Part shown: in pieces, positions 1-64,000 of the stretch
Layout: every line of letters starts with the position of its first letter
Numbering within the stretch: the stretch's first letter is position 1
Source: Clostridium sp.
GTDB taxonomy: Bacteria > Bacillota > Clostridia > Clostridiales > Clostridiaceae
DNA: 64,000 nucleotides
Reading direction: 5' to 3' (one strand)
Assembly: GCF_031292145.1 (NCBI RefSeq)
Contig: NZ_JARLHR010000120.1
Translations under genes and position numbers: made by a program
The notes under the pieces: generated by a model
What the model saw: the letters and a program-made list of their open reading frames with translations, nothing else
Told to the model about the DNA's origin: nothing
Databases searched by the model: none

Positions 1-700
1 AATCTGTAGCCATTCCTCCACCTACTTTAAATGCCATTTTTACATTTAAACTTTTTAAAACATTAACAAAATCGTTGCTTGATTCACCAAATGGATATGC
101 AAAGTAATTTACCGGTTTGTTTGTCAAACTTTCAAGTTTAACGGTTGCCCCATTTACTCTTTTTGTTAGTTCTGCAGTCCCCAAATTTGCAATATGTCCA
201 TGTGTTGTAGAATGATTTTCCAACTCTATTTTGTTGTTTGCAACTGTTTTGAGTTGATTTTCGTTCATTATTCTAATTATATCTGATGGACTTCCCCAAG
301 ATGTTCCAATCTGATCTGTCACAACATATTCTGTAGAATTAAATCCATATTGTTTGAGTATAGGATACGCATTGTTATAAAAGTCTATTGTTGCACCATC
401 AAATGTTAAAAGAACTGATTTTTGGGGCATAGGAGCTTTTTTAGTAATAACGTTATAAAACTGATCATTAGTAAGCGTAGTATAACCGTTATCTTTTAAA
501 TATTTCATTTCCTGTTTAAATTCATTTAAGCCTATTTGCCATGTATCACTTACATTAGGATTTGTTTCGATTCTATGATACATTAGTACTGGAACTTTTA
601 CCGATGTTGCAGCATTTGCATTTATAGAAGTAGACACTGAAAAAAATAAACTTAATGCGATTGCTCCAACACACATTTTAATAATTTTTGATTTTAACAT
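1..700 (-). CDS. polysaccharide deacetylase (CE4) family protein; C-terminus runs off the window
   Basis: Open frame from ATG at 698-700 (RBS GGGGATGA) to the window edge. Has an N-terminal signal peptide (MLKSKIIKMCVGAIALSLFF) and CE4-like motifs LTFDG and NHSTTH. It is absent from the ORF track because no stop lies in the window. Confidence 0.7.
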   Translation of the reverse strand, partial: MLKSKIIKMCVGAIALSLFFSVSTSINANAATSVKVPVLMYHRIETNPNVSDTWQIGLNEFKQEMKYLKDNGYTTLTNDQFYNVITKKAPMPQKSVLLTFDGATIDFYNNAYPILKQYGFNSTEYVVTDQIGTSWGSPSDIIRIMNENQLKTVANNKIELENHSTTHGHIANLGTAELTKRVNGATVKLESLTNKPVNYFAYPFGESSNDFVNVLKSLNVKMAFKVGGGMATD

Positions 701-884
701 AATCATCCCCCTTTAACCTTTTTATATTCTTTTTGATAAGTTAGAAAACACTGCAACTTCTTATAATTATTGAAATTTGTATCTCCATTACGATTGACGC
801 CATCATTCATTTCATTTGGATACTTAATCAGCTCCTCATTCAATAGACTTATTAGGCATTTCTTAATACTTCTCTCACTTTGAC

Positions 885-2438
885 TTAAGATGTAAATTGC
901 CAATAATCCATATTAAATAAATTGCTTGTACTATTTCCAGTAAACTTAAAGAAAATATTGTGGACACCACTTACACTTTTTACATTACACTGCATTTCTT
1001 TCCATTGCTGCTCCCCACCTGTAGAGCTTACATTAAGAGTACCAATAAGTTGACCATCTAAACTATCCAGATGTATTTCTATTGTTCCACCTATAGTTGA
1101 TGCAATATTTGCTTTGAATGATTTAGCTCCTGTTCCAAAATCAGCTTTTGATACAGCAAGCCAATCTCCATTATTTATGCTTGTAACATCAAGATTAATG
1201 CTATTTACCATACTTCCCGGTGCTTGGCACTTTTCTGTTGAAATACCACCATTCCAACCAATTGTTTCAGCTTCAGTCCTTTTATACGGATTAAGATTAG
1301 CAACTTGAGATACACCTTGCATGTCTTCTTGTACATTTTTTATAAGCCCACTTCCATCATATTCAAGCTTATTAATATGCGGAGAACGATATCCTTTTGT
1401 AATTCCCATAGCCTTTCCAAGAGTCTGAGCATGATATGTTACATACCATTGATTATTAAATTGGAAAACAGCATGATGATTATTTCCACCTACTCCAAAA
1501 TAAGTTCCTGGATTTTTAAGGAAAGTACCTTTATAAGTAAATGGTCCCATAGGATTATCACTCATCATATAAGCAATTTCCCCTTGAGGTGGAGTTCCAG
1601 TTGGATGTGTACCAGAAAAATTAGAACAATATGAATAATAGTATTTGCCATTATATTTGTGAATACCAGAATCCTCAAACATAAAAGGAGCATCGATTAC
1701 TGATGCACTTCCACTAGTATGAATCATATCACTGTCTAATTTTATGACTCTGCCTGTTTTAGGATTTGCAATTTGACTTTGGGTAGGGCTACTTCCTCCT
1801 GGTATTCCTCCGCCAAAATATAAATAACCTGTTCCATCATCATCCACCAATACTGCCGGATCAAAAAGCCATACAACACCGCTGACTCCAGAAGTGCTAG
1901 GAGTAATAATAGGTTTTCCAAGAGGATCTGTCCATGGTCCTATCGGTGTATCTGCTGTAAGAACTCCAATGCCCCCTCCATTGTTTGCAAAATATAGGAA
2001 GAATTTTTCCTTACCATTAATAACCTTATGTGCAACAGCTGGAGCCCAAGAATTACTAGCCCATTTAGCAGCACCATTTAATCCTGCAACTGGAATTTCT
2101 CCACAATCCGTCCAATTTACCATATCATCAGATGATATAACAGTTATTGTCTTAATATTACTATAATTATTATCAATGATATTTCCTGCATTATCATACT
2201 CAAAGGCATCGCTGCTCATGTAAACGTATACTTTGCCATTATAAGTCATAACATATGGATCTGCTCCAAACTTTTGTGTAATAAGAGGATTAGAATTCAC
2301 AGGAATTTTTGCAAGTGCACTTGTACCTGAAGTTGATGTAGCTGTTGTTGTAACACTAGCATTTACTATAGATGTATTTAATCCAACGCTACATAATAAT
2401 GCCAAAGCCAATAAAAATGTACTTGATCTTTTTAACAT
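885..2438 (-). CDS. secreted glycoside hydrolase family 43 (arabinofuranosidase/xylosidase type) with C-terminal CBM6-like module
   Basis: 517-aa ORF with a signal peptide. The body reads as a GH43 five-bladed propeller (ADPY..YNGKVY, WAPAV, FEDSGIHKYNGKYYY). The C-terminal ~130 aa are carbohydrate-binding-module-like (RTEAE...DYWQF). Confidence 0.75.
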   Translation of the reverse strand: MLKRSSTFLLALALLCSVGLNTSIVNASVTTTATSTSGTSALAKIPVNSNPLITQKFGADPYVMTYNGKVYVYMSSDAFEYDNAGNIIDNNYSNIKTITVISSDDMVNWTDCGEIPVAGLNGAAKWASNSWAPAVAHKVINGKEKFFLYFANNGGGIGVLTADTPIGPWTDPLGKPIITPSTSGVSGVVWLFDPAVLVDDDGTGYLYFGGGIPGGSSPTQSQIANPKTGRVIKLDSDMIHTSGSASVIDAPFMFEDSGIHKYNGKYYYSYCSNFSGTHPTGTPPQGEIAYMMSDNPMGPFTYKGTFLKNPGTYFGVGGNNHHAVFQFNNQWYVTYHAQTLGKAMGITKGYRSPHINKLEYDGSGLIKNVQEDMQGVSQVANLNPYKRTEAETIGWNGGISTEKCQAPGSMVNSINLDVTSINNGDWLAVSKADFGTGAKSFKANIASTIGGTIEIHLDSLDGQLIGTLNVSSTGGEQQWKEMQCNVKSVSGVHNIFFKFTGNSTSNLFNMDYWQFTS

Positions 2439-2765
2439 TTTTTAATTTCCCCCTTATAAAATAATCTTTTTTGCTTAATTGGTAATATCATTACATATTA
2501 TTTCTGCTATAAAATCACCACCAATCTTTATAACTCGCATTCACACTACACATATCATTCATTGAATATTGACTTTTTATTCTCTTGCTGTTCAATAATA
2601 TGTTTAGCTATTCAGCTACTTAATTTAAGTACATATTAGAATATTTGTTAAGTTTAATCAATACATTTATCTCTAAACATACAAAATCGGGAACAAAACG
2701 CAAATAACGTCATTTTTACAAAAAATGTTTTTTTGTTCTGCAATGTATATGTTTTATTCCAATAA

Positions 2766-3004
2766 GGCACATGAAAGAAAATAATAGACCAAAGATGCTA
2801 TGAGATGTTCTTATATGCAGAAATGTTCCGTATTGCAGCATAGCTGCTCTTTTCATAAGTGCATAGCTGCTCTTTTTCAATGTGCATATTTTGTGTCAGG
2901 CAAGGAAGTAAATTCTGCTCATAGTGGGCTATTAGTAGAATTTACTGACGCAGTATGACGCGAAATAGACAAGCATACCGGTCTATTATTTTCTTGATTG
3001 TGCC
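2766..3004. mobile_element. family-A MITE-like hairpin element, copy A1 (long, with an internal 25-bp duplication)
   Basis: Ends GGCACATGAAAGAAAATAATAGAC / GTCTATTATTTTCTTGATTGTGCC, flanked by direct TAA/TAA. Conserved tip CTCATAGTGGGCTATTAG. Internal GCATAGCTGCTCTTTT occurs twice. Confidence 0.75.
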
Positions 3005-3105
3005 TAACATTATACTTTTATTAATTATAGTGTTACTAAGAAAAATAGATACTATTTATGACTACGCACAAAAAATGCTCCTTTATAATTAACTCCATTA
3101 ATCCT

Positions 3106-3163
3106 TAAAAAACAAAAATCATGAATGGCTTCAGGATTTTTCACCTTCATTCCATCCATGATT
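3106..3163 (-). terminator. rho-independent terminator at the end of the aro operon
   Basis: Minus sense reads AATCATGGATGG..loop..CCATTCATGATT followed by TTTTGTTTTTT, downstream of the tyrA stop. Confidence 0.6.
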
Positions 3164-3274
3164 CTTAATCAAGTTTTATTGTATTTATATTTATTTTTCC
3201 AAAGTGACACTTCATTCATAAAAGTTAGTGTAAAATTTTATGCAAAATTACATTAATGCACAACTTAAATATCA

Positions 3275-4108
3275 TTATAACTTTTCACGTCTCTTTGTAG
3301 ATTTCATAAATAATTTCTTTAAGGATTCTGTATCATTATCTTTGATTGCATCCTTTATTTTGTCCAATTCAGTTTCAAAATTTACTATAGATTTTAAAAG
3401 ATTCTCTTTATTCCCTAGGAAAAGCTCACTCCATAAATCTTCATTAATATTTGCTATTCTAGTTAAATCTCTATAACTGTCTCCAACAAAACTTCCAGTA
3501 TCTCTGCCTTCTACATCACTATTTACCAGTGCAACTGCTAATGCATGCGGTAATTGGCTTGTAAAACCTATCATTTCATCATGATATTCAGGTGTTATCC
3601 TTCTAACCCTCTTAAATCCTATTTCATATGCTAAGTTTTCTATAAGCTTAAGATTCTCTTCTTTATTTCTATCTACTGGAGTCAAAATATAATTCGCTCC
3701 CTTAAATACTTCACTAGTTGCGAAATCTATTCCTTTCTTTTCTCTTCCTGCCATTGGATGTCCAAAAACGAAATCAATATTTTCTGGTAAAATGTTTATT
3801 ATATCATCAATAAACATTTTCTTAATTCCAGTAGCATCCGTTATTACAGCACCATCCTTAAAATTTTCTCTATTATCTATAATAAATTTTTTAACTAACC
3901 TAGGATATAAAGAAATAATTATAAAATCTGCATTTTTAATTATTTCATCGCCATTTGTAAAACCTTCTTTTATTAATCCAAGGTTCTTAGCTTTCTCTAA
4001 AGATTCTTCATTGATATCTATGCCATATACATCATCATACCCTGCTTCTTTTAAAGCCATGGTAAATGACCCTCCAATTACTCCAAGACCTACAACTACT
4101 ATTCTCAT
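3275..4108 (-). CDS. tyrA: prephenate dehydrogenase
   Basis: N-terminal Rossmann motif VVGLGVIGGS and a TyrA-like body. Start moved to MRIVVVG, which sits 8 nt after AAGGAG. Confidence 0.8.
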   Translation of the reverse strand: MRIVVVGLGVIGGSFTMALKEAGYDDVYGIDINEESLEKAKNLGLIKEGFTNGDEIIKNADFIIISLYPRLVKKFIIDNRENFKDGAVITDATGIKKMFIDDIINILPENIDFVFGHPMAGREKKGIDFATSEVFKGANYILTPVDRNKEENLKLIENLAYEIGFKRVRRITPEYHDEMIGFTSQLPHALAVALVNSDVEGRDTGSFVGDSYRDLTRIANINEDLWSELFLGNKENLLKSIVNFETELDKIKDAIKDNDTESLKKLFMKSTKRREKL

Positions 4109-4153
4109 ATTCATAGCTCCTTTATTCCGTATATTTAACAAAATTATAAATTA

Positions 4154-4211
4154 GGCACATGAAAGAAAATAATAGACAAGTATGCTGATCTATTATTTTT
4201 TTGATTGTACC
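4154..4211. mobile_element. family-A MITE-like element, copy A2 (short form), followed by a partial right-arm fragment to about 4283
   Basis: GGCACATGAAAGAAAATAATAGAC...TCTATTATTTTTTTGATTGTACC flanked by TTA/TTA. Positions 4240-4283 resemble the right arm of copy A6. Confidence 0.7.
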
Positions 4212-4290
4212 TTAGTATACTAGCCTATTTCATCTTAAGACGAAACAGACTAGCATATCTGGTTTATTATTTTATTTTCTATACTCCCAC

Positions 4291-5304
4291 TTAAATTTCT
4301 TTACCTTCTATATTAGCTACTGCCTTAACCTTAGTCATTAATGCATCAAATTGATCTGGAGTAAGTGATTGTGGTCCATCACTTAATGCATTTTCAGGAT
4401 CATTATGAACTTCTATCATAAGACCATCTGCCCCTGCCATAATTGCTGCTTTAGCCATTGGTTCTACTAGGTAAGCATAACCTCCTGCATGACTTGGATC
4501 AACGATTATAGGTAAGTGTGATAATTTCTTTATTACTGGAATAGCTTGTAAATCTAATGTATTTCTTGTGATAGTTTCAAAAGTTCTTACACCTCTTTCA
4601 CAAAGAATTACATTTTCATTTCCACCAGCCATAATATATTCTGCTGACATTAACCATTCTTCTATAGTTGCTGATAAACCTCTCTTTAATAATATCGGTG
4701 TTTTAGTCTTACCAACTTGCTTTAGTAAATCAAAGTTTTGCATATTTCTAGCACCAATTTGAATCATATCAACTTCTTCAACAAAAGCATCTAAATAATC
4801 TGTTGACATAAGTTCTGTTACTATAGGAAGTCCTGTTTCTTTCTTTGCTGCTTTTAAAAGTTTTAATCCTTCAAGCTCTAATCCTTGGAAACTGTAAGGT
4901 GAAGTTCTTGGTTTAAATGCTCCTCCTCTTAAGAAGTTAGCACCTGCTGCCTTTACTCTCTTAGCTACTTCAATGATTTGTTCTTCACTTTCTACAGAAC
5001 ACGGACCTGCCATTATTCCAATTCTTCCTCCGCCAACTACTGATCCTTGAACATTAACTACTGTATCTTCTGGCTTGAATATTTTATTAGCTTTCTTAAA
5101 AGGTTCTTGAACCTTCATAACTCTATCTACACCTTTTAGAACTTGTATTTTTCTAGGATCTATTATAGAAGTATCTCCTACAACACCTATTATGTAGTAT
5201 GTCTCACCCTTGGATAGATTAGTTTCTAATCCCTTTGATTCAACTACTGCCTTTACCTTCATTACTTCTTCATCACTTGCTTTTGGGTTCATAATAATTA
5301 TCAT
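4291..5304 (-). CDS. aroF: 3-deoxy-7-phosphoheptulonate (DAHP) synthase, type I-beta, with N-terminal ferredoxin-like regulatory domain
   Basis: 337 aa. The KDO8P/DAHPS-like TIM barrel shows GPCSVES, KPRTSPY and DPSH motifs. It lies inside the aro operon. Confidence 0.85.
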   Translation of the reverse strand: MIIIMNPKASDEEVMKVKAVVESKGLETNLSKGETYYIIGVVGDTSIIDPRKIQVLKGVDRVMKVQEPFKKANKIFKPEDTVVNVQGSVVGGGRIGIMAGPCSVESEEQIIEVAKRVKAAGANFLRGGAFKPRTSPYSFQGLELEGLKLLKAAKKETGLPIVTELMSTDYLDAFVEEVDMIQIGARNMQNFDLLKQVGKTKTPILLKRGLSATIEEWLMSAEYIMAGGNENVILCERGVRTFETITRNTLDLQAIPVIKKLSHLPIIVDPSHAGGYAYLVEPMAKAAIMAGADGLMIEVHNDPENALSDGPQSLTPDQFDALMTKVKAVANIEGKEI

Positions 5305-5444
5305 TTTTACTTTCCTCCTGTACTTCTACTTTTGATTTTAATTTTTACTTTTCTACTGTACTCCTATACTACATTTTTAATATATTATTAGAAATAAACT
5401 AATGCTTATTAGCTATCTCTTAATATCTACTATTATATAATATA

Positions 5445-5885
5445 CTATTCAGACACTTTTTTCAATTCTAATGCCTTCATAGCCAATATATATCCAATTT
5501 CACCAAAACCACACATTTGCCCCATACAGGCTGGTGCAGTTACAGATTTTTTTCTAAAATCTTCTCTTGCATGCACATTTGATAGATGTACTTCAACTGT
5601 ATCAATATTAGTTCCTTTTATAGCATCGTGAATCGCATAACTATAATGAGTATAAGCCCCTGGATTTATTATTATTCCATCATAGTTCTCAAAATATGCT
5701 CTTTGTAATTCATTAATTATTTCACCTTCACAATTACTTTGAAATAACGTTATTTCATGGCCTCTTTTTTTGCCTTCTTCTTTAATATATTCACATATAT
5801 CTTCAAAAGATTTTGTACCATAGATACCTTTTTCCCTAACCCCAACCATATTTAAGTTAGGTCCATTAATAACCATAATCTTCAC
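5445..5885 (-). CDS. aroQ: type II 3-dehydroquinate dehydratase
   Basis: VINGPNLN...YTHYS...HLSN motifs. Start placed at the GTG (MKIMVING) after AAGGTGG; ATG 5876 is an alternative start. Confidence 0.85.
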   Translation of the reverse strand: MKIMVINGPNLNMVGVREKGIYGTKSFEDICEYIKEEGKKRGHEITLFQSNCEGEIINELQRAYFENYDGIIINPGAYTHYSYAIHDAIKGTNIDTVEVHLSNVHAREDFRKKSVTAPACMGQMCGFGEIGYILAMKALELKKVSE

Positions 5886-5920
5886 TTTAACACCACCTTG
5901 CACAATTAACAATTTATTTT

Positions 5921-6421
5921 TTATTCAAGAATTTTTTTCACTTCATCTACAGTTTCTCTTAGACCTTTATCATTATTAACTATTACATCCGCTGATAACT
6001 TATATAACTCGTAACGTTCTTCATACAGTTTAACTAATTTTTCTCTACCTTCTTTAAGTAGCGGTCTATTGGAAGTATCTATATCACTTAAAAGATCATC
6101 TAGAGGCCTATCTATAAAAATAATTAAAGCTTCTTTTTTTAATATTTCAATATTTTCTTGCCTTTTGATTACTCCACCTCCTGAAGAAATTAATATACTA
6201 CTTTTTTCAGATAATTCCTTACAGGCTAAAGTTTCAAAATCTCTAAAGTAATCTTCACCTTTTTCAAAAAGTTCTGGGATAGTTTTAGATGTCATATTTT
6301 CAATATACTTATCCATATCAAAATATTTAATATTTAACTCATCACTTACTAATTTGCCTATAGTGCTCTTTCCACAGCCAGGCATACCAATAAGCACTAC
6401 TTTATCTTTCACATTCACCAC
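5921..6421 (-). CDS. aroK: shikimate kinase
   Basis: 166 aa with Walker A GMPGCGKST and a size typical of AroK. Abuts aroE. Confidence 0.85.
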   Translation of the reverse strand: MVNVKDKVVLIGMPGCGKSTIGKLVSDELNIKYFDMDKYIENMTSKTIPELFEKGEDYFRDFETLACKELSEKSSILISSGGGVIKRQENIEILKKEALIIFIDRPLDDLLSDIDTSNRPLLKEGREKLVKLYEERYELYKLSADVIVNNDKGLRETVDEVKKILE

Positions 6422-7234
6422 CTATTTAAATTCATCTTGAAACATTGAATATAACTCTTGAGTTACTTCATCATTAAATGAATATCCTTGCCATATTTCT
6501 TCTGCTTTTATAGCCTGCCCAACTAACATTTCAATTCCACCACATACTTTTTTATTTAAAGCTTTTCCCATTCTTAAGAATTTCGTCTCCTTAGGGTTAT
6601 ATATTATATCTATTAAAGTTTCAAAATTATTTATTATCTCTTCATTTACAGGAGTCCCATCTATATGCGGATACATTCCAAGAGGAGTTGTATTTATTAA
6701 AATTTCTCCTTTTATATCTACTATTTCTTCATAAGATTTACTTACAATTCTTTCATCACTATAACCAATATTGTCTTTTTTATTTCTTGATACTAGATAA
6801 ATCTTTTTAATTCCTTCATCTAATAAATAAGTAATTACAGCCTTTGCTGCGCCACCATTCCCTAGTACCATTGCAATATTATCTTTAATATTAACATTAT
6901 GATTCTTAATTATAGTTCCAAAACCAAAATAATCAGTATTATACCCAAATAATTTTTTATCTTTTAAACAAATAGTATTAACTGCACCTATTTTCTTAGC
7001 TTCTTCTGATATAAAATCTAAGTACTCCATTACATATTGCTTATAAGGAATAGTTACATTTACTCCTTTTATCTTTAAGATTCTCAATGAATCTATAGCT
7101 TTTCCTAAATCTTCTTTTTCTACTTCAAAAAGCTTATATGCCCCCTGCATATTTAAAGCTTTAAAAAGTGTATTATGAATTTTAGGTGAAAGACTATGTG
7201 GCAACTTCTCTCCTATAAGTCCATAAAAATCCAA
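6422..7234 (-). CDS. aroE: shikimate dehydrogenase
   Basis: 270 aa with SLSPKIHN, NVTIPYK, NTD and GNGGAAKA motifs. Confidence 0.85.
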   Translation of the reverse strand: MDFYGLIGEKLPHSLSPKIHNTLFKALNMQGAYKLFEVEKEDLGKAIDSLRILKIKGVNVTIPYKQYVMEYLDFISEEAKKIGAVNTICLKDKKLFGYNTDYFGFGTIIKNHNVNIKDNIAMVLGNGGAAKAVITYLLDEGIKKIYLVSRNKKDNIGYSDERIVSKSYEEIVDIKGEILINTTPLGMYPHIDGTPVNEEIINNFETLIDIIYNPKETKFLRMGKALNKKVCGGIEMLVGQAIKAEEIWQGYSFNDEVTQELYSMFQDEFK

Positions 7235-7412
7235 ATTAATGCCCCCTTTTCAATGATTTGTTCCTTTATTGTGTATTGCTAATAAATTTCTTGGTTATAC
7301 TTAAAAATTTCTTGGTTGCACTCCGTGCTTTTTTTATATGTGTAAAAAATTTTTGTTGTGCTTAAAAGTTCTCAATTGTGCTTCGCACTCTTTTTAAAGG
7401 TGCGGATTTTTT

Positions 7413-8558
7413 CTAAGGTGTATATTTCCTATATCCACCAATTAACTTAAAGTAAGCACTGCTCTGTTCAATTAATTTTAAAGCCTTCGTTACTTTTTCG
7501 TCTTCAAGATTACCTTCAAAGTCAATATATAAGAAGTATTTCCAAGCACCCTTTTCCATAGGCCTTGATTCAATTTTCATCATATTTATATCATTTTCCG
7601 CGAAATGTCTTAATAATTTATATAGTGTACCTGCTTTATGTTCAAGAGAAAATACAACACTTACTTTATTACAACTTAAATCTGTTTCAAGATTTTTGGA
7701 TATTATTATAAATCTTGTTGAATTATCGCTTTGATTATTTATATTTTCTTTAATAATATCTAAATTATATATGCTGGCAGCCCTGTTACTTGCAATAGCA
7801 GCCTTTGACGTATCTTTCAAATCACTTATTAACTTTGCACTTACTGATGTACTATGAAAAGGTATAAGCTTCCAATGACTATAATTTTTTAAAAATTCAG
7901 TGCTTTGCTGCATTGGTTGTGGATGTGAATATACTTCTTTAATGGTATCTAAGGTTGTACCTTTAACACCAATTAAATGTTGATTTATTTTAATGCATTC
8001 TTCTCCAACAATGTAAAAACCATATTTATATAAAAGATCATAAACTTGTGCAATACCACCTGTTGATGAATTCTCTATTGGTACAACTCCATAATCAATT
8101 TCATCATTTTTTACTGCTAGAAATACATCTTCAAATTCATTACATTCTTTAGGATTTTCTACAATACCAAAATATTTTAGCATTGCTTCTTCACAAAATG
8201 ATCCCGAAACTCCATAGAATCCAATCTTACCTTGCTTTTTACCTTTAGCTTCTAATGAATCCATATTTTTTTCTAAAGTTCTTTCTGCTTCTAGCATTTT
8301 TCTGCTTTGCAACTCTCTAGCAACTTCCATTAAACCTATAAAAAACTTTCTTGTTTCTTGTGCATAATCGCTATTTTTTAAGTATTCTACATTTTTCTCA
8401 ACAACTTCATCTTCTCTACTCCTATTGAAAATTGGTAAGTTATTAATTTTTTTATAGTTACCTATTTTAATTACTGTATCCATACGTTCTTCAAAAAGCT
8501 TAGTTATTTCTTTATCTATTTCATCAATTCTATTCCTATAATTATCTATATCTGACAT
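7413..8558 (-). CDS. pheA: bifunctional chorismate mutase / prephenate dehydratase (P-protein) with ACT domain
   Basis: N-terminal CM type-2 helix (RNRIDEIDKEI), a PDT core (ESRP motif IESRPM) and a C-terminal ACT-like region. Confidence 0.8.
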   Translation of the reverse strand: MSDIDNYRNRIDEIDKEITKLFEERMDTVIKIGNYKKINNLPIFNRSREDEVVEKNVEYLKNSDYAQETRKFFIGLMEVARELQSRKMLEAERTLEKNMDSLEAKGKKQGKIGFYGVSGSFCEEAMLKYFGIVENPKECNEFEDVFLAVKNDEIDYGVVPIENSSTGGIAQVYDLLYKYGFYIVGEECIKINQHLIGVKGTTLDTIKEVYSHPQPMQQSTEFLKNYSHWKLIPFHSTSVSAKLISDLKDTSKAAIASNRAASIYNLDIIKENINNQSDNSTRFIIISKNLETDLSCNKVSVVFSLEHKAGTLYKLLRHFAENDINMMKIESRPMEKGAWKYFLYIDFEGNLEDEKVTKALKLIEQSSAYFKLIGGYRKYTP

Positions 8559-8600
8559 TTCACACTCTCCACACTCTTTTAATTAAATTGACAATTATTA

Positions 8601-8759
8601 GGCACATGAAAGAAAATAACAAGTCCAAAATGCCATGATTATTTTTCATCAGACAAGGAAGCAGGTTGGTCTCATAGCGAGCCTATTAGGGCAATCTGCT
8701 GACGCAGTATGATGGAAAATAGGCTTGGCAGATGGACTTGTTATTTTTTTGATTGTGCC
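8601..8759. mobile_element. family-A MITE-like element, copy A3 (full length, about 160 bp)
   Basis: GGCAC...GTGCC ends flanked by TTA/TTA. Tip CTCATAGCGAGCCTATTAGG. Lies between pheA and aroC inside the operon. Confidence 0.8.
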
Positions 8760-8972
8760 TTAATGCACAATTATAAGTTCATAGTTCACAATCATTAATG
8801 TACAATTTACACTTATAAGTTTATATTCCACACTTATGTAGCTGAATTTTAAAAGTCAAAATTTATCTTTTACGTTTAAGTATTAAACGCTGCTCTGGCA
8901 AACCTTATATTTTGTTCCTAGCACTTTCTGCTTTAGTCTATTTCTTAATTTTGAATTTATGATTATGCATTT

Positions 8973-10046
8973 TTATAAAATCAAATCAAGTATTCCTATT
9001 GCAGTTACTGCCTCAATTACTGGAACTGCTCTTTGTACTATACATGGATCATGTCTTCCTTCAATTACGAGATCTGTTTCCTTCTTTTCTGCAATGTCTA
9101 TTGTTCTTTGAGACGTTGATATTGATGGTGTTGGCTTTATTCCGACTTTGAATAATATTGGCATTCCATTAGTTATACCACCTGTGATTCCACCATTATT
9201 ATTTGTGTAAGTCTTTACTTGATCTCCATCATAATAGTATTCATCATTACACTCAGAACCTCTAAGCTTAGTCATCTCAAAGCCTTTTCCAAATTCTATT
9301 CCCTTAACTGCCGGAACAGAGAAGATTAAATGAGCTAAAGTAGATTCAACTGAATCAAAAAATGGATTTCCTATTCCAGCATTAATTCCAAGTACAGTAC
9401 ATTCAATAGTTCCACCTGTAGAATCTTGTTCTTTTCTTGCCTTAAGGATAGTATTTCTCATTTCCTCTTCTTTTTCTGGATTCAAAAGAGGCAGTTCCTT
9501 TATCTTTAAGTCACCCAAAAGTTCCTTACTTAATTCAACATCATAAAAACTCTTATCTTCAATATCCCCTATGCTCTTAACATGAGCTCCTATAACAATC
9601 CCTTTTACTTCTAAAACCTGCTTACATACGGCTCCCGCAAATACTAATGGTGCAGTAATTCTCCCCGAGAAATGCCCGCCTCCTCTGTAGTCATTAAATC
9701 CATTATATCTAATGAATCCAGGATAATCTGCGTGTCCAGGTCTCATTAAGTCCTTAAGCTTTCCATAGTCCTTCGAATGCATATCTGCATTTCTTATTAC
9801 TGCACAAAGAGGCGTGCCTGTTGTTTTCCCTTCAAAAAATCCACTTAAAATTTCAGGCGCATCGACTTCTTTTCTTGCAGTAGATAAATTGCTCTTACCT
9901 GGTGCACGACGAGCCATCTCTTTCATAACTTCTTCCATGTTAATTTCAATGCCAGATGGAAGTCCATCAATAGTAATCCCTATTCCTACTCCATGAGATT
10001 CACCAAAAATAGAAACCTTTAATTTATTGCCCCACATTCCACTCAT
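8973..10046 (-). CDS. aroC: chorismate synthase
   Basis: FGESHG and GRHDPC motifs. Start moved to ATG (MSGMWGNK), 7 nt after AGGAGGTG. Overlaps the aroA stop. Confidence 0.85.
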   Translation of the reverse strand: MSGMWGNKLKVSIFGESHGVGIGITIDGLPSGIEINMEEVMKEMARRAPGKSNLSTARKEVDAPEILSGFFEGKTTGTPLCAVIRNADMHSKDYGKLKDLMRPGHADYPGFIRYNGFNDYRGGGHFSGRITAPLVFAGAVCKQVLEVKGIVIGAHVKSIGDIEDKSFYDVELSKELLGDLKIKELPLLNPEKEEEMRNTILKARKEQDSTGGTIECTVLGINAGIGNPFFDSVESTLAHLIFSVPAVKGIEFGKGFEMTKLRGSECNDEYYYDGDQVKTYTNNNGGITGGITNGMPILFKVGIKPTPSISTSQRTIDIAEKKETDLVIEGRHDPCIVQRAVPVIEAVTAIGILDLIL

Positions 10047-11334
10047 CAAATACACCTCCTACATTTTTAAAGTCTTCCCAAAATTGTGGATATGATTTTG
10101 AAACACATTCATAATCCTTAAGTATTATAGGCTCTTTACATACAGTAGAAGCTATAGCTATAGTCATTGCAATTCTATGATCCTTATGACTCCAAACTTC
10201 AGTACCGCCTTTTAATTCTTTAACTCCTTCAATTATTAAGCCATCTTCTTTTTCTGTAATTTTAGCACCTAGCTTATTAAGTTCAGAAGTTACTGCTGCT
10301 AATCTATCACATTCCTTGATTCTAAGTCTTCCAGCGTTTATTATTTCTGTTGTTCCTTCGCTTAAGGCTGCAACTAAAGATACTACTGGAATTATATCTG
10401 GGCATTGAGAACCATCAATTACAGTTGCTTTTAACTTCTCATTTACGGTTCCAATTAAACCATTATTCTTATTGTTTATTTCAACGCCCATTCTTGTTAG
10501 AATATCTATTACTTCTTTGTCTCCTTGAAGAGAATCTACCTTCAAATCATTAAGCACTACATTATTTAAAAGTGCATCTGCACAGAAGAAAAATGCTGCT
10601 TGTGAATAATCTCCTTCAACTCTATACTCTCTGCTCTTATAAGTTTGATTTCCCTTTATTATAAATTCTTCATAATTATTATTTACAATTTCTATACCAA
10701 AATCATTCATAGCACTTAAAGTTAAGTCAATGTAACCTTTTGATTCCATTTCTGTTGTTATCACTATTTTAGAATCTCCATCTAAAAGAGGAAGCGTAAA
10801 TAATAATCCTGTTATAAATTGAGAGCTAATATTACCTTTAACTTTAAATTCTCCTGGCTGTAATCTGCCTTCTGTCTTTAAATCTAGTACTCCTTCTTTA
10901 TAAGAATATTTTATATTCTGCTCATCAAATATATTGTAATATGTATCTAGAGGTCTTTTTCCTAAATTACCTCTTCCAACAAATCTATTAACTCCATCAA
11001 ATAAAGCTGCTATCGGTACTAAAAATCTTAGGGTTGATCCTGATTCGTTACAATCTATGGTTCTTTCCTTTTTTACTTTATTAGCTTTAATATTTTCAGG
11101 ACTTTTGATGCCATTAACCTCAAGATAATCTTCCTTTTTAGTTATTTTTGCACCTAGAGATGACATAGCTTCAATAGTAGCTATAATATCATCTGAATAA
11201 TCTATGTTTGTAACCTTACTGATTCCATCTCCAAGAGCCGCACAAATAACAGCTCTATGCGCCATGCTCTTAGATGGTGGTATCTTGACTTCACCATTTA
11301 ATTTAGTTGGATTAATTTTAATATTTCCCATCAT
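10024..11334 (-). CDS. aroA: 3-phosphoshikimate 1-carboxyvinyltransferase (EPSP synthase)
   Basis: 436 aa with PPSKSMAHR, LGNSGT-like ESGSTLRF and RIKECDR motifs. Confidence 0.85.
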   Translation of the reverse strand: MMGNIKINPTKLNGEVKIPPSKSMAHRAVICAALGDGISKVTNIDYSDDIIATIEAMSSLGAKITKKEDYLEVNGIKSPENIKANKVKKERTIDCNESGSTLRFLVPIAALFDGVNRFVGRGNLGKRPLDTYYNIFDEQNIKYSYKEGVLDLKTEGRLQPGEFKVKGNISSQFITGLLFTLPLLDGDSKIVITTEMESKGYIDLTLSAMNDFGIEIVNNNYEEFIIKGNQTYKSREYRVEGDYSQAAFFFCADALLNNVVLNDLKVDSLQGDKEVIDILTRMGVEINNKNNGLIGTVNEKLKATVIDGSQCPDIIPVVSLVAALSEGTTEIINAGRLRIKECDRLAAVTSELNKLGAKITEKEDGLIIEGVKELKGGTEVWSHKDHRIAMTIAIASTVCKEPIILKDYECVSKSYPQFWEDFKNVGGVFDEWNVGQ

Positions 11335-11350
11335 ATCACCCCTTAGTTCA

Positions 11351-11378
11351 GTTAAGAGTTAAGAGTTAAAAGTTAAGA
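11351..11378. repeat. heptanucleotide tandem repeat GTTAAGA x4 (one variant unit)
   Basis: gttaaga gttaaga gttaaaa gttaaga read directly, in the aroB-aroA spacer. The same heptamer is repeated at 50921-50955 on the other strand. Confidence 0.9.
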
Positions 11379-11495
11379 GTTGGAGAATTATTCATATATT
11401 ACTATAGTTTTTTTGTTCTTCAAAACCTTGTTCTTTAACTATTACTTCTTATACTTTTTATTGCTTTTGGTTATTTATTCTTATTAATTTATTTT

Positions 11496-12548
11496 TTAAT
11501 TAAAAAAATTAACATTAGTTTTTTCTAAAAATGATTCTCCAATATTATTTAACAATACTACTTTTAAAACATTATCAATATTTTTCTTATCTAATGCTAT
11601 TGTATCTAGAATTGCTGAACTATCATTTATTTCTACTTCATATGGAAGACCATATTGTATTAATATTTCTTTTATCTCATTGCTTACCCCTTGCTCTGTA
11701 AGCCCTTTATTTTCTGCAATATTACTTATTTCATACATACCTATGGCAACAGCTTCTCCATGAGTGAATTTTTTAAAATTATAATAAGTCTCTATTGCAT
11801 GCCCTAAAGTATGCCCAAAGTTTAATAGCATTCTTTCCCCTGTATCTTTTTCATCATTTTCCACAACACATTTTTTTATAAAGCAGCATTTGTGGATAAT
11901 AGACTCTATATTGTGCATAACTTCTTCTTTATTTTTTAAACTTTCTAAGAAATAAAAGAATTCTTTATCTTTTATACATCCATACTTTATAACTTCAGCC
12001 ATCCCATCCTTAAAAAATCTTTCGCTTAAAGTTTCTAGTACATTTGGATCTATTAAAACTAACTTAGGATGATAAAAACTTCCTACTAAATTTTTACCTC
12101 TTTCTAAATCTACAGCAACTTTTCCACCTACACTGCTGTCAACTTGAGCAAGTAATGAAGTTGGCATTTGAATAAAACTTATTCCCCTTAAGAAAGTAGA
12201 TGCAACAAATCCACCAAGATCCCCAATTACTCCTCCACCAAGAGTTAGTATTAAATCACTTCTTGTTATTTTAAAATCTAAAAGTTCATTATATATTAAT
12301 GGAAGGGTAGTAAATGCCTTAGTTTCTTCACCTGGCTCTAAAGCCATTAATTTAACATCATACCCTGACTCAACTAAAGATGACTTAACTTTATCCCCAT
12401 AATGATAATTCACATTTTTATCCGTTAATATAAATATTTTCTTACCCCTATAAACCTTGCTAATTTCTGAGTTTACCTTATCAATTAATCCCTTTTTAAT
12501 TATAATTGGATAACTTCTTTCGCCAAGCTGAACAACCAAATCTTCCAT
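11496..12548 (-). CDS. aroB: 3-dehydroquinate synthase
   Basis: 350 aa with [11 protein letters not shown] and metal-binding HTLGHAIE motifs. First gene of the aro operon. Confidence 0.85.
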
Positions 12549-12641
12549 TCTGTTTTGCCCCCTATACTTTAATTTTAATTAATGATGAATGATTAATTAT
12601 TAATAAAATTACTTCGTAATTTCTTTAATTATATATTTTTA

Positions 12642-12662
12642 GAAATCTCCAAAGGAGATTTC
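12642..12662 (-). promoter_or_regulatory. perfect 9-bp stem hairpin in the aroB 5' leader
   Basis: GAAATCTCC-TTT-GGAGATTTC, with no U-tract. Lies between the attenuator-like terminator and the aroB RBS. Confidence 0.4.
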
Positions 12663-12693
12663 ACCATTCATCTTTCATTATTAACATACATAT

Positions 12694-12726
12694 AAAAAAA
12701 TGGAACTCATATATAAATGAGTTCCA
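12694..12726 (-). terminator. intrinsic terminator (candidate attenuator) upstream of aroB
   Basis: Minus sense reads TGGAACTCAT-TTATAT-ATGAGTTCCA followed by TTTTTTT. It lies 146 nt upstream of the aroB ATG and 42 nt downstream of the aromatic-rich ORF stop. Confidence 0.75.
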
Positions 12727-12768
12727 CTAAATACCAATATCACCTGATATCAAAAACTTGTATAAATA

Positions 12769-12903
12769 TTAAAAACTCATTAAAAAGATATTTTCAGTTT
12801 TTTTGCAAAATAAATAGCCAGCGCTAAAATAAAAGCCCCAGAACATAAAATAAAAAAAGCTATAAAATTTTTGCATAACTGATTTCACAATATCTTTCTC
12901 CAT
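12769..12903 (-). CDS. 44-aa aromatic-rich small ORF (candidate aro leader peptide, or a small membrane peptide)
   Basis: SD GGAG sits 6 nt before the ATG. Peptide MEKDIVKSVMQKFYSFFYFMFWGFYFSAGYLFCKKTENIFLMSF has 10 F, 4 Y and 1 W. An in-frame ATG at 12915 has no SD. Confidence 0.5.
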   Translation of the reverse strand: MEKDIVKSVMQKFYSFFYFMFWGFYFSAGYLFCKKTENIFLMSF

Positions 12904-12981
12904 GATTTTCTCCATTTCTAAAATAATAATTATTTTACGAATATTAATATAACATTAATTTATAAAATTTGTCTTTTTACC

Positions 12982-13009
12982 ATTATAACAAACTCTAATA
13001 CATTGTCAA
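12982..13009 (-). promoter_or_regulatory. consensus sigma-A promoter driving the small ORF and the aro leader
   Basis: Minus sense reads TTGACA, a 16-nt spacer, then TGtTATAAT (extended -10). Confidence 0.6.
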
Positions 13010-13325
13010 TACAAATTAACTCTTTTTCATTTTTTACGTCATTTCTTTATTTATTTATCAGTAATATTACACTTAAAATATTACAATATCAAAAATAAAT
13101 GCATATAATTTATCTTTTATCAAAATTCTTTTTTTTGCACTGCAATATTATTTATCTAGATAATTATATACTTGCTCATATTTATTACTACGTAATTCAT
13201 TTAATAAACTAAGCATAATATCACCTTCTTTATCCATATTATTATACATTAAAATATTATTAATAAAATACATGTAACTGCAAATAATAAGAAAGTATTC
13301 TAAAGGACAAGGTGGTAATAAATAT

Positions 13326-14702
13326 ATGATTAAAAAATTTTTATCTATTTTTATAATGATTATAATATTTGTTCTAGTAAGCTGCAGCGCTAAAAATTCA
13401 ATCAAAAATATAGAAGTTGAGCAACCTAAAGCCTATGATACAATCCCAACAAGGTCAAGTAATAAACTTGAGGTGGATTATACCAACTTTAAGGGATTAA
13501 ACTTGGTTGAAGATGAGATTAAATTTAAAATTGATGGTAACTCATTAAATCTAAACTTACCAATATATTTAGATAAAAATAGATATTACATATCTTTGAA
13601 TGAGTTAATTGAAAAACTTAATGGTGAAATAGAAAAAGTTGATAATTCTTTAAATATAGTTATTAATAATAATATCTATTGCATTAACTTTGATAATAAT
13701 ACAGTTACATGTCCTAACTATAAATTTCCTCTAAAAAAAGCATTATTAAATTCTGATGACATGTATTATATAAATTTTTCAGATTTTTCGCATATGCTTA
13801 ATTTATATACTAGATGGGACAAAGATAATAAAATAATAGATTGTAAGATAGATGGTTTTAAAAATACAAATCTTACGCCTTATAAATCAACAATAAATCA
13901 AATAGGCCTCATAAGATTTGAAGATGTGGGAGTAACCTCCCAAGCCTACTCAAAAGATTACTTTGAAAAACTTCGTATTATAGCGCATTATATGTATGAA
14001 AAAAAAATACCTTATCATATTGCATGGATTCCTAGATATGTTATTCCAAATCAAGGAGTTGATAATGATCCTTTAACTAAGAATAATTTTGAACTAGCTG
14101 AAATGGTATATAGTTTAGATTATTTCACTTCTCATAATGGACTAATTGGTCTTCACGGATATACTCACCAATGTGGAAACACTGAATCAGGTGCTGGTTT
14201 TGAATTTGGAAAATTTGATCCTTCTGATACAAACTTTGAAGAAAAAATCCAAAAAGCCATTAAAACTGCATCTTATTTAGATATACCAATTAAATTCTTT
14301 GAAGTCCCTCATTATGAAATTACGCCAAGTCAAAATAAAATTGCTGAAAAATATTTTAAGATATTATACTATCCATTTAATGATTATGGAAGAGATAAAG
14401 CTGATTTAACAAAACCCCAGCTTAGTCCTTACAATAAGGCTTCCTATTACATTTCAACACCTCTTGATTATATCCCTGTTGACCAAGAAGAGGTTACTTT
14501 AGATAAACTACGCAACAATGCTAATGAAGCTAAAATGGGAAGTGTATTTTTCCATCCATCTTTAGAAGATAATTATATTTCATTAACTCAAGATAACGAT
14601 ACTTCTCCTACTTTTTATTATGTTAAAGATTCAACCTTAAAAAAATTAATAGGTATATTAGAGGAAAGGGGCTTTAAAATGATTAGCGTAGCAGATATTT
14701 AG
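13326..14702 (+). CDS. lipoprotein with stalk-like N-terminal domain and DUF2334/polysaccharide-deacetylase-like C-terminal domain
   Basis: Signal peptide with lipobox LVSC and RBS AAGGTGG. The DUF2334 assignment comes from the general sequence character (HGYTHQ) only. Confidence 0.5.
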   Translation: MIKKFLSIFIMIIIFVLVSCSAKNSIKNIEVEQPKAYDTIPTRSSNKLEVDYTNFKGLNLVEDEIKFKIDGNSLNLNLPIYLDKNRYYISLNELIEKLNGEIEKVDNSLNIVINNNIYCINFDNNTVTCPNYKFPLKKALLNSDDMYYINFSDFSHMLNLYTRWDKDNKIIDCKIDGFKNTNLTPYKSTINQIGLIRFEDVGVTSQAYSKDYFEKLRIIAHYMYEKKIPYHIAWIPRYVIPNQGVDNDPLTKNNFELAEMVYSLDYFTSHNGLIGLHGYTHQCGNTESGAGFEFGKFDPSDTNFEEKIQKAIKTASYLDIPIKFFEVPHYEITPSQNKIAEKYFKILYYPFNDYGRDKADLTKPQLSPYNKASYYISTPLDYIPVDQEEVTLDKLRNNANEAKMGSVFFHPSLEDNYISLTQDNDTSPTFYYVKDSTLKKLIGILEERGFKMISVADI

Positions 14703-14892
14703 TTGCTCTAATTATTCGGATTTTATTGATGAGATTAACACGAACAAAATGACAAAAAATTTTAATAAAGATGAAGTAATTGATAATATTGCTATATCAT
14801 TAGACTATGATTGCTTAGAAGATATACCACACTTTGATACAAGAAATGATTTTTTGAAGAAATTGAAAGAAGCTTTGAGACTATATGATAAA

Positions 14893-14977
14893 CTGACTTA
14901 CGGACAGTAAAAAGGGCAAGCTAACCAACTATTTATCAAATCAGTATACCTAATCTAAATAGCTGTCCGTAAGTCAG
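14893..14977. repeat. 85-bp element bounded by a perfect 15-bp inverted repeat
   Basis: CTGACTTACGGACAG ...55 nt... CTGTCCGTAAGTCAG read directly. Confidence 0.85.
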
Positions 14978-15856
14978 ATCTGAAGATACTTTAAAATTTA
15001 GCAATGATTTAAAAACTGCAAGAACTCAATTAGAGGCTGAAAAAATAACTTCCATTTATGAAAAAACTCAAGCTGGAGAGCCTCTTGATTCCATTTTACA
15101 AATTTTTAATGTTGCATAAGAAACCTCCTTAGTTGTCTTAATGAAAATATTTATCTATAACTCTGCTCGTTTATAGAGCAATTTTATATGTTACATTTTT
15201 ATTTATATTATTAGCACTAAAACTTGTTTCTAAATTTATACTAAGACAAAAGATAACATTAATTAATTATTTCATGCAATGTTTATTTAAGGACAAAAAA
15301 CACTTCTATTAAATATACTTGATTATTTTTTCTTCAAATGATATTTTTGATCTTCCTTCATCCCTCCAATAATAGAAATATATATCAATATTTGTGAAGT
15401 AACCTATATAATAACCATTAAGTCTATAATTAAAAAATTATTTAAGATTAATGTATCATTATAAACAAATTTAACTTTTTCTTATATGCAATTTTAATTA
15501 TCGTGAGTAGCATTATATATGACGCAATAAAATTTAATTTAAACTGCTCAACAATCGTAATTAGGCTTGAACCAATAATTATGTTAAATAAAATTCTATA
15601 CAAACCATTATTTTTTTCTTCAAACTACCTATAAATAGATTATATTCATAGTATCTAAACTATTTATAACAGTATTATTCAACATAATATTTACCTGCTT
15701 GCTTAAATTCTGTGATCGAGTTGATGCACTTATGAATACTATAATTGCAAAAGATGTATTTCTTACAAAGCCAGGTAAATTAGTAAAAAAAATCAGCATA
15801 CTTAGTTGCAAAAAACACTACTAAATTTAATGTTAAATAGCCTATATAGCATAAAG

Positions 15857-15893
15857 ATAAGAGCCTTGAGTTTTATTTTCTCTCAGCTCTTAT
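15857..15893 (-). terminator. hairpin immediately after the distal ABC ATPase gene
   Basis: ATAAGAGC..TGAG/CTCA..GCTCTTAT stem 3 nt after the stop. The U-tract is weak. Confidence 0.35.
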
Positions 15894-15895
15894 TT

Positions 15896-16789
15896 TTATT
15901 TATAATTCTCCATTTCATTACATTCACTAATAGATATTACTTTTGCTAAATTTCTATTTAGTAATTCTTGAATTTTATTATAAAAACTAACGTTATTAAG
16001 ATTTTCTTTTATACGTAGTATATTTTTCTTATCTTCAATAATTGTATAATCAGAATAATACTCTTTTAAAAGACTAATATCATTTATTGCTTCTAAATAT
16101 ACATTTATATCTTTATCTAATTTTTTTTGATGATTAAGTTTTTGCACCTTATGATTTACAATTTGGTATTTTTCATTACATACTTCATTTAAAAAATTAC
16201 TATCATGACTTGTTATTATTATACTTGTGTTATAATAGTTAACCAATTGTAATAGATTTTCTTTAAATAAAATTTTATTTTCGGCATCTAATCCGTCTAC
16301 TGGTTCATCTAATATTATAAGATCTGGAAAATTTAATAACGATATAGAAAACATAAGCTTTTGCTTCATTCCTTTTGAATAGGTTTGAACTTTTTTATGT
16401 ATATAATTTTCCATGCTAAAGTTTTCAACCAAAGTATCTATTCTCTCTTTTATATTAATATCTAATCCTTTTAAAACTGCAAAATATCTAAGATTATCAT
16501 ATCCTGATAAGTTCCAATATAAATTTCTATTTCCATCACTCATTATGCTAATTTTTTTATTTAAATAATTTCCAATTTTATTAATATCATGCTCTAACAC
16601 CTTGCATATTCCACTTCTAGGCATTATTTGTCTACAAACAATTCTTATAAAAGTAGTTTTACCTGAACCATTCTTCCCAACTAGTCCAATAATTTTATTT
16701 TGAGGAATACACACAGACATATTTTCAAATACAATCTTATTCCCAAAGTTCAAATTAATATCATCCATTTTCACAATAAAATCACTCAT
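15896..16789 (-). CDS. ABC transporter ATP-binding protein (no adjacent intact permease)
   Basis: Walker A GKNGSGKTT, signature YSKGMKQKL, Walker B LIILDEP. Confidence 0.8.
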   Translation of the reverse strand: MSDFIVKMDDINLNFGNKIVFENMSVCIPQNKIIGLVGKNGSGKTTFIRIVCRQIMPRSGICKVLEHDINKIGNYLNKKISIMSDGNRNLYWNLSGYDNLRYFAVLKGLDINIKERIDTLVENFSMENYIHKKVQTYSKGMKQKLMFSISLLNFPDLIILDEPVDGLDAENKILFKENLLQLVNYYNTSIIITSHDSNFLNEVCNEKYQIVNHKVQKLNHQKKLDKDINVYLEAINDISLLKEYYSDYTIIEDKKNILRIKENLNNVSFYNKIQELLNRNLAKVISISECNEMENYK

Positions 16790-16820
16790 TATTCTATATA
16801 CCTTTCATAAAAATTATATA

Positions 16821-16882
16821 TTTTAAAAGTAACAGTAGCAGATAAAAGTTTCATATTTAAATTTTACCTACTACTGTTACTT
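16821..16882 (-). terminator. stem-loop after the precursor gene array (possible leaky terminator)
   Basis: Minus sense reads AAGTAACAGTAG ..32 nt loop.. CTACTGTTACTT followed by TTAAAATAT. Confidence 0.35.
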
Positions 16883-16917
16883 CTAACTTTCTATTATGTT
16901 ATTTGCATGTTTTTAGA

Positions 16918-17019
16918 TTAAGCTGAAAAATTGCTACCATTGTATCCAACATTTCCGCAAACAATTGCACCTACTGATACGCATCCTGCTTTTATGTCTT
17001 TCTTTAAGAAAAATAGCAT
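16918..17019 (-). CDS. RiPP precursor peptide, copy 1 (33 aa MLFFLKKDIKAGCVSVGAIVCGNVGYNGSNFSA)
   Basis: Translated by hand. RBS GGAGGTG sits 6 nt before the ATG. The ORF is below the track cutoff and lies in the rSAM operon. Confidence 0.75.
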   Translation of the reverse strand: MLFFLKKDIKAGCVSVGAIVCGNVGYNGSNFSA

Positions 17020-17065
17020 ACTAAACACCTCCTTCTTTCTTTTTTAATTGCTTGGACATTTTTAA

Positions 17066-17167
17066 TTAAGCTGAAAAGTTGCTACCATTGTATCCAACAT
17101 TTCCACAAACAATTGCACCTACTGATACGCATCCTGCTTTTATGTCTTTCTTTAAGAAAAATAACAT
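17066..17167 (-). CDS. RiPP precursor peptide, copy 2 (identical 33-aa product)
   Basis: Same frame and peptide as copy 1, with RBS GGAGGTA. Differs from copy 1 only at synonymous sites. Confidence 0.75.
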   Translation of the reverse strand: MLFFLKKDIKAGCVSVGAIVCGNVGYNGSNFSA

Positions 17168-17213
17168 ACTAAATACCTCCTTCTTTCTTTTTTAATTGCT
17201 TGGACATTTTTAA

Positions 17214-17315
17214 TTAAGCTGAAAAGTTGCTACCATTGTATCCAACATTTCCACAAACAATTGCACCTACTGATACACATCCTGCTTTTATGTCTTTCTT
17301 TAAGAAAAATAACAT
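17214..17315 (-). CDS. RiPP precursor peptide, copy 3 (identical 33-aa product)
   Basis: Same peptide, with RBS AAAGGAGA. One synonymous difference from copy 2. Confidence 0.75.
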   Translation of the reverse strand: MLFFLKKDIKAGCVSVGAIVCGNVGYNGSNFSA

Positions 17316-17424
17316 ACCTAATCGTCTCCTTTCCTAAAAATTAAAAATCTATTTAAATTTCAATATGGACACTCTTTATTCCACATGAAAATTAAAGCAG
17401 CTTTATTTTCTAAAATTAATAAAT

Positions 17425-17883
17425 CTAATGAACTTGTTCTTTCTTTTTTGAAATAAGTGTTGCAATCATTCCAGTGAAGTAAAATAACACCAAATAAATT
17501 GCAAATAAAAATACAAGTGAACTTATATCAAAACTTACATTTATATTACTTAGAGAAATACTCGAATTAGATTCTGCTAATTTTTTTGTGTTTTCAATAA
17601 TAATATCTATATTATCTTTAGATAAATTAATATATAAGAATATTCCTGTTATTAACATAGATATAACTGATATAATTGCAGAATATAAAATATTATCTTT
17701 CTTTGAAAAATTATTCTTTAAAACATTAATTCCATATATTACTGCATTTATAACTAGCGGAATGATTGTACTATACAAGAATAAAGTAAGTATATTTATT
17801 GTATCCATTTGTATTTCTATGCTAAAAAGACTAATTATTAAAACTAAAATCATAATAATATAATATTTAATAGATTTATTCAT
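17425..17883 (-). CDS. small polytopic membrane protein of unknown function (about 4 TM)
   Basis: 152-aa hydrophobic ORF between the CPBP gene and the precursor array. No recognisable motif. Confidence 0.6.
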   Translation of the reverse strand: MNKSIKYYIIMILVLIISLFSIEIQMDTINILTLFLYSTIIPLVINAVIYGINVLKNNFSKKDNILYSAIISVISMLITGIFLYINLSKDNIDIIIENTKKLAESNSSISLSNINVSFDISSLVFLFAIYLVLFYFTGMIATLISKKKEQVH

Positions 17884-17895
17884 AAAATCACCTCT

Positions 17896-18546
17896 TTAAA
17901 ATATTTTTAAAACCACTACTACATCATAAAACCAGTGAAGTAAAATTGATGATGATAGATTTTTAGTATATAAATACATACTTCCTAAAATAATTCCAAG
18001 TGGAACCCTAATAATTAAATTAGTTAAAATATCTTCATTTGAATGTAATATAAAAGCAAATATTAATGAACTAATTATCATAGAAACAATTTTACTTAAA
18101 TTTCTACTTAAAATATGGATAATTATGCCTCTTGATAAAATTTCTTCTGATATTCCAATAAACATAAAATGTATAAATACATAATAATTGCTTATAAGCG
18201 TATTGAATTTTTGGGCATATATAACTATAGATACAAACAAAATCAATATACTAATATTCATAATTATTGCTTTTCTATTTTTAAAACCCGACAAGCCTAT
18301 GTCATTAAAAGTTAATTTATCTGTAAATTTCAATATATATATTGGAATTAAAGCAAAACTAATAAAAATTGGTATTGATTGTGAAGCAAGTATAGAAATC
18401 AATGGTTGATCTATTCCAAACATTCCGACTAATAACGACATACTTATTAGCAATAATAGCAACATCAATGATGGTAAAACTGCTAACGCAATAACTTTTA
18501 ATACATTATTAAAAAAATCTTCTTTATTCCTAATTATATTTACCAT
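17896..18546 (-). CDS. CPBP (CAAX/Abi) family intramembrane metalloprotease
   Basis: Motifs EEILSRG (EExxxR), FAFILH (FxxxH) and HWFYD (HxxxD/N) in a polytopic membrane protein. Confidence 0.8.
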   Translation of the reverse strand: MVNIIRNKEDFFNNVLKVIALAVLPSLMLLLLLISMSLLVGMFGIDQPLISILASQSIPIFISFALIPIYILKFTDKLTFNDIGLSGFKNRKAIIMNISILILFVSIVIYAQKFNTLISNYYVFIHFMFIGISEEILSRGIIIHILSRNLSKIVSMIISSLIFAFILHSNEDILTNLIIRVPLGIILGSMYLYTKNLSSSILLHWFYDVVVVLKIF

Positions 18547-18547
18547 A

Positions 18548-19324
18548 TTAACTCACATCCATTTTTTTAAAACGCTTTTCAGCACGTTTTAATATTGTAA
18601 TTAAATATATAGCTGTAATTAGCAGATTTATAAAAACTAATAATACTGGATTAGATGCTTGCAAATATATCTTTTGATCAACCATATATGAAGGACTAAT
18701 ATATTTCAAATATGGAATATATGATAAAAGCTGTATTACTAAAAAGAATGCAACCGAAGATACACATACAATAAACGGCTTGAAGTATAACCCAAGTAAT
18801 ATGCAACCAGCAACAAAAATCAATATTTCTAAGCTATAAAAAAGCATTGAAATAAGTATTGTTGCGGTATCTAGAGAAAAGAAAATTTTCGATCCTATTT
18901 CAGAATTTGCAATAAAAATATAAAACACTAATATACTTATTAAATTGTAAGCAATAAAGTAAACAATAAATACTGCTGCTACTGCTAAGAATTTTGCATA
19001 CAAAAGCTTTTTTCTATTACATATATGAAGTAATTGCAATTTTATTTGGCCTGTTTCTATTTCGCTTGATACATTGTTTATAGATAGAAATAGAAATCCA
19101 AAAAAAGGCAAACCTAACAAAAACATTAAACACCACATTATGTTTACAAAATCCAAACATGTCATTAAAGTATTGTTGTTACTTGATACTTGTACAAAAG
19201 AAAATTTAAAATATATACTAATTCCGTAAAAAGCAGGAAGTATACATGTAGCAAATATAAAGTTTTTCATACTTCTTTTAGAAATTTTATACATTTCTAT
19301 ATTGATAATATTTAATAAACTCAT
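18548..19324 (-). CDS. ABC-2 type transporter permease (LanG/E-like)
   Basis: 258 aa with about 6 TM, adjacent to the ATPase. Confidence 0.65.
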   Translation of the reverse strand: MSLLNIINIEMYKISKRSMKNFIFATCILPAFYGISIYFKFSFVQVSSNNNTLMTCLDFVNIMWCLMFLLGLPFFGFLFLSINNVSSEIETGQIKLQLLHICNRKKLLYAKFLAVAAVFIVYFIAYNLISILVFYIFIANSEIGSKIFFSLDTATILISMLFYSLEILIFVAGCILLGLYFKPFIVCVSSVAFFLVIQLLSYIPYLKYISPSYMVDQKIYLQASNPVLLVFINLLITAIYLITILKRAEKRFKKMDVS

Positions 19325-19342
19325 ACTATACCCCCATATTAA

Positions 19343-20254
19343 TTAATTATTAATGAAAAACTGCATTAAAGAATCTTTCTGAACATCAATATCTTTAATC
19401 TTCAGATTGTTTCTTATGCAAAATTCTAATATTTCCGAAAGCAAATTGATATTATTGAATTTTATGCAACTATCTTTAATTGAAATTTCTTTTATTAAAT
19501 TTTTATCATTTTTTATCTTATTTATTATTTCATTATCTTGAATAGATCCATTTAAACATATGGTATAGAATTTATTACTGTTCAATTCACTGTATAACCC
19601 ATCATAAATTACTTTTTTATTTCCAATAACAAGTATTTTTTTACATAAGTCTTCCACTTCCTTTAGCTGGTGACTTGAAAATATAATTGATACCTTTTTT
19701 TCATTAGATAAATAGTGAATCTTTTCCTTTAACAGTTCTATACCAACTGGATCCAATCCAACAAATGGTTCATCTAAAATGAGTAGTTTAGGCTCTGAAA
19801 GTAACGACTGAACTAAACCTAGTCTTTGCTTCATTCCAAATGAAAAAGATTTAACCTTTTTATTATAAACATTCTCTAAATCTACAAATTTTAAAAGCTC
19901 CATTATCTTTTCTTTATATACAGCTTGTTTGACTTTTTTTATTCCCATCATTTGAATTTTTAAGTTATCATAGGCAGTCATATCCTCATAAAAACTGCAG
20001 TCTACAAGTGAACCTATACTATTCATAACATTTGGATCACTATGGTCTATTAATTTTTCTTCATAATAAATTTTCCCTGAAAAATCTTTATAAAGCCCCA
20101 AAATTGTTTTCATAAGTGTTGTTTTACCTGCTCCATTTTTACCAATAAGCCCTATAGTTTCTCCATATTTAATCGAAAAACTTATATTATCAAGTGCTAA
20201 AAATTCTCCAAATCTTTTTGTAACACCATCTACTGTTAATAGATTTTCACTCAT
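19343..20254 (-). CDS. ABC transporter ATP-binding protein (LanF-like)
   Basis: Walker A GKNGAGKTT, signature FSFGMKQRL, Walker B LLILDEP. Confidence 0.85.
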   Translation of the reverse strand: MSENLLTVDGVTKRFGEFLALDNISFSIKYGETIGLIGKNGAGKTTLMKTILGLYKDFSGKIYYEEKLIDHSDPNVMNSIGSLVDCSFYEDMTAYDNLKIQMMGIKKVKQAVYKEKIMELLKFVDLENVYNKKVKSFSFGMKQRLGLVQSLLSEPKLLILDEPFVGLDPVGIELLKEKIHYLSNEKKVSIIFSSHQLKEVEDLCKKILVIGNKKVIYDGLYSELNSNKFYTICLNGSIQDNEIINKIKNDKNLIKEISIKDSCIKFNNINLLSEILEFCIRNNLKIKDIDVQKDSLMQFFINN

Positions 20255-20266
20255 ATAAAACTCCTC

Positions 20267-21046
20267 CTAATAAACACCTAATGTACCATTTTTCTTTGTT
20301 TCATTATAAAAATATCTATATAAAATAATAGATAAAATAGCATATATTAAAGTATTAAGTATTGAAATTAATAAAATATTATTAAAATTAAAGGTAGCAG
20401 CTTTATTCAAAAATGATTGCATACAAGCTATTGTTCCACTAAAAGGCACTATCATATAAATTATTTTCTGTGTAACCTCTGTTAATGCTAAAAATGGTAA
20501 TCCAACCTCAATTATAAGAAGTATATTTAGAATATTAAAAATCGAGTCTAATTTTTTGAATCTAAGAAGTAACCCTACAAGGATCATTGATAATGATATA
20601 CCAGTAACAATTACAAGTACTAAGTTTGTAATCAAAAATAATACGCTTAAATTTACAGAACAAAATATACTATTTGCAATAAAAATCATCACAAACCATA
20701 TTGGAAGTGTAAATAATATACTGACTAATGTTCTTATAATTATTAATTCTGGAATAGAATAGCAGCTATTATAAATTTGTTCAAAGACTCCTATCTGAAT
20801 ATCTGTTCTAATACTTTGTGCTCCTACAATAACTACTGTTGTTATTATAGGTACTAACGAAAAGCTTAATATTTGCGATTTATCTCCAATTTTATTTATT
20901 CCAAACATAATTGCTGTAAATACAGTTATAAAAATTAATGTATTAAGAATAAATTCAAGTGGATATGCCATTGAATCTTTAAAATTTTTGTATACTTCTA
21001 TTTTTAAAAGCCTGAAATATCTTTTTAATATAATCATTACATTCAC
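20267..21046 (-). CDS. ABC-2 type transporter permease
   Basis: 259 aa with about 6 TM, between the rSAM gene and the ATPase. Confidence 0.65.
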   Translation of the reverse strand: MNVMIILKRYFRLLKIEVYKNFKDSMAYPLEFILNTLIFITVFTAIMFGINKIGDKSQILSFSLVPIITTVVIVGAQSIRTDIQIGVFEQIYNSCYSIPELIIIRTLVSILFTLPIWFVMIFIANSIFCSVNLSVLFLITNLVLVIVTGISLSMILVGLLLRFKKLDSIFNILNILLIIEVGLPFLALTEVTQKIIYMIVPFSGTIACMQSFLNKAATFNFNNILLISILNTLIYAILSIILYRYFYNETKKNGTLGVY

Positions 21047-21057
21047 ATTCCTTATAT

Positions 21058-22305
21058 TTAAGCAAGTTTAAGAATAGTTTTCATAAATTCATCAAAATAA
21101 ATTTTATTCATTTTACAATAACTATCTTTACAATCTACATTACCATTTGCAAAATAAGATCTTGCCCTACATCCACCTTTACATAAGTACATATATTCAC
21201 ACTCATTACATTCTTCTATATTTTCAACAGTTAGTCTCTGAAATTTTTTTGCAATTATATTATTATCCAGAATATCTTTTAAATTGCTTTCATCTAAATT
21301 TCCCATTTTAAATTTGGGGTCATGAAACATATGACATGGGTAAACAGACCCATCACTAGCAATACTTATATTATGTTTTCCTGCTCCACATGAATGGCCA
21401 ACATCAATAGAAAAATTTAATGGACTATCTTCAATTTGAATGCCATCTTCTTTTTGAAGTAAACATCTTACAATTTCATCAAAGTGTTCTTCTTTTAATA
21501 TATGTTCTTTAAACTCTTCATTGTTGCAGCTTAATATACTAAAGCTTATTCCAACACCTAGACTTTTAGATAATTTAATGTATTCATTTAACTTAGAATA
21601 GTTTTTACTATGAATTGTAGGGAGTATACTAACAGGTATTCCTGTTTCTTTTATAAGTTCTACTGTTGATACTACTTTTTCAAAAATGCCGTCATCTCTT
21701 ATAAATTTAGGATTATCTTTACTATATCCATCAATAGAAACTGCAATAGATGAGACGTATGCTTTTATACTTTCAAATAATTCTTTTTTATGTATAGTTC
21801 CATTTGTTATCATATCAATGGTTGGTATTTTCACTTCTTCCTTTGCATATCTTAATATTTCAACAATATCTTTTCTTAAAAGTGGTTCTCCTCCGGATAT
21901 AACAATCCTTTTTACACCTACACTACTTAATTCATTAAAATATTTTTTTATATTTTCATTAGATTTATCAAAACAATTGTTTCTTGTATTATCATATGAA
22001 TAACAACCTATACAATTTAAATTACATATATTAGTTACATGTAAGTATGCAGAATTAATTTCATATTCTTTTAACTTATAATCATCATTTAATAAAAAAT
22101 CATTTTCTTCTAAGGTCAATATAATCTCTCTTTGATTTTTGTCTAAATCATTTAAATTAATTTCACTGTTACTTTCTATTTTATTTATAATCTCATTTCC
22201 ATTTTCATTTAATCCCATAATCGATCCATTTGCAGTGTTTGCAATTAAAGTTATTCCTTTTATATTAAATTTTCTTACATCTTTTGAAAAAGCAAGTCTT
22301 TCCAT
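21058..22305 (-). CDS. radical SAM / SPASM-domain peptide maturase with N-terminal PqqD-like RRE
   Basis: CNLNCIGC (CX3CX2C) and GGEPLL. Full SPASM signature: CGAGKHNISIASDGSVYPC, then CNECEYMYLCKGGC, then CKDSYC. About 85 aa precede the core. Start moved to MERLAFS after GGAGGAG. Confidence 0.85.
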   Translation of the reverse strand: MERLAFSKDVRKFNIKGITLIANTANGSIMGLNENGNEIINKIESNSEINLNDLDKNQREIILTLEENDFLLNDDYKLKEYEINSAYLHVTNICNLNCIGCYSYDNTRNNCFDKSNENIKKYFNELSSVGVKRIVISGGEPLLRKDIVEILRYAKEEVKIPTIDMITNGTIHKKELFESIKAYVSSIAVSIDGYSKDNPKFIRDDGIFEKVVSTVELIKETGIPVSILPTIHSKNYSKLNEYIKLSKSLGVGISFSILSCNNEEFKEHILKEEHFDEIVRCLLQKEDGIQIEDSPLNFSIDVGHSCGAGKHNISIASDGSVYPCHMFHDPKFKMGNLDESNLKDILDNNIIAKKFQRLTVENIEECNECEYMYLCKGGCRARSYFANGNVDCKDSYCKMNKIYFDEFMKTILKLA

Positions 22306-22707
22306 TTTAATTTCTCCTCCACATAAATATATATCGATATATTGCAAATAAAAATTTGCATCTAATCAATTTGTTTTTAATACGTTTCAATCACTGCCTA
22401 AATAGTAACACAATCGCTCAATATTTTATCATTTAAGTAAAAAACAGATTGATATTTGTAATATATGTTCAAAAAAAAGCAACATTATACTTTTATTACT
22501 GATTTAATTACAAAAACAAAACTTATATATTTTTCTTACTATATTTAATGATTGATTTTTAATCTAGCTTTAATAATAAAAAACTTAGTGAAGCAATTAA
22601 TCTATGCTAAAAATTAGAACGTTTACCAAAAAATTGTTACATTCAAGATAATAACATCCTAATAAATCATTTATTACAAAATAAAGTACATAAATATCTT
22701 ATTTAAA

Positions 22708-22753
22708 ACAAAAAGTAGTTTGAAATATTAACTAATATTCAAACTACTTTTTG
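22708..22753 (-). terminator. rho-independent terminator after the LytTR regulator gene
   Basis: AAAAAGTAGTTTGAA..loop..TTCAAACTACTTTTT followed by GTTTT on the minus sense. Confidence 0.7.
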
Positions 22754-22797
22754 GGTACTATATGAAATTAAGCTAAAAACTCTTTAAATAAATAATT

Positions 22798-23523
22798 CTA
22801 TTTAAGCAATCCTCTAAGCAATCTAACGGCAACTAAGCATTCTTGTCCATTTATCATATAAATAACCCTATTATTTTTATCTATTTCTTTTATGTTATCT
22901 TTATTCACCAAAAATGATCTATGGCATCTATAGAAACGCTCATCAAGTTTCGCTTCAACATCTTTCAGCTTTGCATAAAATTCAATTTGCCTATCTACTG
23001 CATGAAGTATTACCTTATGTATAATGTTAGAAGTTTCAAAAAATAAAATCTTATTATATTCAATATTTATAATTTTATCTTCTGCTTTAATTGTAAAGTT
23101 TTTTTGCAGTCCTGTTGCTTTTGCTGAATACTTTTTATGAGCATTCAAAATGCATTCATGTATCCTTTCTTTTATAGTTTCAGGTTTATCCTTTATTATA
23201 TAATCCATTGCCTCAACCTTATATATAAAAGTCAAGTAACTCATTTCTGCATGAGTAGTTACAAAAACTATAAATCCCCTTGGATCATACTCTCTTATTG
23301 TTTCTGCAAGTTTTATGCCATTTAGCTCAGAATTTAAGTCTACATCCAAAAAGTACAATCCAGACATGTCATTATTCTCTAGATAATCTATAGTTTTTTC
23401 TGGACTTTCCGTAGACAACACAATTTTCATATCTAAATTTTCAATCATTATAATATCTTCAATAAGCTTTGTAATACTTTTTCTTTGAGATTCATTATCT
23501 TCACAAACTATTATACTTAGCAT
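22798..23523 (-). CDS. agrA: AgrA-like response regulator (receiver + LytTR DNA-binding domain)
   Basis: 241 aa with a CheY-like N-terminus (FLDVDL) and a LytTR-type C-terminus (FYRCHRSFLVN). Confidence 0.8.
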   Translation of the reverse strand: MLSIIVCEDNESQRKSITKLIEDIIMIENLDMKIVLSTESPEKTIDYLENNDMSGLYFLDVDLNSELNGIKLAETIREYDPRGFIVFVTTHAEMSYLTFIYKVEAMDYIIKDKPETIKERIHECILNAHKKYSAKATGLQKNFTIKAEDKIINIEYNKILFFETSNIIHKVILHAVDRQIEFYAKLKDVEAKLDERFYRCHRSFLVNKDNIKEIDKNNRVIYMINGQECLVAVRLLRGLLK

Positions 23524-23537
23524 TTTCTCATCTCCTC

Positions 23538-24863
23538 TTAGTTTAAGACATTAGTATTTGATATTTGTAAATTTTGAATAAATTCTTCATTTTGAATAGA
23601 TGTATCAATAGATATATTTTTATAATTATTTACAATTTCTTTTAAATTACTTAATCCAAGCCCCCTATTAGAACCCTTAGTTGAAAAACCGCTCTCAAAC
23701 ATCTTATAAATTGGAGGATTTTCTTTAAGACAAGAATTTATAATCAAAATAATTATAGAATTTTTCTTATTTATAATACCAATTTTTAAACTAGGAGATT
23801 CACATAAAAGTGCTGCATCAATTGCATTGTCTAAAAGAATTCCAATAATTCTACACAAATCTATAATATCTATATTTATAAATTCTACTGCTTCCATAAT
23901 ATCAATAAATACATTTACGCCTAATTCCTGTGCCCTGATAACTTTTGATGATAATACACCTTTTAATTCTGTAACTTTAATATGTTGAAGCAATTCCAAC
24001 TTATAATTTTTATTTGAAATCTCTTTGTTCATAAGCAATATTCTCTTATTGAAAAATTCATTCAGTCCATTTAAATCCTTTTGCTCAATATATCCTTTCA
24101 TTGAAGACAAAATATTTACATAATCATGCCTAAATTTTCTCATATCATTATACATACTCTCTAAATTAGAAGTGTATTCTTGTAAGTTATCAAATTCCAT
24201 CTTTTTAGTTTTAAAATCCATTTCCTTCTTTAAATTAATAACAAGAATATATGTCATTATAAGTGTGCAAAAGAAATATGATAAAAATAATACACTATCA
24301 ACATAAATAATAAGATTATCAACATTGGAAAATTTAATCAACATTGCATTTACATAAAATATTAAACTTGTTAATCCAATGTTGATTAAAATTAATAGCA
24401 CAAATTTATTTTTAAAATTGATTTCTTTTAAATTAAATCTTGATCGCTTTAATAAAAAAGCAATAAATGAACTAATTACAAAAGCAATAGAACATAATAC
24501 AAAATGCATACATATAAATACAATTTTGTTATTTAGAATCTGATGAGCATCTTGATTAAATATTTTTATAAAGATCGCACCTTGTATTGTATCTGATAGT
24601 ACAAAAATTATAATTGAAAAAATTATAGAAATAAAATTTTCAATAATTTTTTTGTTTTCCTTAAAAAGCAAAAGCATCATAACAATTAAAAATAAAGGTA
24701 TTCCAAGTATTTCAATTTTTACTGATATAATACCTGCTGTTAAATAAACGATTAAAAAATTTTTAATAAAATTTTTCTTCTTAAACTCTATTATTTTTAA
24801 ATTATAAGTTACAAAAACTAATGTAAACATAGATATTAATAAAGTAAATAGTTTTATAGCCAT
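23538..24863 (-). CDS. agrC: AgrC-like (HPK10) sensor histidine kinase
   Basis: 441 aa with 6-7 N-terminal TM segments, H-box KFRHDYVN, and GHKL N/G boxes (LLDNAIDA, GLGLSN). Confidence 0.8.
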   Translation of the reverse strand: MAIKLFTLLISMFTLVFVTYNLKIIEFKKKNFIKNFLIVYLTAGIISVKIEILGIPLFLIVMMLLLFKENKKIIENFISIIFSIIIFVLSDTIQGAIFIKIFNQDAHQILNNKIVFICMHFVLCSIAFVISSFIAFLLKRSRFNLKEINFKNKFVLLILINIGLTSLIFYVNAMLIKFSNVDNLIIYVDSVLFLSYFFCTLIMTYILVINLKKEMDFKTKKMEFDNLQEYTSNLESMYNDMRKFRHDYVNILSSMKGYIEQKDLNGLNEFFNKRILLMNKEISNKNYKLELLQHIKVTELKGVLSSKVIRAQELGVNVFIDIMEAVEFINIDIIDLCRIIGILLDNAIDAALLCESPSLKIGIINKKNSIIILIINSCLKENPPIYKMFESGFSTKGSNRGLGLSNLKEIVNNYKNISIDTSIQNEEFIQNLQISNTNVLN

Positions 24864-24977
24864 AAATCCTCCAAGTTATTTGTAAAATAATAAATTACAT
24901 GAAAAATAGGTAAATTTATTTACTATTTTATAATATTACCTATTATTTTACAATAAAAAAATAGGTTAGTAATTAAC

Positions 24978-25148
24978 CTATTCTTCATCTATCATTATTA
25001 GTTCCTCTGGAAATTTAGTTTCATAAAATCCTCCACACTCACAACATTTATCTGCAGATGATTCTGCAAGTTTTACTGATAATTCTCCAAGCTTATGTAA
25101 TGACACATCAATTAAATTTTCAACAAATGACTTTTTTATATCGTTCAT
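24978..25148 (-). CDS. agrD: AgrD-type autoinducing peptide precursor (56 aa)
   Basis: MNDIKKSFVENLIDVSLHKLGELSVKLAESSADKCCECGGFYETKFPEELIMIDEE. It has an amphipathic N-terminus, a Cys-containing core and a PEEL acidic tail. RBS GGAAGGAGA. Overlaps the agrB 3' end by 29 nt. Confidence 0.7.
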   Translation of the reverse strand: MNDIKKSFVENLIDVSLHKLGELSVKLAESSADKCCECGGFYETKFPEELIMIDEE

Positions 25149-25752
25149 AATTTTTATATCTCCTTCCAAATAATTTATATATAATTGGAGTTATAGTGAT
25201 TGATTCACACAATACTCCATAACTAATGCAAAATTTTAAAGCAGAATTATTTATACACAGTGCTAGAATCATTAAAATCCCAGCTGATAATAATGCCTTA
25301 ATTTTAAGTCTCTTTCTTAAATTCCTTCCTACTAATGGTCTTGCTTCTGTATCAGCTGGTGCATATAAATAGAGTAATAATGCTGTTCCAAAAAGCATAA
25401 GTAAAACTTTATCATTTGTTATAGCTAAAATTTTAGATATATATACTCCAGTAAAAAAACATATGGAAGTTGTAACTGTACAGCTTGTACTACTTTTAGC
25501 ATGCATTCCAAATGCATAACATCTTATAAAACTAAAGCTTAACATAATAAATAGAGTTTCTTTAAATATTCCTAAAATCTCAGCTATCACAAGAATCAAA
25601 ACTATTTTAGATAAATTAATAATCAATACTTCCAATCCATATTTCATTTTTTTAAATTTTAGTTCATCTATTTCAGCTTCATTGCTAATTTTATTTGCTA
25701 ACTTAAAAGCAATTCTCTCTGACAAATTTTTTTCAACTAAATCTCTCTCCAT
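25120..25752 (-). CDS. agrB: AgrB-type AIP-processing membrane endopeptidase
   Basis: 210 aa and polytopic. FGMHAKSSTSC places His and Cys 7 residues apart, as with the catalytic pair in characterised AgrB. Confidence 0.75.
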   Translation of the reverse strand: MERDLVEKNLSERIAFKLANKISNEAEIDELKFKKMKYGLEVLIINLSKIVLILVIAEILGIFKETLFIMLSFSFIRCYAFGMHAKSSTSCTVTTSICFFTGVYISKILAITNDKVLLMLFGTALLLYLYAPADTEARPLVGRNLRKRLKIKALLSAGILMILALCINNSALKFCISYGVLCESITITPIIYKLFGRRYKNYERYKKVIC

Positions 25753-25789
25753 ATTTATCCCTCGCTTCGATTAAATTTATATATCCTTT

Positions 25790-25820
25790 CTTAACTTATT
25801 GCATTCGCTTATGGAACTTA
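25790..25820 (-). promoter_or_regulatory. candidate LytTR (AgrA-like) direct-repeat boxes upstream of agrB
   Basis: Minus sense reads TAAGTTCCA-N13-TAAGTTAAG, 22 bp start to start. The proximal box resembles the AgrA consensus ACAGTTAAG. Confidence 0.3.
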
Positions 25821-25832
25821 TCGCTAGAAGTG

Positions 25833-25991
25833 TTATTTGCTTTTAATTTTCAAACAAATATATTGAAACCCTAAAATAACAAACATTCCTCCAAGGATAA
25901 TTCCTTTAATAAATAAATTTATTTGAATAAATATAGTCATTGTAAAAAAAAGTAAATTTAATATAATCAACAAGATTAAGTAATTTCTCAT
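25833..25991 (-). CDS. 52-aa hydrophobic small ORF upstream of agrB
   Basis: MRNYLILLIILNLLFFTMTIFIQINLFIKGIILGGMFVILGFQYICLKIKSK, with a weak RBS (AGAGG). Confidence 0.3.
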   Translation of the reverse strand: MRNYLILLIILNLLFFTMTIFIQINLFIKGIILGGMFVILGFQYICLKIKSK

Positions 25992-26189
25992 AAAACTACC
26001 TCTATACCTCTTAATGTTGGATATGTAAGGTATATGAATTTAGGTATTAATTTGTGTAAATTTATTATTTCTTAGATATCCATTAATCTTATTGTAATAC
26101 ATTAATTTATATATATCCATTTATTATAATAAATGACTTTCTTTTAGTAATAAACGTATGTAATATCTTGTCATTTACAAAAAAGGGAA

Positions 26190-26218
26190 ATAATGTTCAT
26201 TAAATTAATGAACATTAT
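26190..26218 (-). terminator. 29-bp perfect palindrome followed by a U-tract (minus sense)
   Basis: ATAATGTTCATTAA-A-TTAATGAACATTAT, then TTCCCTTTTTTG on the minus sense, about 250 nt downstream of the MFS gene stop. Confidence 0.4.
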
Positions 26219-26405
26219 AAGTCATAATCGATATACTAGATAGCAATTTTATAAAAGAAGTAAACAAAAATGTTTTTTATCAATATAAAAATATATATTT
26301 ATCGCAACATTTATATTATTATATAAAACTTATTATTCTAATCATACCTTATCTTTATTCATTAATTGATAAGTCACCATATTATTATTCACATACACTA
26401 TATTT

Positions 26406-26450
26406 AGGCATATTCAAAAATATAATAATTTTTTCAGTATACTCGGTTGC
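26406..26450. mobile_element. solo half-copy of the family-A element
   Basis: AGGCATATTCAAAAATATAATAA...TCAGTATACTC matches the left arm of copy A6. No matching right arm. Confidence 0.45.
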
Positions 26451-26471
26451 ACTTTGCATATATAGTCAAAC

Positions 26472-27644
26472 TTATCTTTTAGACCTTCCCGTCATTACAT
26501 TAGGTTTTGGAAGAACTTTAGCTGCAATTATAGAAAAAATTAATATAATTGAAAATCCAACTAAATACATAGTTGTATATCCAAATTTTACTTGAATAGC
26601 ACTAAACATCTGAGGATATATAAAACTTGCACCAGCAGAACCTATAACAGCTACTAAAGAATATGTTCCTGCAACTAACCTGTCTTCCACTACTTCTCTT
26701 ATGTATTTAAATAAAAATGTTAAGTAACATCCATACATTAATCCATGTAATTGGTCTCCTAAAACAATTAATGGAACATATCCTGTTGAAAATAATAATA
26801 TTCTTGTAGCTCCAATAATAAATGATATAATTAAATATTTTTTAGGATTCTTATTTTGCAAAAATCTTCCCACAAGCATAAAAGACATAAACTCAACAAA
26901 AACCCGAAAAAAAATAGATTTACTATATATAGAATTAGCTAAATCGGCACTTCCAGTTATATCTATTAAATAGGTTGAATATGCAAATTCTATTGAATTA
27001 TAAATTCCAACTATTAAAATGCTAGTAAAAGCTAAAATTATTGAATTTTTATTCTTTAATATATCTATTAGTTTTATTGCTTCTTTTTCTTTTTTTGACT
27101 CAATATTTTTAAAATTCAATGCTATCATAAGTATTACAATACTTGCCATTACAATTCCCATAATATAAATAGTTTTGAATCCAAACTTTGAGATTATAAT
27201 TCCACTTAAAAGTACTACACATCCAAAGCCTATAGAACCCCATTTTCTTATTTGTGAATACTCCATCCTTTGCTTAACAGCTAAACCTTCTACATATACC
27301 TCGTATATGGTTCCAACTGTTTGTACAATAATCCCATATAAAATTGCAAAAAAGTATATTATGAATTTGCTTGCAAATATAAAAAGCAACATCATAAAAA
27401 TCAGTGCACACAAATGGATCATAACAAATTTCTTTTTATTATAACTTATTGAAAACCTACTTACTAAAAGCTGTTGTGAAAAAATTGCAAATAACGCTCC
27501 TATAGATACTACTCTTCCTACCTCACTTAAGGATAATCCAACTACTTGATTTAAATATGGTACATAAAATGTTGTTACTATGCTAATTATTCCATAAGTG
27601 ATATATGTAGTTAAAGAATAATAAAATTTTGTTTTTTCTTTCAT
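26472..27644 (-). CDS. MFS transporter
   Basis: 390 aa with about 12 TM segments. Confidence 0.7.
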   Translation of the reverse strand: MKEKTKFYYSLTTYITYGIISIVTTFYVPYLNQVVGLSLSEVGRVVSIGALFAIFSQQLLVSRFSISYNKKKFVMIHLCALIFMMLLFIFASKFIIYFFAILYGIIVQTVGTIYEVYVEGLAVKQRMEYSQIRKWGSIGFGCVVLLSGIIISKFGFKTIYIMGIVMASIVILMIALNFKNIESKKEKEAIKLIDILKNKNSIILAFTSILIVGIYNSIEFAYSTYLIDITGSADLANSIYSKSIFFRVFVEFMSFMLVGRFLQNKNPKKYLIISFIIGATRILLFSTGYVPLIVLGDQLHGLMYGCYLTFLFKYIREVVEDRLVAGTYSLVAVIGSAGASFIYPQMFSAIQVKFGYTTMYLVGFSIILIFSIIAAKVLPKPNVMTGRSKR

Positions 27645-27661
27645 AAATAATACTCCAATCT

Positions 27662-27738
27662 AAGACACATAAGAGAAAATAACAAGTAAATTATATTTAA
27701 TGAACTAATATGCAAACTTATTATTTTCTGAAATATAT
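27662..27738. mobile_element. degenerate short family-A element, copy A4
   Basis: AGACACATAAGAGAAAATAACAAGT...ACTTATTATTTTCTGAAATATATC. The right terminus is eroded. Confidence 0.5.
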
Positions 27739-27874
27739 CAAATCTATATTACTTTTTTATCATATTTTCTAATTTATATCTTAACCTATGTTCCGTCAAG
27801 ATTTTAAAATCTGCTTTCTAAGTTTCAAATCTTACAAGTTTTCATAATTACTTCAAAGTAAATTGCTATTCTAG

Positions 27875-27930
27875 AAATAAGTAACACATTGTGTGGAGTG
27901 TTTCATAGGAACACAATCTGTTACTTATTT
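27875..27930. repeat. family-B hairpin element, short copy B1
   Basis: AAATAAGTAACACATTGTGT..loop..ACACAATCTGTTACTTATTT. Same termini as 57878-58061. Confidence 0.7.
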
Positions 27931-27970
27931 AGGTTAGCCATCTCATAAGCATATGCTTAAATTGGGATAT

Positions 27971-29404
27971 CTATAATATTGGAGATACTAATCTAATTAA
28001 GGATTCTTTAATTCTAAGTGAAAGGCTTCTATTATAATAAACTTCTTTTGTTATTTCCTCTGAATCCATAATATCTTTCATAAATTGCATTTCTCCATCC
28101 TTTGCAATCCTATCATCAAAAATAAATGCATTAACTTCGAAGTTAAGTTTAAAACTTCTAATATCTAAATTAGCTGTCCCTATACTCATTACTGAACTAT
28201 CAGCAACTATTGTCTTTGCATGAATAAATCCATTTTCGTAACAATATATCTTTATTCCTGCCTCTAAAAGTTCACCAACATATGAACTTGCAGCCCATTT
28301 CATGAAAAAATGGTCTGGCTTGCCTGGTATTATTATTCGCACATCTACCCCTGATAATGCAGATATTTTTAGAGATTCTAATATAGGTGAGTCCAAAACT
28401 AAATATGGTGTCTCTAAATATAAATTCCTTTTAGCATTATTTATTAACTTTAAATAAGCATTTCTAATATACTCTTCCTTATGGTCTGGCCCACTAGTAA
28501 CAATTTGTATACCTACATCTCCAAAGCCTTCTGGAATTTCTTCTGCATATTTATCATAATCATTTATTTTTTCTCCAGAGGCATAACACCAATCAAGTAA
28601 AAATCTTTCATTTAGGTCCCCAACCGCTTCTCCTTGAATTCTCACATGAGTATCTCTCCAAAATCCAAATTCTTTATCTCTGTTTATATATTCCTTTCCC
28701 ACATTAAATCCGCCAACATACCCATACTCTCCATCAATAACAACTATTTTTCTGTGATTTCTGTAATTTATACGCGTATTTATATGTGGTAAAATTCCTG
28801 GAAAGAATAAAGCAAATTTTCCTCCAACATTTAAATATTTTCTAAGTGCTTTTTTGGTTAACTTACGTGAACCCATACTATCTACTAATAGCCTTACCTC
28901 TACTCCACTTTTAACTTTTTTAGTAAGTTCTTCTAGTATACTTTTACCAAGAGTATCAGCTCTAAAAATGTAATACTCCACATGAATATATTTTTTAGCA
29001 TTTCTAATGTCTTCTAGTAATTGCTTAAATTTATCTTCACCATTTGTATACACCTTTACTTTGTTATTTATTCTATACTTTGCACCAGAATGGTTAAAGT
29101 TTAATTTTCTTAAATCCGAAAATTTTTCGCCTCCATCGTGACTATAATAATTCGATTCATATGTATCAATTAAAAATTTTCTTTTATTTTCATCATTTTT
29201 TATTTTCTCTTTAAAAATCTTTTGCCTACTTAGATTTTGGCCAAACATAACATAAATAGAGAAACCAAGTATTGGTAAAACCATAATTATCAGAAGCCAT
29301 GCCCATGTTGTAGTTGGATCTTTTCGTTCTATAAATATTAATGAAAAAGCAAGTAAGCTATTTAATATCAAAGCTATAGTTACTAAGAATAAAATTATAT
29401 TCAT
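27971..29404 (-). CDS. cls: cardiolipin synthase
   Basis: 477 aa with two N-terminal TM segments and two HKD motifs (HRKIVVIDG, HAKTIVAD). Confidence 0.85.
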   Translation of the reverse strand: MNIILFLVTIALILNSLLAFSLIFIERKDPTTTWAWLLIIMVLPILGFSIYVMFGQNLSRQKIFKEKIKNDENKRKFLIDTYESNYYSHDGGEKFSDLRKLNFNHSGAKYRINNKVKVYTNGEDKFKQLLEDIRNAKKYIHVEYYIFRADTLGKSILEELTKKVKSGVEVRLLVDSMGSRKLTKKALRKYLNVGGKFALFFPGILPHINTRINYRNHRKIVVIDGEYGYVGGFNVGKEYINRDKEFGFWRDTHVRIQGEAVGDLNERFLLDWCYASGEKINDYDKYAEEIPEGFGDVGIQIVTSGPDHKEEYIRNAYLKLINNAKRNLYLETPYLVLDSPILESLKISALSGVDVRIIIPGKPDHFFMKWAASSYVGELLEAGIKIYCYENGFIHAKTIVADSSVMSIGTANLDIRSFKLNFEVNAFIFDDRIAKDGEMQFMKDIMDSEEITKEVYYNRSLSLRIKESLIRLVSPIL

Positions 29405-29567
29405 ATGAATTCACTTCCTTTCTTGTGAACTACCATCACTATAGAAGTGGCTGGCTTCTTGGTCAATTATATTGAATTTACATATAATATTGTATCATAA
29501 ATAGTCTATTCTTAATATTTTCATTTTATAATTAAATTTCAATCGCAAGATATTGTAAGTTATATAA

Positions 29568-29707
29568 GATACATTCAAAAAAAATAACAAGTCAGGATTC
29601 TAGTATATTTTGCGCAATGCTTTGTCGGCAATACTAACTAATATTACCAACTTGCTTTACAAAAATATACGCAACATCTTTGACCCATATAGTGACAAGG
29701 TAATGCC
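29568..29707. mobile_element. degenerate family-A (A8 subtype) copy abutting the leuS promoter
   Basis: The left arm AAAATAACAAGTCAGGATTCTAGTATATTTTGCGC aligns with 52925-52960. The right arm is only partly retained and ends in ATGCC at 29707. Confidence 0.45.
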
Positions 29708-29737
29708 TTGACTTTTTTACATTTTTTAATATATAAT
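29708..29737 (+). promoter_or_regulatory. sigma-A promoter of the leuS T-box leader
   Basis: TTGACT, an 18-nt spacer, then TATAAT. Confidence 0.5.
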
Positions 29738-29744
29738 ATCTTTA

Positions 29745-30052
29745 AATTTATATATTATATATATTGTGATGAATAGGAGTATTAGTAATAAATATATCCT
29801 AGGCACAATAAAAAAATACGATGCATCTTTGGTCTATTATTTTATTATGTGCCTTACAGAGAGCTGTTGGTCGGTGTAAAACAGTGTTATATTATTATGA
29901 ACTTGCCTAGGAGCTTACTTGTTTAAAGCAAGTACGGTAAACCCGTTAAAGTTTTTGAGTGAGAAGAATTAATTTAATTTATTTCTTCTAATTAAGAGTG
30001 GTACCACGGAATTATGCTTTCGTCTCTTTGTTTTAGAGATGAAGGCTTTTTT
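29745..30052 (+). promoter_or_regulatory. T-box riboswitch leader (probable Leu specifier CUU) with terminator
   Basis: GA motif TGATGA, AGTA box, AG bulge AGAGAG, distal loop GGTGTAA, F-box CCGTTA and T-box AATTAAGAGTGGTACCACGG at 29990-30009. The terminator is GCTTTCGTCTCT/AGAGATGAAGGC plus T6 at 30016-30052. CTT at 29902-29904 sits in the expected specifier position. Confidence 0.85.
29802..29853. mobile_element. family-A MITE-like element, copy A5 (short), inside T-box Stem I
   Basis: GGCACAATAAAAAAATA...TATTATTTTATTATGTGCC, flanked by CTA/TTA. Confidence 0.7.
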
Positions 30053-30082
30053 ATTTACAATTAACAATTTAGGAGGATAACA

Positions 30083-32533
30083 ATGGCAAATTACGGAACT
30101 AAAATCGATGAAAAATGGCAAAAAATATGGGAAGAAAATGAAACTTATAAGTTTAATCCTGAAAATGCAGATAAGAAACTTTATACACTTGAAATGTTCT
30201 CTTATCCATCAGGTGCTCAACTTCATGCTGGTCACTGGTTTAACTATGGGCCAACAGATTCATGGGCAAGACTTAAGAGAATGCAGGGATATAACGTATT
30301 CCAACCAATGGGCTTCGATGCTTTTGGATTACCTGCCGAAAACTATGCTATAAAAACAGGAATACATCCACAAGATTCTACTTTAAAGAATATAGAAACA
30401 ATGGAAAAACAATTAAAATCAATGGGTGCAATGTTCAACTGGGAAAATGAAGTTGTTACTTGTCTTCCTGATTATTATAAATGGACTCAATGGTTATTCC
30501 TAAAACTTTACGAAAAAGGTTTAGCTTATAGAAAAAAGGCACCTGTAAATTGGTGTCCATCATGCAACACCGTTTTAGCAAATGAACAAGTTGTTGATGG
30601 AGCTTGCGAAAGATGTAGTACAGAAGTTAAGAAGAAAGACCTTACTCAATGGTTCTTCAAAATAACTGACTACGGTGATGAATTACTTGATAAGCTAGAT
30701 GGTTTAGATTGGCCTGAAAAGACTAAATCTATGCAAAAACACTGGATTGGAAGATCTTACGGCGCTCAAGTTACTTTCAAGGTTAAAGATTCAGACTTAC
30801 AATTTGATGTCTTTACTACAAGAGTTGATACTTTAAATGGTGTTACATATGTAGTTTTAGCTCCTGAAAATAAATTAGTTGATGAGCTTACACTTCCAGA
30901 ATATAAGACTGCTGTTGAAGAATATAAAGAAGCTGCTGCTAAACAATCTGAAATTGAAAGACAATCAAATACAAAAGAAAAGACAGGCGTATTTACTGGA
31001 TCTTATGCTATGAATCCTATAAACGGTAAAGTAGTTCCTATTTGGATTTCTGATTATGTATTAGCTACTTATGGTACTGGATGCGTTATGGCTGTTCCGG
31101 CTCATGATGAAAGAGACTTTGCTTTTGCAACTAAATTTAATTTACCAATTGAAAGAGTTATAACCGATAAAGACAACACTAATCCAGAACTTCCATATTG
31201 CGAATATGGAGTACTTGTTAATTCAGGTAAATTTGATGGATTAACAACTGATGACGCTAAAAAGAAAATAGTTGAAGATTTAGAAAAAGATAAATTAGGT
31301 GCAATGAAGATTAACTTCAGATTAAGAGACTGGTTAGTTTCAAGACAAAGATATTGGGGTGCTCCAATTCCAATTGTATATTGTGACGATTGCGGAATAG
31401 TTCCAGTCCCTGAAAAAGATCTTCCAGTAGAACTTCCATACGATGTTGAATTTACTCCAGATGGTAAATCACCACTCGGTAAATCTGAAAAATTCATAAA
31501 TACCACTTGTCCTCACTGCGGAAAACCTGCAAAGAGAGAAGCTGATACTTTAGATACTTTTGTATGTTCCTCATGGTACTACTTAAGATATGCAGATAGC
31601 AAAAATGCAGATGCACCTTTTGATCCTGAAAAAATCAATAAGATTCTTCCTGTAGATAAATACGTTGGTGGCCCAGAACATGCCTGCATGCACTTATTAT
31701 ATGCAAGATTTATAACAAAAGCTTTAAGAGATATGGGATACTTAAACTTTGATGAACCATTCTTAAGCTTAACTCACCAAGGCTTAATATTAGGGCCAGA
31801 TGGACTTAAAATGAGTAAATCAAAAGGAAATACAATTTCTCCTGATGATTACATTAAAGAATACGGTGCTGATGTATTTAGAATGTATTTAATGTTTGGA
31901 TTTGGATACACTGAAGGTGGAGCATGGAGTGATGATGGAATAAAATCTGTTGGTAAATTTGTAGATAGAATTGAAAGAACTCTAGAAACTTGCAGAAATA
32001 TAATAGCTTCAAATGAAAATCCTAAAGATTCCATAGATTCAGCTGAAAAAGAATTAAACTTCTGGAAGCACACTGCTATAAAAGGTGTTACTGAAGATGG
32101 AGAAAAAATGCAATTTAACACTGCAATAGCAAGACTTATGGAGCTTACAAATGCAATCAATAAGTATATTCAAGAAGAAGTAAAAAATCCAAAATTCCTA
32201 AAGGAAACTATAGCTGATTTCTTAAAATTACTTGCACCATTTGCTCCACACTTTACTGAAGAACAATGGAACTTACTTGGAAATGCATCAACAATATTTA
32301 ATGAAAAATTCCCTAAATTTGATCCTTCTGCTTTAATTAAGGATGAAGTTGAAATTGCTATTCAAGTCAATGGTAAGATAAAAGCAAAAATTATGGTAGC
32401 TTCAAACTTAGATGAAGAAGGTATAAAGAAAGCTTCTTTAGAAAATGAAACTATTAAAGAAAATACTGAAGGTAAAAATATTGTTAAAGTAATTGTAATT
32501 AAAGGAAGACTTGTTAATATAGTTGTAAAATAA
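30083..32533 (+). CDS. leuS: leucine--tRNA ligase
   Basis: 816 aa with a HIGH-type motif (HAGH) and KMSKS (LKMSKSKGN). RBS AGGAGGA. Confidence 0.95.
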
Positions 32534-32547
32534 TTATAAAAAATATA

Positions 32548-32600
32548 AAGGATACCCATTGTAATATCTATATTAGGGTATCCTTTGAATTTTTATATTG
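32548..32600. terminator. bidirectional terminator between convergent leuS and the MCP-like gene
   Basis: AAGGATACCC..loop..GGGTATCCTT followed by TGAATTTTTA. Confidence 0.6.
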
Positions 32601-32611
32601 CTAATATTATT

Positions 32612-33448
32612 TTATGAAATTAAGTTATTAGCTAATTCTATCATTTTTTTAGCATTATCATCTAAATCGCTCATCGAAGCATTTATTTCCTCAGTTGCAG
32701 CAGCTTGATTCTGAACAATGTCATCCAATTGACCAATATTTTGTTCTATTGTTACAAAAGCATTATAAATAGATGTAACAATGTTAGATATTTCTTGCAC
32801 ATTATTATTTGTATCTGCTGCCAATTTACCGATTTCGTTCGCAACAACCCCAAATCCTTTTCCTTGATCTCCAGCTCTAGCTGCTTCTATCCTTGCATTT
32901 AGCGAAAGTAGTTTAGTCTGGTTAGCTATTTGTTTTATCAATGTAGTAACTGACTCTATTTTCTTTAACTGATCATTAGCTTTACCAGTATTGTAGCTTA
33001 ACTCATCAACTGCATTAGCTATACTATTAGCATTCATTGCAATATTTTCGCTTGCTTTTAATGTATGCTCTGAAGTTTCATTAAGCTGAGCAGACATTTC
33101 CCTAAACATATCTTGTTGTTCGGATGGAGATGTCATAGCAATTACTCCAATTACTTCACCATTATGAAATACAGGTGAAGAAATACCTACATATGGCGTA
33201 CCTGAAGGTGAATGCTTTCCATCTATATTAACTTTTATACGCTTTTTCTCTCTAATTGCTCTATCACCAGCAGTTCCTTGTACTATTTTAGAACCAACTT
33301 GTAAATTTAATTTTATTTCATCTGATTGATAATAACCTATTATTTTCTCTGTGTCATAAATACCAACAGTACTCTTTCCATCCATTAAATCATACAGGTA
33401 CTTGCCAGTTTGTATCATTAATTCATATGTGCTTTCTAATGTCTCCAT
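32612..33448 (-). CDS. soluble methyl-accepting chemotaxis-type signalling protein with N-terminal sensor domain
   Basis: C-terminal MCP signalling hairpin ([30 protein letters not shown]). Start moved to METLEST after GGAGGAA. Confidence 0.75.
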
Positions 33449-34329
33449 AATATACCATTCCTCCAAAATATTCACTTTATGTTAAAGTAAACAAATTATA
33501 ATTAATTTTTTTCTTTCTGACTCATTTTTTCATCTCCAATGCCTTATCTAATTAAGATTTTTTCTATATATTATTTTTGTCCATAATGAATATGCAATTA
33601 AAAATAAAATCAATAATACTAACATTCCATATTCTTTTTCTAAAGAGTATTATATGAAAAATAACATATTAAAAAACAGTAAATATATATATAATAAAAT
33701 TTGCTTTGAAATATTGATTTATTATTCCCTAAATATTTTATGACTATTTTCTGAGCTTTTTTAGTTAATATAATTTCAACAAGCATAGAAATTATAAATG
33801 TAATATATTTATTAATTTTAAAAAATGATAATAACATGGAAAAAATCAAGCTAACTTTAACATATTTATATTAATTATTAATTCAGTCAAAATTATAATT
33901 TATTTATCTATTTTCTTCACATTGCAAAACACACATCTTTATGCACATATACTTACTATTTTGTATTATATATTGCATACTACTCAAATAATACCTGACA
34001 AATTATACTTTATTTACCCATAATTTTTGAGAGTCTAAAACTGCTAAATCATATATTTATAAACTAACACTAAATTTAAAACTCTAAAAGTATACGACTT
34101 TTTAGTCGAACTTAGGTCATAGCATCCCTTAATACATCTAAGTTTGGTTACAATAGCTTAGTTTCAACCAGCTTTCTTTTATTATTAAGTATTTTTTACT
34201 ATAGCTGAATTACCTTAGAATTTAAATCTATACGCCAAAATCATTTATTTTACTAAGTTTTCTACATCCATATAATTGAACATCTAATTGTATACTCAGT
34301 AAAAAAGTCCGACTTATTACTTTGTAAGT

Positions 34330-35016
34330 TTATGAATTAAACCTATATCCCGTACCCCAAAGAGTTTCTATGTACTCTGGATTTCCAGGGTCTTTTTCAA
34401 TCTTCTTCCTTAGCTTCTGTATATGAACTGCCACAGTCGCTGTATCACCATAGTACTCTTCTCCCCATATTTTATCGAACAACTGATCCTTAGTGAAAAC
34501 TATATTAGGATTAGAAGCTAAGAATACCATAAGCTCATACTCTTTTGTAGTAAGAATAACTTCTTTACCACTTACAAAAACTTTATGAGAATCTGTCCTT
34601 ATCTCTAAGGATTTGTGGCTAATAACACTAGTTTGCATCTTCTTTCCTGATAATCGTTCATATCTAATCATGTGAGACTTTATTCTTGCAACTAATTCTG
34701 CCGGACTAAAAGGTTTTGTTAAATAATCATCTGCTCCAAACCCCAAACCCTTTATCTTATCAATATCTTCACATCTTGCTGATACAATTATTATAGGTAT
34801 TTCATATTTATCTCTGACTTCCTTTACTATTTCATATCCACCCTTACCAGGGATCATTAAATCTACGATAATAAGATTATATATACCCATAAGAGCTTTC
34901 TTTAATCCCTCAGTACCATCTTCAATTATTTCTACCTTGTAGCCATTCAATTGAAGATACTCTTTTTCTAGTTCTGCAATATTCATATCATCTTCAATAA
35001 TTAATATCTGTTTCAT
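34330..35016 (-). CDS. OmpR-family response regulator
   Basis: Receiver domain (IVDLMIPG) plus a winged-helix C-terminus (TLWGTGYRF). Confidence 0.85.
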   Translation of the reverse strand: MKQILIIEDDMNIAELEKEYLQLNGYKVEIIEDGTEGLKKALMGIYNLIIVDLMIPGKGGYEIVKEVRDKYEIPIIIVSARCEDIDKIKGLGFGADDYLTKPFSPAELVARIKSHMIRYERLSGKKMQTSVISHKSLEIRTDSHKVFVSGKEVILTTKEYELMVFLASNPNIVFTKDQLFDKIWGEEYYGDTATVAVHIQKLRKKIEKDPGNPEYIETLWGTGYRFNS

Positions 35017-36269
35017 ATACTTTCTCCTCTCTTTATAGGAAGCTGTATAGTAAAGGTACTTCCATCCCCTATGGTGCTAGTTACATAAATCTCTCCGCCA
35101 TGAGCCTCTATCATTTCTTTAGCAATTGCAAGACCCAAACCTGTACTCATTAAATCTTTAGTTCGTTCTGCATCAATACGATAAAACCTATTAAATATGT
35201 TTGGAAGTTTATCTTCTGGAATACCTGGCCCATTATCTTTAACCTCTATATTAACATATGCATCCTCGTTATATAATTTAACTTTAATAAACGGCTCCTG
35301 TTGATTCCCATATTTCACTGCATTCCCTATAACATTTCTAATAACTTGATATATTCTTTTTCCATCTACACTAGCTTCTAATTCTTCCGATAATTTATCT
35401 TCAAATATAAATTTAATATCTTTTTCCTTAAGCACAAAGCTAAACTCTTCCATAAGATCAATCATAAAAGGTCTGATTTTGATTTTCTCAAAGTTAAAAT
35501 CCAGTTTCTGCATATCTAATTTTGAAAATAAAAACAAATCATCAATAAGGTTATTTATATATATAGTATTATTATGAATTACTTTTAGATAGTTATTTAC
35601 TTTGTCAGCAGACGTAACAACTCCATCCACTAAAGCCTCAATATATCCATTTATTGAAGTGATTGGTGTTTTTAAATCATGTGAAATATTAGCTATAAGT
35701 GCCTTTCTATTTTCTTCGTATTCCTGTTTCATTTTCTCAGCTTGACTTAAATTTTCAGCCATTTTATTAAAATCATATATTAAAATACCTATTTCATTAT
35801 ATATATCGTTATCAATTCTCACATTATAATTTCCTTTAGCAATTTGCTCGACACCATCTTTTAACTTTTCTATAGGCTCCATAATTCTTTTTTCCATCCT
35901 CAAAGTAATATATATATGCACAATTTCTTTAATAATAAAAATCACTACAAAGAAAATAGTAATTGCTTGCACACCCACAAATTTGAATACTAGAAAAAGT
36001 AAAAAGACACTCATCAAAAAGCTGGCTGGTCTTAACCATCTTAAACATCTATGAATTCTATGAAATTCATTAAATTGCTTATGATGAAGCTTATGATGTT
36101 CATGTGAAAATTCATGTCTCATTCTATTAAGCTCATGAAGTTTCTCAAAGTATCTACGATATTCTTCATCTGTTTTATCATTAAAATGCTTTCTAGCTTT
36201 AAATCTTTTAATCTTAGACACCACCTTAAATGAGATTTTAATTATTATAAATATTATAACATTACACAT
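35013..36269 (-). CDS. sensor histidine kinase with His-rich N-terminal extension
   Basis: H-box ISHDLKTP and GHKL G-boxes (DNGPGI, GLGLAI). Two TM segments have almost no external loop. The N-terminus reads HEFSHEHHKLHHKQFNEFHRIHR. The start codon is uncertain. Confidence 0.8.
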   Translation of the reverse strand: MCNVIIFIIIKISFKVVSKIKRFKARKHFNDKTDEEYRRYFEKLHELNRMRHEFSHEHHKLHHKQFNEFHRIHRCLRWLRPASFLMSVFLLFLVFKFVGVQAITIFFVVIFIIKEIVHIYITLRMEKRIMEPIEKLKDGVEQIAKGNYNVRIDNDIYNEIGILIYDFNKMAENLSQAEKMKQEYEENRKALIANISHDLKTPITSINGYIEALVDGVVTSADKVNNYLKVIHNNTIYINNLIDDLFLFSKLDMQKLDFNFEKIKIRPFMIDLMEEFSFVLKEKDIKFIFEDKLSEELEASVDGKRIYQVIRNVIGNAVKYGNQQEPFIKVKLYNEDAYVNIEVKDNGPGIPEDKLPNIFNRFYRIDAERTKDLMSTGLGLAIAKEMIEAHGGEIYVTSTIGDGSTFTIQLPIKRGESI

Positions 36270-36365
36270 TAACCTTCCATAAATAAAAATATAATTAGTA
36301 TAAACTTATTAATTATAAAATCAGCAGAATAAACTTTTGTTTTTTGTTCTATATATTATAATTAT

Positions 36366-36394
36366 AAGAAAAGCTACCGCTTTATACGATAGCC
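36366..36394 (-). terminator. hairpin plus U-tract after the His-rich protein gene
   Basis: Minus sense reads GGCTATCG-TATAAAG-CGGTAGC followed by TTTTCTT. Confidence 0.4.
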
Positions 36395-36490
36395 ATTCAT
36401 TAATTTTAATTATCTTTGTTATATATTAAAACTTTAAGTTAATCTTATATTGGGAATAGATATTCACACTTACTACACTTAAGTCTAGCT

Positions 36491-37159
36491 TTACCAAACT
36501 AGATCTAAACAACCTTTGATTGTATTTGCACCTTTTGCTGAGATTTCAACCTTTTCGATTTGATTGTTTTTATTTGCATATATTTTTAATAAAGCATCAC
36601 TTTGTTCTGAACATAATATCTCTTTTATAAATTCATGGTGCTTACAAAAGTCCTTGTTCATTCCATCATGCATTTGTTTGTTATACTCTAATATTTTTTC
36701 ATTATCAATTTCTTTATGGAAATCTTTATGCATATCCTTTATTTCCTTTAATACTTCCTTTAATTCTAAAGATATAATAGATTTTTCTTCCTTTTCTTCA
36801 ATTTGTACATTATTTAATAGATTTAATACAAAAGTGATTCTTGAAAGCCCAGCCTTTATTCCACCATGCCCATGCATTCTATGATGGTGCATATGCATTC
36901 CTTTATGGAACTTATGATGCGGGCAATCCTTTATATTAAATTCTGAATTACTTTCATGTTTTACTTTTTTTCCTTCAGCATCTAAATCTACATTTAATTT
37001 AGCTTTTGTTTCTCCACTTTTAGTATTAATTTCAAATTCATTAGAAAATGATAAGACTTTTACTTCTCCTTTAGCTGCTTCTACTTTTATATTTCCTTTG
37101 AATAGCTCCTTATCCTTCATTGTTTTAAATACATCATATAATACTTTAATTTTATTCAT
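36491..37159 (-). CDS. His-rich hypothetical protein
   Basis: 222 aa with no signal peptide. Contains the tract CPHHKFHKGMHMHHHRMHGHGG. Confidence 0.6.
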   Translation of the reverse strand: MNKIKVLYDVFKTMKDKELFKGNIKVEAAKGEVKVLSFSNEFEINTKSGETKAKLNVDLDAEGKKVKHESNSEFNIKDCPHHKFHKGMHMHHHRMHGHGGIKAGLSRITFVLNLLNNVQIEEKEEKSIISLELKEVLKEIKDMHKDFHKEIDNEKILEYNKQMHDGMNKDFCKHHEFIKEILCSEQSDALLKIYANKNNQIEKVEISAKGANTIKGCLDLVW

Positions 37160-37233
37160 TTATAACGCCTCCTAATATTTTTTCAAGGATACTTTAATAT
37201 GTTTCCTTGCTGTTATGAGTACATTATAAAATC

Positions 37234-37269
37234 CAATTTTAAAAATCCTTTAAAGCAATTTTAAAAATT
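37234..37269. promoter_or_regulatory. 14-bp direct repeat (22-bp period) upstream of the His-rich protein gene
   Basis: CAATTTTAAAAATC at 37234 and CAATTTTAAAAATT at 37256. Confidence 0.3.
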
Positions 37270-37425
37270 CTATAAACAATATTAAAATAATAAAAAATTA
37301 TAATGACAGTTTACTAAAATCTCTGCATATGTTTAAGACAAACTTAAACGAGCAATGCACTTAGTAACCTGCCATTACGTAATTTTATATTCTATTATTA
37401 TTTAAAGCTTGATACTGCTGCCTTG

Positions 37426-37776
37426 TTAAGCATAAGTATCAATTATATTAGTACTCCCTTGGGCAGTTTGTCCTGAATTTGTTGCATTTCCTTTGCCCTC
37501 AGTTTTTTTTAATGGTTCTGCTTGTTTATTAGAAACTTGGCTTGTACCATTAGACTTCTTTGCTTGAATTTGTGCCTCAATTTGTTGAATTTGAGATTGT
37601 AACTCTGAAATCTTTGATTGCTTTGTCTTTTCATCCCCCTTACTTGATTTAGCTGTTGATAACTCTGTTTCTAAACTTGCTTTTTCTTTCTCTAAAGCAC
37701 TTGTATCACTGCTACTTGTTGATGTACTTGTTGCATATGATGTGCTAGATACTGATGAAATTCCTGAAATACTCAT
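37426..37776 (-). CDS. Ser/Thr-rich coiled-coil protein, FlxA-like
   Basis: 116 aa with a low-complexity S/T N-terminus and the heptad-like ISELQSQIQQIEAQIQAKK. Confidence 0.5.
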   Translation of the reverse strand: MSISGISSVSSTSYATSTSTSSSDTSALEKEKASLETELSTAKSSKGDEKTKQSKISELQSQIQQIEAQIQAKKSNGTSQVSNKQAEPLKKTEGKGNATNSGQTAQGSTNIIDTYA

Positions 37777-37808
37777 AACATTTCTCCTTGTTTAATATTT
37801 ATTATTTA

Positions 37809-38618
37809 TTAAAGACTTTCGAAATTCATTGCTGATTCAAAATCACTTTTAATTGCATCTTCTTGATCTTGTGTTATTGTTTCTGATGTTACTAAGCTAT
37901 CTAGTGGATTTGTTCTTGTGCTAGTTGATGATGTATCCATGCTTGATTCATTTGCTTTCATGGCTTCTTCAAATGTACTTTCAATTGCATCTTCTTGGTC
38001 TTGCGTTATTGTCCCTGCCGATACTAAGCTATCTAATGGATTTGTTCTTGTGCTAGTTGATGATGTATCCATACTTGGTTTATTTGCTTTCCTTGCCGCA
38101 TCTAAAGCACTTTCAATTGCATCTTCTTGGTCTTGTGTTATTGCTCCTGATGATACTAAACTATCTAATGGATTTGTACTTGTTGATGTTGTATCCACGC
38201 TTGGTTTATTTGCTTTCATGGCCGTATCTAAAGCACTTTTAATTGAATCTGCTTGATCTTGCGTTATTGTTCCTGCAGTTATTAGGCTTTCTAAAGGATT
38301 TTGGGATTTATTTTTATTACTATATGTTCCTGATGCTTGAATTTCACTACCTCTAGATTGAAATACACTTTGAACAGCATCTGCTTGGTCTTGAGTAATA
38401 GTTCCCGCTTCAACTAAGCCAGATAAAGGGCTACTATTAGATCCATTTTGTGCAGAGTTTCCTAATGTCTGAACTCCTTGTTGACTTATTGATATAGAAT
38501 CATTTTCCTCTTGTTTTTTTTGTTGTTCTAATTTAGATTGTTGCAAAGCTTTTGCTGCTTGTATCCTTTTCTCAAGATATACTTCCATATTGTTTTGATT
38601 ATTACTTATTGTGTTCAT
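37809..38618 (-). CDS. repeat protein with about 6 copies of an NPL(D/E)SL..GTITQDQ(A/E)DAI module
   Basis: 269-aa ORF with tandem repeats of about 44 aa that are obvious in the translation. Confidence 0.6.
   Translation of the reverse strand: MNTISNNQNNMEVYLEKRIQAAKALQQSKLEQQKKQEENDSISISQQGVQTLGNSAQNGSNSSPLSGLVEAGTITQDQADAVQSVFQSRGSEIQASGTYSNKNKSQNPLESLITAGTITQDQADSIKSALDTAMKANKPSVDTTSTSTNPLDSLVSSGAITQDQEDAIESALDAARKANKPSMDTSSTSTRTNPLDSLVSAGTITQDQEDAIESTFEEAMKANESSMDTSSTSTRTNPLDSLVTSETITQDQEDAIKSDFESAMNFESL
37845..38300. repeat. intragenic tandem DNA repeats, about 132-bp period
   Basis: GCTATCTA(A/G)TGGATTTGTTCTTGTGCTAGTTGATGATGTATCCAT recurs at about 37896 and 38028, with a 6-nt shorter variant at about 38161. 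Confidence 0.8.
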
Positions 38619-38711
38619 CTATTATTCTCTCCTTCAACCCTGCTTCCCTGCATTTATTTTCTCCTATACTATATTTCATCGAAACATATGAATTAAAATC
38701 TAACGTAGTAC

Positions 38712-38743
38712 TGTGGCAACTTTGTGGCAACTTTGTGGCAATC
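38712..38743. promoter_or_regulatory. three tandem 11-bp direct repeats TGTGGCAACTT in a divergent promoter region
   Basis: tgtggcaactt tgtggcaactt tgtggcaatc read directly, between the gene starts at 38618 (-) and 38818 (+). Confidence 0.45.
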
Positions 38744-38817
38744 AAGTGCACATAGAAAATTTTGAATAGAATTCTAATTCTTATATGGTAAAATATACTT
38801 TGAGGTGAACTAATTTC

Positions 38818-39510
38818 ATGGATAAAAAATTAATATATATTGCTGATGACGAAGTTAATATTTGTAACATCATAAAATCTTTTCTTATTAAAGAAGGCTT
38901 TGAAGTTGAGATATTTACAAATGGACGTTCTATACTTGAAGCATTTAACAGAAAACAGGCTGATATGCTTATATTAGATATCATGATGCCTGAAATAGAT
39001 GGATATGCACTCTGCTCTTTAATAAGGCTTAAAAGTTGTGTGCCAATAATAATTGTGTCTGCCAAAGATACGGAGTCAGATAAAATAACCGGCCTTAAAT
39101 TAGGAGGCGATGATTATCTTACTAAGCCTTTTAGTCCGTTAGAACTTATTGCAAGGATTAATAGTATTTTTAGAAGAATAGAATTGGACAAGACTACTGC
39201 AAATAGTAGCCAAATTATTAAAATATTTGATGTTTCAATAAATCTTGATACTAAACAAGCTGAAGTAAATGGTAAGCCTTTAGGTCTTACGGTAATGGAA
39301 CTATCGCTTCTTTATTATCTCATAGAAAATAAAAATAGAGCTGTCAGCCGAAGTGAACTTTTAGATAAAATTTGGGGGTTCGATAATAGAGTAGAGACTC
39401 GTGCTACTGATGATATGCTAAAAAGAATACGCAAAAAACTTTCTGATGTAGATTCGACTCTAAAAATTCATACGGTATGGGGTTTTGGTTTCACCATATA
39501 TGATAACTAA
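38818..39510 (+). CDS. OmpR-family response regulator
   Basis: Receiver domain (LILDIMMPE) plus a winged helix (TVWGFGF). Confidence 0.85.
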   Translation: MDKKLIYIADDEVNICNIIKSFLIKEGFEVEIFTNGRSILEAFNRKQADMLILDIMMPEIDGYALCSLIRLKSCVPIIIVSAKDTESDKITGLKLGGDDYLTKPFSPLELIARINSIFRRIELDKTTANSSQIIKIFDVSINLDTKQAEVNGKPLGLTVMELSLLYYLIENKNRAVSRSELLDKIWGFDNRVETRATDDMLKRIRKKLSDVDSTLKIHTVWGFGFTIYDN

Positions 39511-39554
39511 GAACATAAAACATAGAATTATTAATACATATAAGGAAGGATATT

Positions 39555-41051
39555 ATGAAAAGAAATACAATAAAATGGAGAATTTTTAAATATAATATTA
39601 TTGTTATTATTATGTTAATTACATTCACCGCTGTAATATTTAATGTAGCTGTACGCATATACATAGAAAAAAACATTGTGACACAACTAAATAAGATTGC
39701 ATCGAATGCTGAAGATACTGCGCTTAAACATGGGCCAGACTTTTTTAAACAAATTCCACCACCACCTCCTCCAGATTCACAAAATATTGATCTTCCTCCT
39801 TTTCATGCGGAGGAGACTGAACTTCCACTTACTGATCTGCAAGGTACTAATGACCTTTTTAAATACTATTTTATGTTAGATCATTCACTCAAAGAGCCTC
39901 TTACTTTATTAAATGCTGACTTTATTTTAATTGATCAAAACGAAAATAGAATTACCCCTTTTACAGATAAATATGTTTCTGATGATTTTATGAAGCAGTT
40001 AAAAAATGAAATTAACAATTCTAAAAAAATAGCTCAAGAAACTCACTTAACTTTCCGTTCATCTGGTACTGAATACATTGCTATTATAAAACCTGTATCT
40101 GATAAAAATTCTTTTGGTTTAGGTTGGATAATCATATATTCAAATGTTGAACAAATAAATCAACTACAAATTGCAATAAATTTAATTCTTTTTTTTATTC
40201 TGATTTTTTCTGCACTTATTACTGTAGTATTTTCTTCACGTGTATCAAAAAAAATCTCTGAACCATTTTATCATCTTAATCAATATATAAGTGCTATTTC
40301 TGAAAGAAACTTCGGAAATAAAATTGAAATGCCTGTATACGATGAATTACGTGAATTGGTAAATAACATAAACATTATGTCTGAAAAACTTGAAACTTAT
40401 GATAAGGCTCAAAAAACCTTTTTACAAAACGCCTCACATGAATTTAGAACTCCACTTATGTCAATACAGAGCTATGCTGAGGGGATTAAGTATGAAGTTG
40501 TTGATAGTAATAGTGCTGTTACAGTTATACTTTCTGAAATTAAACGTATGACTCGTTTAGTGGAAGACTTGTTATATTTATCTCGTCTTAATGCAATTGA
40601 AGAAAATTATAATTATGTAAATTTAGATTTTAATGCGCTTACAAAGAACTGTGTGACTAGCGTGAATTTGCTAGCTGAAAAAAGTAATATAACTCTTAGA
40701 ACTAAACTATCTAATCAAATAATTCAAATTTATGGAGATGAAGAAAAGCTTTCTCGAGCAATTACTAATGTTATTAATAATTGTATAAGATATGCAAATA
40801 GTATTGTTACAATAGAACTAATCACTATAGATAAAGCAAACGTACAACTTGTAATATCCGATGATGGTCCAGGCTTCAAAAATAGCGAACTTCCTAATAT
40901 ATTTGAACGGTTTTATAAAGGAGTAAATGGTAATTTAGGACTCGGATTATCTATTAGTAAAAATATCATCGAAAAGCTAAATGGTCAAATTTCTGCTAAA
41001 AATTCAATGTCAGGCGCCCTGTTTATAATTGAATTGCCAATTAGTTTTTAA
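39555..41051 (+). CDS. sensor histidine kinase (two TM, Pro-rich extracytoplasmic domain)
   Basis: H-box ASHEFRTP and G-boxes DDGPGF and GLGLSI. Confidence 0.85.
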   Translation: MKRNTIKWRIFKYNIIVIIMLITFTAVIFNVAVRIYIEKNIVTQLNKIASNAEDTALKHGPDFFKQIPPPPPPDSQNIDLPPFHAEETELPLTDLQGTNDLFKYYFMLDHSLKEPLTLLNADFILIDQNENRITPFTDKYVSDDFMKQLKNEINNSKKIAQETHLTFRSSGTEYIAIIKPVSDKNSFGLGWIIIYSNVEQINQLQIAINLILFFILIFSALITVVFSSRVSKKISEPFYHLNQYISAISERNFGNKIEMPVYDELRELVNNINIMSEKLETYDKAQKTFLQNASHEFRTPLMSIQSYAEGIKYEVVDSNSAVTVILSEIKRMTRLVEDLLYLSRLNAIEENYNYVNLDFNALTKNCVTSVNLLAEKSNITLRTKLSNQIIQIYGDEEKLSRAITNVINNCIRYANSIVTIELITIDKANVQLVISDDGPGFKNSELPNIFERFYKGVNGNLGLGLSISKNIIEKLNGQISAKNSMSGALFIIELPISF

Positions 41052-41084
41052 AAATATTACTAACTAAAATATACTTTCATAGGA

Positions 41085-41137
41085 CAAAAAAACTGCACAA
41101 TTCAAAATGCACAATCAATAATTATGCATTTTGAATT
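41085..41137 (-). terminator. terminator between convergent genes
   Basis: Perfect 13-bp stem AATTCAAAATGCA/TGCATTTTGAATT, with T7 six nt downstream on the minus sense. Confidence 0.5.
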
Positions 41138-41277
41138 ATGTACTAATTGGAGTATATTCCCTACCCCTTGATTCTTTAAAAATCTTTGCTTTATTGTTCT
41201 TAATATAAAAAATTTAATTATGATTCCTTCAATTATTTACATCAATACTAGTTCACTAAAACTATTTTTCTAAATTT

Positions 41278-42021
41278 TTATGCATTTAGTACTTCTTTAA
41301 ATTCAAGAAGTATCGTTTTTACTTTTTCCTCTTCTAAAGGTTTGTATGCTTCTATATATCTTGATGCATCAAGAGCTTCATAGGCTTTTTTACTCATAGC
41401 AACCCAATTTTCAGGTATATATACCCATACTATATCTTCATATTTACAACTTAATAAAAAATGTTCTAGTCCATAAAATGCATACTCTTCAATTTCATGC
41501 AATTCATTAAAAGCCACATAATCTTTAACTACATTTATTGTTAATCCCTCTTTATACATATCTACATAAAAGAAATCAAACTTTTCTTTTGAAACTTTTA
41601 GAGCATCACCTTTTATTATTTTTATTTTTTCATTTTCATTAAAGTTTTGATAATATAATTCAATTAATTCAGCTCTATTCTCATATACAATAACTTCTTT
41701 TACCTTAGTTTTTTTTGCAATTTCCTGCACTACATAACCAATACCAAGTCCAACTACTCCAACTTTTCCATAAGCAAACGAAATAGCACCATAAGAACTT
41801 TCTATTTCTTTAGGTGTAAACTCTATTAAACTAATACTTTTTCTATATAATTGTATTGTATCTATATCATATTTTTCTTTATTTTCATACATATATCCTT
41901 GTAAATTCTGTTTATCTATAGCATATTTAACTATTTTATAGTCACCACAAGTTCCTTGATTAACTAACTTATTATATTTTTTCATCTCTTGGAACACAAA
42001 ATTTTTATTATATGGCTTCAT
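41278..42021 (-). CDS. hypothetical protein with Rossmann-like (spermidine-synthase/methyltransferase-like) GxGxG motif
   Basis: 247 aa. VGVVGLGIGYV followed by an acidic residue about 20 aa later. The assignment is weak. Confidence 0.35.
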   Translation of the reverse strand: MKPYNKNFVFQEMKKYNKLVNQGTCGDYKIVKYAIDKQNLQGYMYENKEKYDIDTIQLYRKSISLIEFTPKEIESSYGAISFAYGKVGVVGLGIGYVVQEIAKKTKVKEVIVYENRAELIELYYQNFNENEKIKIIKGDALKVSKEKFDFFYVDMYKEGLTINVVKDYVAFNELHEIEEYAFYGLEHFLLSCKYEDIVWVYIPENWVAMSKKAYEALDASRYIEAYKPLEEEKVKTILLEFKEVLNA

Positions 42022-42228
42022 AGTTAATTCCCCTTCTTGAAATATTTAACAAAACTTTTATTAATTATAACACATATTCCAATTCTTGCATAACCTTATA
42101 TGTAAATTTATTCTCATTCATATATTTAACAAACCATAACATAATACCATATTTTTATCTATAATATAAATAGTAATATTAACTTTTTATTTTTATATAT
42201 GTATGCTATACTTACGTTAATGATTTGA

Positions 42229-42386
42229 GGCATATTCAAAAAAATAATAAGTCAGTATGCTAGTCTATTTCCAGTCATACTTCGTCAGCATGTTCACCTA
42301 ATAGGCCCACTATGAGGCAAACATACTTCCTTGTCTGACTGGAAATATACATCGCATCACGGACTCATTATTTTCTTTCATATGCC
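42229..42386. mobile_element. family-A MITE-like element, copy A6 (full length, inverted orientation)
   Basis: GGCATATTC...GAATATGCC-type ends. The tip is the reverse complement of CTCATAGTGGGCCTATTAGG. Flanks are TGA/TGG. Confidence 0.75.
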
Positions 42387-42422
42387 TGGTATCATTCAAT
42401 ATTTTGTAAAGTAGGTGTCTAT

Positions 42423-42752
42423 ATGAAAAATGTTACTATAAGCCAAGAAGCTTATAATGAATTTAAATCTTTTTTAGAAGAAAATAAAATCACTGATTTT
42501 AATATTAGAATAAATTTTGCTGGTTTTGCATGTAGCGGCCCAATTTTTAACATATCTGTTTCAAAAGCAGGCGATGAAGATGAAGTTGAAAAAATTGATG
42601 ACATCTCATTTATATATGAAAAAAGTCTAATAGAACAATTTGGTGGATTCATAATCCTTTCTTCCGAAGAAAATGAAGGTCGCGGCTTAAGCTTAAAACC
42701 TGTTATTGAACCTGAAGGCGGATGCGGTGGTTCTTGTAGCGGATGCCACTAA
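42423..42752 (+). CDS. HesB/IscA-like iron-sulfur cluster assembly family protein
   Basis: 109 aa with an IscA-like fold signature (FAGFACSGP) and a Cys-rich tail GGCGGSCSGCH. Confidence 0.6.
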   Translation: MKNVTISQEAYNEFKSFLEENKITDFNIRINFAGFACSGPIFNISVSKAGDEDEVEKIDDISFIYEKSLIEQFGGFIILSSEENEGRGLSLKPVIEPEGGCGGSCSGCH

Positions 42753-43186
42753 AATAAATACAAAAAATTTATGTAGGATGAGTGCAATAATATTAAGCAT
42801 TCATTCTTCATTTTTTATTATTAAGGCACATTTTAAAAAATCAACTTATAATATAATTCTATTTAATTACGTCTACTTATTGTATTTATCATTGTAAATT
42901 AACATAATCATCACTAATATCATATATTGCAGCTAGCATGTCTATCCAATAATACTCTCTTATAACTTTTTTCTCTTTTTCTTCCCCTGTAGCATCTTTT
43001 AACCATTATACTTATTATAATAGGTATAGATAACAACATTATATAATCTATATTTTTAAGATCTCGAACCAAGAACTCCCATCTTATATTCTCATTTATT
43101 TTAACACATAAGCTTATGTTTGCATATTTAAAATTGGACAATTGGAGGAAATTTATTATGCTGAAAATATGATTTTTAAATGTACC

Positions 43187-44521
43187 TTATCTAGCCCACT
43201 CATGTATGGCTTCATTAACCATTTTTAAGCCAATATTTCCTTCTAGAACTTCTTTCACTTCTGTGTTTATTCTTTTTATTTCTCCATATGCTCTTTTTAG
43301 AGATAACTCTTCATTTCCAGATATGACCCATATTGACTTTTTATTAATTGGTTTTACACCTAACTCTTTTTCTCCAACTCCATCTGTAAAATATATTAAT
43401 ACAGAATCTCTCAAATTATTATCATTAATATATTGAAATACTGGTGTAAATTCTGTTGAACCATTATCTTTTGATCTTTTACGTATGTCATTTTCATCTT
43501 TAAGTAGATATATGCTTCTAATTTCATTATCGCATTCAATAATTGTAATCTTGTTTTTAGTATTTGATGTTATTGATACTATTTCTATTAATATTTTATG
43601 CATATCATCATCGTTAATGCTAGCACTTATATCAATAGCAACAATCAGCTCTGTTTCACTTTTAGGCAATCTTCCCCTTAAATCTAATCTATCTGGCTGC
43701 CTTCTATCTCTTCTTGTTATTGTTTTTTTATAACCTGATTTTACAGTTGGCAGAATATTTTTAAGAACAACTTGCCAAGGTATTTCAGCTTTTTCCTTAT
43801 ATGCCAAGATTATAGTTTCTAATCCCTGAGGAGTATTTGGGTTATAAGCACTTATAGCAGTTTTCTTTGTTAAATTTTTAATATCCTCTTCACTCATTTG
43901 TATTTCTTCCCACAAATCGTGGGCCTTTGACATATCTAGCTCATATTTTAAATCATCATCTTTATTAACTGTACTTTCTTTTATCCTAGATTTAATTGAT
44001 TTATATATTTTTTCTGCATATTCTTCTATACTTCTATTTTCTTCAAGAGATAACTTATATTCCATATTGATTGCATGAAGCCTTTTACTAAAACCAGGCA
44101 AATCTTTAATATATTGATTAATTGAAATATCTAATGCAACATTTATTGCCTCTTTATTAAATCTATTTTTTAATTTTCTCTCCCTTTCAAAATGAGAATT
44201 CATTATATGATATATTTCATGTTTAAATAAAGCAGCCATCTCCCTTTTACTGCAATTTAAAAATAAGAAAGGATTAAAGTACATATTAAAATTCTCTCGG
44301 TTAGGAATAGTAGCTATTGGTACAGTTAAATTAATATTGATATTTCGTCGTACTCTAAGCATGAATTGTCCAAAAAATACATCCTGAGTTTGTAATAGAT
44401 ATAATATGACATCTTCAACTAATTCAAAGAAACGTCTTTTATAGCTGTCATTAAATTTAACACTTTCTTCTAAAGTATATGCTTCTTTTAAAAGTTGCTG
44501 TCTTTTTTCTTCAAAATCCAT
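43187..44521 (-). CDS. VWA-like domain protein with N-terminal putative metallopeptidase domain (DUF2201-like)
   Basis: HEIYH zinc-binding-like motif and a C-terminal VWA/MIDAS-like IAIDISASI. Paired with the AAA gene. Confidence 0.6.
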   Translation of the reverse strand: MDFEEKRQQLLKEAYTLEESVKFNDSYKRRFFELVEDVILYLLQTQDVFFGQFMLRVRRNININLTVPIATIPNRENFNMYFNPFLFLNCSKREMAALFKHEIYHIMNSHFERERKLKNRFNKEAINVALDISINQYIKDLPGFSKRLHAINMEYKLSLEENRSIEEYAEKIYKSIKSRIKESTVNKDDDLKYELDMSKAHDLWEEIQMSEEDIKNLTKKTAISAYNPNTPQGLETIILAYKEKAEIPWQVVLKNILPTVKSGYKKTITRRDRRQPDRLDLRGRLPKSETELIVAIDISASINDDDMHKILIEIVSITSNTKNKITIIECDNEIRSIYLLKDENDIRKRSKDNGSTEFTPVFQYINDNNLRDSVLIYFTDGVGEKELGVKPINKKSIWVISGNEELSLKRAYGEIKRINTEVKEVLEGNIGLKMVNEAIHEWAR

Positions 44522-44532
44522 ACTATTTCTCC

Positions 44533-45618
44533 TTACTTAAATATATCAAAAAACGCCTCCAAAAATGCTTCATTATTTAATAATTTTCCATATACTTCAC
44601 CATTATAGTCACGCTTTATTTCTTTCATTATTCCAAATCTTAAATCTCTAGGATATAAATTTAATACTTCAGAAAATAACCTTAAATTTTTTTCTTGAGA
44701 CATATTTTCTAAATATTTTAACGAATTTTTTGCTAATATGTACAACCTTGAATGATTTTCCTTTTGAATTATTTCTTTTAACTCAAAATTTAAAATTTCA
44801 TTATTGAATATGTCTTCTATATTTATTAATGGATTTTTTAAATTAATTATGAAATTACCAAAATCATTAGCAATATTTGTTCCAACATTTCCTTTTACAA
44901 CATTTAAAAATATATCAAAAGAATACTTTTCCTTATTTCGTAAGTAAATATTATAAGCCTTTGATATTCTTTCCCAGCTTCTTGGTGTAGCTTTTATTGT
45001 TTCCTCAGAATCTGGAGAATGTAGGTATTCTGGAAAGGTAGATAAAAACTCTATAATATGTTCATTTATATTTCCACCCTTGCTCATTCCCCAATTTATC
45101 CATTCTTTAATGTCAGAATCAAGCCTTACCCAAACAAACCTATCTTCTTGCGCTGGATCCATCTCTACGACGTCATACCTACTATTGGCAAAACCATCAT
45201 TTCTATTTGAAGGATTCATTGCTGCTATAACCTTAACTTTATCATTTAATACATACCCATTGATTTCTCTATTTAAAATTAAATTCATTAGTTCCTGAGC
45301 AACAGCATGATCACATCTATTTAATTCATCAATAAACAAAATAACATTTCTATCTTTTTCTTCTTTTATAGCTCTTTCAATTTCTAATAATTTTACATGT
45401 GTAGCATATATAGTAGCCTTGTTTTCAACTATAGGCAATCCGCCTATTTCTCCTTCTTTTAATAAGTTAGCATCTATTGTGACCAAGTAATCTCCGTTAT
45501 TTTTAGCAATCTGCTTAACCAGAGAAGTTTTTCCGACTCCGCTTTCTCCTATTATTAAAGGTACATCATCTGCTGCAATTATTAAATCTACTGTATTTAA
45601 GCATTCTGAATATTTCAA
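44533..45618 (-). CDS. MoxR/AAA_5-type AAA+ ATPase
   Basis: Walker A GESGVGKTS and Walker B LFIDELNR. Confidence 0.75.
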   Translation of the reverse strand: MKYSECLNTVDLIIAADDVPLIIGESGVGKTSLVKQIAKNNGDYLVTIDANLLKEGEIGGLPIVENKATIYATHVKLLEIERAIKEEKDRNVILFIDELNRCDHAVAQELMNLILNREINGYVLNDKVKVIAAMNPSNRNDGFANSRYDVVEMDPAQEDRFVWVRLDSDIKEWINWGMSKGGNINEHIIEFLSTFPEYLHSPDSEETIKATPRSWERISKAYNIYLRNKEKYSFDIFLNVVKGNVGTNIANDFGNFIINLKNPLINIEDIFNNEILNFELKEIIQKENHSRLYILAKNSLKYLENMSQEKNLRLFSEVLNLYPRDLRFGIMKEIKRDYNGEVYGKLLNNEAFLEAFFDIFK

Positions 45619-45636
45619 AATTTACCCCCCTTAAGA

Positions 45637-46416
45637 TTACATCGATAATTTATAATCTACTAATAACTTTTTGGTTCTTTTACTTCCATACTCTCTGACA
45701 AAATTAATTTTATCCATCTCTAAAATCTCTAGTTCCAAAAAATCTACAATATATTTTCTTTCAATGTTTTCATCTTTAATCTTTTCTTGTAGAACTTCAA
45801 CTACTAAATCTACATCTATACTTCCATAAATATATTTCACCACATTAATATTTTCATAAATAAAACTTCTTATTTCATCCAAATCATAGTTAGAAATATA
45901 ATTTATAGCTTCTCCATTTAATTTTATTGCTCTTACTTTAGCTTCTATACTTGGATTTTTAATATATCTAATTGCCACATAATAATTTTCTATGGCTGAA
46001 AGTTGAACTTTTTCTGATGGATTTTCTATATACTTAATTGCATCATAATCCTTACTAACTGCTATAAGTTGTAATTCTTCACTTGGATTTTTTACATATT
46101 GTATAGCCCATCCTTTAGTTTTAATAGCTTCTTCAATAATTTCTTTACTTGGATTTTTGATAAACTCCAAAGAATTCCATAAGCTTTTTACACACATAAT
46201 GCCAATTTCTGCATTAACATTCTCAATATATTTTACGCATAAAGGAGTATTACTTATAGCTTGTTTTTGAACTTCTTTACTTGGATTTTTGATGTACTTA
46301 ATATTATTACCATTATTTTTTACTATAAATAATTCTAATTCTTCATCTACCTTATCTAATTGTAGAACATATTCAGGATTATTTTTTAATTTTAATAATA
46401 CTTGCTCTTTATCCAT
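45637..46416 (-). CDS. repeat protein (DUF4116-like IKYIxNPSxE repeats)
   Basis: At least 6 copies of an approximately 30-aa repeat xxIKYIKNPSxEVQxxAI. Confidence 0.5.
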   Translation of the reverse strand: MDKEQVLLKLKNNPEYVLQLDKVDEELELFIVKNNGNNIKYIKNPSKEVQKQAISNTPLCVKYIENVNAEIGIMCVKSLWNSLEFIKNPSKEIIEEAIKTKGWAIQYVKNPSEELQLIAVSKDYDAIKYIENPSEKVQLSAIENYYVAIRYIKNPSIEAKVRAIKLNGEAINYISNYDLDEIRSFIYENINVVKYIYGSIDVDLVVEVLQEKIKDENIERKYIVDFLELEILEMDKINFVREYGSKRTKKLLVDYKLSM

Positions 46417-46455
46417 TCTTTATCACCTCTTCATTAGAATAAATAGTTAATTGTT

Positions 46456-47247
46456 TCAATCCTTATACTTTTCAATTTCTCTTTTAACAGAAAAAAGCAA
46501 ACTATTTAATTCCCATATTTCCCCATCCTCTATTAACTTATTTAAAGTTTTTTGATATCTAGATGCTTCTGCTTCTTTACCTAATGAAATTAATGTAAGT
46601 AATGAATTCATTATATTAGAAATCAAATTTGACTTAACTTCAAATAATTTTTGAGCATCTTTAATTTCATCCTTAATTTCTAACATTTCTTCGTCTAATC
46701 TAAATGCTGCGTCAGCAGAGCTCTTAAGCTTTTCTTTTAATTGTTCTGGTATATGTTGTTTATATTTATAATTTAGAGAATGTTCAATGGTTGCCCAAAA
46801 GTTCATCGCTAATGTTCTAATTTGGAATTCTGCTAATATCTCAACTAATCCCTCCGCCATATTTACAGGATATTTTATTATCATGTGATAACTTCTATAA
46901 CCACTTTCTTTTACATTTCTTACATAATCTTTTTCATAAAGAATTTGCATATCTTTACGACCTCTTAATATCTCGACAACTGTATCTATATCATCAACAA
47001 ATTGGCACATTATTCTAATACCCGCTATATCCTCAAGTTCATACCTAATTCTATCTATTGGTATTTCAAATTTATTAGCCTTTTCTAGCATACTCGATAC
47101 TTCTTTTACTCTTCCAGTTACAAATTCTATAGGTGAATATTCATTTTTTCTTCTATATTCTTTCCTAATTGATTTTAATTTAACTTTCATTTCATCCACT
47201 GCTTGCTCGTAAGGCATTAAAAAAACCTTCCAATCATTTATTGCCAT
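46456..47247 (-). CDS. small alarmone synthetase (RelQ/RelP-type GTP pyrophosphokinase)
   Basis: RelA/SpoT synthetase-fold motifs (DIAGIRI, SGYRSYH, EFQIRT). Start moved to MAINDW after AAGGGTGG. Confidence 0.8.
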   Translation of the reverse strand: MAINDWKVFLMPYEQAVDEMKVKLKSIRKEYRRKNEYSPIEFVTGRVKEVSSMLEKANKFEIPIDRIRYELEDIAGIRIMCQFVDDIDTVVEILRGRKDMQILYEKDYVRNVKESGYRSYHMIIKYPVNMAEGLVEILAEFQIRTLAMNFWATIEHSLNYKYKQHIPEQLKEKLKSSADAAFRLDEEMLEIKDEIKDAQKLFEVKSNLISNIMNSLLTLISLGKEAEASRYQKTLNKLIEDGEIWELNSLLFSVKREIEKYKD

Positions 47248-47316
47248 AATACCACCCTTTGATAACATCATTACTCAATATCGTTCTTATCTATTATATC
47301 AAAAACTTTAAATTAA

Positions 47317-47375
47317 GACACATGAAAAAAAATAATAGCTACGCATACTGATCTATTATTTTTTTTGATTGTTCC
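47317..47375. mobile_element. family-A MITE-like element, copy A7 (short)
   Basis: GACACATGAAAAAAAATAATAGC...ATCTATTATTTTTTTTGATTGTTCC flanked by TAA/TAA. Confidence 0.7.
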
Positions 47376-47504
47376 TAAGTTTGCATAATATAAATAAACT
47401 ATTAAGAAAATTAACATAACCTATTTATGAATTGCATTAATATGATATAATCTATCTATAAATAAAATTTTAAGTAATGTACTTATTATTGAGGGGACTA
47501 TAAA

Positions 47505-48185
47505 ATGAACAATACTAATATATTAAATCATTTATTTGATAAGCAAATAATCTGCCCTGTTTGCGATGCACATTTTAAAGTAAAAACAGTAAAATCTAAA
47601 TCACCAAGAATCTCCTCTAAAGATTCAGATTTTTTTATACGATATTCAGTAGTCAACCCATATTTTTACGATGTTATAATTTGTAATTCTTGTGGTTATG
47701 CAGCCTTACGCTCGGACTTTGATAATATTAAATCTTATAAAAAAGAACTTGTTTTTAGCAATGTAACTCCAAAATGGAAACCAAGAGAATATCCTGATAT
47801 TTTAGATGAAAAATTAGCAATTGAACGTTATAAATTAGCATTATTAAATGCTGTACTCCTTAATCTTTCAGATAGCACAAAGGCCATGATTTCATTAAAA
47901 ATATCTTGGATGTATAGATTACTTGAAAATAATACTCAAGAAACAACATTTCTATCACAAGCTCTTGAAGGATTTAATGATGCATATATAAAAGAAGTTT
48001 TTCCATTATACGGAATGCAAAGAGATGCTTTTATGTATCTGCTTGGTGAATTAAATAGAAAAATAGGACACTATCAAGATGCATTATTATGGTTTTCAAA
48101 GACCATCGTTAGCGTTAATTCTTCACATAAAATTAAAGAACTAGCTCGCATTGGAAGAGATTTGATTAAAAATCAAACTCTTTAG
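47505..48185 (+). CDS. DUF2225-like zinc-ribbon protein
   Basis: CPVC...CNSC pairs at the N-terminus and a TPR-like helical C-terminus. Confidence 0.5.
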   Translation: MNNTNILNHLFDKQIICPVCDAHFKVKTVKSKSPRISSKDSDFFIRYSVVNPYFYDVIICNSCGYAALRSDFDNIKSYKKELVFSNVTPKWKPREYPDILDEKLAIERYKLALLNAVLLNLSDSTKAMISLKISWMYRLLENNTQETTFLSQALEGFNDAYIKEVFPLYGMQRDAFMYLLGELNRKIGHYQDALLWFSKTIVSVNSSHKIKELARIGRDLIKNQTL

Positions 48186-48220
48186 AAATATATTTTTTAC
48201 TTAACTAGGGGGAATATGTA

Positions 48221-49162
48221 ATGAAATTTTTTAAAAATAATACAACAAACACAACCATAACTCCTGAAATTTCCAAAACCGAAAACATTAACAAAGAAAC
48301 TATAAATCAAGAATTAAATAACAATTTAAGAGATTTACAAAATAAAGCTGATAGAATAGATAACTCTCTTAAAGATATTACCACTACAGCATCTTCATTA
48401 ATATCTTCTACACAATCTCAAAATAGTGAGTTACATAACACTAGCAATATGTTATCTAGCTTTCGTTCAAACATGGAAAATTTAGCAATTGATATTACAA
48501 ATGTTCATATTAAAGTATTAGATACAGATAAATTAGCTGATAACGGCTTAAATACTATTGGCAACTTAGATACATCATTAACTGACCTTGAGGAGGCATT
48601 TACCGTATCTACTTCAACTGTAAATGCATTAGTGTCAAAGTTAGAATCTGTAAACACTATAACTGATTCTATAAGTCAAATAGCAAGCCAAACTAATCTT
48701 TTATCACTAAATGCTGCAATAGAAGCTGCTAGAGCTGGTGAAGCTGGTAAAGGTTTCTCTGTTGTTGCCGGCGAAGTTAGAAAACTTGCTGAAAATTCAA
48801 AACTTGCTGTACAAAGCATAACTAGTATCCTTGAAGAAATTAAAGTAGATATTTTGAAGGCCTCTAATGCAATGAATTCTGGTAATTCAGCATTAACAAC
48901 TCAACATAATTCTTTACAAGAAGCAAAATGCAGTTTTTCAGACATAAAAACATCTATCGAAGAAGCAACCGAAGAGATTAATACTTGTATAGATCACTTA
49001 ACTGCTGCCTCTCAAGAAAAAGATACTGTAATTTCTTCAGTTGATAATATGTTTACTATTTTTGAAGAAAGTGAAAATTTATCAAAAGAAATTGCTTCAC
49101 ACATTCATGCCCAAGAAAATGCTATTGAAAATATTAGTGATTCCATAAGAAAATTACTGTAG
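48221..49162 (+). CDS. soluble methyl-accepting chemotaxis signalling-domain protein
   Basis: [34 protein letters not shown] signalling hairpin. No TM segment. Confidence 0.75.
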
Positions 49163-49443
49163 ATACCCAACTGTGGACTTAGACTTATGCATTAACCTAC
49201 CGAAAGGCAGTGGAATCTGTTGTTTCGGGATGCTATAGAATATAGCTGTGGATTTCTACCAGTAGAAGTTGCACCATTTAAACTTGCTCCTAAGGCAAGC
49301 TTATGACAAGTTTAAATGGTACAACTTCTACTGAAGAAATGCCTACAGCCATATTCTAAATGCACCCTGCACAAAAGATTCCACTGCCTTTCTAGTGTGG
49401 TATATATTTCAATGTATAAATCTAATTAATATTTTGGATATCT
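49161..49443. repeat. about 283-bp long imperfect palindrome (C1)
   Basis: Arms 49201-49285 and 49307-49395 are near-complementary. The outer ends are AGATACCCAA/TTGGATATCT. It starts at the MCP gene stop codon. Confidence 0.8.
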
Positions 49444-49563
49444 GTATGGATACATAATTATATCCATTCATTTCCTTATGCACAAAACATAATAAAAACA
49501 TCTCTTTCAGACTTATCAGATGAATATATTTGTTAAATCTTATGTTGATATATCAACACAAAT

Positions 49564-49747
49564 AACTTAGATAAATATGTGTGAAATAGGCCTTTAAAAA
49601 TGAGCTGTCGAAGGTTCTTAATAGGTGGTTGTTCCACTTTAGCTTGTCACATTGAATAATGGGAGCATGCTAAAGTGGAACAACCACCTATTTAGAACCT
49701 TCCAGCGCAATTTTCATAGTCCTATGGAACACATATTTATCTAAGTT
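49564..49747. repeat. about 184-bp long imperfect palindrome (C2)
   Basis: AACTTAGATAAATATGTGT...ACACATATTTATCTAAGTT, with inner stem AATAGGTGGTTGTTCCACTTTAGC/GCTAAAGTGGAACAACCACCTATT. Confidence 0.8.
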
Positions 49748-49787
49748 CGGTTGATTACCACATAAGTCTAAATCCAATTTGGGTTAA

Positions 49788-50477
49788 CTATAATATTCTC
49801 TTCGGGTTAAAATCTAGATAATCTGCTGATGATAATATATATTCTACTCCATCTAAATATCCATTTAATACTTTCCCTGATAAAACTGGTCCATGCAAGT
49901 GTCCGTATATAACCTTTTCTACATTATATTCTTTTATTATTTTTGTAAATTCTGATTCTTCAATTTTATCATTTACTGGTGGATAATGAAGCATAACTAT
50001 TATTCTTTCAAATTTATTTCTTTTCGCTGCATCTAAAGAAAGTTTTAGTCTGATTTGCTCCCTACTATATATTTTCGCATCTTTCTCACTATATTTATCG
50101 CTACTAGGGCATATCCAGCCTCTGGTACCACATATAGCATAATCATTATAAGTATAAAAATTATTTTGAACAAATTTAGTATTTTCATACATCTGATTTA
50201 GCTTTGAAATACTTCCCCACCAATAATCATGATTACCCTTACTAATAATCTTCCTACCTGGCAATTCATTTATCCAATCTAAATCATATTTACTATCTTG
50301 TTCCCTCAATGACCAAGATATATCTCCAGCTATGAGCACCATATCTTCTTCAGTTATTTTGCTAAGCCAATTTTCTTTTATTTTATCACAATGACCTTTC
50401 CACTTATCGCCAAAAATATCCATTGGTTTTTCAACATTAAAGCCTAAGTGTAAGTCTGAGATAGTATACAGTGCCAC
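49788..50477 (-). CDS. metallophosphoesterase family protein
   Basis: Motifs SDLHLG, GDISW, GNHDYW and GHLH. Confidence 0.75.
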   Translation of the reverse strand: MALYTISDLHLGFNVEKPMDIFGDKWKGHCDKIKENWLSKITEEDMVLIAGDISWSLREQDSKYDLDWINELPGRKIISKGNHDYWWGSISKLNQMYENTKFVQNNFYTYNDYAICGTRGWICPSSDKYSEKDAKIYSREQIRLKLSLDAAKRNKFERIIVMLHYPPVNDKIEESEFTKIIKEYNVEKVIYGHLHGPVLSGKVLNGYLDGVEYILSSADYLDFNPKRIL

Positions 50478-50546
50478 TTAATCCTCACCTTTCTGTTATC
50501 TTTAAATACATAAAAAGCAAACATTTATGTACGTGTCTTATGCCTA

Positions 50547-50804
50547 TTATCTCTTCTTATCTAAATCTGTAATAAATGCTATTACATGCGCTACTGCTTC
50601 ATACAATTCTGTAGGAATTTCATCTCCAACATCTACATTACACAACAAATCAGTTAGTTCTTTATTATAAACTATTGGCACATCATTTTCCGTTGCTTTT
50701 TCTATTATCTTATCTGCAATATGCCCCATTCCTGCTGCTGTAACTATTGGAGCATCACTATTAAATTCATATTTTAATGCTGCTGCCCTTTTCCTCTGAT
50801 TCAT
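50547..50804 (-). CDS. FlhB C-terminal-domain-like (EscU/YscU family) small protein
   Basis: 85 aa reading AAALKY...PIVTAAG...DVPIV...LTDLL, typical of stand-alone FlhB-C homologs found next to fliK-like genes. Confidence 0.6.
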   Translation of the reverse strand: MNQRKRAAALKYEFNSDAPIVTAAGMGHIADKIIEKATENDVPIVYNKELTDLLCNVDVGDEIPTELYEAVAHVIAFITDLDKKR

Positions 50805-50920
50805 ATTTTGTACACCCCCTTTTTTCAGTTAACAGTGCACAATTAACAGTTATGGATAAAAAACTCCTTCTGAGTTTCTTAAAATATTTTTTTAAAACCC
50901 TTTGGGTTTTGTTCTTTAAA

Positions 50921-50955
50921 TCTTAACTCTTAACTCTTAACTCTTAACTCTTAAC
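50921..50955. repeat. heptanucleotide tandem repeat TCTTAAC x5 (GTTAAGA on the minus strand)
   Basis: Five perfect units read directly, between the fliK-like and flhB-C-like genes. Confidence 0.9.
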
Positions 50956-50963
50956 TCAATATA

Positions 50964-52880
50964 TTATACCTTAATATCAATAGCAGAAATAGTTAAATCA
51001 TTAAAGAAACTTCTACAGTTTACCAAATCTACTGGTTTATCTTTAGTTGACACATGCACATTAACAAATAACCCCAGTGTAGCTAATCCATCTGCTAATT
51101 TCTGCTTATTTTTATTTATAGTGGATGCAAAGTCACTCTCACATTTTAAGTTTACATCAATTCTATTATCTCTAATAGTTAAATATCCATCAACTTCTCC
51201 TAAGTGTGCAGTCTTAACACTAACAATCATCTTAGCATTAGTTGTATCAATTTTTTTACCGTCTTTCCTATTATCTTTAATTATAAGTTTACATGGATAC
51301 TCTTGTAAATTTGCCGTTATAGGCATATTTAAATAATAGTATTCATTACTAACAGAATTAAATACTTTAATATCACTAATGTTTGTTTTTATTAAATTCA
51401 TTATTTTATCATATCCATCTTCTTTTAATTCTGTCTTATCTATTATTTCCTTAACTATATCTCTTATATTATTAATTTTATCCTTCATTTCAGCTTTTAT
51501 TTCATCTTTACCACCTAATGTAGTTCTAAGCACTGTATCGTCAGTCTCTAGCTCCCCCATACTTTGCTTAATCTCAACTGTATCTTTCATATCATTAGTT
51601 GACACTTCTTTAGGTTGAATATTACTTTTATCATTTAATATATTTTCTTGCTTATCATCTTTTCCTTGAATTTTATTATTTAATAACTCACTAAATGTTT
51701 TAAATTCATTATCTGTAAGTTTAACTTGCCTGCCTTCAATATTACTTAATAATTCTTCTAATTTTGATTTATTGGATGATTCTATAAGCTTTTCTGCTTG
51801 AGTTTTAGGTGCATCACTTTTTACTATGTCATCCCCCATAGTATCTTTAATTAATTTCACAATTTCTTTATTATCCAATTTTTCAATTAAAGAAGGTGAT
51901 AGATTTATTTTTTCAATATTAGAATCACTAACTCCACTATTAGCATTTTTTTGAATTATATTTAATTCACTATCTTCACTTCCCGCTAATGTTTTTAATA
52001 TATCTAATATATTTATTTTTTTTGTTAATGGATCATTTTCATTATAAATTTTTGAAGCTAACGCTGTTGATGTATCTAAAATATTTCTAGATACTTCCGG
52101 TTCTTTATTTATTAACTTATTATTTATAAAATTATCAAAAACTTTATTATCTGAAGTTTTCTCTGAAAACTCTAAAGAATTTAAAGAATCATTTAATTTT
52201 GTGAGAATCTGCTCTATTGATACGTTACCCTTAAATAATTTATTAAAACTATTTATACTTTCTTCTGAAAAATCCAAGTTATTTTCTACAAACGCAAGTA
52301 TATCATCTGATGTCATATTTTTAAATTCATTAAAAAATTTAGTTAACATTTCTTTAGTAGCTTGACCTTCTGTGCTGTCAGCTGATATTCCTTTACTTTG
52401 CAAATACGTTTGAATAAATGCATCTATCTCTTTGGGATTTGCACTTACCCTTCCATTAAACTGAATCAATCCCTTGATTTGATTAATATTATCCCTAGTT
52501 AAAGGTATATTATGTTTAACCATATTCTTCAAAACATCAATATCATCTTTAGAAAGTCCTTCTTTATCAATTATGTCTTGAAAACTCTCATCTTTATCTA
52601 TTTCTTCATCCGTAGTATTTTGAACTAATTTTAATTTTAACTTCCCATTTTCAAATCCATCTACTTGAAATTTCGCTAATTTTACATTATCTAAATTAAC
52701 ATTACTATCAAGTTCCGCATTAAATTGCCATCCATCCGCAAGCTTTATAGTAATATCATTTCCTTGTCCCTTTTCAACTACTCTTCCTGCAAAACGTTCC
52801 CCTACTTGAAAAGTCAATTTACTAGAAACTTTCTTTGTATTTACATTATATGCATTCCCTACATTCCAAACTCCTGGCAT
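50964..52880 (-). CDS. flagellar hook-length control (FliK)-like protein
   Basis: About 638 aa, low complexity and Asn/Lys/Asp-rich, with a C-terminal FliK-like domain. Start moved to MPGVWN after GGGGGGAG. Confidence 0.5.
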   Translation of the reverse strand: MPGVWNVGNAYNVNTKKVSSKLTFQVGERFAGRVVEKGQGNDITIKLADGWQFNAELDSNVNLDNVKLAKFQVDGFENGKLKLKLVQNTTDEEIDKDESFQDIIDKEGLSKDDIDVLKNMVKHNIPLTRDNINQIKGLIQFNGRVSANPKEIDAFIQTYLQSKGISADSTEGQATKEMLTKFFNEFKNMTSDDILAFVENNLDFSEESINSFNKLFKGNVSIEQILTKLNDSLNSLEFSEKTSDNKVFDNFINNKLINKEPEVSRNILDTSTALASKIYNENDPLTKKINILDILKTLAGSEDSELNIIQKNANSGVSDSNIEKINLSPSLIEKLDNKEIVKLIKDTMGDDIVKSDAPKTQAEKLIESSNKSKLEELLSNIEGRQVKLTDNEFKTFSELLNNKIQGKDDKQENILNDKSNIQPKEVSTNDMKDTVEIKQSMGELETDDTVLRTTLGGKDEIKAEMKDKINNIRDIVKEIIDKTELKEDGYDKIMNLIKTNISDIKVFNSVSNEYYYLNMPITANLQEYPCKLIIKDNRKDGKKIDTTNAKMIVSVKTAHLGEVDGYLTIRDNRIDVNLKCESDFASTINKNKQKLADGLATLGLFVNVHVSTKDKPVDLVNCRSFFNDLTISAIDIKV

Positions 52881-52912
52881 ATCATTTTCTCCCCCCACCA
52901 ATTAATACTTTA

Positions 52913-53068
52913 GAGACCCGAAAGAAAATAACAAGTCAAAGATTCTGAGGATATTTTGCGCTAGGCAAAGAACCATAACCCACGCATAGTGCGCTATGTA
53001 AGGGTTATAGTAATGAAGCATAGCACAAAACAGACCAGAATCTGATTGGTTATTTTTTTGAAGATCCC
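52913..53068. mobile_element. family-A (subtype) MITE-like element, copy A8
   Basis: GAGACCCGAAAGAAAATAACAAGTC...GGTTATTTTTTTGAAGATCCC flanked by TTA/TTA. Confidence 0.7.
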
Positions 53069-53071
53069 TTA

Positions 53072-53191
53072 GACATACGAAAGAAAATATTAAGTCCCTG
53101 ATGGATGTCTATTTCCATTTGATAAGGAAATGCGTTTATCAAATAGTATGCTATTAGATAAACATATGACTTATTATTTTTTTAATATGCC
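53072..53191. mobile_element. family-A MITE-like element, copy A9
   Basis: GACATACGAAAGAAAATATTAAGTC...GACTTATTATTTTTTTAATATGCC flanked by TTA/TTA. The left TTA is shared with A8. Confidence 0.7.
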
Positions 53192-53265
53192 TTAACGCTA
53201 ATTCTAATATACTTATCGTATAATTAATGTATAAATTAACTAAATTCTATTGCTAATTTCACCTA

Positions 53266-53424
53266 GGCACATGAAAATAAATAACAAGTCCAAAGTTGCC
53301 ATGAATATTTTTCATCAGGCAAGAAGGTGAATTGCCCTCATAGCGGGCCTATTAGGTCAATTTGCCGACGTAGGATGATGGGAAATAGGCTGGCAAAAGG
53401 ACTTGTTATTTATTTGATTGTGCC
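53266..53424. mobile_element. family-A MITE-like element, copy A10 (full length)
   Basis: GGCACATGAAAATAAATAACAAGTCC...GGACTTGTTATTTATTTGATTGTGCC flanked by CTA/CTA. Tip CTCATAGCGGGCCTATTAGG. Confidence 0.8.
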
Positions 53425-53650
53425 CTATATTCACATTGCTATTAAATACAAGTATTTCATCAAATCCCATCTTTACAATACTCATTTTATTAGAATAATA
53501 GATTGTTTTATTATAACTCTATATTCAGATAAACATTTCTTATCCTTAGTGTACTATAAATAGTGCAGAAATTGAATGTATAAAAAAATTTTTAACTTAT
53601 TCTCGTACAATATATTATTACGTTAAAATATTATTATGAATTTATTACAA

Positions 53651-54721
53651 TTACTTGTATTCCTTAATCTCTTCCTCCCCATTTAATACTCTAATTGCCC
53701 CTTGCGCCAATGCAAGCATTTCATCTTCACCTGGATAAACTATTATAGGAGCTATAAAAGCTACCTTTTCCTTAAGAAAGTTTATCATTGGTTTTGCATA
53801 AGCCATACCTCCAGTTAAGATTATAACATCTACCTGGCCATTAAGGACTGCTGCTGCTGCACCTATCTCTTTTGCAACTTGATATCCCATGGCATCATAA
53901 ATTAGCTTTGCTTTTGGATTTCCTTCCAATGAAGCATTTTCTACAATTCTTGCATCATTTGTATTGAAATAAGCTACAAATCCACCTTTTCCTGTAATTT
54001 TTTTAAGAATTTCTTCTAGCGTATATTTTCCACTAAAACACATTCTGGCCAAATCCCCGGCTGGAACTCCTCCACTTCTTTCTGGCGAAAAAGCTCCATC
54101 CCCATCAAGAGCATTATTTACATCAATTATCTTTCCTTTTTGGTGTGCCCCTACGGAAACTCCACCTCCCATATGGGCTACTATTACATTCACATCTTCA
54201 TAATTTAAACAAAATTCTTGTGCATATCTTTTAGCTACAGCTTTTTGATTTAAAGCATGAAAAATACTTTTTCTAGGCAATTCTGGAATACCTGATAATC
54301 TTGCTATCTCCTCCATTTCATCAACAACCACTGGGTCTACAATAAAAGCAGGTTTACCAATAGAATTAGCGATTTCTTTTGCTATTATAGCACCAAGATT
54401 AGATGCATGCTCCCCTTGTACACTCTCTTTCAAATCTTGTAACATTGCATCATTTACATTATAAGTTCCACTAAGTATAGGTTTTAAAAGCCCCCCTCTA
54501 CCAACTATTGCATCAAGTTCTTTTATGTGCATATTATTGTCTTGTAATACTTTTAATATAATTTGTGTTCGAAAGTCCTTTTGATCTAATATATGTTCAT
54601 ATTTACCTATTTCTTCTGACGAATGCCTTAGGGTTTCTCCAAATATTTCTTTTTCATCTTCATATACAGATATTTTAGTTGATGTAGAACCTGGGTTTAT
54701 TATTAATAATTTATAACTCAT
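53651..54721 (-). CDS. buk: butyrate kinase
   Basis: 356 aa with INPGSTSTK at the N-terminus and an acetate/butyrate kinase fold. No adjacent ptb. Confidence 0.9.
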
Positions 54722-55080
54722 ATTTTATCCTCCTTATATTTCTATTTTTAATATTCCCATATTATTGGAATATTAAACTTTATTTTTTGATTGCTCATTA
54801 ATGCTATAGCAGAAAAGTTCCAATAGCAAATAACCGTACACCAATTGAATTTAGGTGTACGGTTAAAAACATGATAACTTTTTTTAAATTTCTACTTATT
54901 ACTTGGTTCAGTTAATTTTTATTTTTAATATTTTATATCATAATTTACGAATTTCTGAGTGCAATACTAATATTGTCAGGAGATGATATTTATGAACATG
55001 CAATTAGCTCCACATGAAGCTATTGAAGTTAGAACTCTAATATTGCTCTAACTTTTTATCACTACATCCCCTTTATAAAA

Positions 55081-56019
55081 CTATCCAGCTAACCGTGTTA
55101 GTAATATTACATTTTCACTTTTAAATAGATTAATCTCTCCCTTTAGGAGCATAACTTGAGTTTTTTCTATTTTAAATTTGTGTTTTGATATTAAATAATT
55201 GCAAATTTCTTTATTGTAAGTATTGCAATCAATTGATATACTTTCATATTTAATATTCTGAGCATAATTTGCGCAAAAATTTATAATAGAATCTATGGCC
55301 TTCCTATAGTCTACATTACTGTTTATAATAGCTAATTTAATTTGAAAATTTTTCTGTAAATCCTCTCTTATGGATTTCATATAGCATATTGCAATTCCTT
55401 GAATTTTATTTTGAAATTCTAAAGTAAAAATAGTTCCAAATCCATGATTCTTTATTAGGTATAACTCCGATGCTAAATCAAAATTATTGAATGTTTTATT
55501 TGATATAGATTTTAGATTTTCTTTAATTAATAAATAATTTTTCTCATCGCTTATATCTATCTCATTAACATTATATTGATTTACGTGTGATACTATTATT
55601 GGACTTGAGAAATCAATCTGCTTTTTCAAATTCAATGAAAGCTTAAGCGGTGTAAAGCCAAGATTCATATAAAAACCAACATTATATTGAGATTCAGGCA
55701 TAGTATAAAGCCCTATAGTTAATACTTTATAATCCTCTGCTAAAATTTTTATTGTATGATTAATTAATTCTCTTCCAATTCCTTTACTTTGATATTCTGG
55801 ATGCACTCCCAAAGGTCCAAACCATGCAAAAGAACCCCAAATATGTATAAAATTAAATCCTACAACCTTATTGTTTACTTCATATACAATACTTGAATTG
55901 TTCCCAGCCTTAATGTATCCTATTATTCCTTCATTTGTCCTTTTAGCATTAGCTTTAAAGCATAATTTGTCTATTTCTTTTATCTCTTCAACATCTTTTA
56001 ACTGCATAGTTCTTATCAT
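55081..56019 (-). CDS. GNAT family N-acetyltransferase
   Basis: Acetyl-CoA motif QSKGIGRELI in the N-terminal half, plus a second GNAT-like half. Confidence 0.65.
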   Translation of the reverse strand: MIRTMQLKDVEEIKEIDKLCFKANAKRTNEGIIGYIKAGNNSSIVYEVNNKVVGFNFIHIWGSFAWFGPLGVHPEYQSKGIGRELINHTIKILAEDYKVLTIGLYTMPESQYNVGFYMNLGFTPLKLSLNLKKQIDFSSPIIVSHVNQYNVNEIDISDEKNYLLIKENLKSISNKTFNNFDLASELYLIKNHGFGTIFTLEFQNKIQGIAICYMKSIREDLQKNFQIKLAIINSNVDYRKAIDSIINFCANYAQNIKYESISIDCNTYNKEICNYLISKHKFKIEKTQVMLLKGEINLFKSENVILLTRLAG

Positions 56020-56055
56020 CTAAATCTCTCCTATAAGTTAAATTCTTTAAATCTT

Positions 56056-56343
56056 TTATATAATGAATTCTTTAAATCCACTTGAATACTTAGTTGGAAT
56101 AAATTCTATTATTTCATATTTCGCAATGTCATTTTTATAAAAAGGATCCTCCTTAATTATTAAATTTACTTCCTCTTCATCCTTTCCATTACATAATATT
56201 ATTCCTCCAGTTCTTGGTTCTTGCCTTCCTGAACATATGAATTTATTAATAGCATAATATTTTTCAAGAAAAACTACATGCTCATTTAAATGCCTCATAA
56301 CCTCATCTAGTGACTTTTGATATTTTAAAATTACTACAAACAT
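56056..56343 (-). CDS. YciI-like family protein
   Basis: 95 aa with a YciI-like pattern (HLNEH...GGIIL...DPF). Confidence 0.55.
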   Translation of the reverse strand: MFVVILKYQKSLDEVMRHLNEHVVFLEKYYAINKFICSGRQEPRTGGIILCNGKDEEEVNLIIKEDPFYKNDIAKYEIIEFIPTKYSSGFKEFII

Positions 56344-56450
56344 AAAATTGTCCTCCTAAAATAAATTTATGGTACAATTAAATTGTAAATTAGCAGAAAA
56401 GACTATGCAATGTTGAAAAATATAGATTGTACTAGTACAAGAGGTAAGAA

Positions 56451-57788
56451 ATGAGTAAATATCAGGACATAGTGACTTTTATTAATCATGAAATAGAAAA
56501 TCAACATATACAACATGGTGAAAAAATGCCTACCATAAGAGATTTGTCTAAAAGATTCAAGTGTAGTAAGCAAACAGTCGTACATGCTTATGAAATTCTT
56601 CAAAAAGCTCATTTAGTTTATTCAATCCCACAAAGCGGATATTATTTGGTTGACACTAAAGAACTTTACGCACACAAGGAAAATAAAATAATTGATCTTT
56701 CTGCCGGCTCTCCAGATGAGAGTATATTGCAATATGAAGGTTTTCAGCACTGTTTAAACCAAGCAATAGATATATATAAGACCACTCTTTTTAATTATTC
56801 TTCCCCAAAAGGTCTTCCTGAGTTAATATGTACTTTAAAAAAGCATTTTGAAGACTATCAAATTTTCTGTTCTATCGATAACATATATATAACTTCTGGC
56901 TCGCAACAAGCTATAAATATACTTTGCAGTATGCCTTTTCCCAATGGAAAAAGTAATGTGCTTGTAGAACAGCCGACTTATCATGGCACTTTAAAAGCTT
57001 TAGAAACTACAAGAACTCCTGTAATAGGTATTAAAAGAAAGTTTGATGGAATAGATTTTAAAGAACTTGAAAAGAAATTTGCTTATGGAAATATAAAATG
57101 CTTTTATACAATTCCACGCTTTAGTAATCCTCTTGGAATAAGCTATGATAGCAATGAGAAAAAACAAATTATAAAATTAGCTGAAAAATATGATGTATAT
57201 ATAATCGAAGATGATTATCTTGCTGATTTAGAAATCAAAAACAATTCTTATCCTATGTATTATACTGATGTCTCAGATAGAGTCATTTATATAAAAAGTT
57301 TTTCAAAAATCCTGCTTCCAGGCCTTAGAATTGGCGCTGTTATACTACCTAAAGTTTTAAGAAATACCTTTGAAGAATATAAAAAATGGATGGATTTAAA
57401 CACCTCTGTTTTATCTCAGGGAGCCTTAGACATTTATATAAAAAGTGGACTGTTTAATGCAAATAAAAACCATATAAAAAGAATATACACTGACAGAATG
57501 TCTGCACTGAAGCAAGCATCAAGTCAAATTGAAATTTCTCAAATAAAATGGCACATACCCGATACTGGATTTTATGCATGTATTGAATTTTTGGATAAAT
57601 TCAATATAACTTGGTTAATTAAAGAATGTAATAAGAAAGATATCCTCATTGAAGATATGAGCGATCATTACTTAAAAGATTATTTTAATAATGACATTTT
57701 AATAGTAAGTATTGGGAATTGCAAAACATCAGATGTAAGAAATGGAATTCTAGATATGTTAAAATTAATTCAAAGTTATTATAAATAA
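56451..57788 (+). CDS. MocR-type regulator (GntR HTH fused to a PLP aminotransferase-like domain)
   Basis: N-terminal winged HTH (PTIRDLSKRFKCSKQTV) and a fold-type I domain with SFSK lysine. Divergent from the YciI gene. Confidence 0.75.
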   Translation: MSKYQDIVTFINHEIENQHIQHGEKMPTIRDLSKRFKCSKQTVVHAYEILQKAHLVYSIPQSGYYLVDTKELYAHKENKIIDLSAGSPDESILQYEGFQHCLNQAIDIYKTTLFNYSSPKGLPELICTLKKHFEDYQIFCSIDNIYITSGSQQAINILCSMPFPNGKSNVLVEQPTYHGTLKALETTRTPVIGIKRKFDGIDFKELEKKFAYGNIKCFYTIPRFSNPLGISYDSNEKKQIIKLAEKYDVYIIEDDYLADLEIKNNSYPMYYTDVSDRVIYIKSFSKILLPGLRIGAVILPKVLRNTFEEYKKWMDLNTSVLSQGALDIYIKSGLFNANKNHIKRIYTDRMSALKQASSQIEISQIKWHIPDTGFYACIEFLDKFNITWLIKECNKKDILIEDMSDHYLKDYFNNDILIVSIGNCKTSDVRNGILDMLKLIQSYYK

Positions 57789-57877
57789 CACATTATATCT
57801 CATGTAGCAAATAGTTCTTTTGAATCTAGATAATTTGATATTCGCAATAACTAACCTTAATTATATTTCTACAGTAG

Positions 57878-58061
57878 AAATAAGCAACATGTTGTGTGGA
57901 GCGTTTCATTGAAATTTTGATGTTAATGATTCTTGACTAGAAGTTGTTCCAAAATGCTAGTTCAAAACTTGTTTTTGAAGCCAGCATTTTGGGTACAACT
58001 TCTAGTCTTAGAATCATCAATCAAAATTTTTAGAAACCGTAACACAACATGTTGCTTATTT
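57878..58061. repeat. family-B hairpin element, long copy B2 (nested palindromes)
   Basis: Outer arms are AAATAAGCAACATGTTGTGT/ACACAACATGTTGCTTATTT. The inner stem is GACTAGAAGTTGTTCCAAAATGCT.../...AGCATTTTGGGTACAACTTCTAGTC. Lies between the convergent MocR and tyrS genes. Confidence 0.8.
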
Positions 58062-58102
58062 CGGTGAGTAATCACATAACTCTAGAGTGCATATTGTATA
58101 CA

Positions 58103-59323
58103 CTATTTAACTTCTATTTTATTGTAATTCTTCTTACCTCTTTTAATTAAAGCAGCACCATCTTGAAAATCTTCTTTATTTAAAGTTCTAGTTACATCTT
58201 CAACCTTAACTCCATTGATAGATAATCCTCCCTGTTCAACCAATCTTCTACCTTCTTTTTTAGAAGGAACAATCTTAGTGCTTGCCATAATATCTAAAAT
58301 TGGTAATCCAATTTCTTCTCTAGTTATCGTAACAGTTGGCACATTTGACATATCAGCTCCGCCAGCAAATAGGGCAGTTGCTGCTTCTTCTGCTTTTTTA
58401 GCTTCTTCTTCTCCATGAACCAACTTAGTTATTTCATAAGCAAGCACTTTCTTAGCGTTGTTTATTTCTGCACCTTCTAAGCTTCCCAATCTTCTTACTT
58501 CATCCATTGGCACAAATGTTAATAATGCTAAGCACTTTTCAACATCTGCATCATCTACATTTCTCCAATATTGATAGAAATCATATGGTGAAGTTTTTTC
58601 TGGATTAAGCCATAATGCTCCACCAACAGTTTTACCCATCTTTTGACCTTGGCTGTTAGTTAATAATGTACAAGTCATAGCCATAGCTTCACCTTGAGCT
58701 TTTCTTCTTACAAGTTCAACTCCAGCTATCATATTAGACCATTGATCATCTCCACCAAGCTGCATCTTACAGTTATATTTTTGATTTAATTCATAGAAAT
58801 CATAGCCTTGCATTAACATATAGTTAAATTCTAAGAAAGATAATCCTTTTTCTAATCTTTGCTTAAAACATTCAGCTGTTAACATTCTGTTTACTGAAAA
58901 ATGGACTCCTACTTCTCTTAAGAAATCAACGTAATTAAGATTTAATAACCAATCAGCATTGTTTACCAATAAAGCCTTGTCATCTGAAAAATCTATAAAC
59001 CTTTCCATTTGTTTCTTAATAGAATCAACATTATGCTGAATATCTTCTTTTGTAAGCATTTTTCTCATATCAGTCTTACCACTTGGATCTCCAACCATAG
59101 CTGTTCCACCACCAATTAAAGCTATTGGTCTATGTCCTGCTTTTTGCATATGTGCCATAAACATCATGGCTATAAAATGTCCTACATGTAAACTATCTGC
59201 TGTTGGGTCAAAGCCTATATAAAAAGTTATCTTTTCATTTTCTAATAACTTTCTTGTTTCTTCTTCATGCGTAAATTGTTTTATGTATCCTCTTTCTAAT
59301 AGCTCATCTAATACACTTGCCAT
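58103..59323 (-). CDS. tyrS: tyrosine--tRNA ligase
   Basis: 406 aa with HIGH (HVGH), KMSKS-type KMGKT and a C-terminal S4 domain. Confidence 0.95.
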
Positions 59324-59433
59324 TATAGTACCTCCTAAAAATCTTCTTATTTAAAATAAATTATAGTAATAAACGAATACTTCAAAGTAAACTTCGAATT
59401 TAATAACTTTATAGTATTTAAATCACTTATTAT

Positions 59434-59462
59434 AGTATATCCTCAACCTTAAGTTTTGGCAA
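59434..59462 (-). promoter_or_regulatory. candidate sigma-A promoter for tyrS
   Basis: Minus sense reads TTGCCA, a 17-nt spacer, then TATACT, about 110 nt upstream of the ATG. Confidence 0.35.
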
Positions 59463-59549
59463 TAATTCATACATACTAAGCCTATAATAAAGGATTATAA
59501 AATTATATTTTCTTACATAATTTATCATGAATTTATTTGACAAGTTCAA

Positions 59550-59600
59550 AAAAGAGCCACCATCGAATAACTAAAAAATCATTCTCTGGCGACTCCTTAT
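59550..59600 (-). terminator. terminator after the GPH transporter gene
   Basis: Minus sense reads GAGTCGCCA..loop..TGGTGGCTC (two G-U pairs) followed by TTTTTT. Confidence 0.55.
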
Positions 59601-59699
59601 TCTTGGTAATATTATCAAATCGATTACTAAAAACAATCTTTTTCTGCAACATTGTTTTCTAATAATTGAATTTTAGCAAACTTAAAATAATATTAAACT

Positions 59700-61112
59700 T
59701 TATTCTAGAATTCCTTTTTCCCACTTACCATTTTGTAAATCTGAAGCAATCTCTCTATATTTATCATCTGGCAAGTTATGCATTAAACCTACTACAATAG
59801 CAGCTATGACTAATGCAATCGCTGGATATAATGTCATTGCACCTTTAATTCCTAATAAAGTTGTAGCACTTTGCTGAGCATTCGCAATATATCCAGTCAT
59901 ACCTAATACTCCTGCACTAACAAGAGCAGCTATAGATTGAGCAATTTTTCTTGAGAAGTTAAATGCAGCATAAGTTATCCCTTCTTTTCTTATTCCAGTA
60001 TGCCAATGACCATAGTCTATAGCATCTGATACGAATGCCCAAGTAACTCCATTTGGAATTGCTAAAGCTACATATCCAACTGTGACAAGAACTGTGAAAG
60101 TAGTAGGATTTGTTGGTATTATAAAATTTAACCCGTTAGCAATAATTCCAATTAACAATCCCACCATTGCAGTTTTCTTCTTACCAAATTTCTTTACTAA
60201 AAACGGAATTGCAAATATACCGATTACAGAACATCCAATCATTATACCATTTACTTTGGGTTGAAGATGAATATCTCCTAAGTTATATTGACAGAAGAAA
60301 ATCATCATTTGGTTATTTGTATTCATCGCTGATATTGTAAATAATTGCATAAGAATTAAGCATAATAACGGTCTATTTGTAAATACAACTCTCAAATAAT
60401 CTTTAGCAGTAGCTTTTTCCGACTTACCTTCTCTGTTAATTACTACATGCTCTTTAGTATTTTTAAAACAAATAAAGAATGAAATCACTCCTATAAGTGC
60501 CATAATTGCAGCTGCAACTGGATAACCAATTCTAGGATTTGTAAACATAATTAGAATAGGTACAAAAGCTACACCTGTTATTAATTGCGCTCCCAATGAG
60601 CCTGCTTGTCTAAATGTAGCCAGTTGACTTCTTTCTTCTACATCTCTTGTCATAACAGATGCCAATGATCCATAAGGAACATTAGTAAATGAGTAAATGA
60701 GGCCCCAAGCCATATATGCCACATAACCATATATAATCTTAGTTGAAGGTGATACATCTGGCATCATAAATGTGACTACTGTAAGTATAGCAAGAATTAT
60801 ACTTGAAATCATCATTACCGGTCTAAACTTACCAGATTTACTTGCTTTTCTACGGTCTATTGTTGAACCCGCTATTGGATCCATAAATGCATCAAATATT
60901 TTAGTAATTGAAAAAATACCTGCAACTGCAACTGCGCTTATACCGCATGCGTCAATGAAAAACTTTGTAAGGTATGATTGTCCTAAATCAAACATAAAAC
61001 CATTACCAAAATCTCCAAAACCATATGATATTTTTTCTTTTAAACTTAACTTAACATCTCCAGTTTTTGTCACTTTGTTACTAATTTCATTATTATTTTC
61101 TAAATGTGCCAT
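59700..61112 (-). CDS. glycoside-pentoside-hexuronide (GPH):cation symporter (MFS)
   Basis: About 12 TM segments and the MelB/GPH-type N-terminal YGFGDFGNG. Start moved to MAHLEN after GGAGGAAG. Confidence 0.75.
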   Translation of the reverse strand: MAHLENNNEISNKVTKTGDVKLSLKEKISYGFGDFGNGFMFDLGQSYLTKFFIDACGISAVAVAGIFSITKIFDAFMDPIAGSTIDRRKASKSGKFRPVMMISSIILAILTVVTFMMPDVSPSTKIIYGYVAYMAWGLIYSFTNVPYGSLASVMTRDVEERSQLATFRQAGSLGAQLITGVAFVPILIMFTNPRIGYPVAAAIMALIGVISFFICFKNTKEHVVINREGKSEKATAKDYLRVVFTNRPLLCLILMQLFTISAMNTNNQMMIFFCQYNLGDIHLQPKVNGIMIGCSVIGIFAIPFLVKKFGKKKTAMVGLLIGIIANGLNFIIPTNPTTFTVLVTVGYVALAIPNGVTWAFVSDAIDYGHWHTGIRKEGITYAAFNFSRKIAQSIAALVSAGVLGMTGYIANAQQSATTLLGIKGAMTLYPAIALVIAAIVVGLMHNLPDDKYREIASDLQNGKWEKGILE

Positions 61113-61337
61113 ATTCTCTTCCTCCACTTGTTATTTATTTTCATCTTTAGAATTCTAGTGTTTATAAATTACTTTTTATTTTTTTGATCGTGTATAATAT
61201 CAGTGAATCTAAATATTGTTTAACATTGTCATAAAATTTGAATTTTTACTTAGTTATCGTTTTCACGAAGTATGATATATAGTATGACTCCTTAATTTTA
61301 TTCTATACAAATTATAGGAATCCCCTAAAGACTTTTT

Positions 61338-61403
61338 ATTCTTTTATAACTATGATGGTTATTCTTTTTATAACTATGATGGTTATTCTTTTTATAACAA
61401 TAA
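61338..61403. repeat. about 2.8 tandem copies of a 23-24-bp unit ATTCTTTT(T)ATAACTATGATGGTT
   Basis: Read directly. The last unit runs into operator-like site O1. Confidence 0.85.
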
Positions 61404-61417
61404 TGTTCACGTTAACA
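61404..61417. promoter_or_regulatory. LacI-family operator-like palindrome O1
   Basis: TGTTCACGTTAACA, a 14-bp near-palindrome centred on CG. Confidence 0.5.
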
Positions 61418-61494
61418 ATTCGTTGCAACTCTTAATTAACATTCATTACTTATATTTATTATAATTCTAAATATCGAATTACGCAACACTTTTT

Positions 61495-61508
61495 CGTTAA
61501 CGTTAACA
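61495..61508. promoter_or_regulatory. LacI-family operator-like palindrome O2
   Basis: CGTTAACGTTAACA contains the perfect palindrome GTTAACGTTAAC. Confidence 0.5.
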
Positions 61509-61682
61509 AAAAAATAATGGTAATAGTTCCAAGACTAATTAATAACCTATCTCTAGTTTTTATAGCGCTGGATCCCCCCTACCATACAGTGATAATAGGG
61601 GGGCTAAATACTATCATTATCTTTTTCCCCTTACTCCGAAACGAAGTTAATTCTACCAATATCTAAATTCATAGGTATTTAT

Positions 61683-62684
61683 TTATATTTGATTTAAATT
61701 TTTAATTGAATTGCCCATTGACAGTTCTGACTCTATATATATTTTTTTATCAATTATATCTTTATTATTTATTAATTTAAATAACAACTCAATCCCCAAT
61801 TTTGATATTTCGCCAATAGGTCTTATAATAGTAGTTATACTGGGATTTATAAATTTTCCAATCTCATTTCCATCAAACCCCAAAATAGAAATATCATCTG
61901 GTACTTTTAATCCATGTTCTACAATAGCTTTAATGGCACCCGTTGCCATTTCATCATTGAAAGCAAAAATAGCCGAAAAGCTGTCTTTTCCCTCCATAAT
62001 TTCTTTAGCTTTTAGATAACCACTTTTTACGCTAAAATCCCCATTTAATATTAAATTCTTATTTAATTTAATATTATAATTTTTGAAAGCTTCTAAATAT
62101 CCTTCTCTCCTCATTTTAGTTGAGTCGAAATTTTTAGCTCCTTCAATTATCGCAATGTTCTTGTGGCCGTTTTTTATTAATTGTTCTACACCCTTATAAG
62201 TTCCAATTTTTTCATCTGTATATACGTTTATAACTTCATGACTTACTTTTCTATTTATAACTACAATAGGTATTTTCTTTTCTAAAATTTCTTTTATAAA
62301 GCCATCATCATCCTTTTTCTGACTTAGAACTAGTATTCCATCATAATTTTTGGGACTTATTGTACTTTCCCTATGCATATCTATTCCTTTAACGATAGCA
62401 TTATACTTTTTGTCCATATTTCTATACACATTATTTATAACAGTCTGAAATACAAAAGGTGAAGTTCCATTATCTATAGTTGAAAAAAATACTCCTATGT
62501 TATAAGCTTTATCTATTCTCAAACTTCTAGCATTCATATTAGGAATATAATTTAATTCCTTAGCTACCTTAAGTATTTCTTGCTTAGTTTTTTCATTAAC
62601 ATATTTATAACCTGTTAATGCTCTAGAAACAGTTGAATGAGATATATTAAGAATTCTTGCAATGTCCTTAATAGTAACAGTCAT
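61683..62684 (-). CDS. LacI-family transcriptional regulator
   Basis: N-terminal HTH TIKDIARILNISHSTVSRAL plus a periplasmic-binding-protein-like core. Start moved to MTVTIKD after GGAGGA. Confidence 0.85.
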   Translation of the reverse strand: MTVTIKDIARILNISHSTVSRALTGYKYVNEKTKQEILKVAKELNYIPNMNARSLRIDKAYNIGVFFSTIDNGTSPFVFQTVINNVYRNMDKKYNAIVKGIDMHRESTISPKNYDGILVLSQKKDDDGFIKEILEKKIPIVVINRKVSHEVINVYTDEKIGTYKGVEQLIKNGHKNIAIIEGAKNFDSTKMRREGYLEAFKNYNIKLNKNLILNGDFSVKSGYLKAKEIMEGKDSFSAIFAFNDEMATGAIKAIVEHGLKVPDDISILGFDGNEIGKFINPSITTIIRPIGEISKLGIELLFKLINNKDIIDKKIYIESELSMGNSIKNLNQI

Positions 62685-62914
62685 TTTTTCCTCCATAAGT
62701 GCATTTTAGCATTTGTTTTTTAATGATTATTATAATGGTATTTTCTTTTTTGTTATGAATTATTTTAATTATAACCCATACTTAATTTTCTTAAAACAAA
62801 AATAACTAGGATTCCTTCTGGAAATTATCCCACAAAATATTAAAAAAGGGTATCATAACTACTAAAAATAGTTTGCCTCCCCCTTTCCCTTTATATAATT
62901 AGGTATTATAGTTA

Positions 62915-64000
62915 TTATTTATCACCTACACCTGGTAATATCACTTTAAAGTTATGCTCCACACTAGAATTAATAAACTTAACCTTGTTTTTTCCTTTAA
63001 ATGAATCTTTAATAATTGTAAATCCTCTTCCACTGTTTAAAAATCTCTTTTTTTCATCCAATGTAATTAATTTCTCATAAAGCCAAATATTCCTTTTATT
63101 ATAATTAACTATTTCCCCTTTAGTATTTTTATTTATAAATTCACCAGGACTCGAAATTACAATCTTATTTTCATCCATGATTACTTCAATTATCTTATTT
63201 AAATCAAAATATTCTCTATATAATACTGCATTTTTAACTGCTTCAATCACTGCTTGTATAGGATAATCCTTAGGTAAAATTTCTGTTATCTTCTCTTCTG
63301 CTTCATCAATCATAGACAAAAGATCACCTTGGATTATGTGTATTTCTTCATTAATATGATTTAATTTATTAATAATCTTTATCATATTGTTTGGAATGTA
63401 TAGATAATTTTTATCTGAAAATACAAGCAATCCACCATAAGTGCAGTTAAGTGGTGATTCTTCTTTATGCTCAAAAGCTATTCCTGCACTTAATAGCAAA
63501 AACTTTCTATTTTCTTCATTAACCTCTATGCCTTTTTTATTAAAATACTTATTAACTAATTCCATATTTAATATATCAATACTACTTCTAATAAGCGGGC
63601 AGGTTTCAATTGTTAGACTTAAATTTTCTTCAAATAAAGCTATAAGTTCTTGCTTTCTCATTATATCTGTTGTCGATCCTCTTCTAATATAAAAAGCACC
63701 ATTTTCCCTAACTTGATAAGGCTTTTGACCGCCATCATAAATGGATATAACACCTATTTTTTTATTTTGAATACCGATAAAATCTACTTTTATTGGTATT
63801 GGTGGTTCACATCTTGTTGCTACTATTTGCTGTATTTGTTCTTCTTGGAATATATCATTTTCTTCTATTCCTATAATTTCTTTAGTTTTATCTTCAATGC
63901 CAACAATTATATATCCTCTCCCACCGTTTGAATTAGCTATTGCACATATATCCTTAGTTAATTCTTTTTTTCCGGTTTCATAGTAGAGTTCTAATTTTAA
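62915..64000 (-). CDS. AlbA_2 (Schlafen-like divergent AAA) + HATPase_c_4 putative DNA-binding protein; N-terminus runs off the window
   Basis: The frame stays open from 64000 to the stop at 62915. The upstream part reads ...ICAIANSNGGRGYIIVGIEDKTKEIIGI..., typical of AlbA_2. The track M at 63661 is internal. Confidence 0.6.
   Translation of the reverse strand, partial: LKLELYYETGKKELTKDICAIANSNGGRGYIIVGIEDKTKEIIGIEENDIFQEEQIQQIVATRCEPPIPIKVDFIGIQNKKIGVISIYDGGQKPYQVRENGAFYIRRGSTTDIMRKQELIALFEENLSLTIETCPLIRSSIDILNMELVNKYFNKKGIEVNEENRKFLLLSAGIAFEHKEESPLNCTYGGLLVFSDKNYLYIPNNMIKIINKLNHINEEIHIIQGDLLSMIDEAEEKITEILPKDYPIQAVIEAVKNAVLYREYFDLNKIIEVIMDENKIVISSPGEFINKNTKGEIVNYNKRNIWLYEKLITLDEKKRFLNSGRGFTIIKDSFKGKNKVKFINSSVEHNFKVILPGVGDK

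What the first reader, a model, noticed from the sequence alone, without database searches (positions are those of the whole stretch)
16918..17315. Three tandem copies of one 33-aa two-Cys peptide, with every coding difference synonymous
Hand translation of three 148-bp repeat units gives MLFFLKKDIKAGCVSVGAIVCGNVGYNGSNFSA each time, and each copy has its own Shine-Dalgarno sequence. The copies differ at four coding positions (Leu CTA/TTA, two Cys TGC/TGT, Asn AAT/AAC). All four are synonymous, which argues that the peptide is real and under purifying selection. The junction KAG|C mirrors my recollection of the SkfA leader/core junction (..VKAAG|CMGCW..). That would predict a very short 12-aa leader and a 21-aa core, CVSVGAIVCGNVGYNGSNFSA. 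Two donor Cys lie in the N-terminal half and potential acceptor residues (N, Y, S, F) in the C-terminal half, the hairpin logic of sactipeptides. Head-to-tail cyclisation as in SKF is also conceivable. Multi-copy identical precursors are known for ruminococcin C and thuricin Z/huazacin loci.
Basis: partly seen in the sequence, partly recalled or inferred. Interest (0 to 1): 0.8.

Follow-up and report, generated by a model that had tools for sequence, protein, structure and literature searches.

The report
Triplicated precursor of uncharacterised MLF-peptide RiPPs
Three identical, unannotated 33-residue peptide genes are real and under selection, and they belong to a widespread, apparently undescribed family of very short "MLF…C‑x‑x‑Φ‑G…C‑x‑x‑Φ‑G" peptides that always sit beside one particular radical-SAM enzyme, so this is most likely the precursor of a new kind of cross-linked peptide natural product.

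Summary
Three tandem 148-bp units on the minus strand each encode MLFFLKKDIKAGCVSVGAIVCGNVGYNGSNFSA behind a GGAGG ribosome-binding site. The copies differ at four coding positions, all synonymous.

The peptide is not an orphan. About 60 of 80 loci fetched with the neighbouring radical SAM/SPASM enzyme carry 1–4 related ORFs of 22–40 aa on the enzyme's strand. These loci span Firmicutes and Coriobacteriia. The shared architecture is:
- an invariant N-terminal Met-Leu-Phe;
- an N-terminal segment of 11–13 residues;
- two C-x-x-Φ-G modules;
- a dispensable tail of 0–14 residues.

A second lineage also has two identical copies that differ only by four silent changes.

The enzyme has a recognition-element-like N-terminal domain and the rSAM triad plus seven SPASM cysteines. 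Its best structural match is the thioether synthase CteB. ABC transporters and a CPBP protease co-occur in Firmicutes, and an agr quorum-sensing operon lies upstream here.

The SKF-like junction, hairpin topology and cyclisation are not. No Pfam or NCBIfam model and no searchable paper covers the family. The chemistry is inferred, not shown; local unnested Cys thioethers are the most likely.

The parts
17214..17315 (-). MLF-peptide precursor gene, copy 1 (33 aa)
   Evidence: ORF and translation; SD AGGAGA upstream
17066..17167 (-). MLF-peptide precursor gene, copy 2 (33 aa, identical product)
   Evidence: GGAGG 8 nt upstream
16918..17019 (-). MLF-peptide precursor gene, copy 3 (33 aa, identical product)
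   Evidence: GGAGG 8 nt upstream
16910..17317 (-). 148-bp tandem repeat array (102-bp ORF plus 46-bp spacer with SD)
   Evidence: TRF; unit 1 vs unit 2 differ at 2 of 148 nt
16823..16886 (-). Strong hairpin followed by UUUU after copy 3; terminator-like end of the peptide array
   Evidence: fold: -30.4 kcal/mol, z -7.4, 0 of 200 shuffles as stable
21058..22305 (-). Radical SAM/SPASM peptide maturase (415 aa, WP_309449442) with an RRE-like N-terminal domain
   Evidence: Pfam Radical_SAM + SPASM; invariant C94/C98/C101 plus 7 SPASM Cys; AF2 pLDDT 90.6; Foldseek best hit CteB at 2e-22; below cutoff for every NCBIfam family
20267..21046 (-). 259-aa multi-pass membrane protein, probable ABC-2-type permease partner of the ATPase at 15896-16789
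   Evidence: No Pfam hit; homologues in L001 and L003-L006; in L003-L005 directly downstream of the homologue of the 15896-16789 ATPase
19343..20254 (-). ABC transporter ATPase (lantibiotic-protection-like)
   Evidence: Pfam ABC_tran; best NCBIfam TIGR03740 at 186.8 bits, below the 309.75 cutoff; homologue near the rSAM in 49 of 82 loci
18548..19324 (-). ABC-2 family permease
   Evidence: weak Pfam ABC2_membrane_2 hit; conserved in 17 loci
17896..18546 (-). CPBP (Rce1-like) intramembrane glutamic protease; candidate leader peptidase and/or immunity protein
   Evidence: Pfam PF02517 at 2e-15; EExxxR 134-139, His168 and HxxxD 204-208 conserved across family homologues; present in 32 of 82 loci
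17425..17883 (-). 152-aa membrane protein of unknown function (possible immunity)
   Evidence: No family hit; homologues only in L001 and L003
15896..16789 (-). Second ABC transporter ATPase, downstream of the array terminator
   Evidence: Pfam ABC_tran; its homologue sits directly after the peptides in L003-L005
22798..25752 (-). agrB (25120-25752), AgrD candidate (24978-25148), agrC (23538-24863), agrA (22798-23523): quorum-sensing operon directly upstream
   Evidence: Pfam AgrB, HATPase_c_5, LytTR + Response_reg; NCBIfam AgrA/AgrC best hits; AgrD candidate ORF, (no Pfam hit)
22709..22753 (-). Hairpin plus U-tract after agrA, separating the agr and rSAM operons
   Evidence: fold: -22.8 kcal/mol, z -5.0

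Best explanation
The three ORFs are gene-dosage copies of one precursor peptide. It belongs to an uncharacterised RiPP family, here called MLF-peptides.

Proposed mechanism (inferred):
1. The N-terminal segment of about 12 residues begins with an invariant Met-Leu-Phe and has a nearly fixed length. It acts as a mini-leader that docks on the RRE-like N-terminal domain of the radical SAM/SPASM enzyme at 21058-22305. This places Cys13 and Cys21 in the active site.
2. The enzyme, which is CteB-like and has one fewer Cys ligand than anSME around auxiliary cluster I, most likely joins each Cys sulfur to a carbon of a nearby residue inside its own C-x-x-Φ-G module. The invariant Gly at i+4 or the Φ residue at i+3 are the candidate acceptors. 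The result would be two small, unnested thioether rings, i.e. a type-2-sactipeptide-like topology rather than a hairpin.
3. The CPBP protease probably trims the N-terminal segment and/or confers immunity.
4. The two ABC systems and the small membrane proteins export the product and protect the producer.
5. The agr operon next door probably couples production to cell density.

What is shown: the genes, their selection, the family architecture, the enzyme's domain and cluster motifs, and the gene associations.

What is inferred: substrate-enzyme pairing, thioether chemistry, ring positions, cleavage, bioactivity and agr control.

My sub-probabilities:
- RiPP precursor of this rSAM: about 0.9.
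- Cys-derived thioether: about 0.55.
- Local unnested rings: about 0.35-0.4.
For: Gene reality and selection:
- Three identical ORFs with SD sites.
- Only synonymous differences here and in an independent lineage.
- The ORF is kept in the 83% relative.

Family:
- tblastn, HMM and regex scans of 80 rSAM-anchored genome loci found MLF-ORFs in about 60 loci. They are always on the rSAM strand, either 30-100 bp downstream or 1-1.5 kb upstream.
- 63 distinct peptides give M 63/63, L 62/63, F 59/63, an N-segment of 11-13 aa, Cys1 63/63, both Gly 63/63, Cys2 55/63, and a tail of 0-14 aa.
- 64 of 70 have a strong SD 4-12 nt before the MLF ATG, against 9.4% for random ATGs.
- Multi-copy arrays recur: L003-L005 x4, L062 x3, L053 x2, L083-85 x2.

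Enzyme:
- Radical_SAM + SPASM.
- Invariant CxxxCxxC and the canonical 7-Cys SPASM motif (C306...G319-x4-C324; C366-x2-C369-x5-C375-x3-C379; C397) across 33 homologues.
- The AF2 model (pLDDT 90.6) has an N-terminal beta-beta-beta-alpha-alpha domain at residues 10-67.
- Best Foldseek hits are the thioether synthase CteB over 435-448 columns, then anSME and SuiB.
- In the HMMER alignment the enzyme, like CteB, has only two Cys where anSME has three in the first SPASM segment.

Context:
- ABC ATPase in 49 and CPBP in 32 of 82 loci.
- CPBP catalytic motifs are conserved.
- LytTR/GHKL regulators also flank the L083-L086 locus and several others.

Analogy:
- Streptosactin has Cys25-Ser28 and Cys31-Gly34 unnested rings made by a SPASM enzyme (PMC8172795; PMC9389541).
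Against: - No chemistry has been observed. The pairing of peptide and enzyme rests on co-occurrence.
- In this window the peptides are not next to the rSAM. They lie 3.7 kb downstream, behind five other genes, and no promoter for them was identified.
- Eight family members lack Cys2 yet keep the second x-x-Φ-G module. So 'one ring per module' cannot be the whole story, and the invariant Gly residues may be structural rather than acceptors.
- The enzyme scores far below cutoff for every curated thioether-maturase family: StsB 117 vs 625, PapB 94 vs 340.
- A 12-residue leader is unusually short for RRE-dependent recognition.
- The CPBP may be immunity-only.
- No AgrA-box-like repeat was found upstream of the rSAM operon or the peptides. 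The closest relative, L001, has no agrA within 620 bp.
Confidence: 0.6

Rival explanations
1. This is a classical (type 1) hairpin sactipeptide or an SKF-like product. A 12-aa leader is cut at KAG|C. Cys13 and Cys21 bridge to acceptors (N, Y, S, F) in the C-terminal half, possibly with head-to-tail cyclisation.
For: - Two Cys lie in the N-terminal part of the presumed core, and the window's peptide has an 8-residue tail.
- The operon content (rSAM + Rce1-like CPBP + ABC) resembles skfB/skfC/skfEF.
- The 11-13-residue N-segment is conserved.
Against: - The tail is 0-1 residue in 22 of 63 family members and is not conserved in sequence, so it cannot carry conserved acceptors.
- KAG is not conserved before Cys1.
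- The enzyme has a full SPASM domain and is closer to CteB (6.7e-18) than to SkfB (1.8e-12).
- There is no SkfA/SkfB family hit and no thioredoxin gene.
Confidence: 0.08
2. The peptides are substrates of the rSAM enzyme, but the modification is not a Cys thioether. Alternatives include epimerisation of the Val/Ile residues before each Gly, a C-C or C-O cross-link, or oxidation of Cys as in anSME. In that case the Cys would serve as a cluster ligand or recognition residue.
For: - The enzyme matches no curated thioether-maturase family at cutoff. It scores equally well against NirJ2, AhbD, WgkB, MftC and DynA models.
- anSME is the second-best structural match, with the highest TM-score (0.65/0.73).
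- Module 2 keeps Φ-G even when its Cys is lost.
- SPASM enzymes are known to catalyse many different cross-links (PMC9389541).
Against: - Cys1 is the only invariant side chain with reactive chemistry (63/63), and Cys2 is kept in 55/63.
- The best full-length structural match, including the RRE, is the thioether synthase CteB.
- The Cys-ligand pattern follows CteB rather than anSME.
Confidence: 0.22
3. The product is a signalling peptide rather than an antimicrobial (same biosynthesis, different role). It would be a second quorum-sensing or competence-type pheromone made under agr control, or a self-directed 'fratricide/cannibalism' factor like streptosactin or SKF.
For: - agr-type or LytTR/GHKL regulators lie next to the cluster in this window and in L083-L086, L016, L023 and others.
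- Coriobacteriia loci have only the peptide and the rSAM, with no transporter or immunity genes.
- Streptosactin and related RaS-RiPPs act mainly on the producer (PMC9389541).
Against: - Firmicutes loci invest heavily in lantibiotic-protection-like ABC systems, a CPBP/Abi-type protein and small membrane proteins. That is the usual signature of self-immunity to a toxic product.
- Triplication for dosage suits a stoichiometric toxin better than a signal.
Confidence: 0.25
4. The ORFs are not substrates of the rSAM. They would be unmodified small peptides (leaderless bacteriocin, small membrane toxin or regulatory uORFs) that merely co-localise with it.
For: - In this window they are separated from the rSAM by five genes.
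- The very short leader and the retained N-terminal Met-Leu-Phe are reminiscent of leaderless peptides exported by ABC systems. The ATPases give partial hits to PSM-export PmtA/PmtC models.
Against: - Co-occurrence with this one rSAM clade holds across two phyla.
- In Coriobacteriia the peptide and the rSAM are the only conserved pair.
- The conserved Cys and Gly positions are typical of cross-linked cores.
- The enzyme has an RRE-like peptide-binding domain.
Confidence: 0.05

Closest known systems
Type 2 sactipeptides: streptosactin (GggA/GggB = StsA/StsB) and the QmpB product
   Same: - A SPASM-domain rSAM with an RRE acts on a short Cys-containing core.
- Two tandem small modules: streptosactin has Cys25-x-x-Ser28 and Cys31-x-x-Gly34, with Gly as an acceptor. 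Here there are two C-x-x-Φ-G modules 8 residues apart.
- Donors and acceptors would alternate (unnested).
- Both are linked to quorum sensing.
(PMC8172795; PMC9389541.)
   Different: - The enzyme is not in the StsB family (NF045574: 117 bits against a cutoff of 625).
- The precursor is unrelated in sequence (no NCBIfam hit).
- The N-terminal segment is only 11-13 aa and starts with an invariant MLF.
- Regulation is agr/LytTR rather than shp/rgg.
- Ring positions here are unproven.
CteB / SCIFF-type thioether maturase (PDB 5WGG/5WHY)
   Same: - Best sequence and structure match (6.7e-18; Foldseek 2e-22 over the full length including the RRE).
- Same three-domain layout and the same Cys pattern in the SPASM region.
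   Different: - Only 21-22% identity.
- SCIFF precursors (six Cys in about 45 residues with a long leader) are unrelated to the MLF-peptides. No SCIFF or other precursor model hits them.
Sporulation killing factor (skfABCEFGH)
   Same: - The operon logic is the same: precursor + rSAM + Rce1-like CAAX/CPBP membrane protease (SkfC) + ABC export/immunity (PMC8172795; PMC9415966; window).
- A small residue precedes the first core Cys.
   Different: - SkfB is a twitch-domain enzyme with a [2Fe-2S] cluster. This enzyme has a full 7-Cys SPASM domain.
- SkfA has a long leader.
- There are no SkfG/SkfH homologues.
- There is no evidence for cyclisation or a disulfide.
Thurincin H (thnA1-A3) and thuricin Z/huazacin
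   Same: Several identical precursor genes in tandem beside the rSAM and ABC genes: three identical thnA copies and two identical thzA copies (PMC8172795).
   Different: Those are 40-aa-plus precursors with four nested Cys-to-acceptor bridges (hairpin). The MLF family's dispensable tail rules that topology out as a family feature.
Freyrasin / PapB ranthipeptides (own knowledge; PapB named)
   Same: Repeated short C-x3-acceptor modules, each closed into a small ring by one SPASM enzyme.
   Different: - The acceptor there is Asp (C-beta). Here position i+4 is an invariant Gly, which has only a C-alpha.
- PapB family score is 94 against a cutoff of 340.

Membership tests
Sactipeptides (general) | Cys-containing ribosomal precursor encoded with a radical SAM enzyme that has a SPASM or twitch domain and a peptide-recognition element | tested here: met
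   Peptide with 2 Cys; Radical_SAM + SPASM; 7-Cys SPASM motif; RRE-like N-terminal domain and CteB/SuiB full-length fold matches
Sactipeptides (general) | Sulfur-to-alpha-carbon thioether in the mature product | not testable with these tools
   Needs MS/MS and NMR of the modified peptide
Type 1 (hairpin) sactipeptides | Donor Cys in the N-terminal half of the core, conserved acceptors in the C-terminal half, nested bridges | tested here: not met
   Tail after the second module is 0-1 residue in 22 of 63 family members and is not conserved
Type 2 sactipeptides (StsB/GggB family) | Maturase belongs to the StsB family (NCBIfam NF045574) | tested here: not met
   117.4 bits against a cutoff of 625
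Type 2 sactipeptides (topology) | Alternating donor/acceptor, small unnested rings | tested here: inconclusive
   Two conserved C-x-x-Φ-G modules fit this topology, but no chemistry is available and 8 of 63 members lack Cys2
SKF (SkfA/SkfB) | SkfB-type rSAM with a twitch domain; SkfA-type precursor | tested here: not met
   Full SPASM motif; SkfB is only the 4th PDB sequence hit at 1.8e-12 and Foldseek rank 19; no precursor model hit
SKF (operon) | Rce1-like membrane protease plus ABC export/immunity genes in the operon | tested here: met
   PF02517 CPBP and two ABC ATPases; SkfC described as a putative protease / Rce1-like
Ranthipeptides (PapB family / SCIFF) | PapB-family or SCIFF maturase and a matching precursor (C-x3-D repeats or six-Cys-in-45) | tested here: not met
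   PapB NF047865 scores 94 against a cutoff of 340; no C-x3-D motif; no precursor family hit
MLF-peptide family (defined here) | Start at Met-Leu-Phe; 11-13-residue N-segment; C-x-x-Φ-G twice; same strand as and near the cognate rSAM clade | tested here: met
   The window peptide fits every feature; the rSAM is 38-47% identical to the clade
agr quorum-sensing regulon | AgrA (LytTR) direct-repeat boxes in the promoter of the target operon | tested here: not met
   The 10-bp repeat pair with 22-bp period is found only upstream of agrB (25793-25824). There is none upstream of the rSAM operon or the peptides. The true AgrA site of this species is unknown, so this is a weak negative.

The most novel reading that the evidence does not exclude
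MLF-peptides would be a new RiPP class. In this reading the maturase reads the substrate from its free (formyl-)Met-Leu-Phe N-terminus, using an 11-13-residue 'ruler' instead of a conventional leader. It then installs a cross-link type not yet described, for example paired Cys-to-Gly i/i+4 alpha-thioethers, or a Cys1 link that needs both invariant glycines. A more speculative rider: if the N-terminal segment is retained or released intact, host-associated producers (Collinsella, Eggerthellaceae, Veillonella, Enterococcus, Streptococcus) would secrete peptides beginning fMet-Leu-Phe, the classic formyl-peptide-receptor agonist motif.
Probability: 0.25. Interest if true: 0.8.

Novelty: new variant of a known kind. 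Interest (0 to 1): 0.62.

Why it matters
The finding turns an unannotated repeat into an entry point to a large RiPP family that appears to be unstudied. A scan of one genome per species found 432 rSAM relatives. They include common human-gut and oral genera: Collinsella, Gordonibacter, Adlercreutzia, Veillonella, Enterococcus and Streptococcus.

The substrates are only 22–40 residues long, so they can be made synthetically, and a single enzyme appears to be enough. The chemistry could therefore be settled quickly.

Two features would interest RiPP enzymologists:
- The invariant N-terminus and the fixed Cys distance suggest an unusual way of recognising the substrate.
- The invariant Gly residues suggest a defined small-ring scaffold.

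In this Clostridium, the agr operon next door and the heavy investment in immunity genes suggest a density-controlled antimicrobial. The case also illustrates how tandem small ORFs are missed by annotation pipelines and break short-read assemblies.

Tried and rejected
- **phmmer of the 33-mer against 1.84 billion representatives:** found only one true relative, P0126. The other hit, P0125, is a spurious 589-aa repeat protein.
- **NCBIfam and Pfam scans of eight family peptides at E up to 10:** no hits.
- **Literature:**
  - No paper holds any of six peptide strings.
  - No paper combines radical SAM, RiPP and CPBP, or radical SAM, precursor peptide and MLF.
  - The Clark & Seyedsayamdost 2022 atlas and Hudson et al. 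2019 are not held.
  - No supplements are held for the two large mining papers.
  - So presence of the family in bulk mining tables cannot be excluded.
- **AgrA boxes upstream of the rSAM operon or the peptides:** none found.
- **Promoter for the peptide array:** the consensus scan is uninformative in this AT-rich DNA, with 81 sites found against 102 expected.
- **Decayed permease gene in the ORF-poor stretch 14910–15895:** no similarity found.
- **AgrD candidate against Pfam:** no hit.
- **anSME-like Cys oxidation:** considered because some members read C-x-P-x-G. Ranked low because the enzyme has an RRE and a CteB-like Cys pattern.
Full report
**1. Observation**

The region 16910–17317 is a 148-bp tandem repeat: 2.8 copies at 97% identity. 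The coding strand is the minus strand. ORFs 17315..17214, 17167..17066 and 17019..16918 each give MLFFLKKDIKAGCVSVGAIVCGNVGYNGSNFSA. Each has AGGAG/GGAGG 8–10 nt upstream.

The three copies differ at nt 4, 39, 63 and 90 of the ORF. All four differences are C/T and all are synonymous. The 46-bp spacers differ at one site. The probability of four silent changes out of four is 0.0024, 0.014 or 0.038, depending on the mutation model. That is suggestive but not decisive for a young repeat. The exact peptide is absent from the 15-billion-protein collection, so it was never annotated.

**2. Context in the window** (all on the minus strand)

| Coordinates | Feature |
|---|---|
| 25752..25120 | agrB |
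| 25148..24978 | AgrD-like ORF ending …CCECGGFYETKFPEELIMIDEE |
| 24863..23538 | agrC |
| 23523..22798 | agrA |
| 22753..22709 | strong hairpin with U-tract |
| 22797..22306 | about 400 bp of promoter region |
| 22305..21058 | radical SAM/SPASM enzyme |
| 21046..20267 | 259-aa membrane protein |
| 20254..19343 | ABC ATPase |
| 19324..18548 | ABC-2 permease |
| 18546..17896 | CPBP (Rce1-like) protease |
| 17883..17425 | 152-aa membrane protein |
| 17315..16918 | the three peptide genes |
| 16886..16823 | very strong hairpin with U-tract (-30.4 kcal/mol, z -7.4) |
| 16789..15896 | second ABC ATPase |

The flanks are housekeeping genes: shikimate-pathway genes, a DUF2334 protein, an MFS transporter and cardiolipin synthase. 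The block has lower G+C than its surroundings, 0.23–0.26 against 0.28–0.34. The genome is an unnamed Clostridium sp., and every neighbouring protein is a singleton at 90% identity.

**3. Relatives**

The rSAM has two 82–83% relatives in read-archive assemblies and hundreds at 38–47%. The 83% relative, L001, has the same gene order. Its contig ends 45 nt into the same ORF, which reads MLFFLKKSIKAGCVS. That is the expected place for a short-read assembly to break at a tandem repeat.

A scan of one genome per species with an alignment of the rSAM family found 432 relatives, of which 80 loci were fetched. These loci were searched with tblastn, an iterated HMM over all small ORFs, and pattern searches. 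Together they found related ORFs of 22–40 aa in about 60 of the 80 loci. The ORFs are always on the rSAM's strand, either just downstream of the rSAM or 1–1.5 kb upstream. Most of the loci without one are truncated contigs.

The hosts span two groups:
- Firmicutes: Lachnospiraceae, Oscillospiraceae, Thermoanaerobacter, Kandleria, Enterococcus, Streptococcus, Staphylococcus, Lysinibacillus, Neobacillus, Anaerococcus, Veillonella.
- Coriobacteriia: Gordonibacter, Adlercreutzia, Raoultibacter, Paraeggerthella, Collinsella, Olsenella.

A phmmer scan of 1.84 billion representative proteins found just one annotated relative, P0126. It occurs in 181 index blocks of metagenome assemblies. Its locus reads LytTR regulator, GHKL kinase, CPBP, a 147-aa protein, the rSAM, a 124-aa protein, two identical 33-aa peptide genes, then ABC transporters. 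The two copies there differ at four nucleotides, all silent, and the single-copy variant in L086 adds four or five more silent differences. Between genera dN is well below dS. The ORF is conserved across two phyla.

**4. Family architecture** (63 distinct peptides)

| Segment | Conservation |
|---|---|
| Met1 | 63/63 |
| Leu2 | 62/63 |
| Phe3 | 59/63 (streptococcal and one enterococcal variant MLKF) |
| N-terminal segment before Cys1 | 11–13 residues in all |
| Module 1, C-x-x-Φ-G | Cys 63/63, Gly 63/63 |
| Spacer | 3–5 residues in 58/63 (absent in 3) |
| Module 2, C-x-x-Φ-G | Cys 55/63, Gly 63/63 |
| Tail | 0–14 residues; 0–1 in 22/63 |

Further single-Cys variants were found later, for example MLFAIEEQGVALSYCSDIFGIHVGV. 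The MLF codon is the true start. 64 of 70 peptides have a strong SD, mostly AAGGAGGTG, 4–12 nt upstream, against 9.4% for random ATGs in the same loci. Several copies per locus are common. They may be identical (this window, L083), nearly identical (L062 x3, L053 x2) or divergent (L003–L005 x4).

**5. The enzyme**

- Pfam finds Radical_SAM and SPASM domains.
- Across 33 homologues the invariant residues include C94/C98/C101 and the canonical SPASM pattern: C306…G319-x4-C324, C366-x2-C369-x5-C375-x3-C379 and C397.
- The AlphaFold2 model is confident (pLDDT 90.6). It has three β-strands and two helices at residues 10–67, ahead of the barrel. This is the layout of a RiPP recognition element.
- Foldseek ranks CteB first (2e-22, 435–448 aligned columns, so including the N-terminal domain). 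anSME, SuiB, PqqE, TigE and SkfB follow.
- In the sequence alignments, the first SPASM segment has two Cys as in CteB, where anSME has three. From my own knowledge of the CteB structure paper (Grove et al. 2017, the title of entries 5WGG/5WHY), that missing ligand leaves an iron of auxiliary cluster I free to bind the substrate cysteine. This fits thioether formation but does not prove it.
- The enzyme reaches no NCBIfam cutoff. The best partial scores are NirJ2 126, AhbD 122, WgkB 118 and StsB 117 bits, against cutoffs of 500–650. It is therefore a separate clade.

**6. Accessory genes**

Near the rSAM, ABC ATPases occur in 49 loci, CPBP proteases in 32 and ABC-2 permeases in 17 of 82. The 259-aa protein occurs in 5 loci and the 152-aa protein in 2. 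Coriobacteriia loci have only the peptide and the rSAM.

The CPBP keeps EExxxR, a conserved His and HxxxN/D across the family. It is therefore probably catalytically active. Abi-type immunity proteins keep these motifs too, so this does not separate a peptidase role from an immunity role.

In L003–L005 the order is rSAM, peptides, ATPase-1, 259-aa protein, ATPase-2, …, CPBP, and in L003 the 152-aa protein follows. In the window lineage the 'peptides + ATPase-1' segment sits at the far end instead.

LytTR or agr-type regulators adjoin the cluster in this window, in L083–L086 and in a few other loci. The only AgrA-box-like direct repeat in the window (GCGATAAGTT-N12-GCAATAAGTT, 25793–25824) is upstream of agrB. 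L001 has no agrA within 620 bp. Control by agr is therefore an inference from adjacency.

**7. Interpretation**

The co-occurrence across two phyla, the conserved Cys and Gly positions, the RRE-bearing SPASM enzyme and the export/immunity genes together make a RiPP precursor by far the best reading (about 0.9).

The family comparison decides between topologies. The tail is dispensable, so the conserved acceptors must lie within or between the two C-x-x-Φ-G modules. The nearest described logic is that of type 2 sactipeptides. Streptosactin carries Cys25→Ser28 and Cys31→Gly34 rings made by a SPASM enzyme (PMC8172795; PMC9389541). By analogy I propose one small ring per module, with the invariant Gly (which can only be linked at Cα) or the preceding Φ residue as acceptor.

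The weak point is that 8 of 63 members lack Cys2 yet keep module 2. The glycines may therefore be structural, or Cys1 may reach into module 2.

The invariant MLF and the fixed distance to Cys1 suggest that the free N-terminus is part of what the enzyme recognises, acting as a mini-leader or ruler. Whether the CPBP then removes it is unknown.

**8.

Correct:
- The peptide is real.
- The rSAM pairing.
- The short N-terminal segment.
- The precedent for multi-copy identical precursors. Thurincin H, with three identical thnA genes, is the closest precedent; thuricin Z has two.

Not supported:
- The SkfA-like KAG|C junction, because the positions before Cys1 are variable.
- The hairpin donor/acceptor logic.
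- SKF-like cyclisation. The enzyme is SPASM and CteB-like, not twitch and SkfB-like, and there is no SkfH.

The rSAM + CPBP + ABC operon does echo skfB-skfC-skfEF.

**9. Novelty**

No Pfam or NCBIfam model recognises the peptides. No curated family claims the enzyme. No paper in the searchable library contains the peptide strings. Only one family member was found as an annotated protein among 1.84 billion representatives.

The two most relevant bulk surveys could not be read, so the clade may exist unnamed in published networks. I rate this as a new variant of a known kind: a radical-SAM-modified RiPP, probably thioether-linked, with a distinctive precursor architecture. It is not categorically new.

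Noticed in passing
window 22798-25752 (-), with 25793-25824 (-): A complete agrBDCA-type operon. The AgrD candidate (24978-25148, MNDIKKSF...CCECGGFYETKFPEELIMIDEE) has no Pfam hit. A perfect LytTR-style direct repeat, GCGATAAGTT-N12-GCAATAAGTT, lies about 45-75 bp upstream of agrB and is unique in the window (0.03 expected by chance).
   Followed up: partly
window ~12000-28000: G+C dips to 0.23-0.26 across the agr + RiPP block, against 0.28-0.34 in the flanking housekeeping genes (aro operon, cardiolipin synthase). This suggests an acquired island. No integrase or other mobility gene was looked for.
   Followed up: no
window 14910-15895: About 1 kb downstream of the second ABC ATPase has no ORF longer than 60 aa. 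In related loci (L003-L005) a permease follows that ATPase. No residual similarity to the 259-aa protein or to the permease was found by tblastn.
   Followed up: yes
window 15896-21046 compared with L003 10001-16400: Gene-order rearrangement. In Lachnospiraceae and relatives (L003-L005) the peptides and ATPase-1 directly follow the rSAM. In the window and in L001 the cluster begins rSAM, 259-aa protein. The peptides (and, in the window, ATPase-1) sit at the 3' end, which separates ATPase-1 from its probable permease partner.
   Followed up: partly
window 17340-17400 (-) and L001 5548-5585 (+): A modest hairpin (TTTCA..TGGA / TCCA..TTGAAA) between the 152-aa gene and peptide copy 1 is conserved in the 83% relative (z -2.1 and -2.5). 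It could be a processing or stabilising element, or a partial terminator, for the peptide mRNA.
   Followed up: partly
All MLF-peptide loci (e.g. L012, L055, L071, L077-region genera): Every family member begins Met-Leu-Phe, the sequence of the classic neutrophil chemoattractant fMLF, and many hosts are gut or oral commensals. Soil and thermophilic members also have it, so enzyme recognition is the likelier reason. The coincidence was not tested.
   Followed up: no
L083-L086 (ENA metagenome scaffolds), 2970-11460: A related cluster with two identical peptide copies is very common in metagenome assemblies (181 index blocks). It carries extra conserved 147-aa and 124-aa proteins of unknown function flanking the rSAM, and a fused ABC exporter. 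The host organism was not identified.
   Followed up: partly
window 25833-25991 (-) and L001 119-271 (-): Small hydrophobic ORFs of 52 and 50 aa, both containing a ...KGI(I/V)(L/I)G... stretch, lie upstream of agrB in the window and upstream of the rSAM in L001. They may be related small membrane proteins. They were not compared formally.
   Followed up: no
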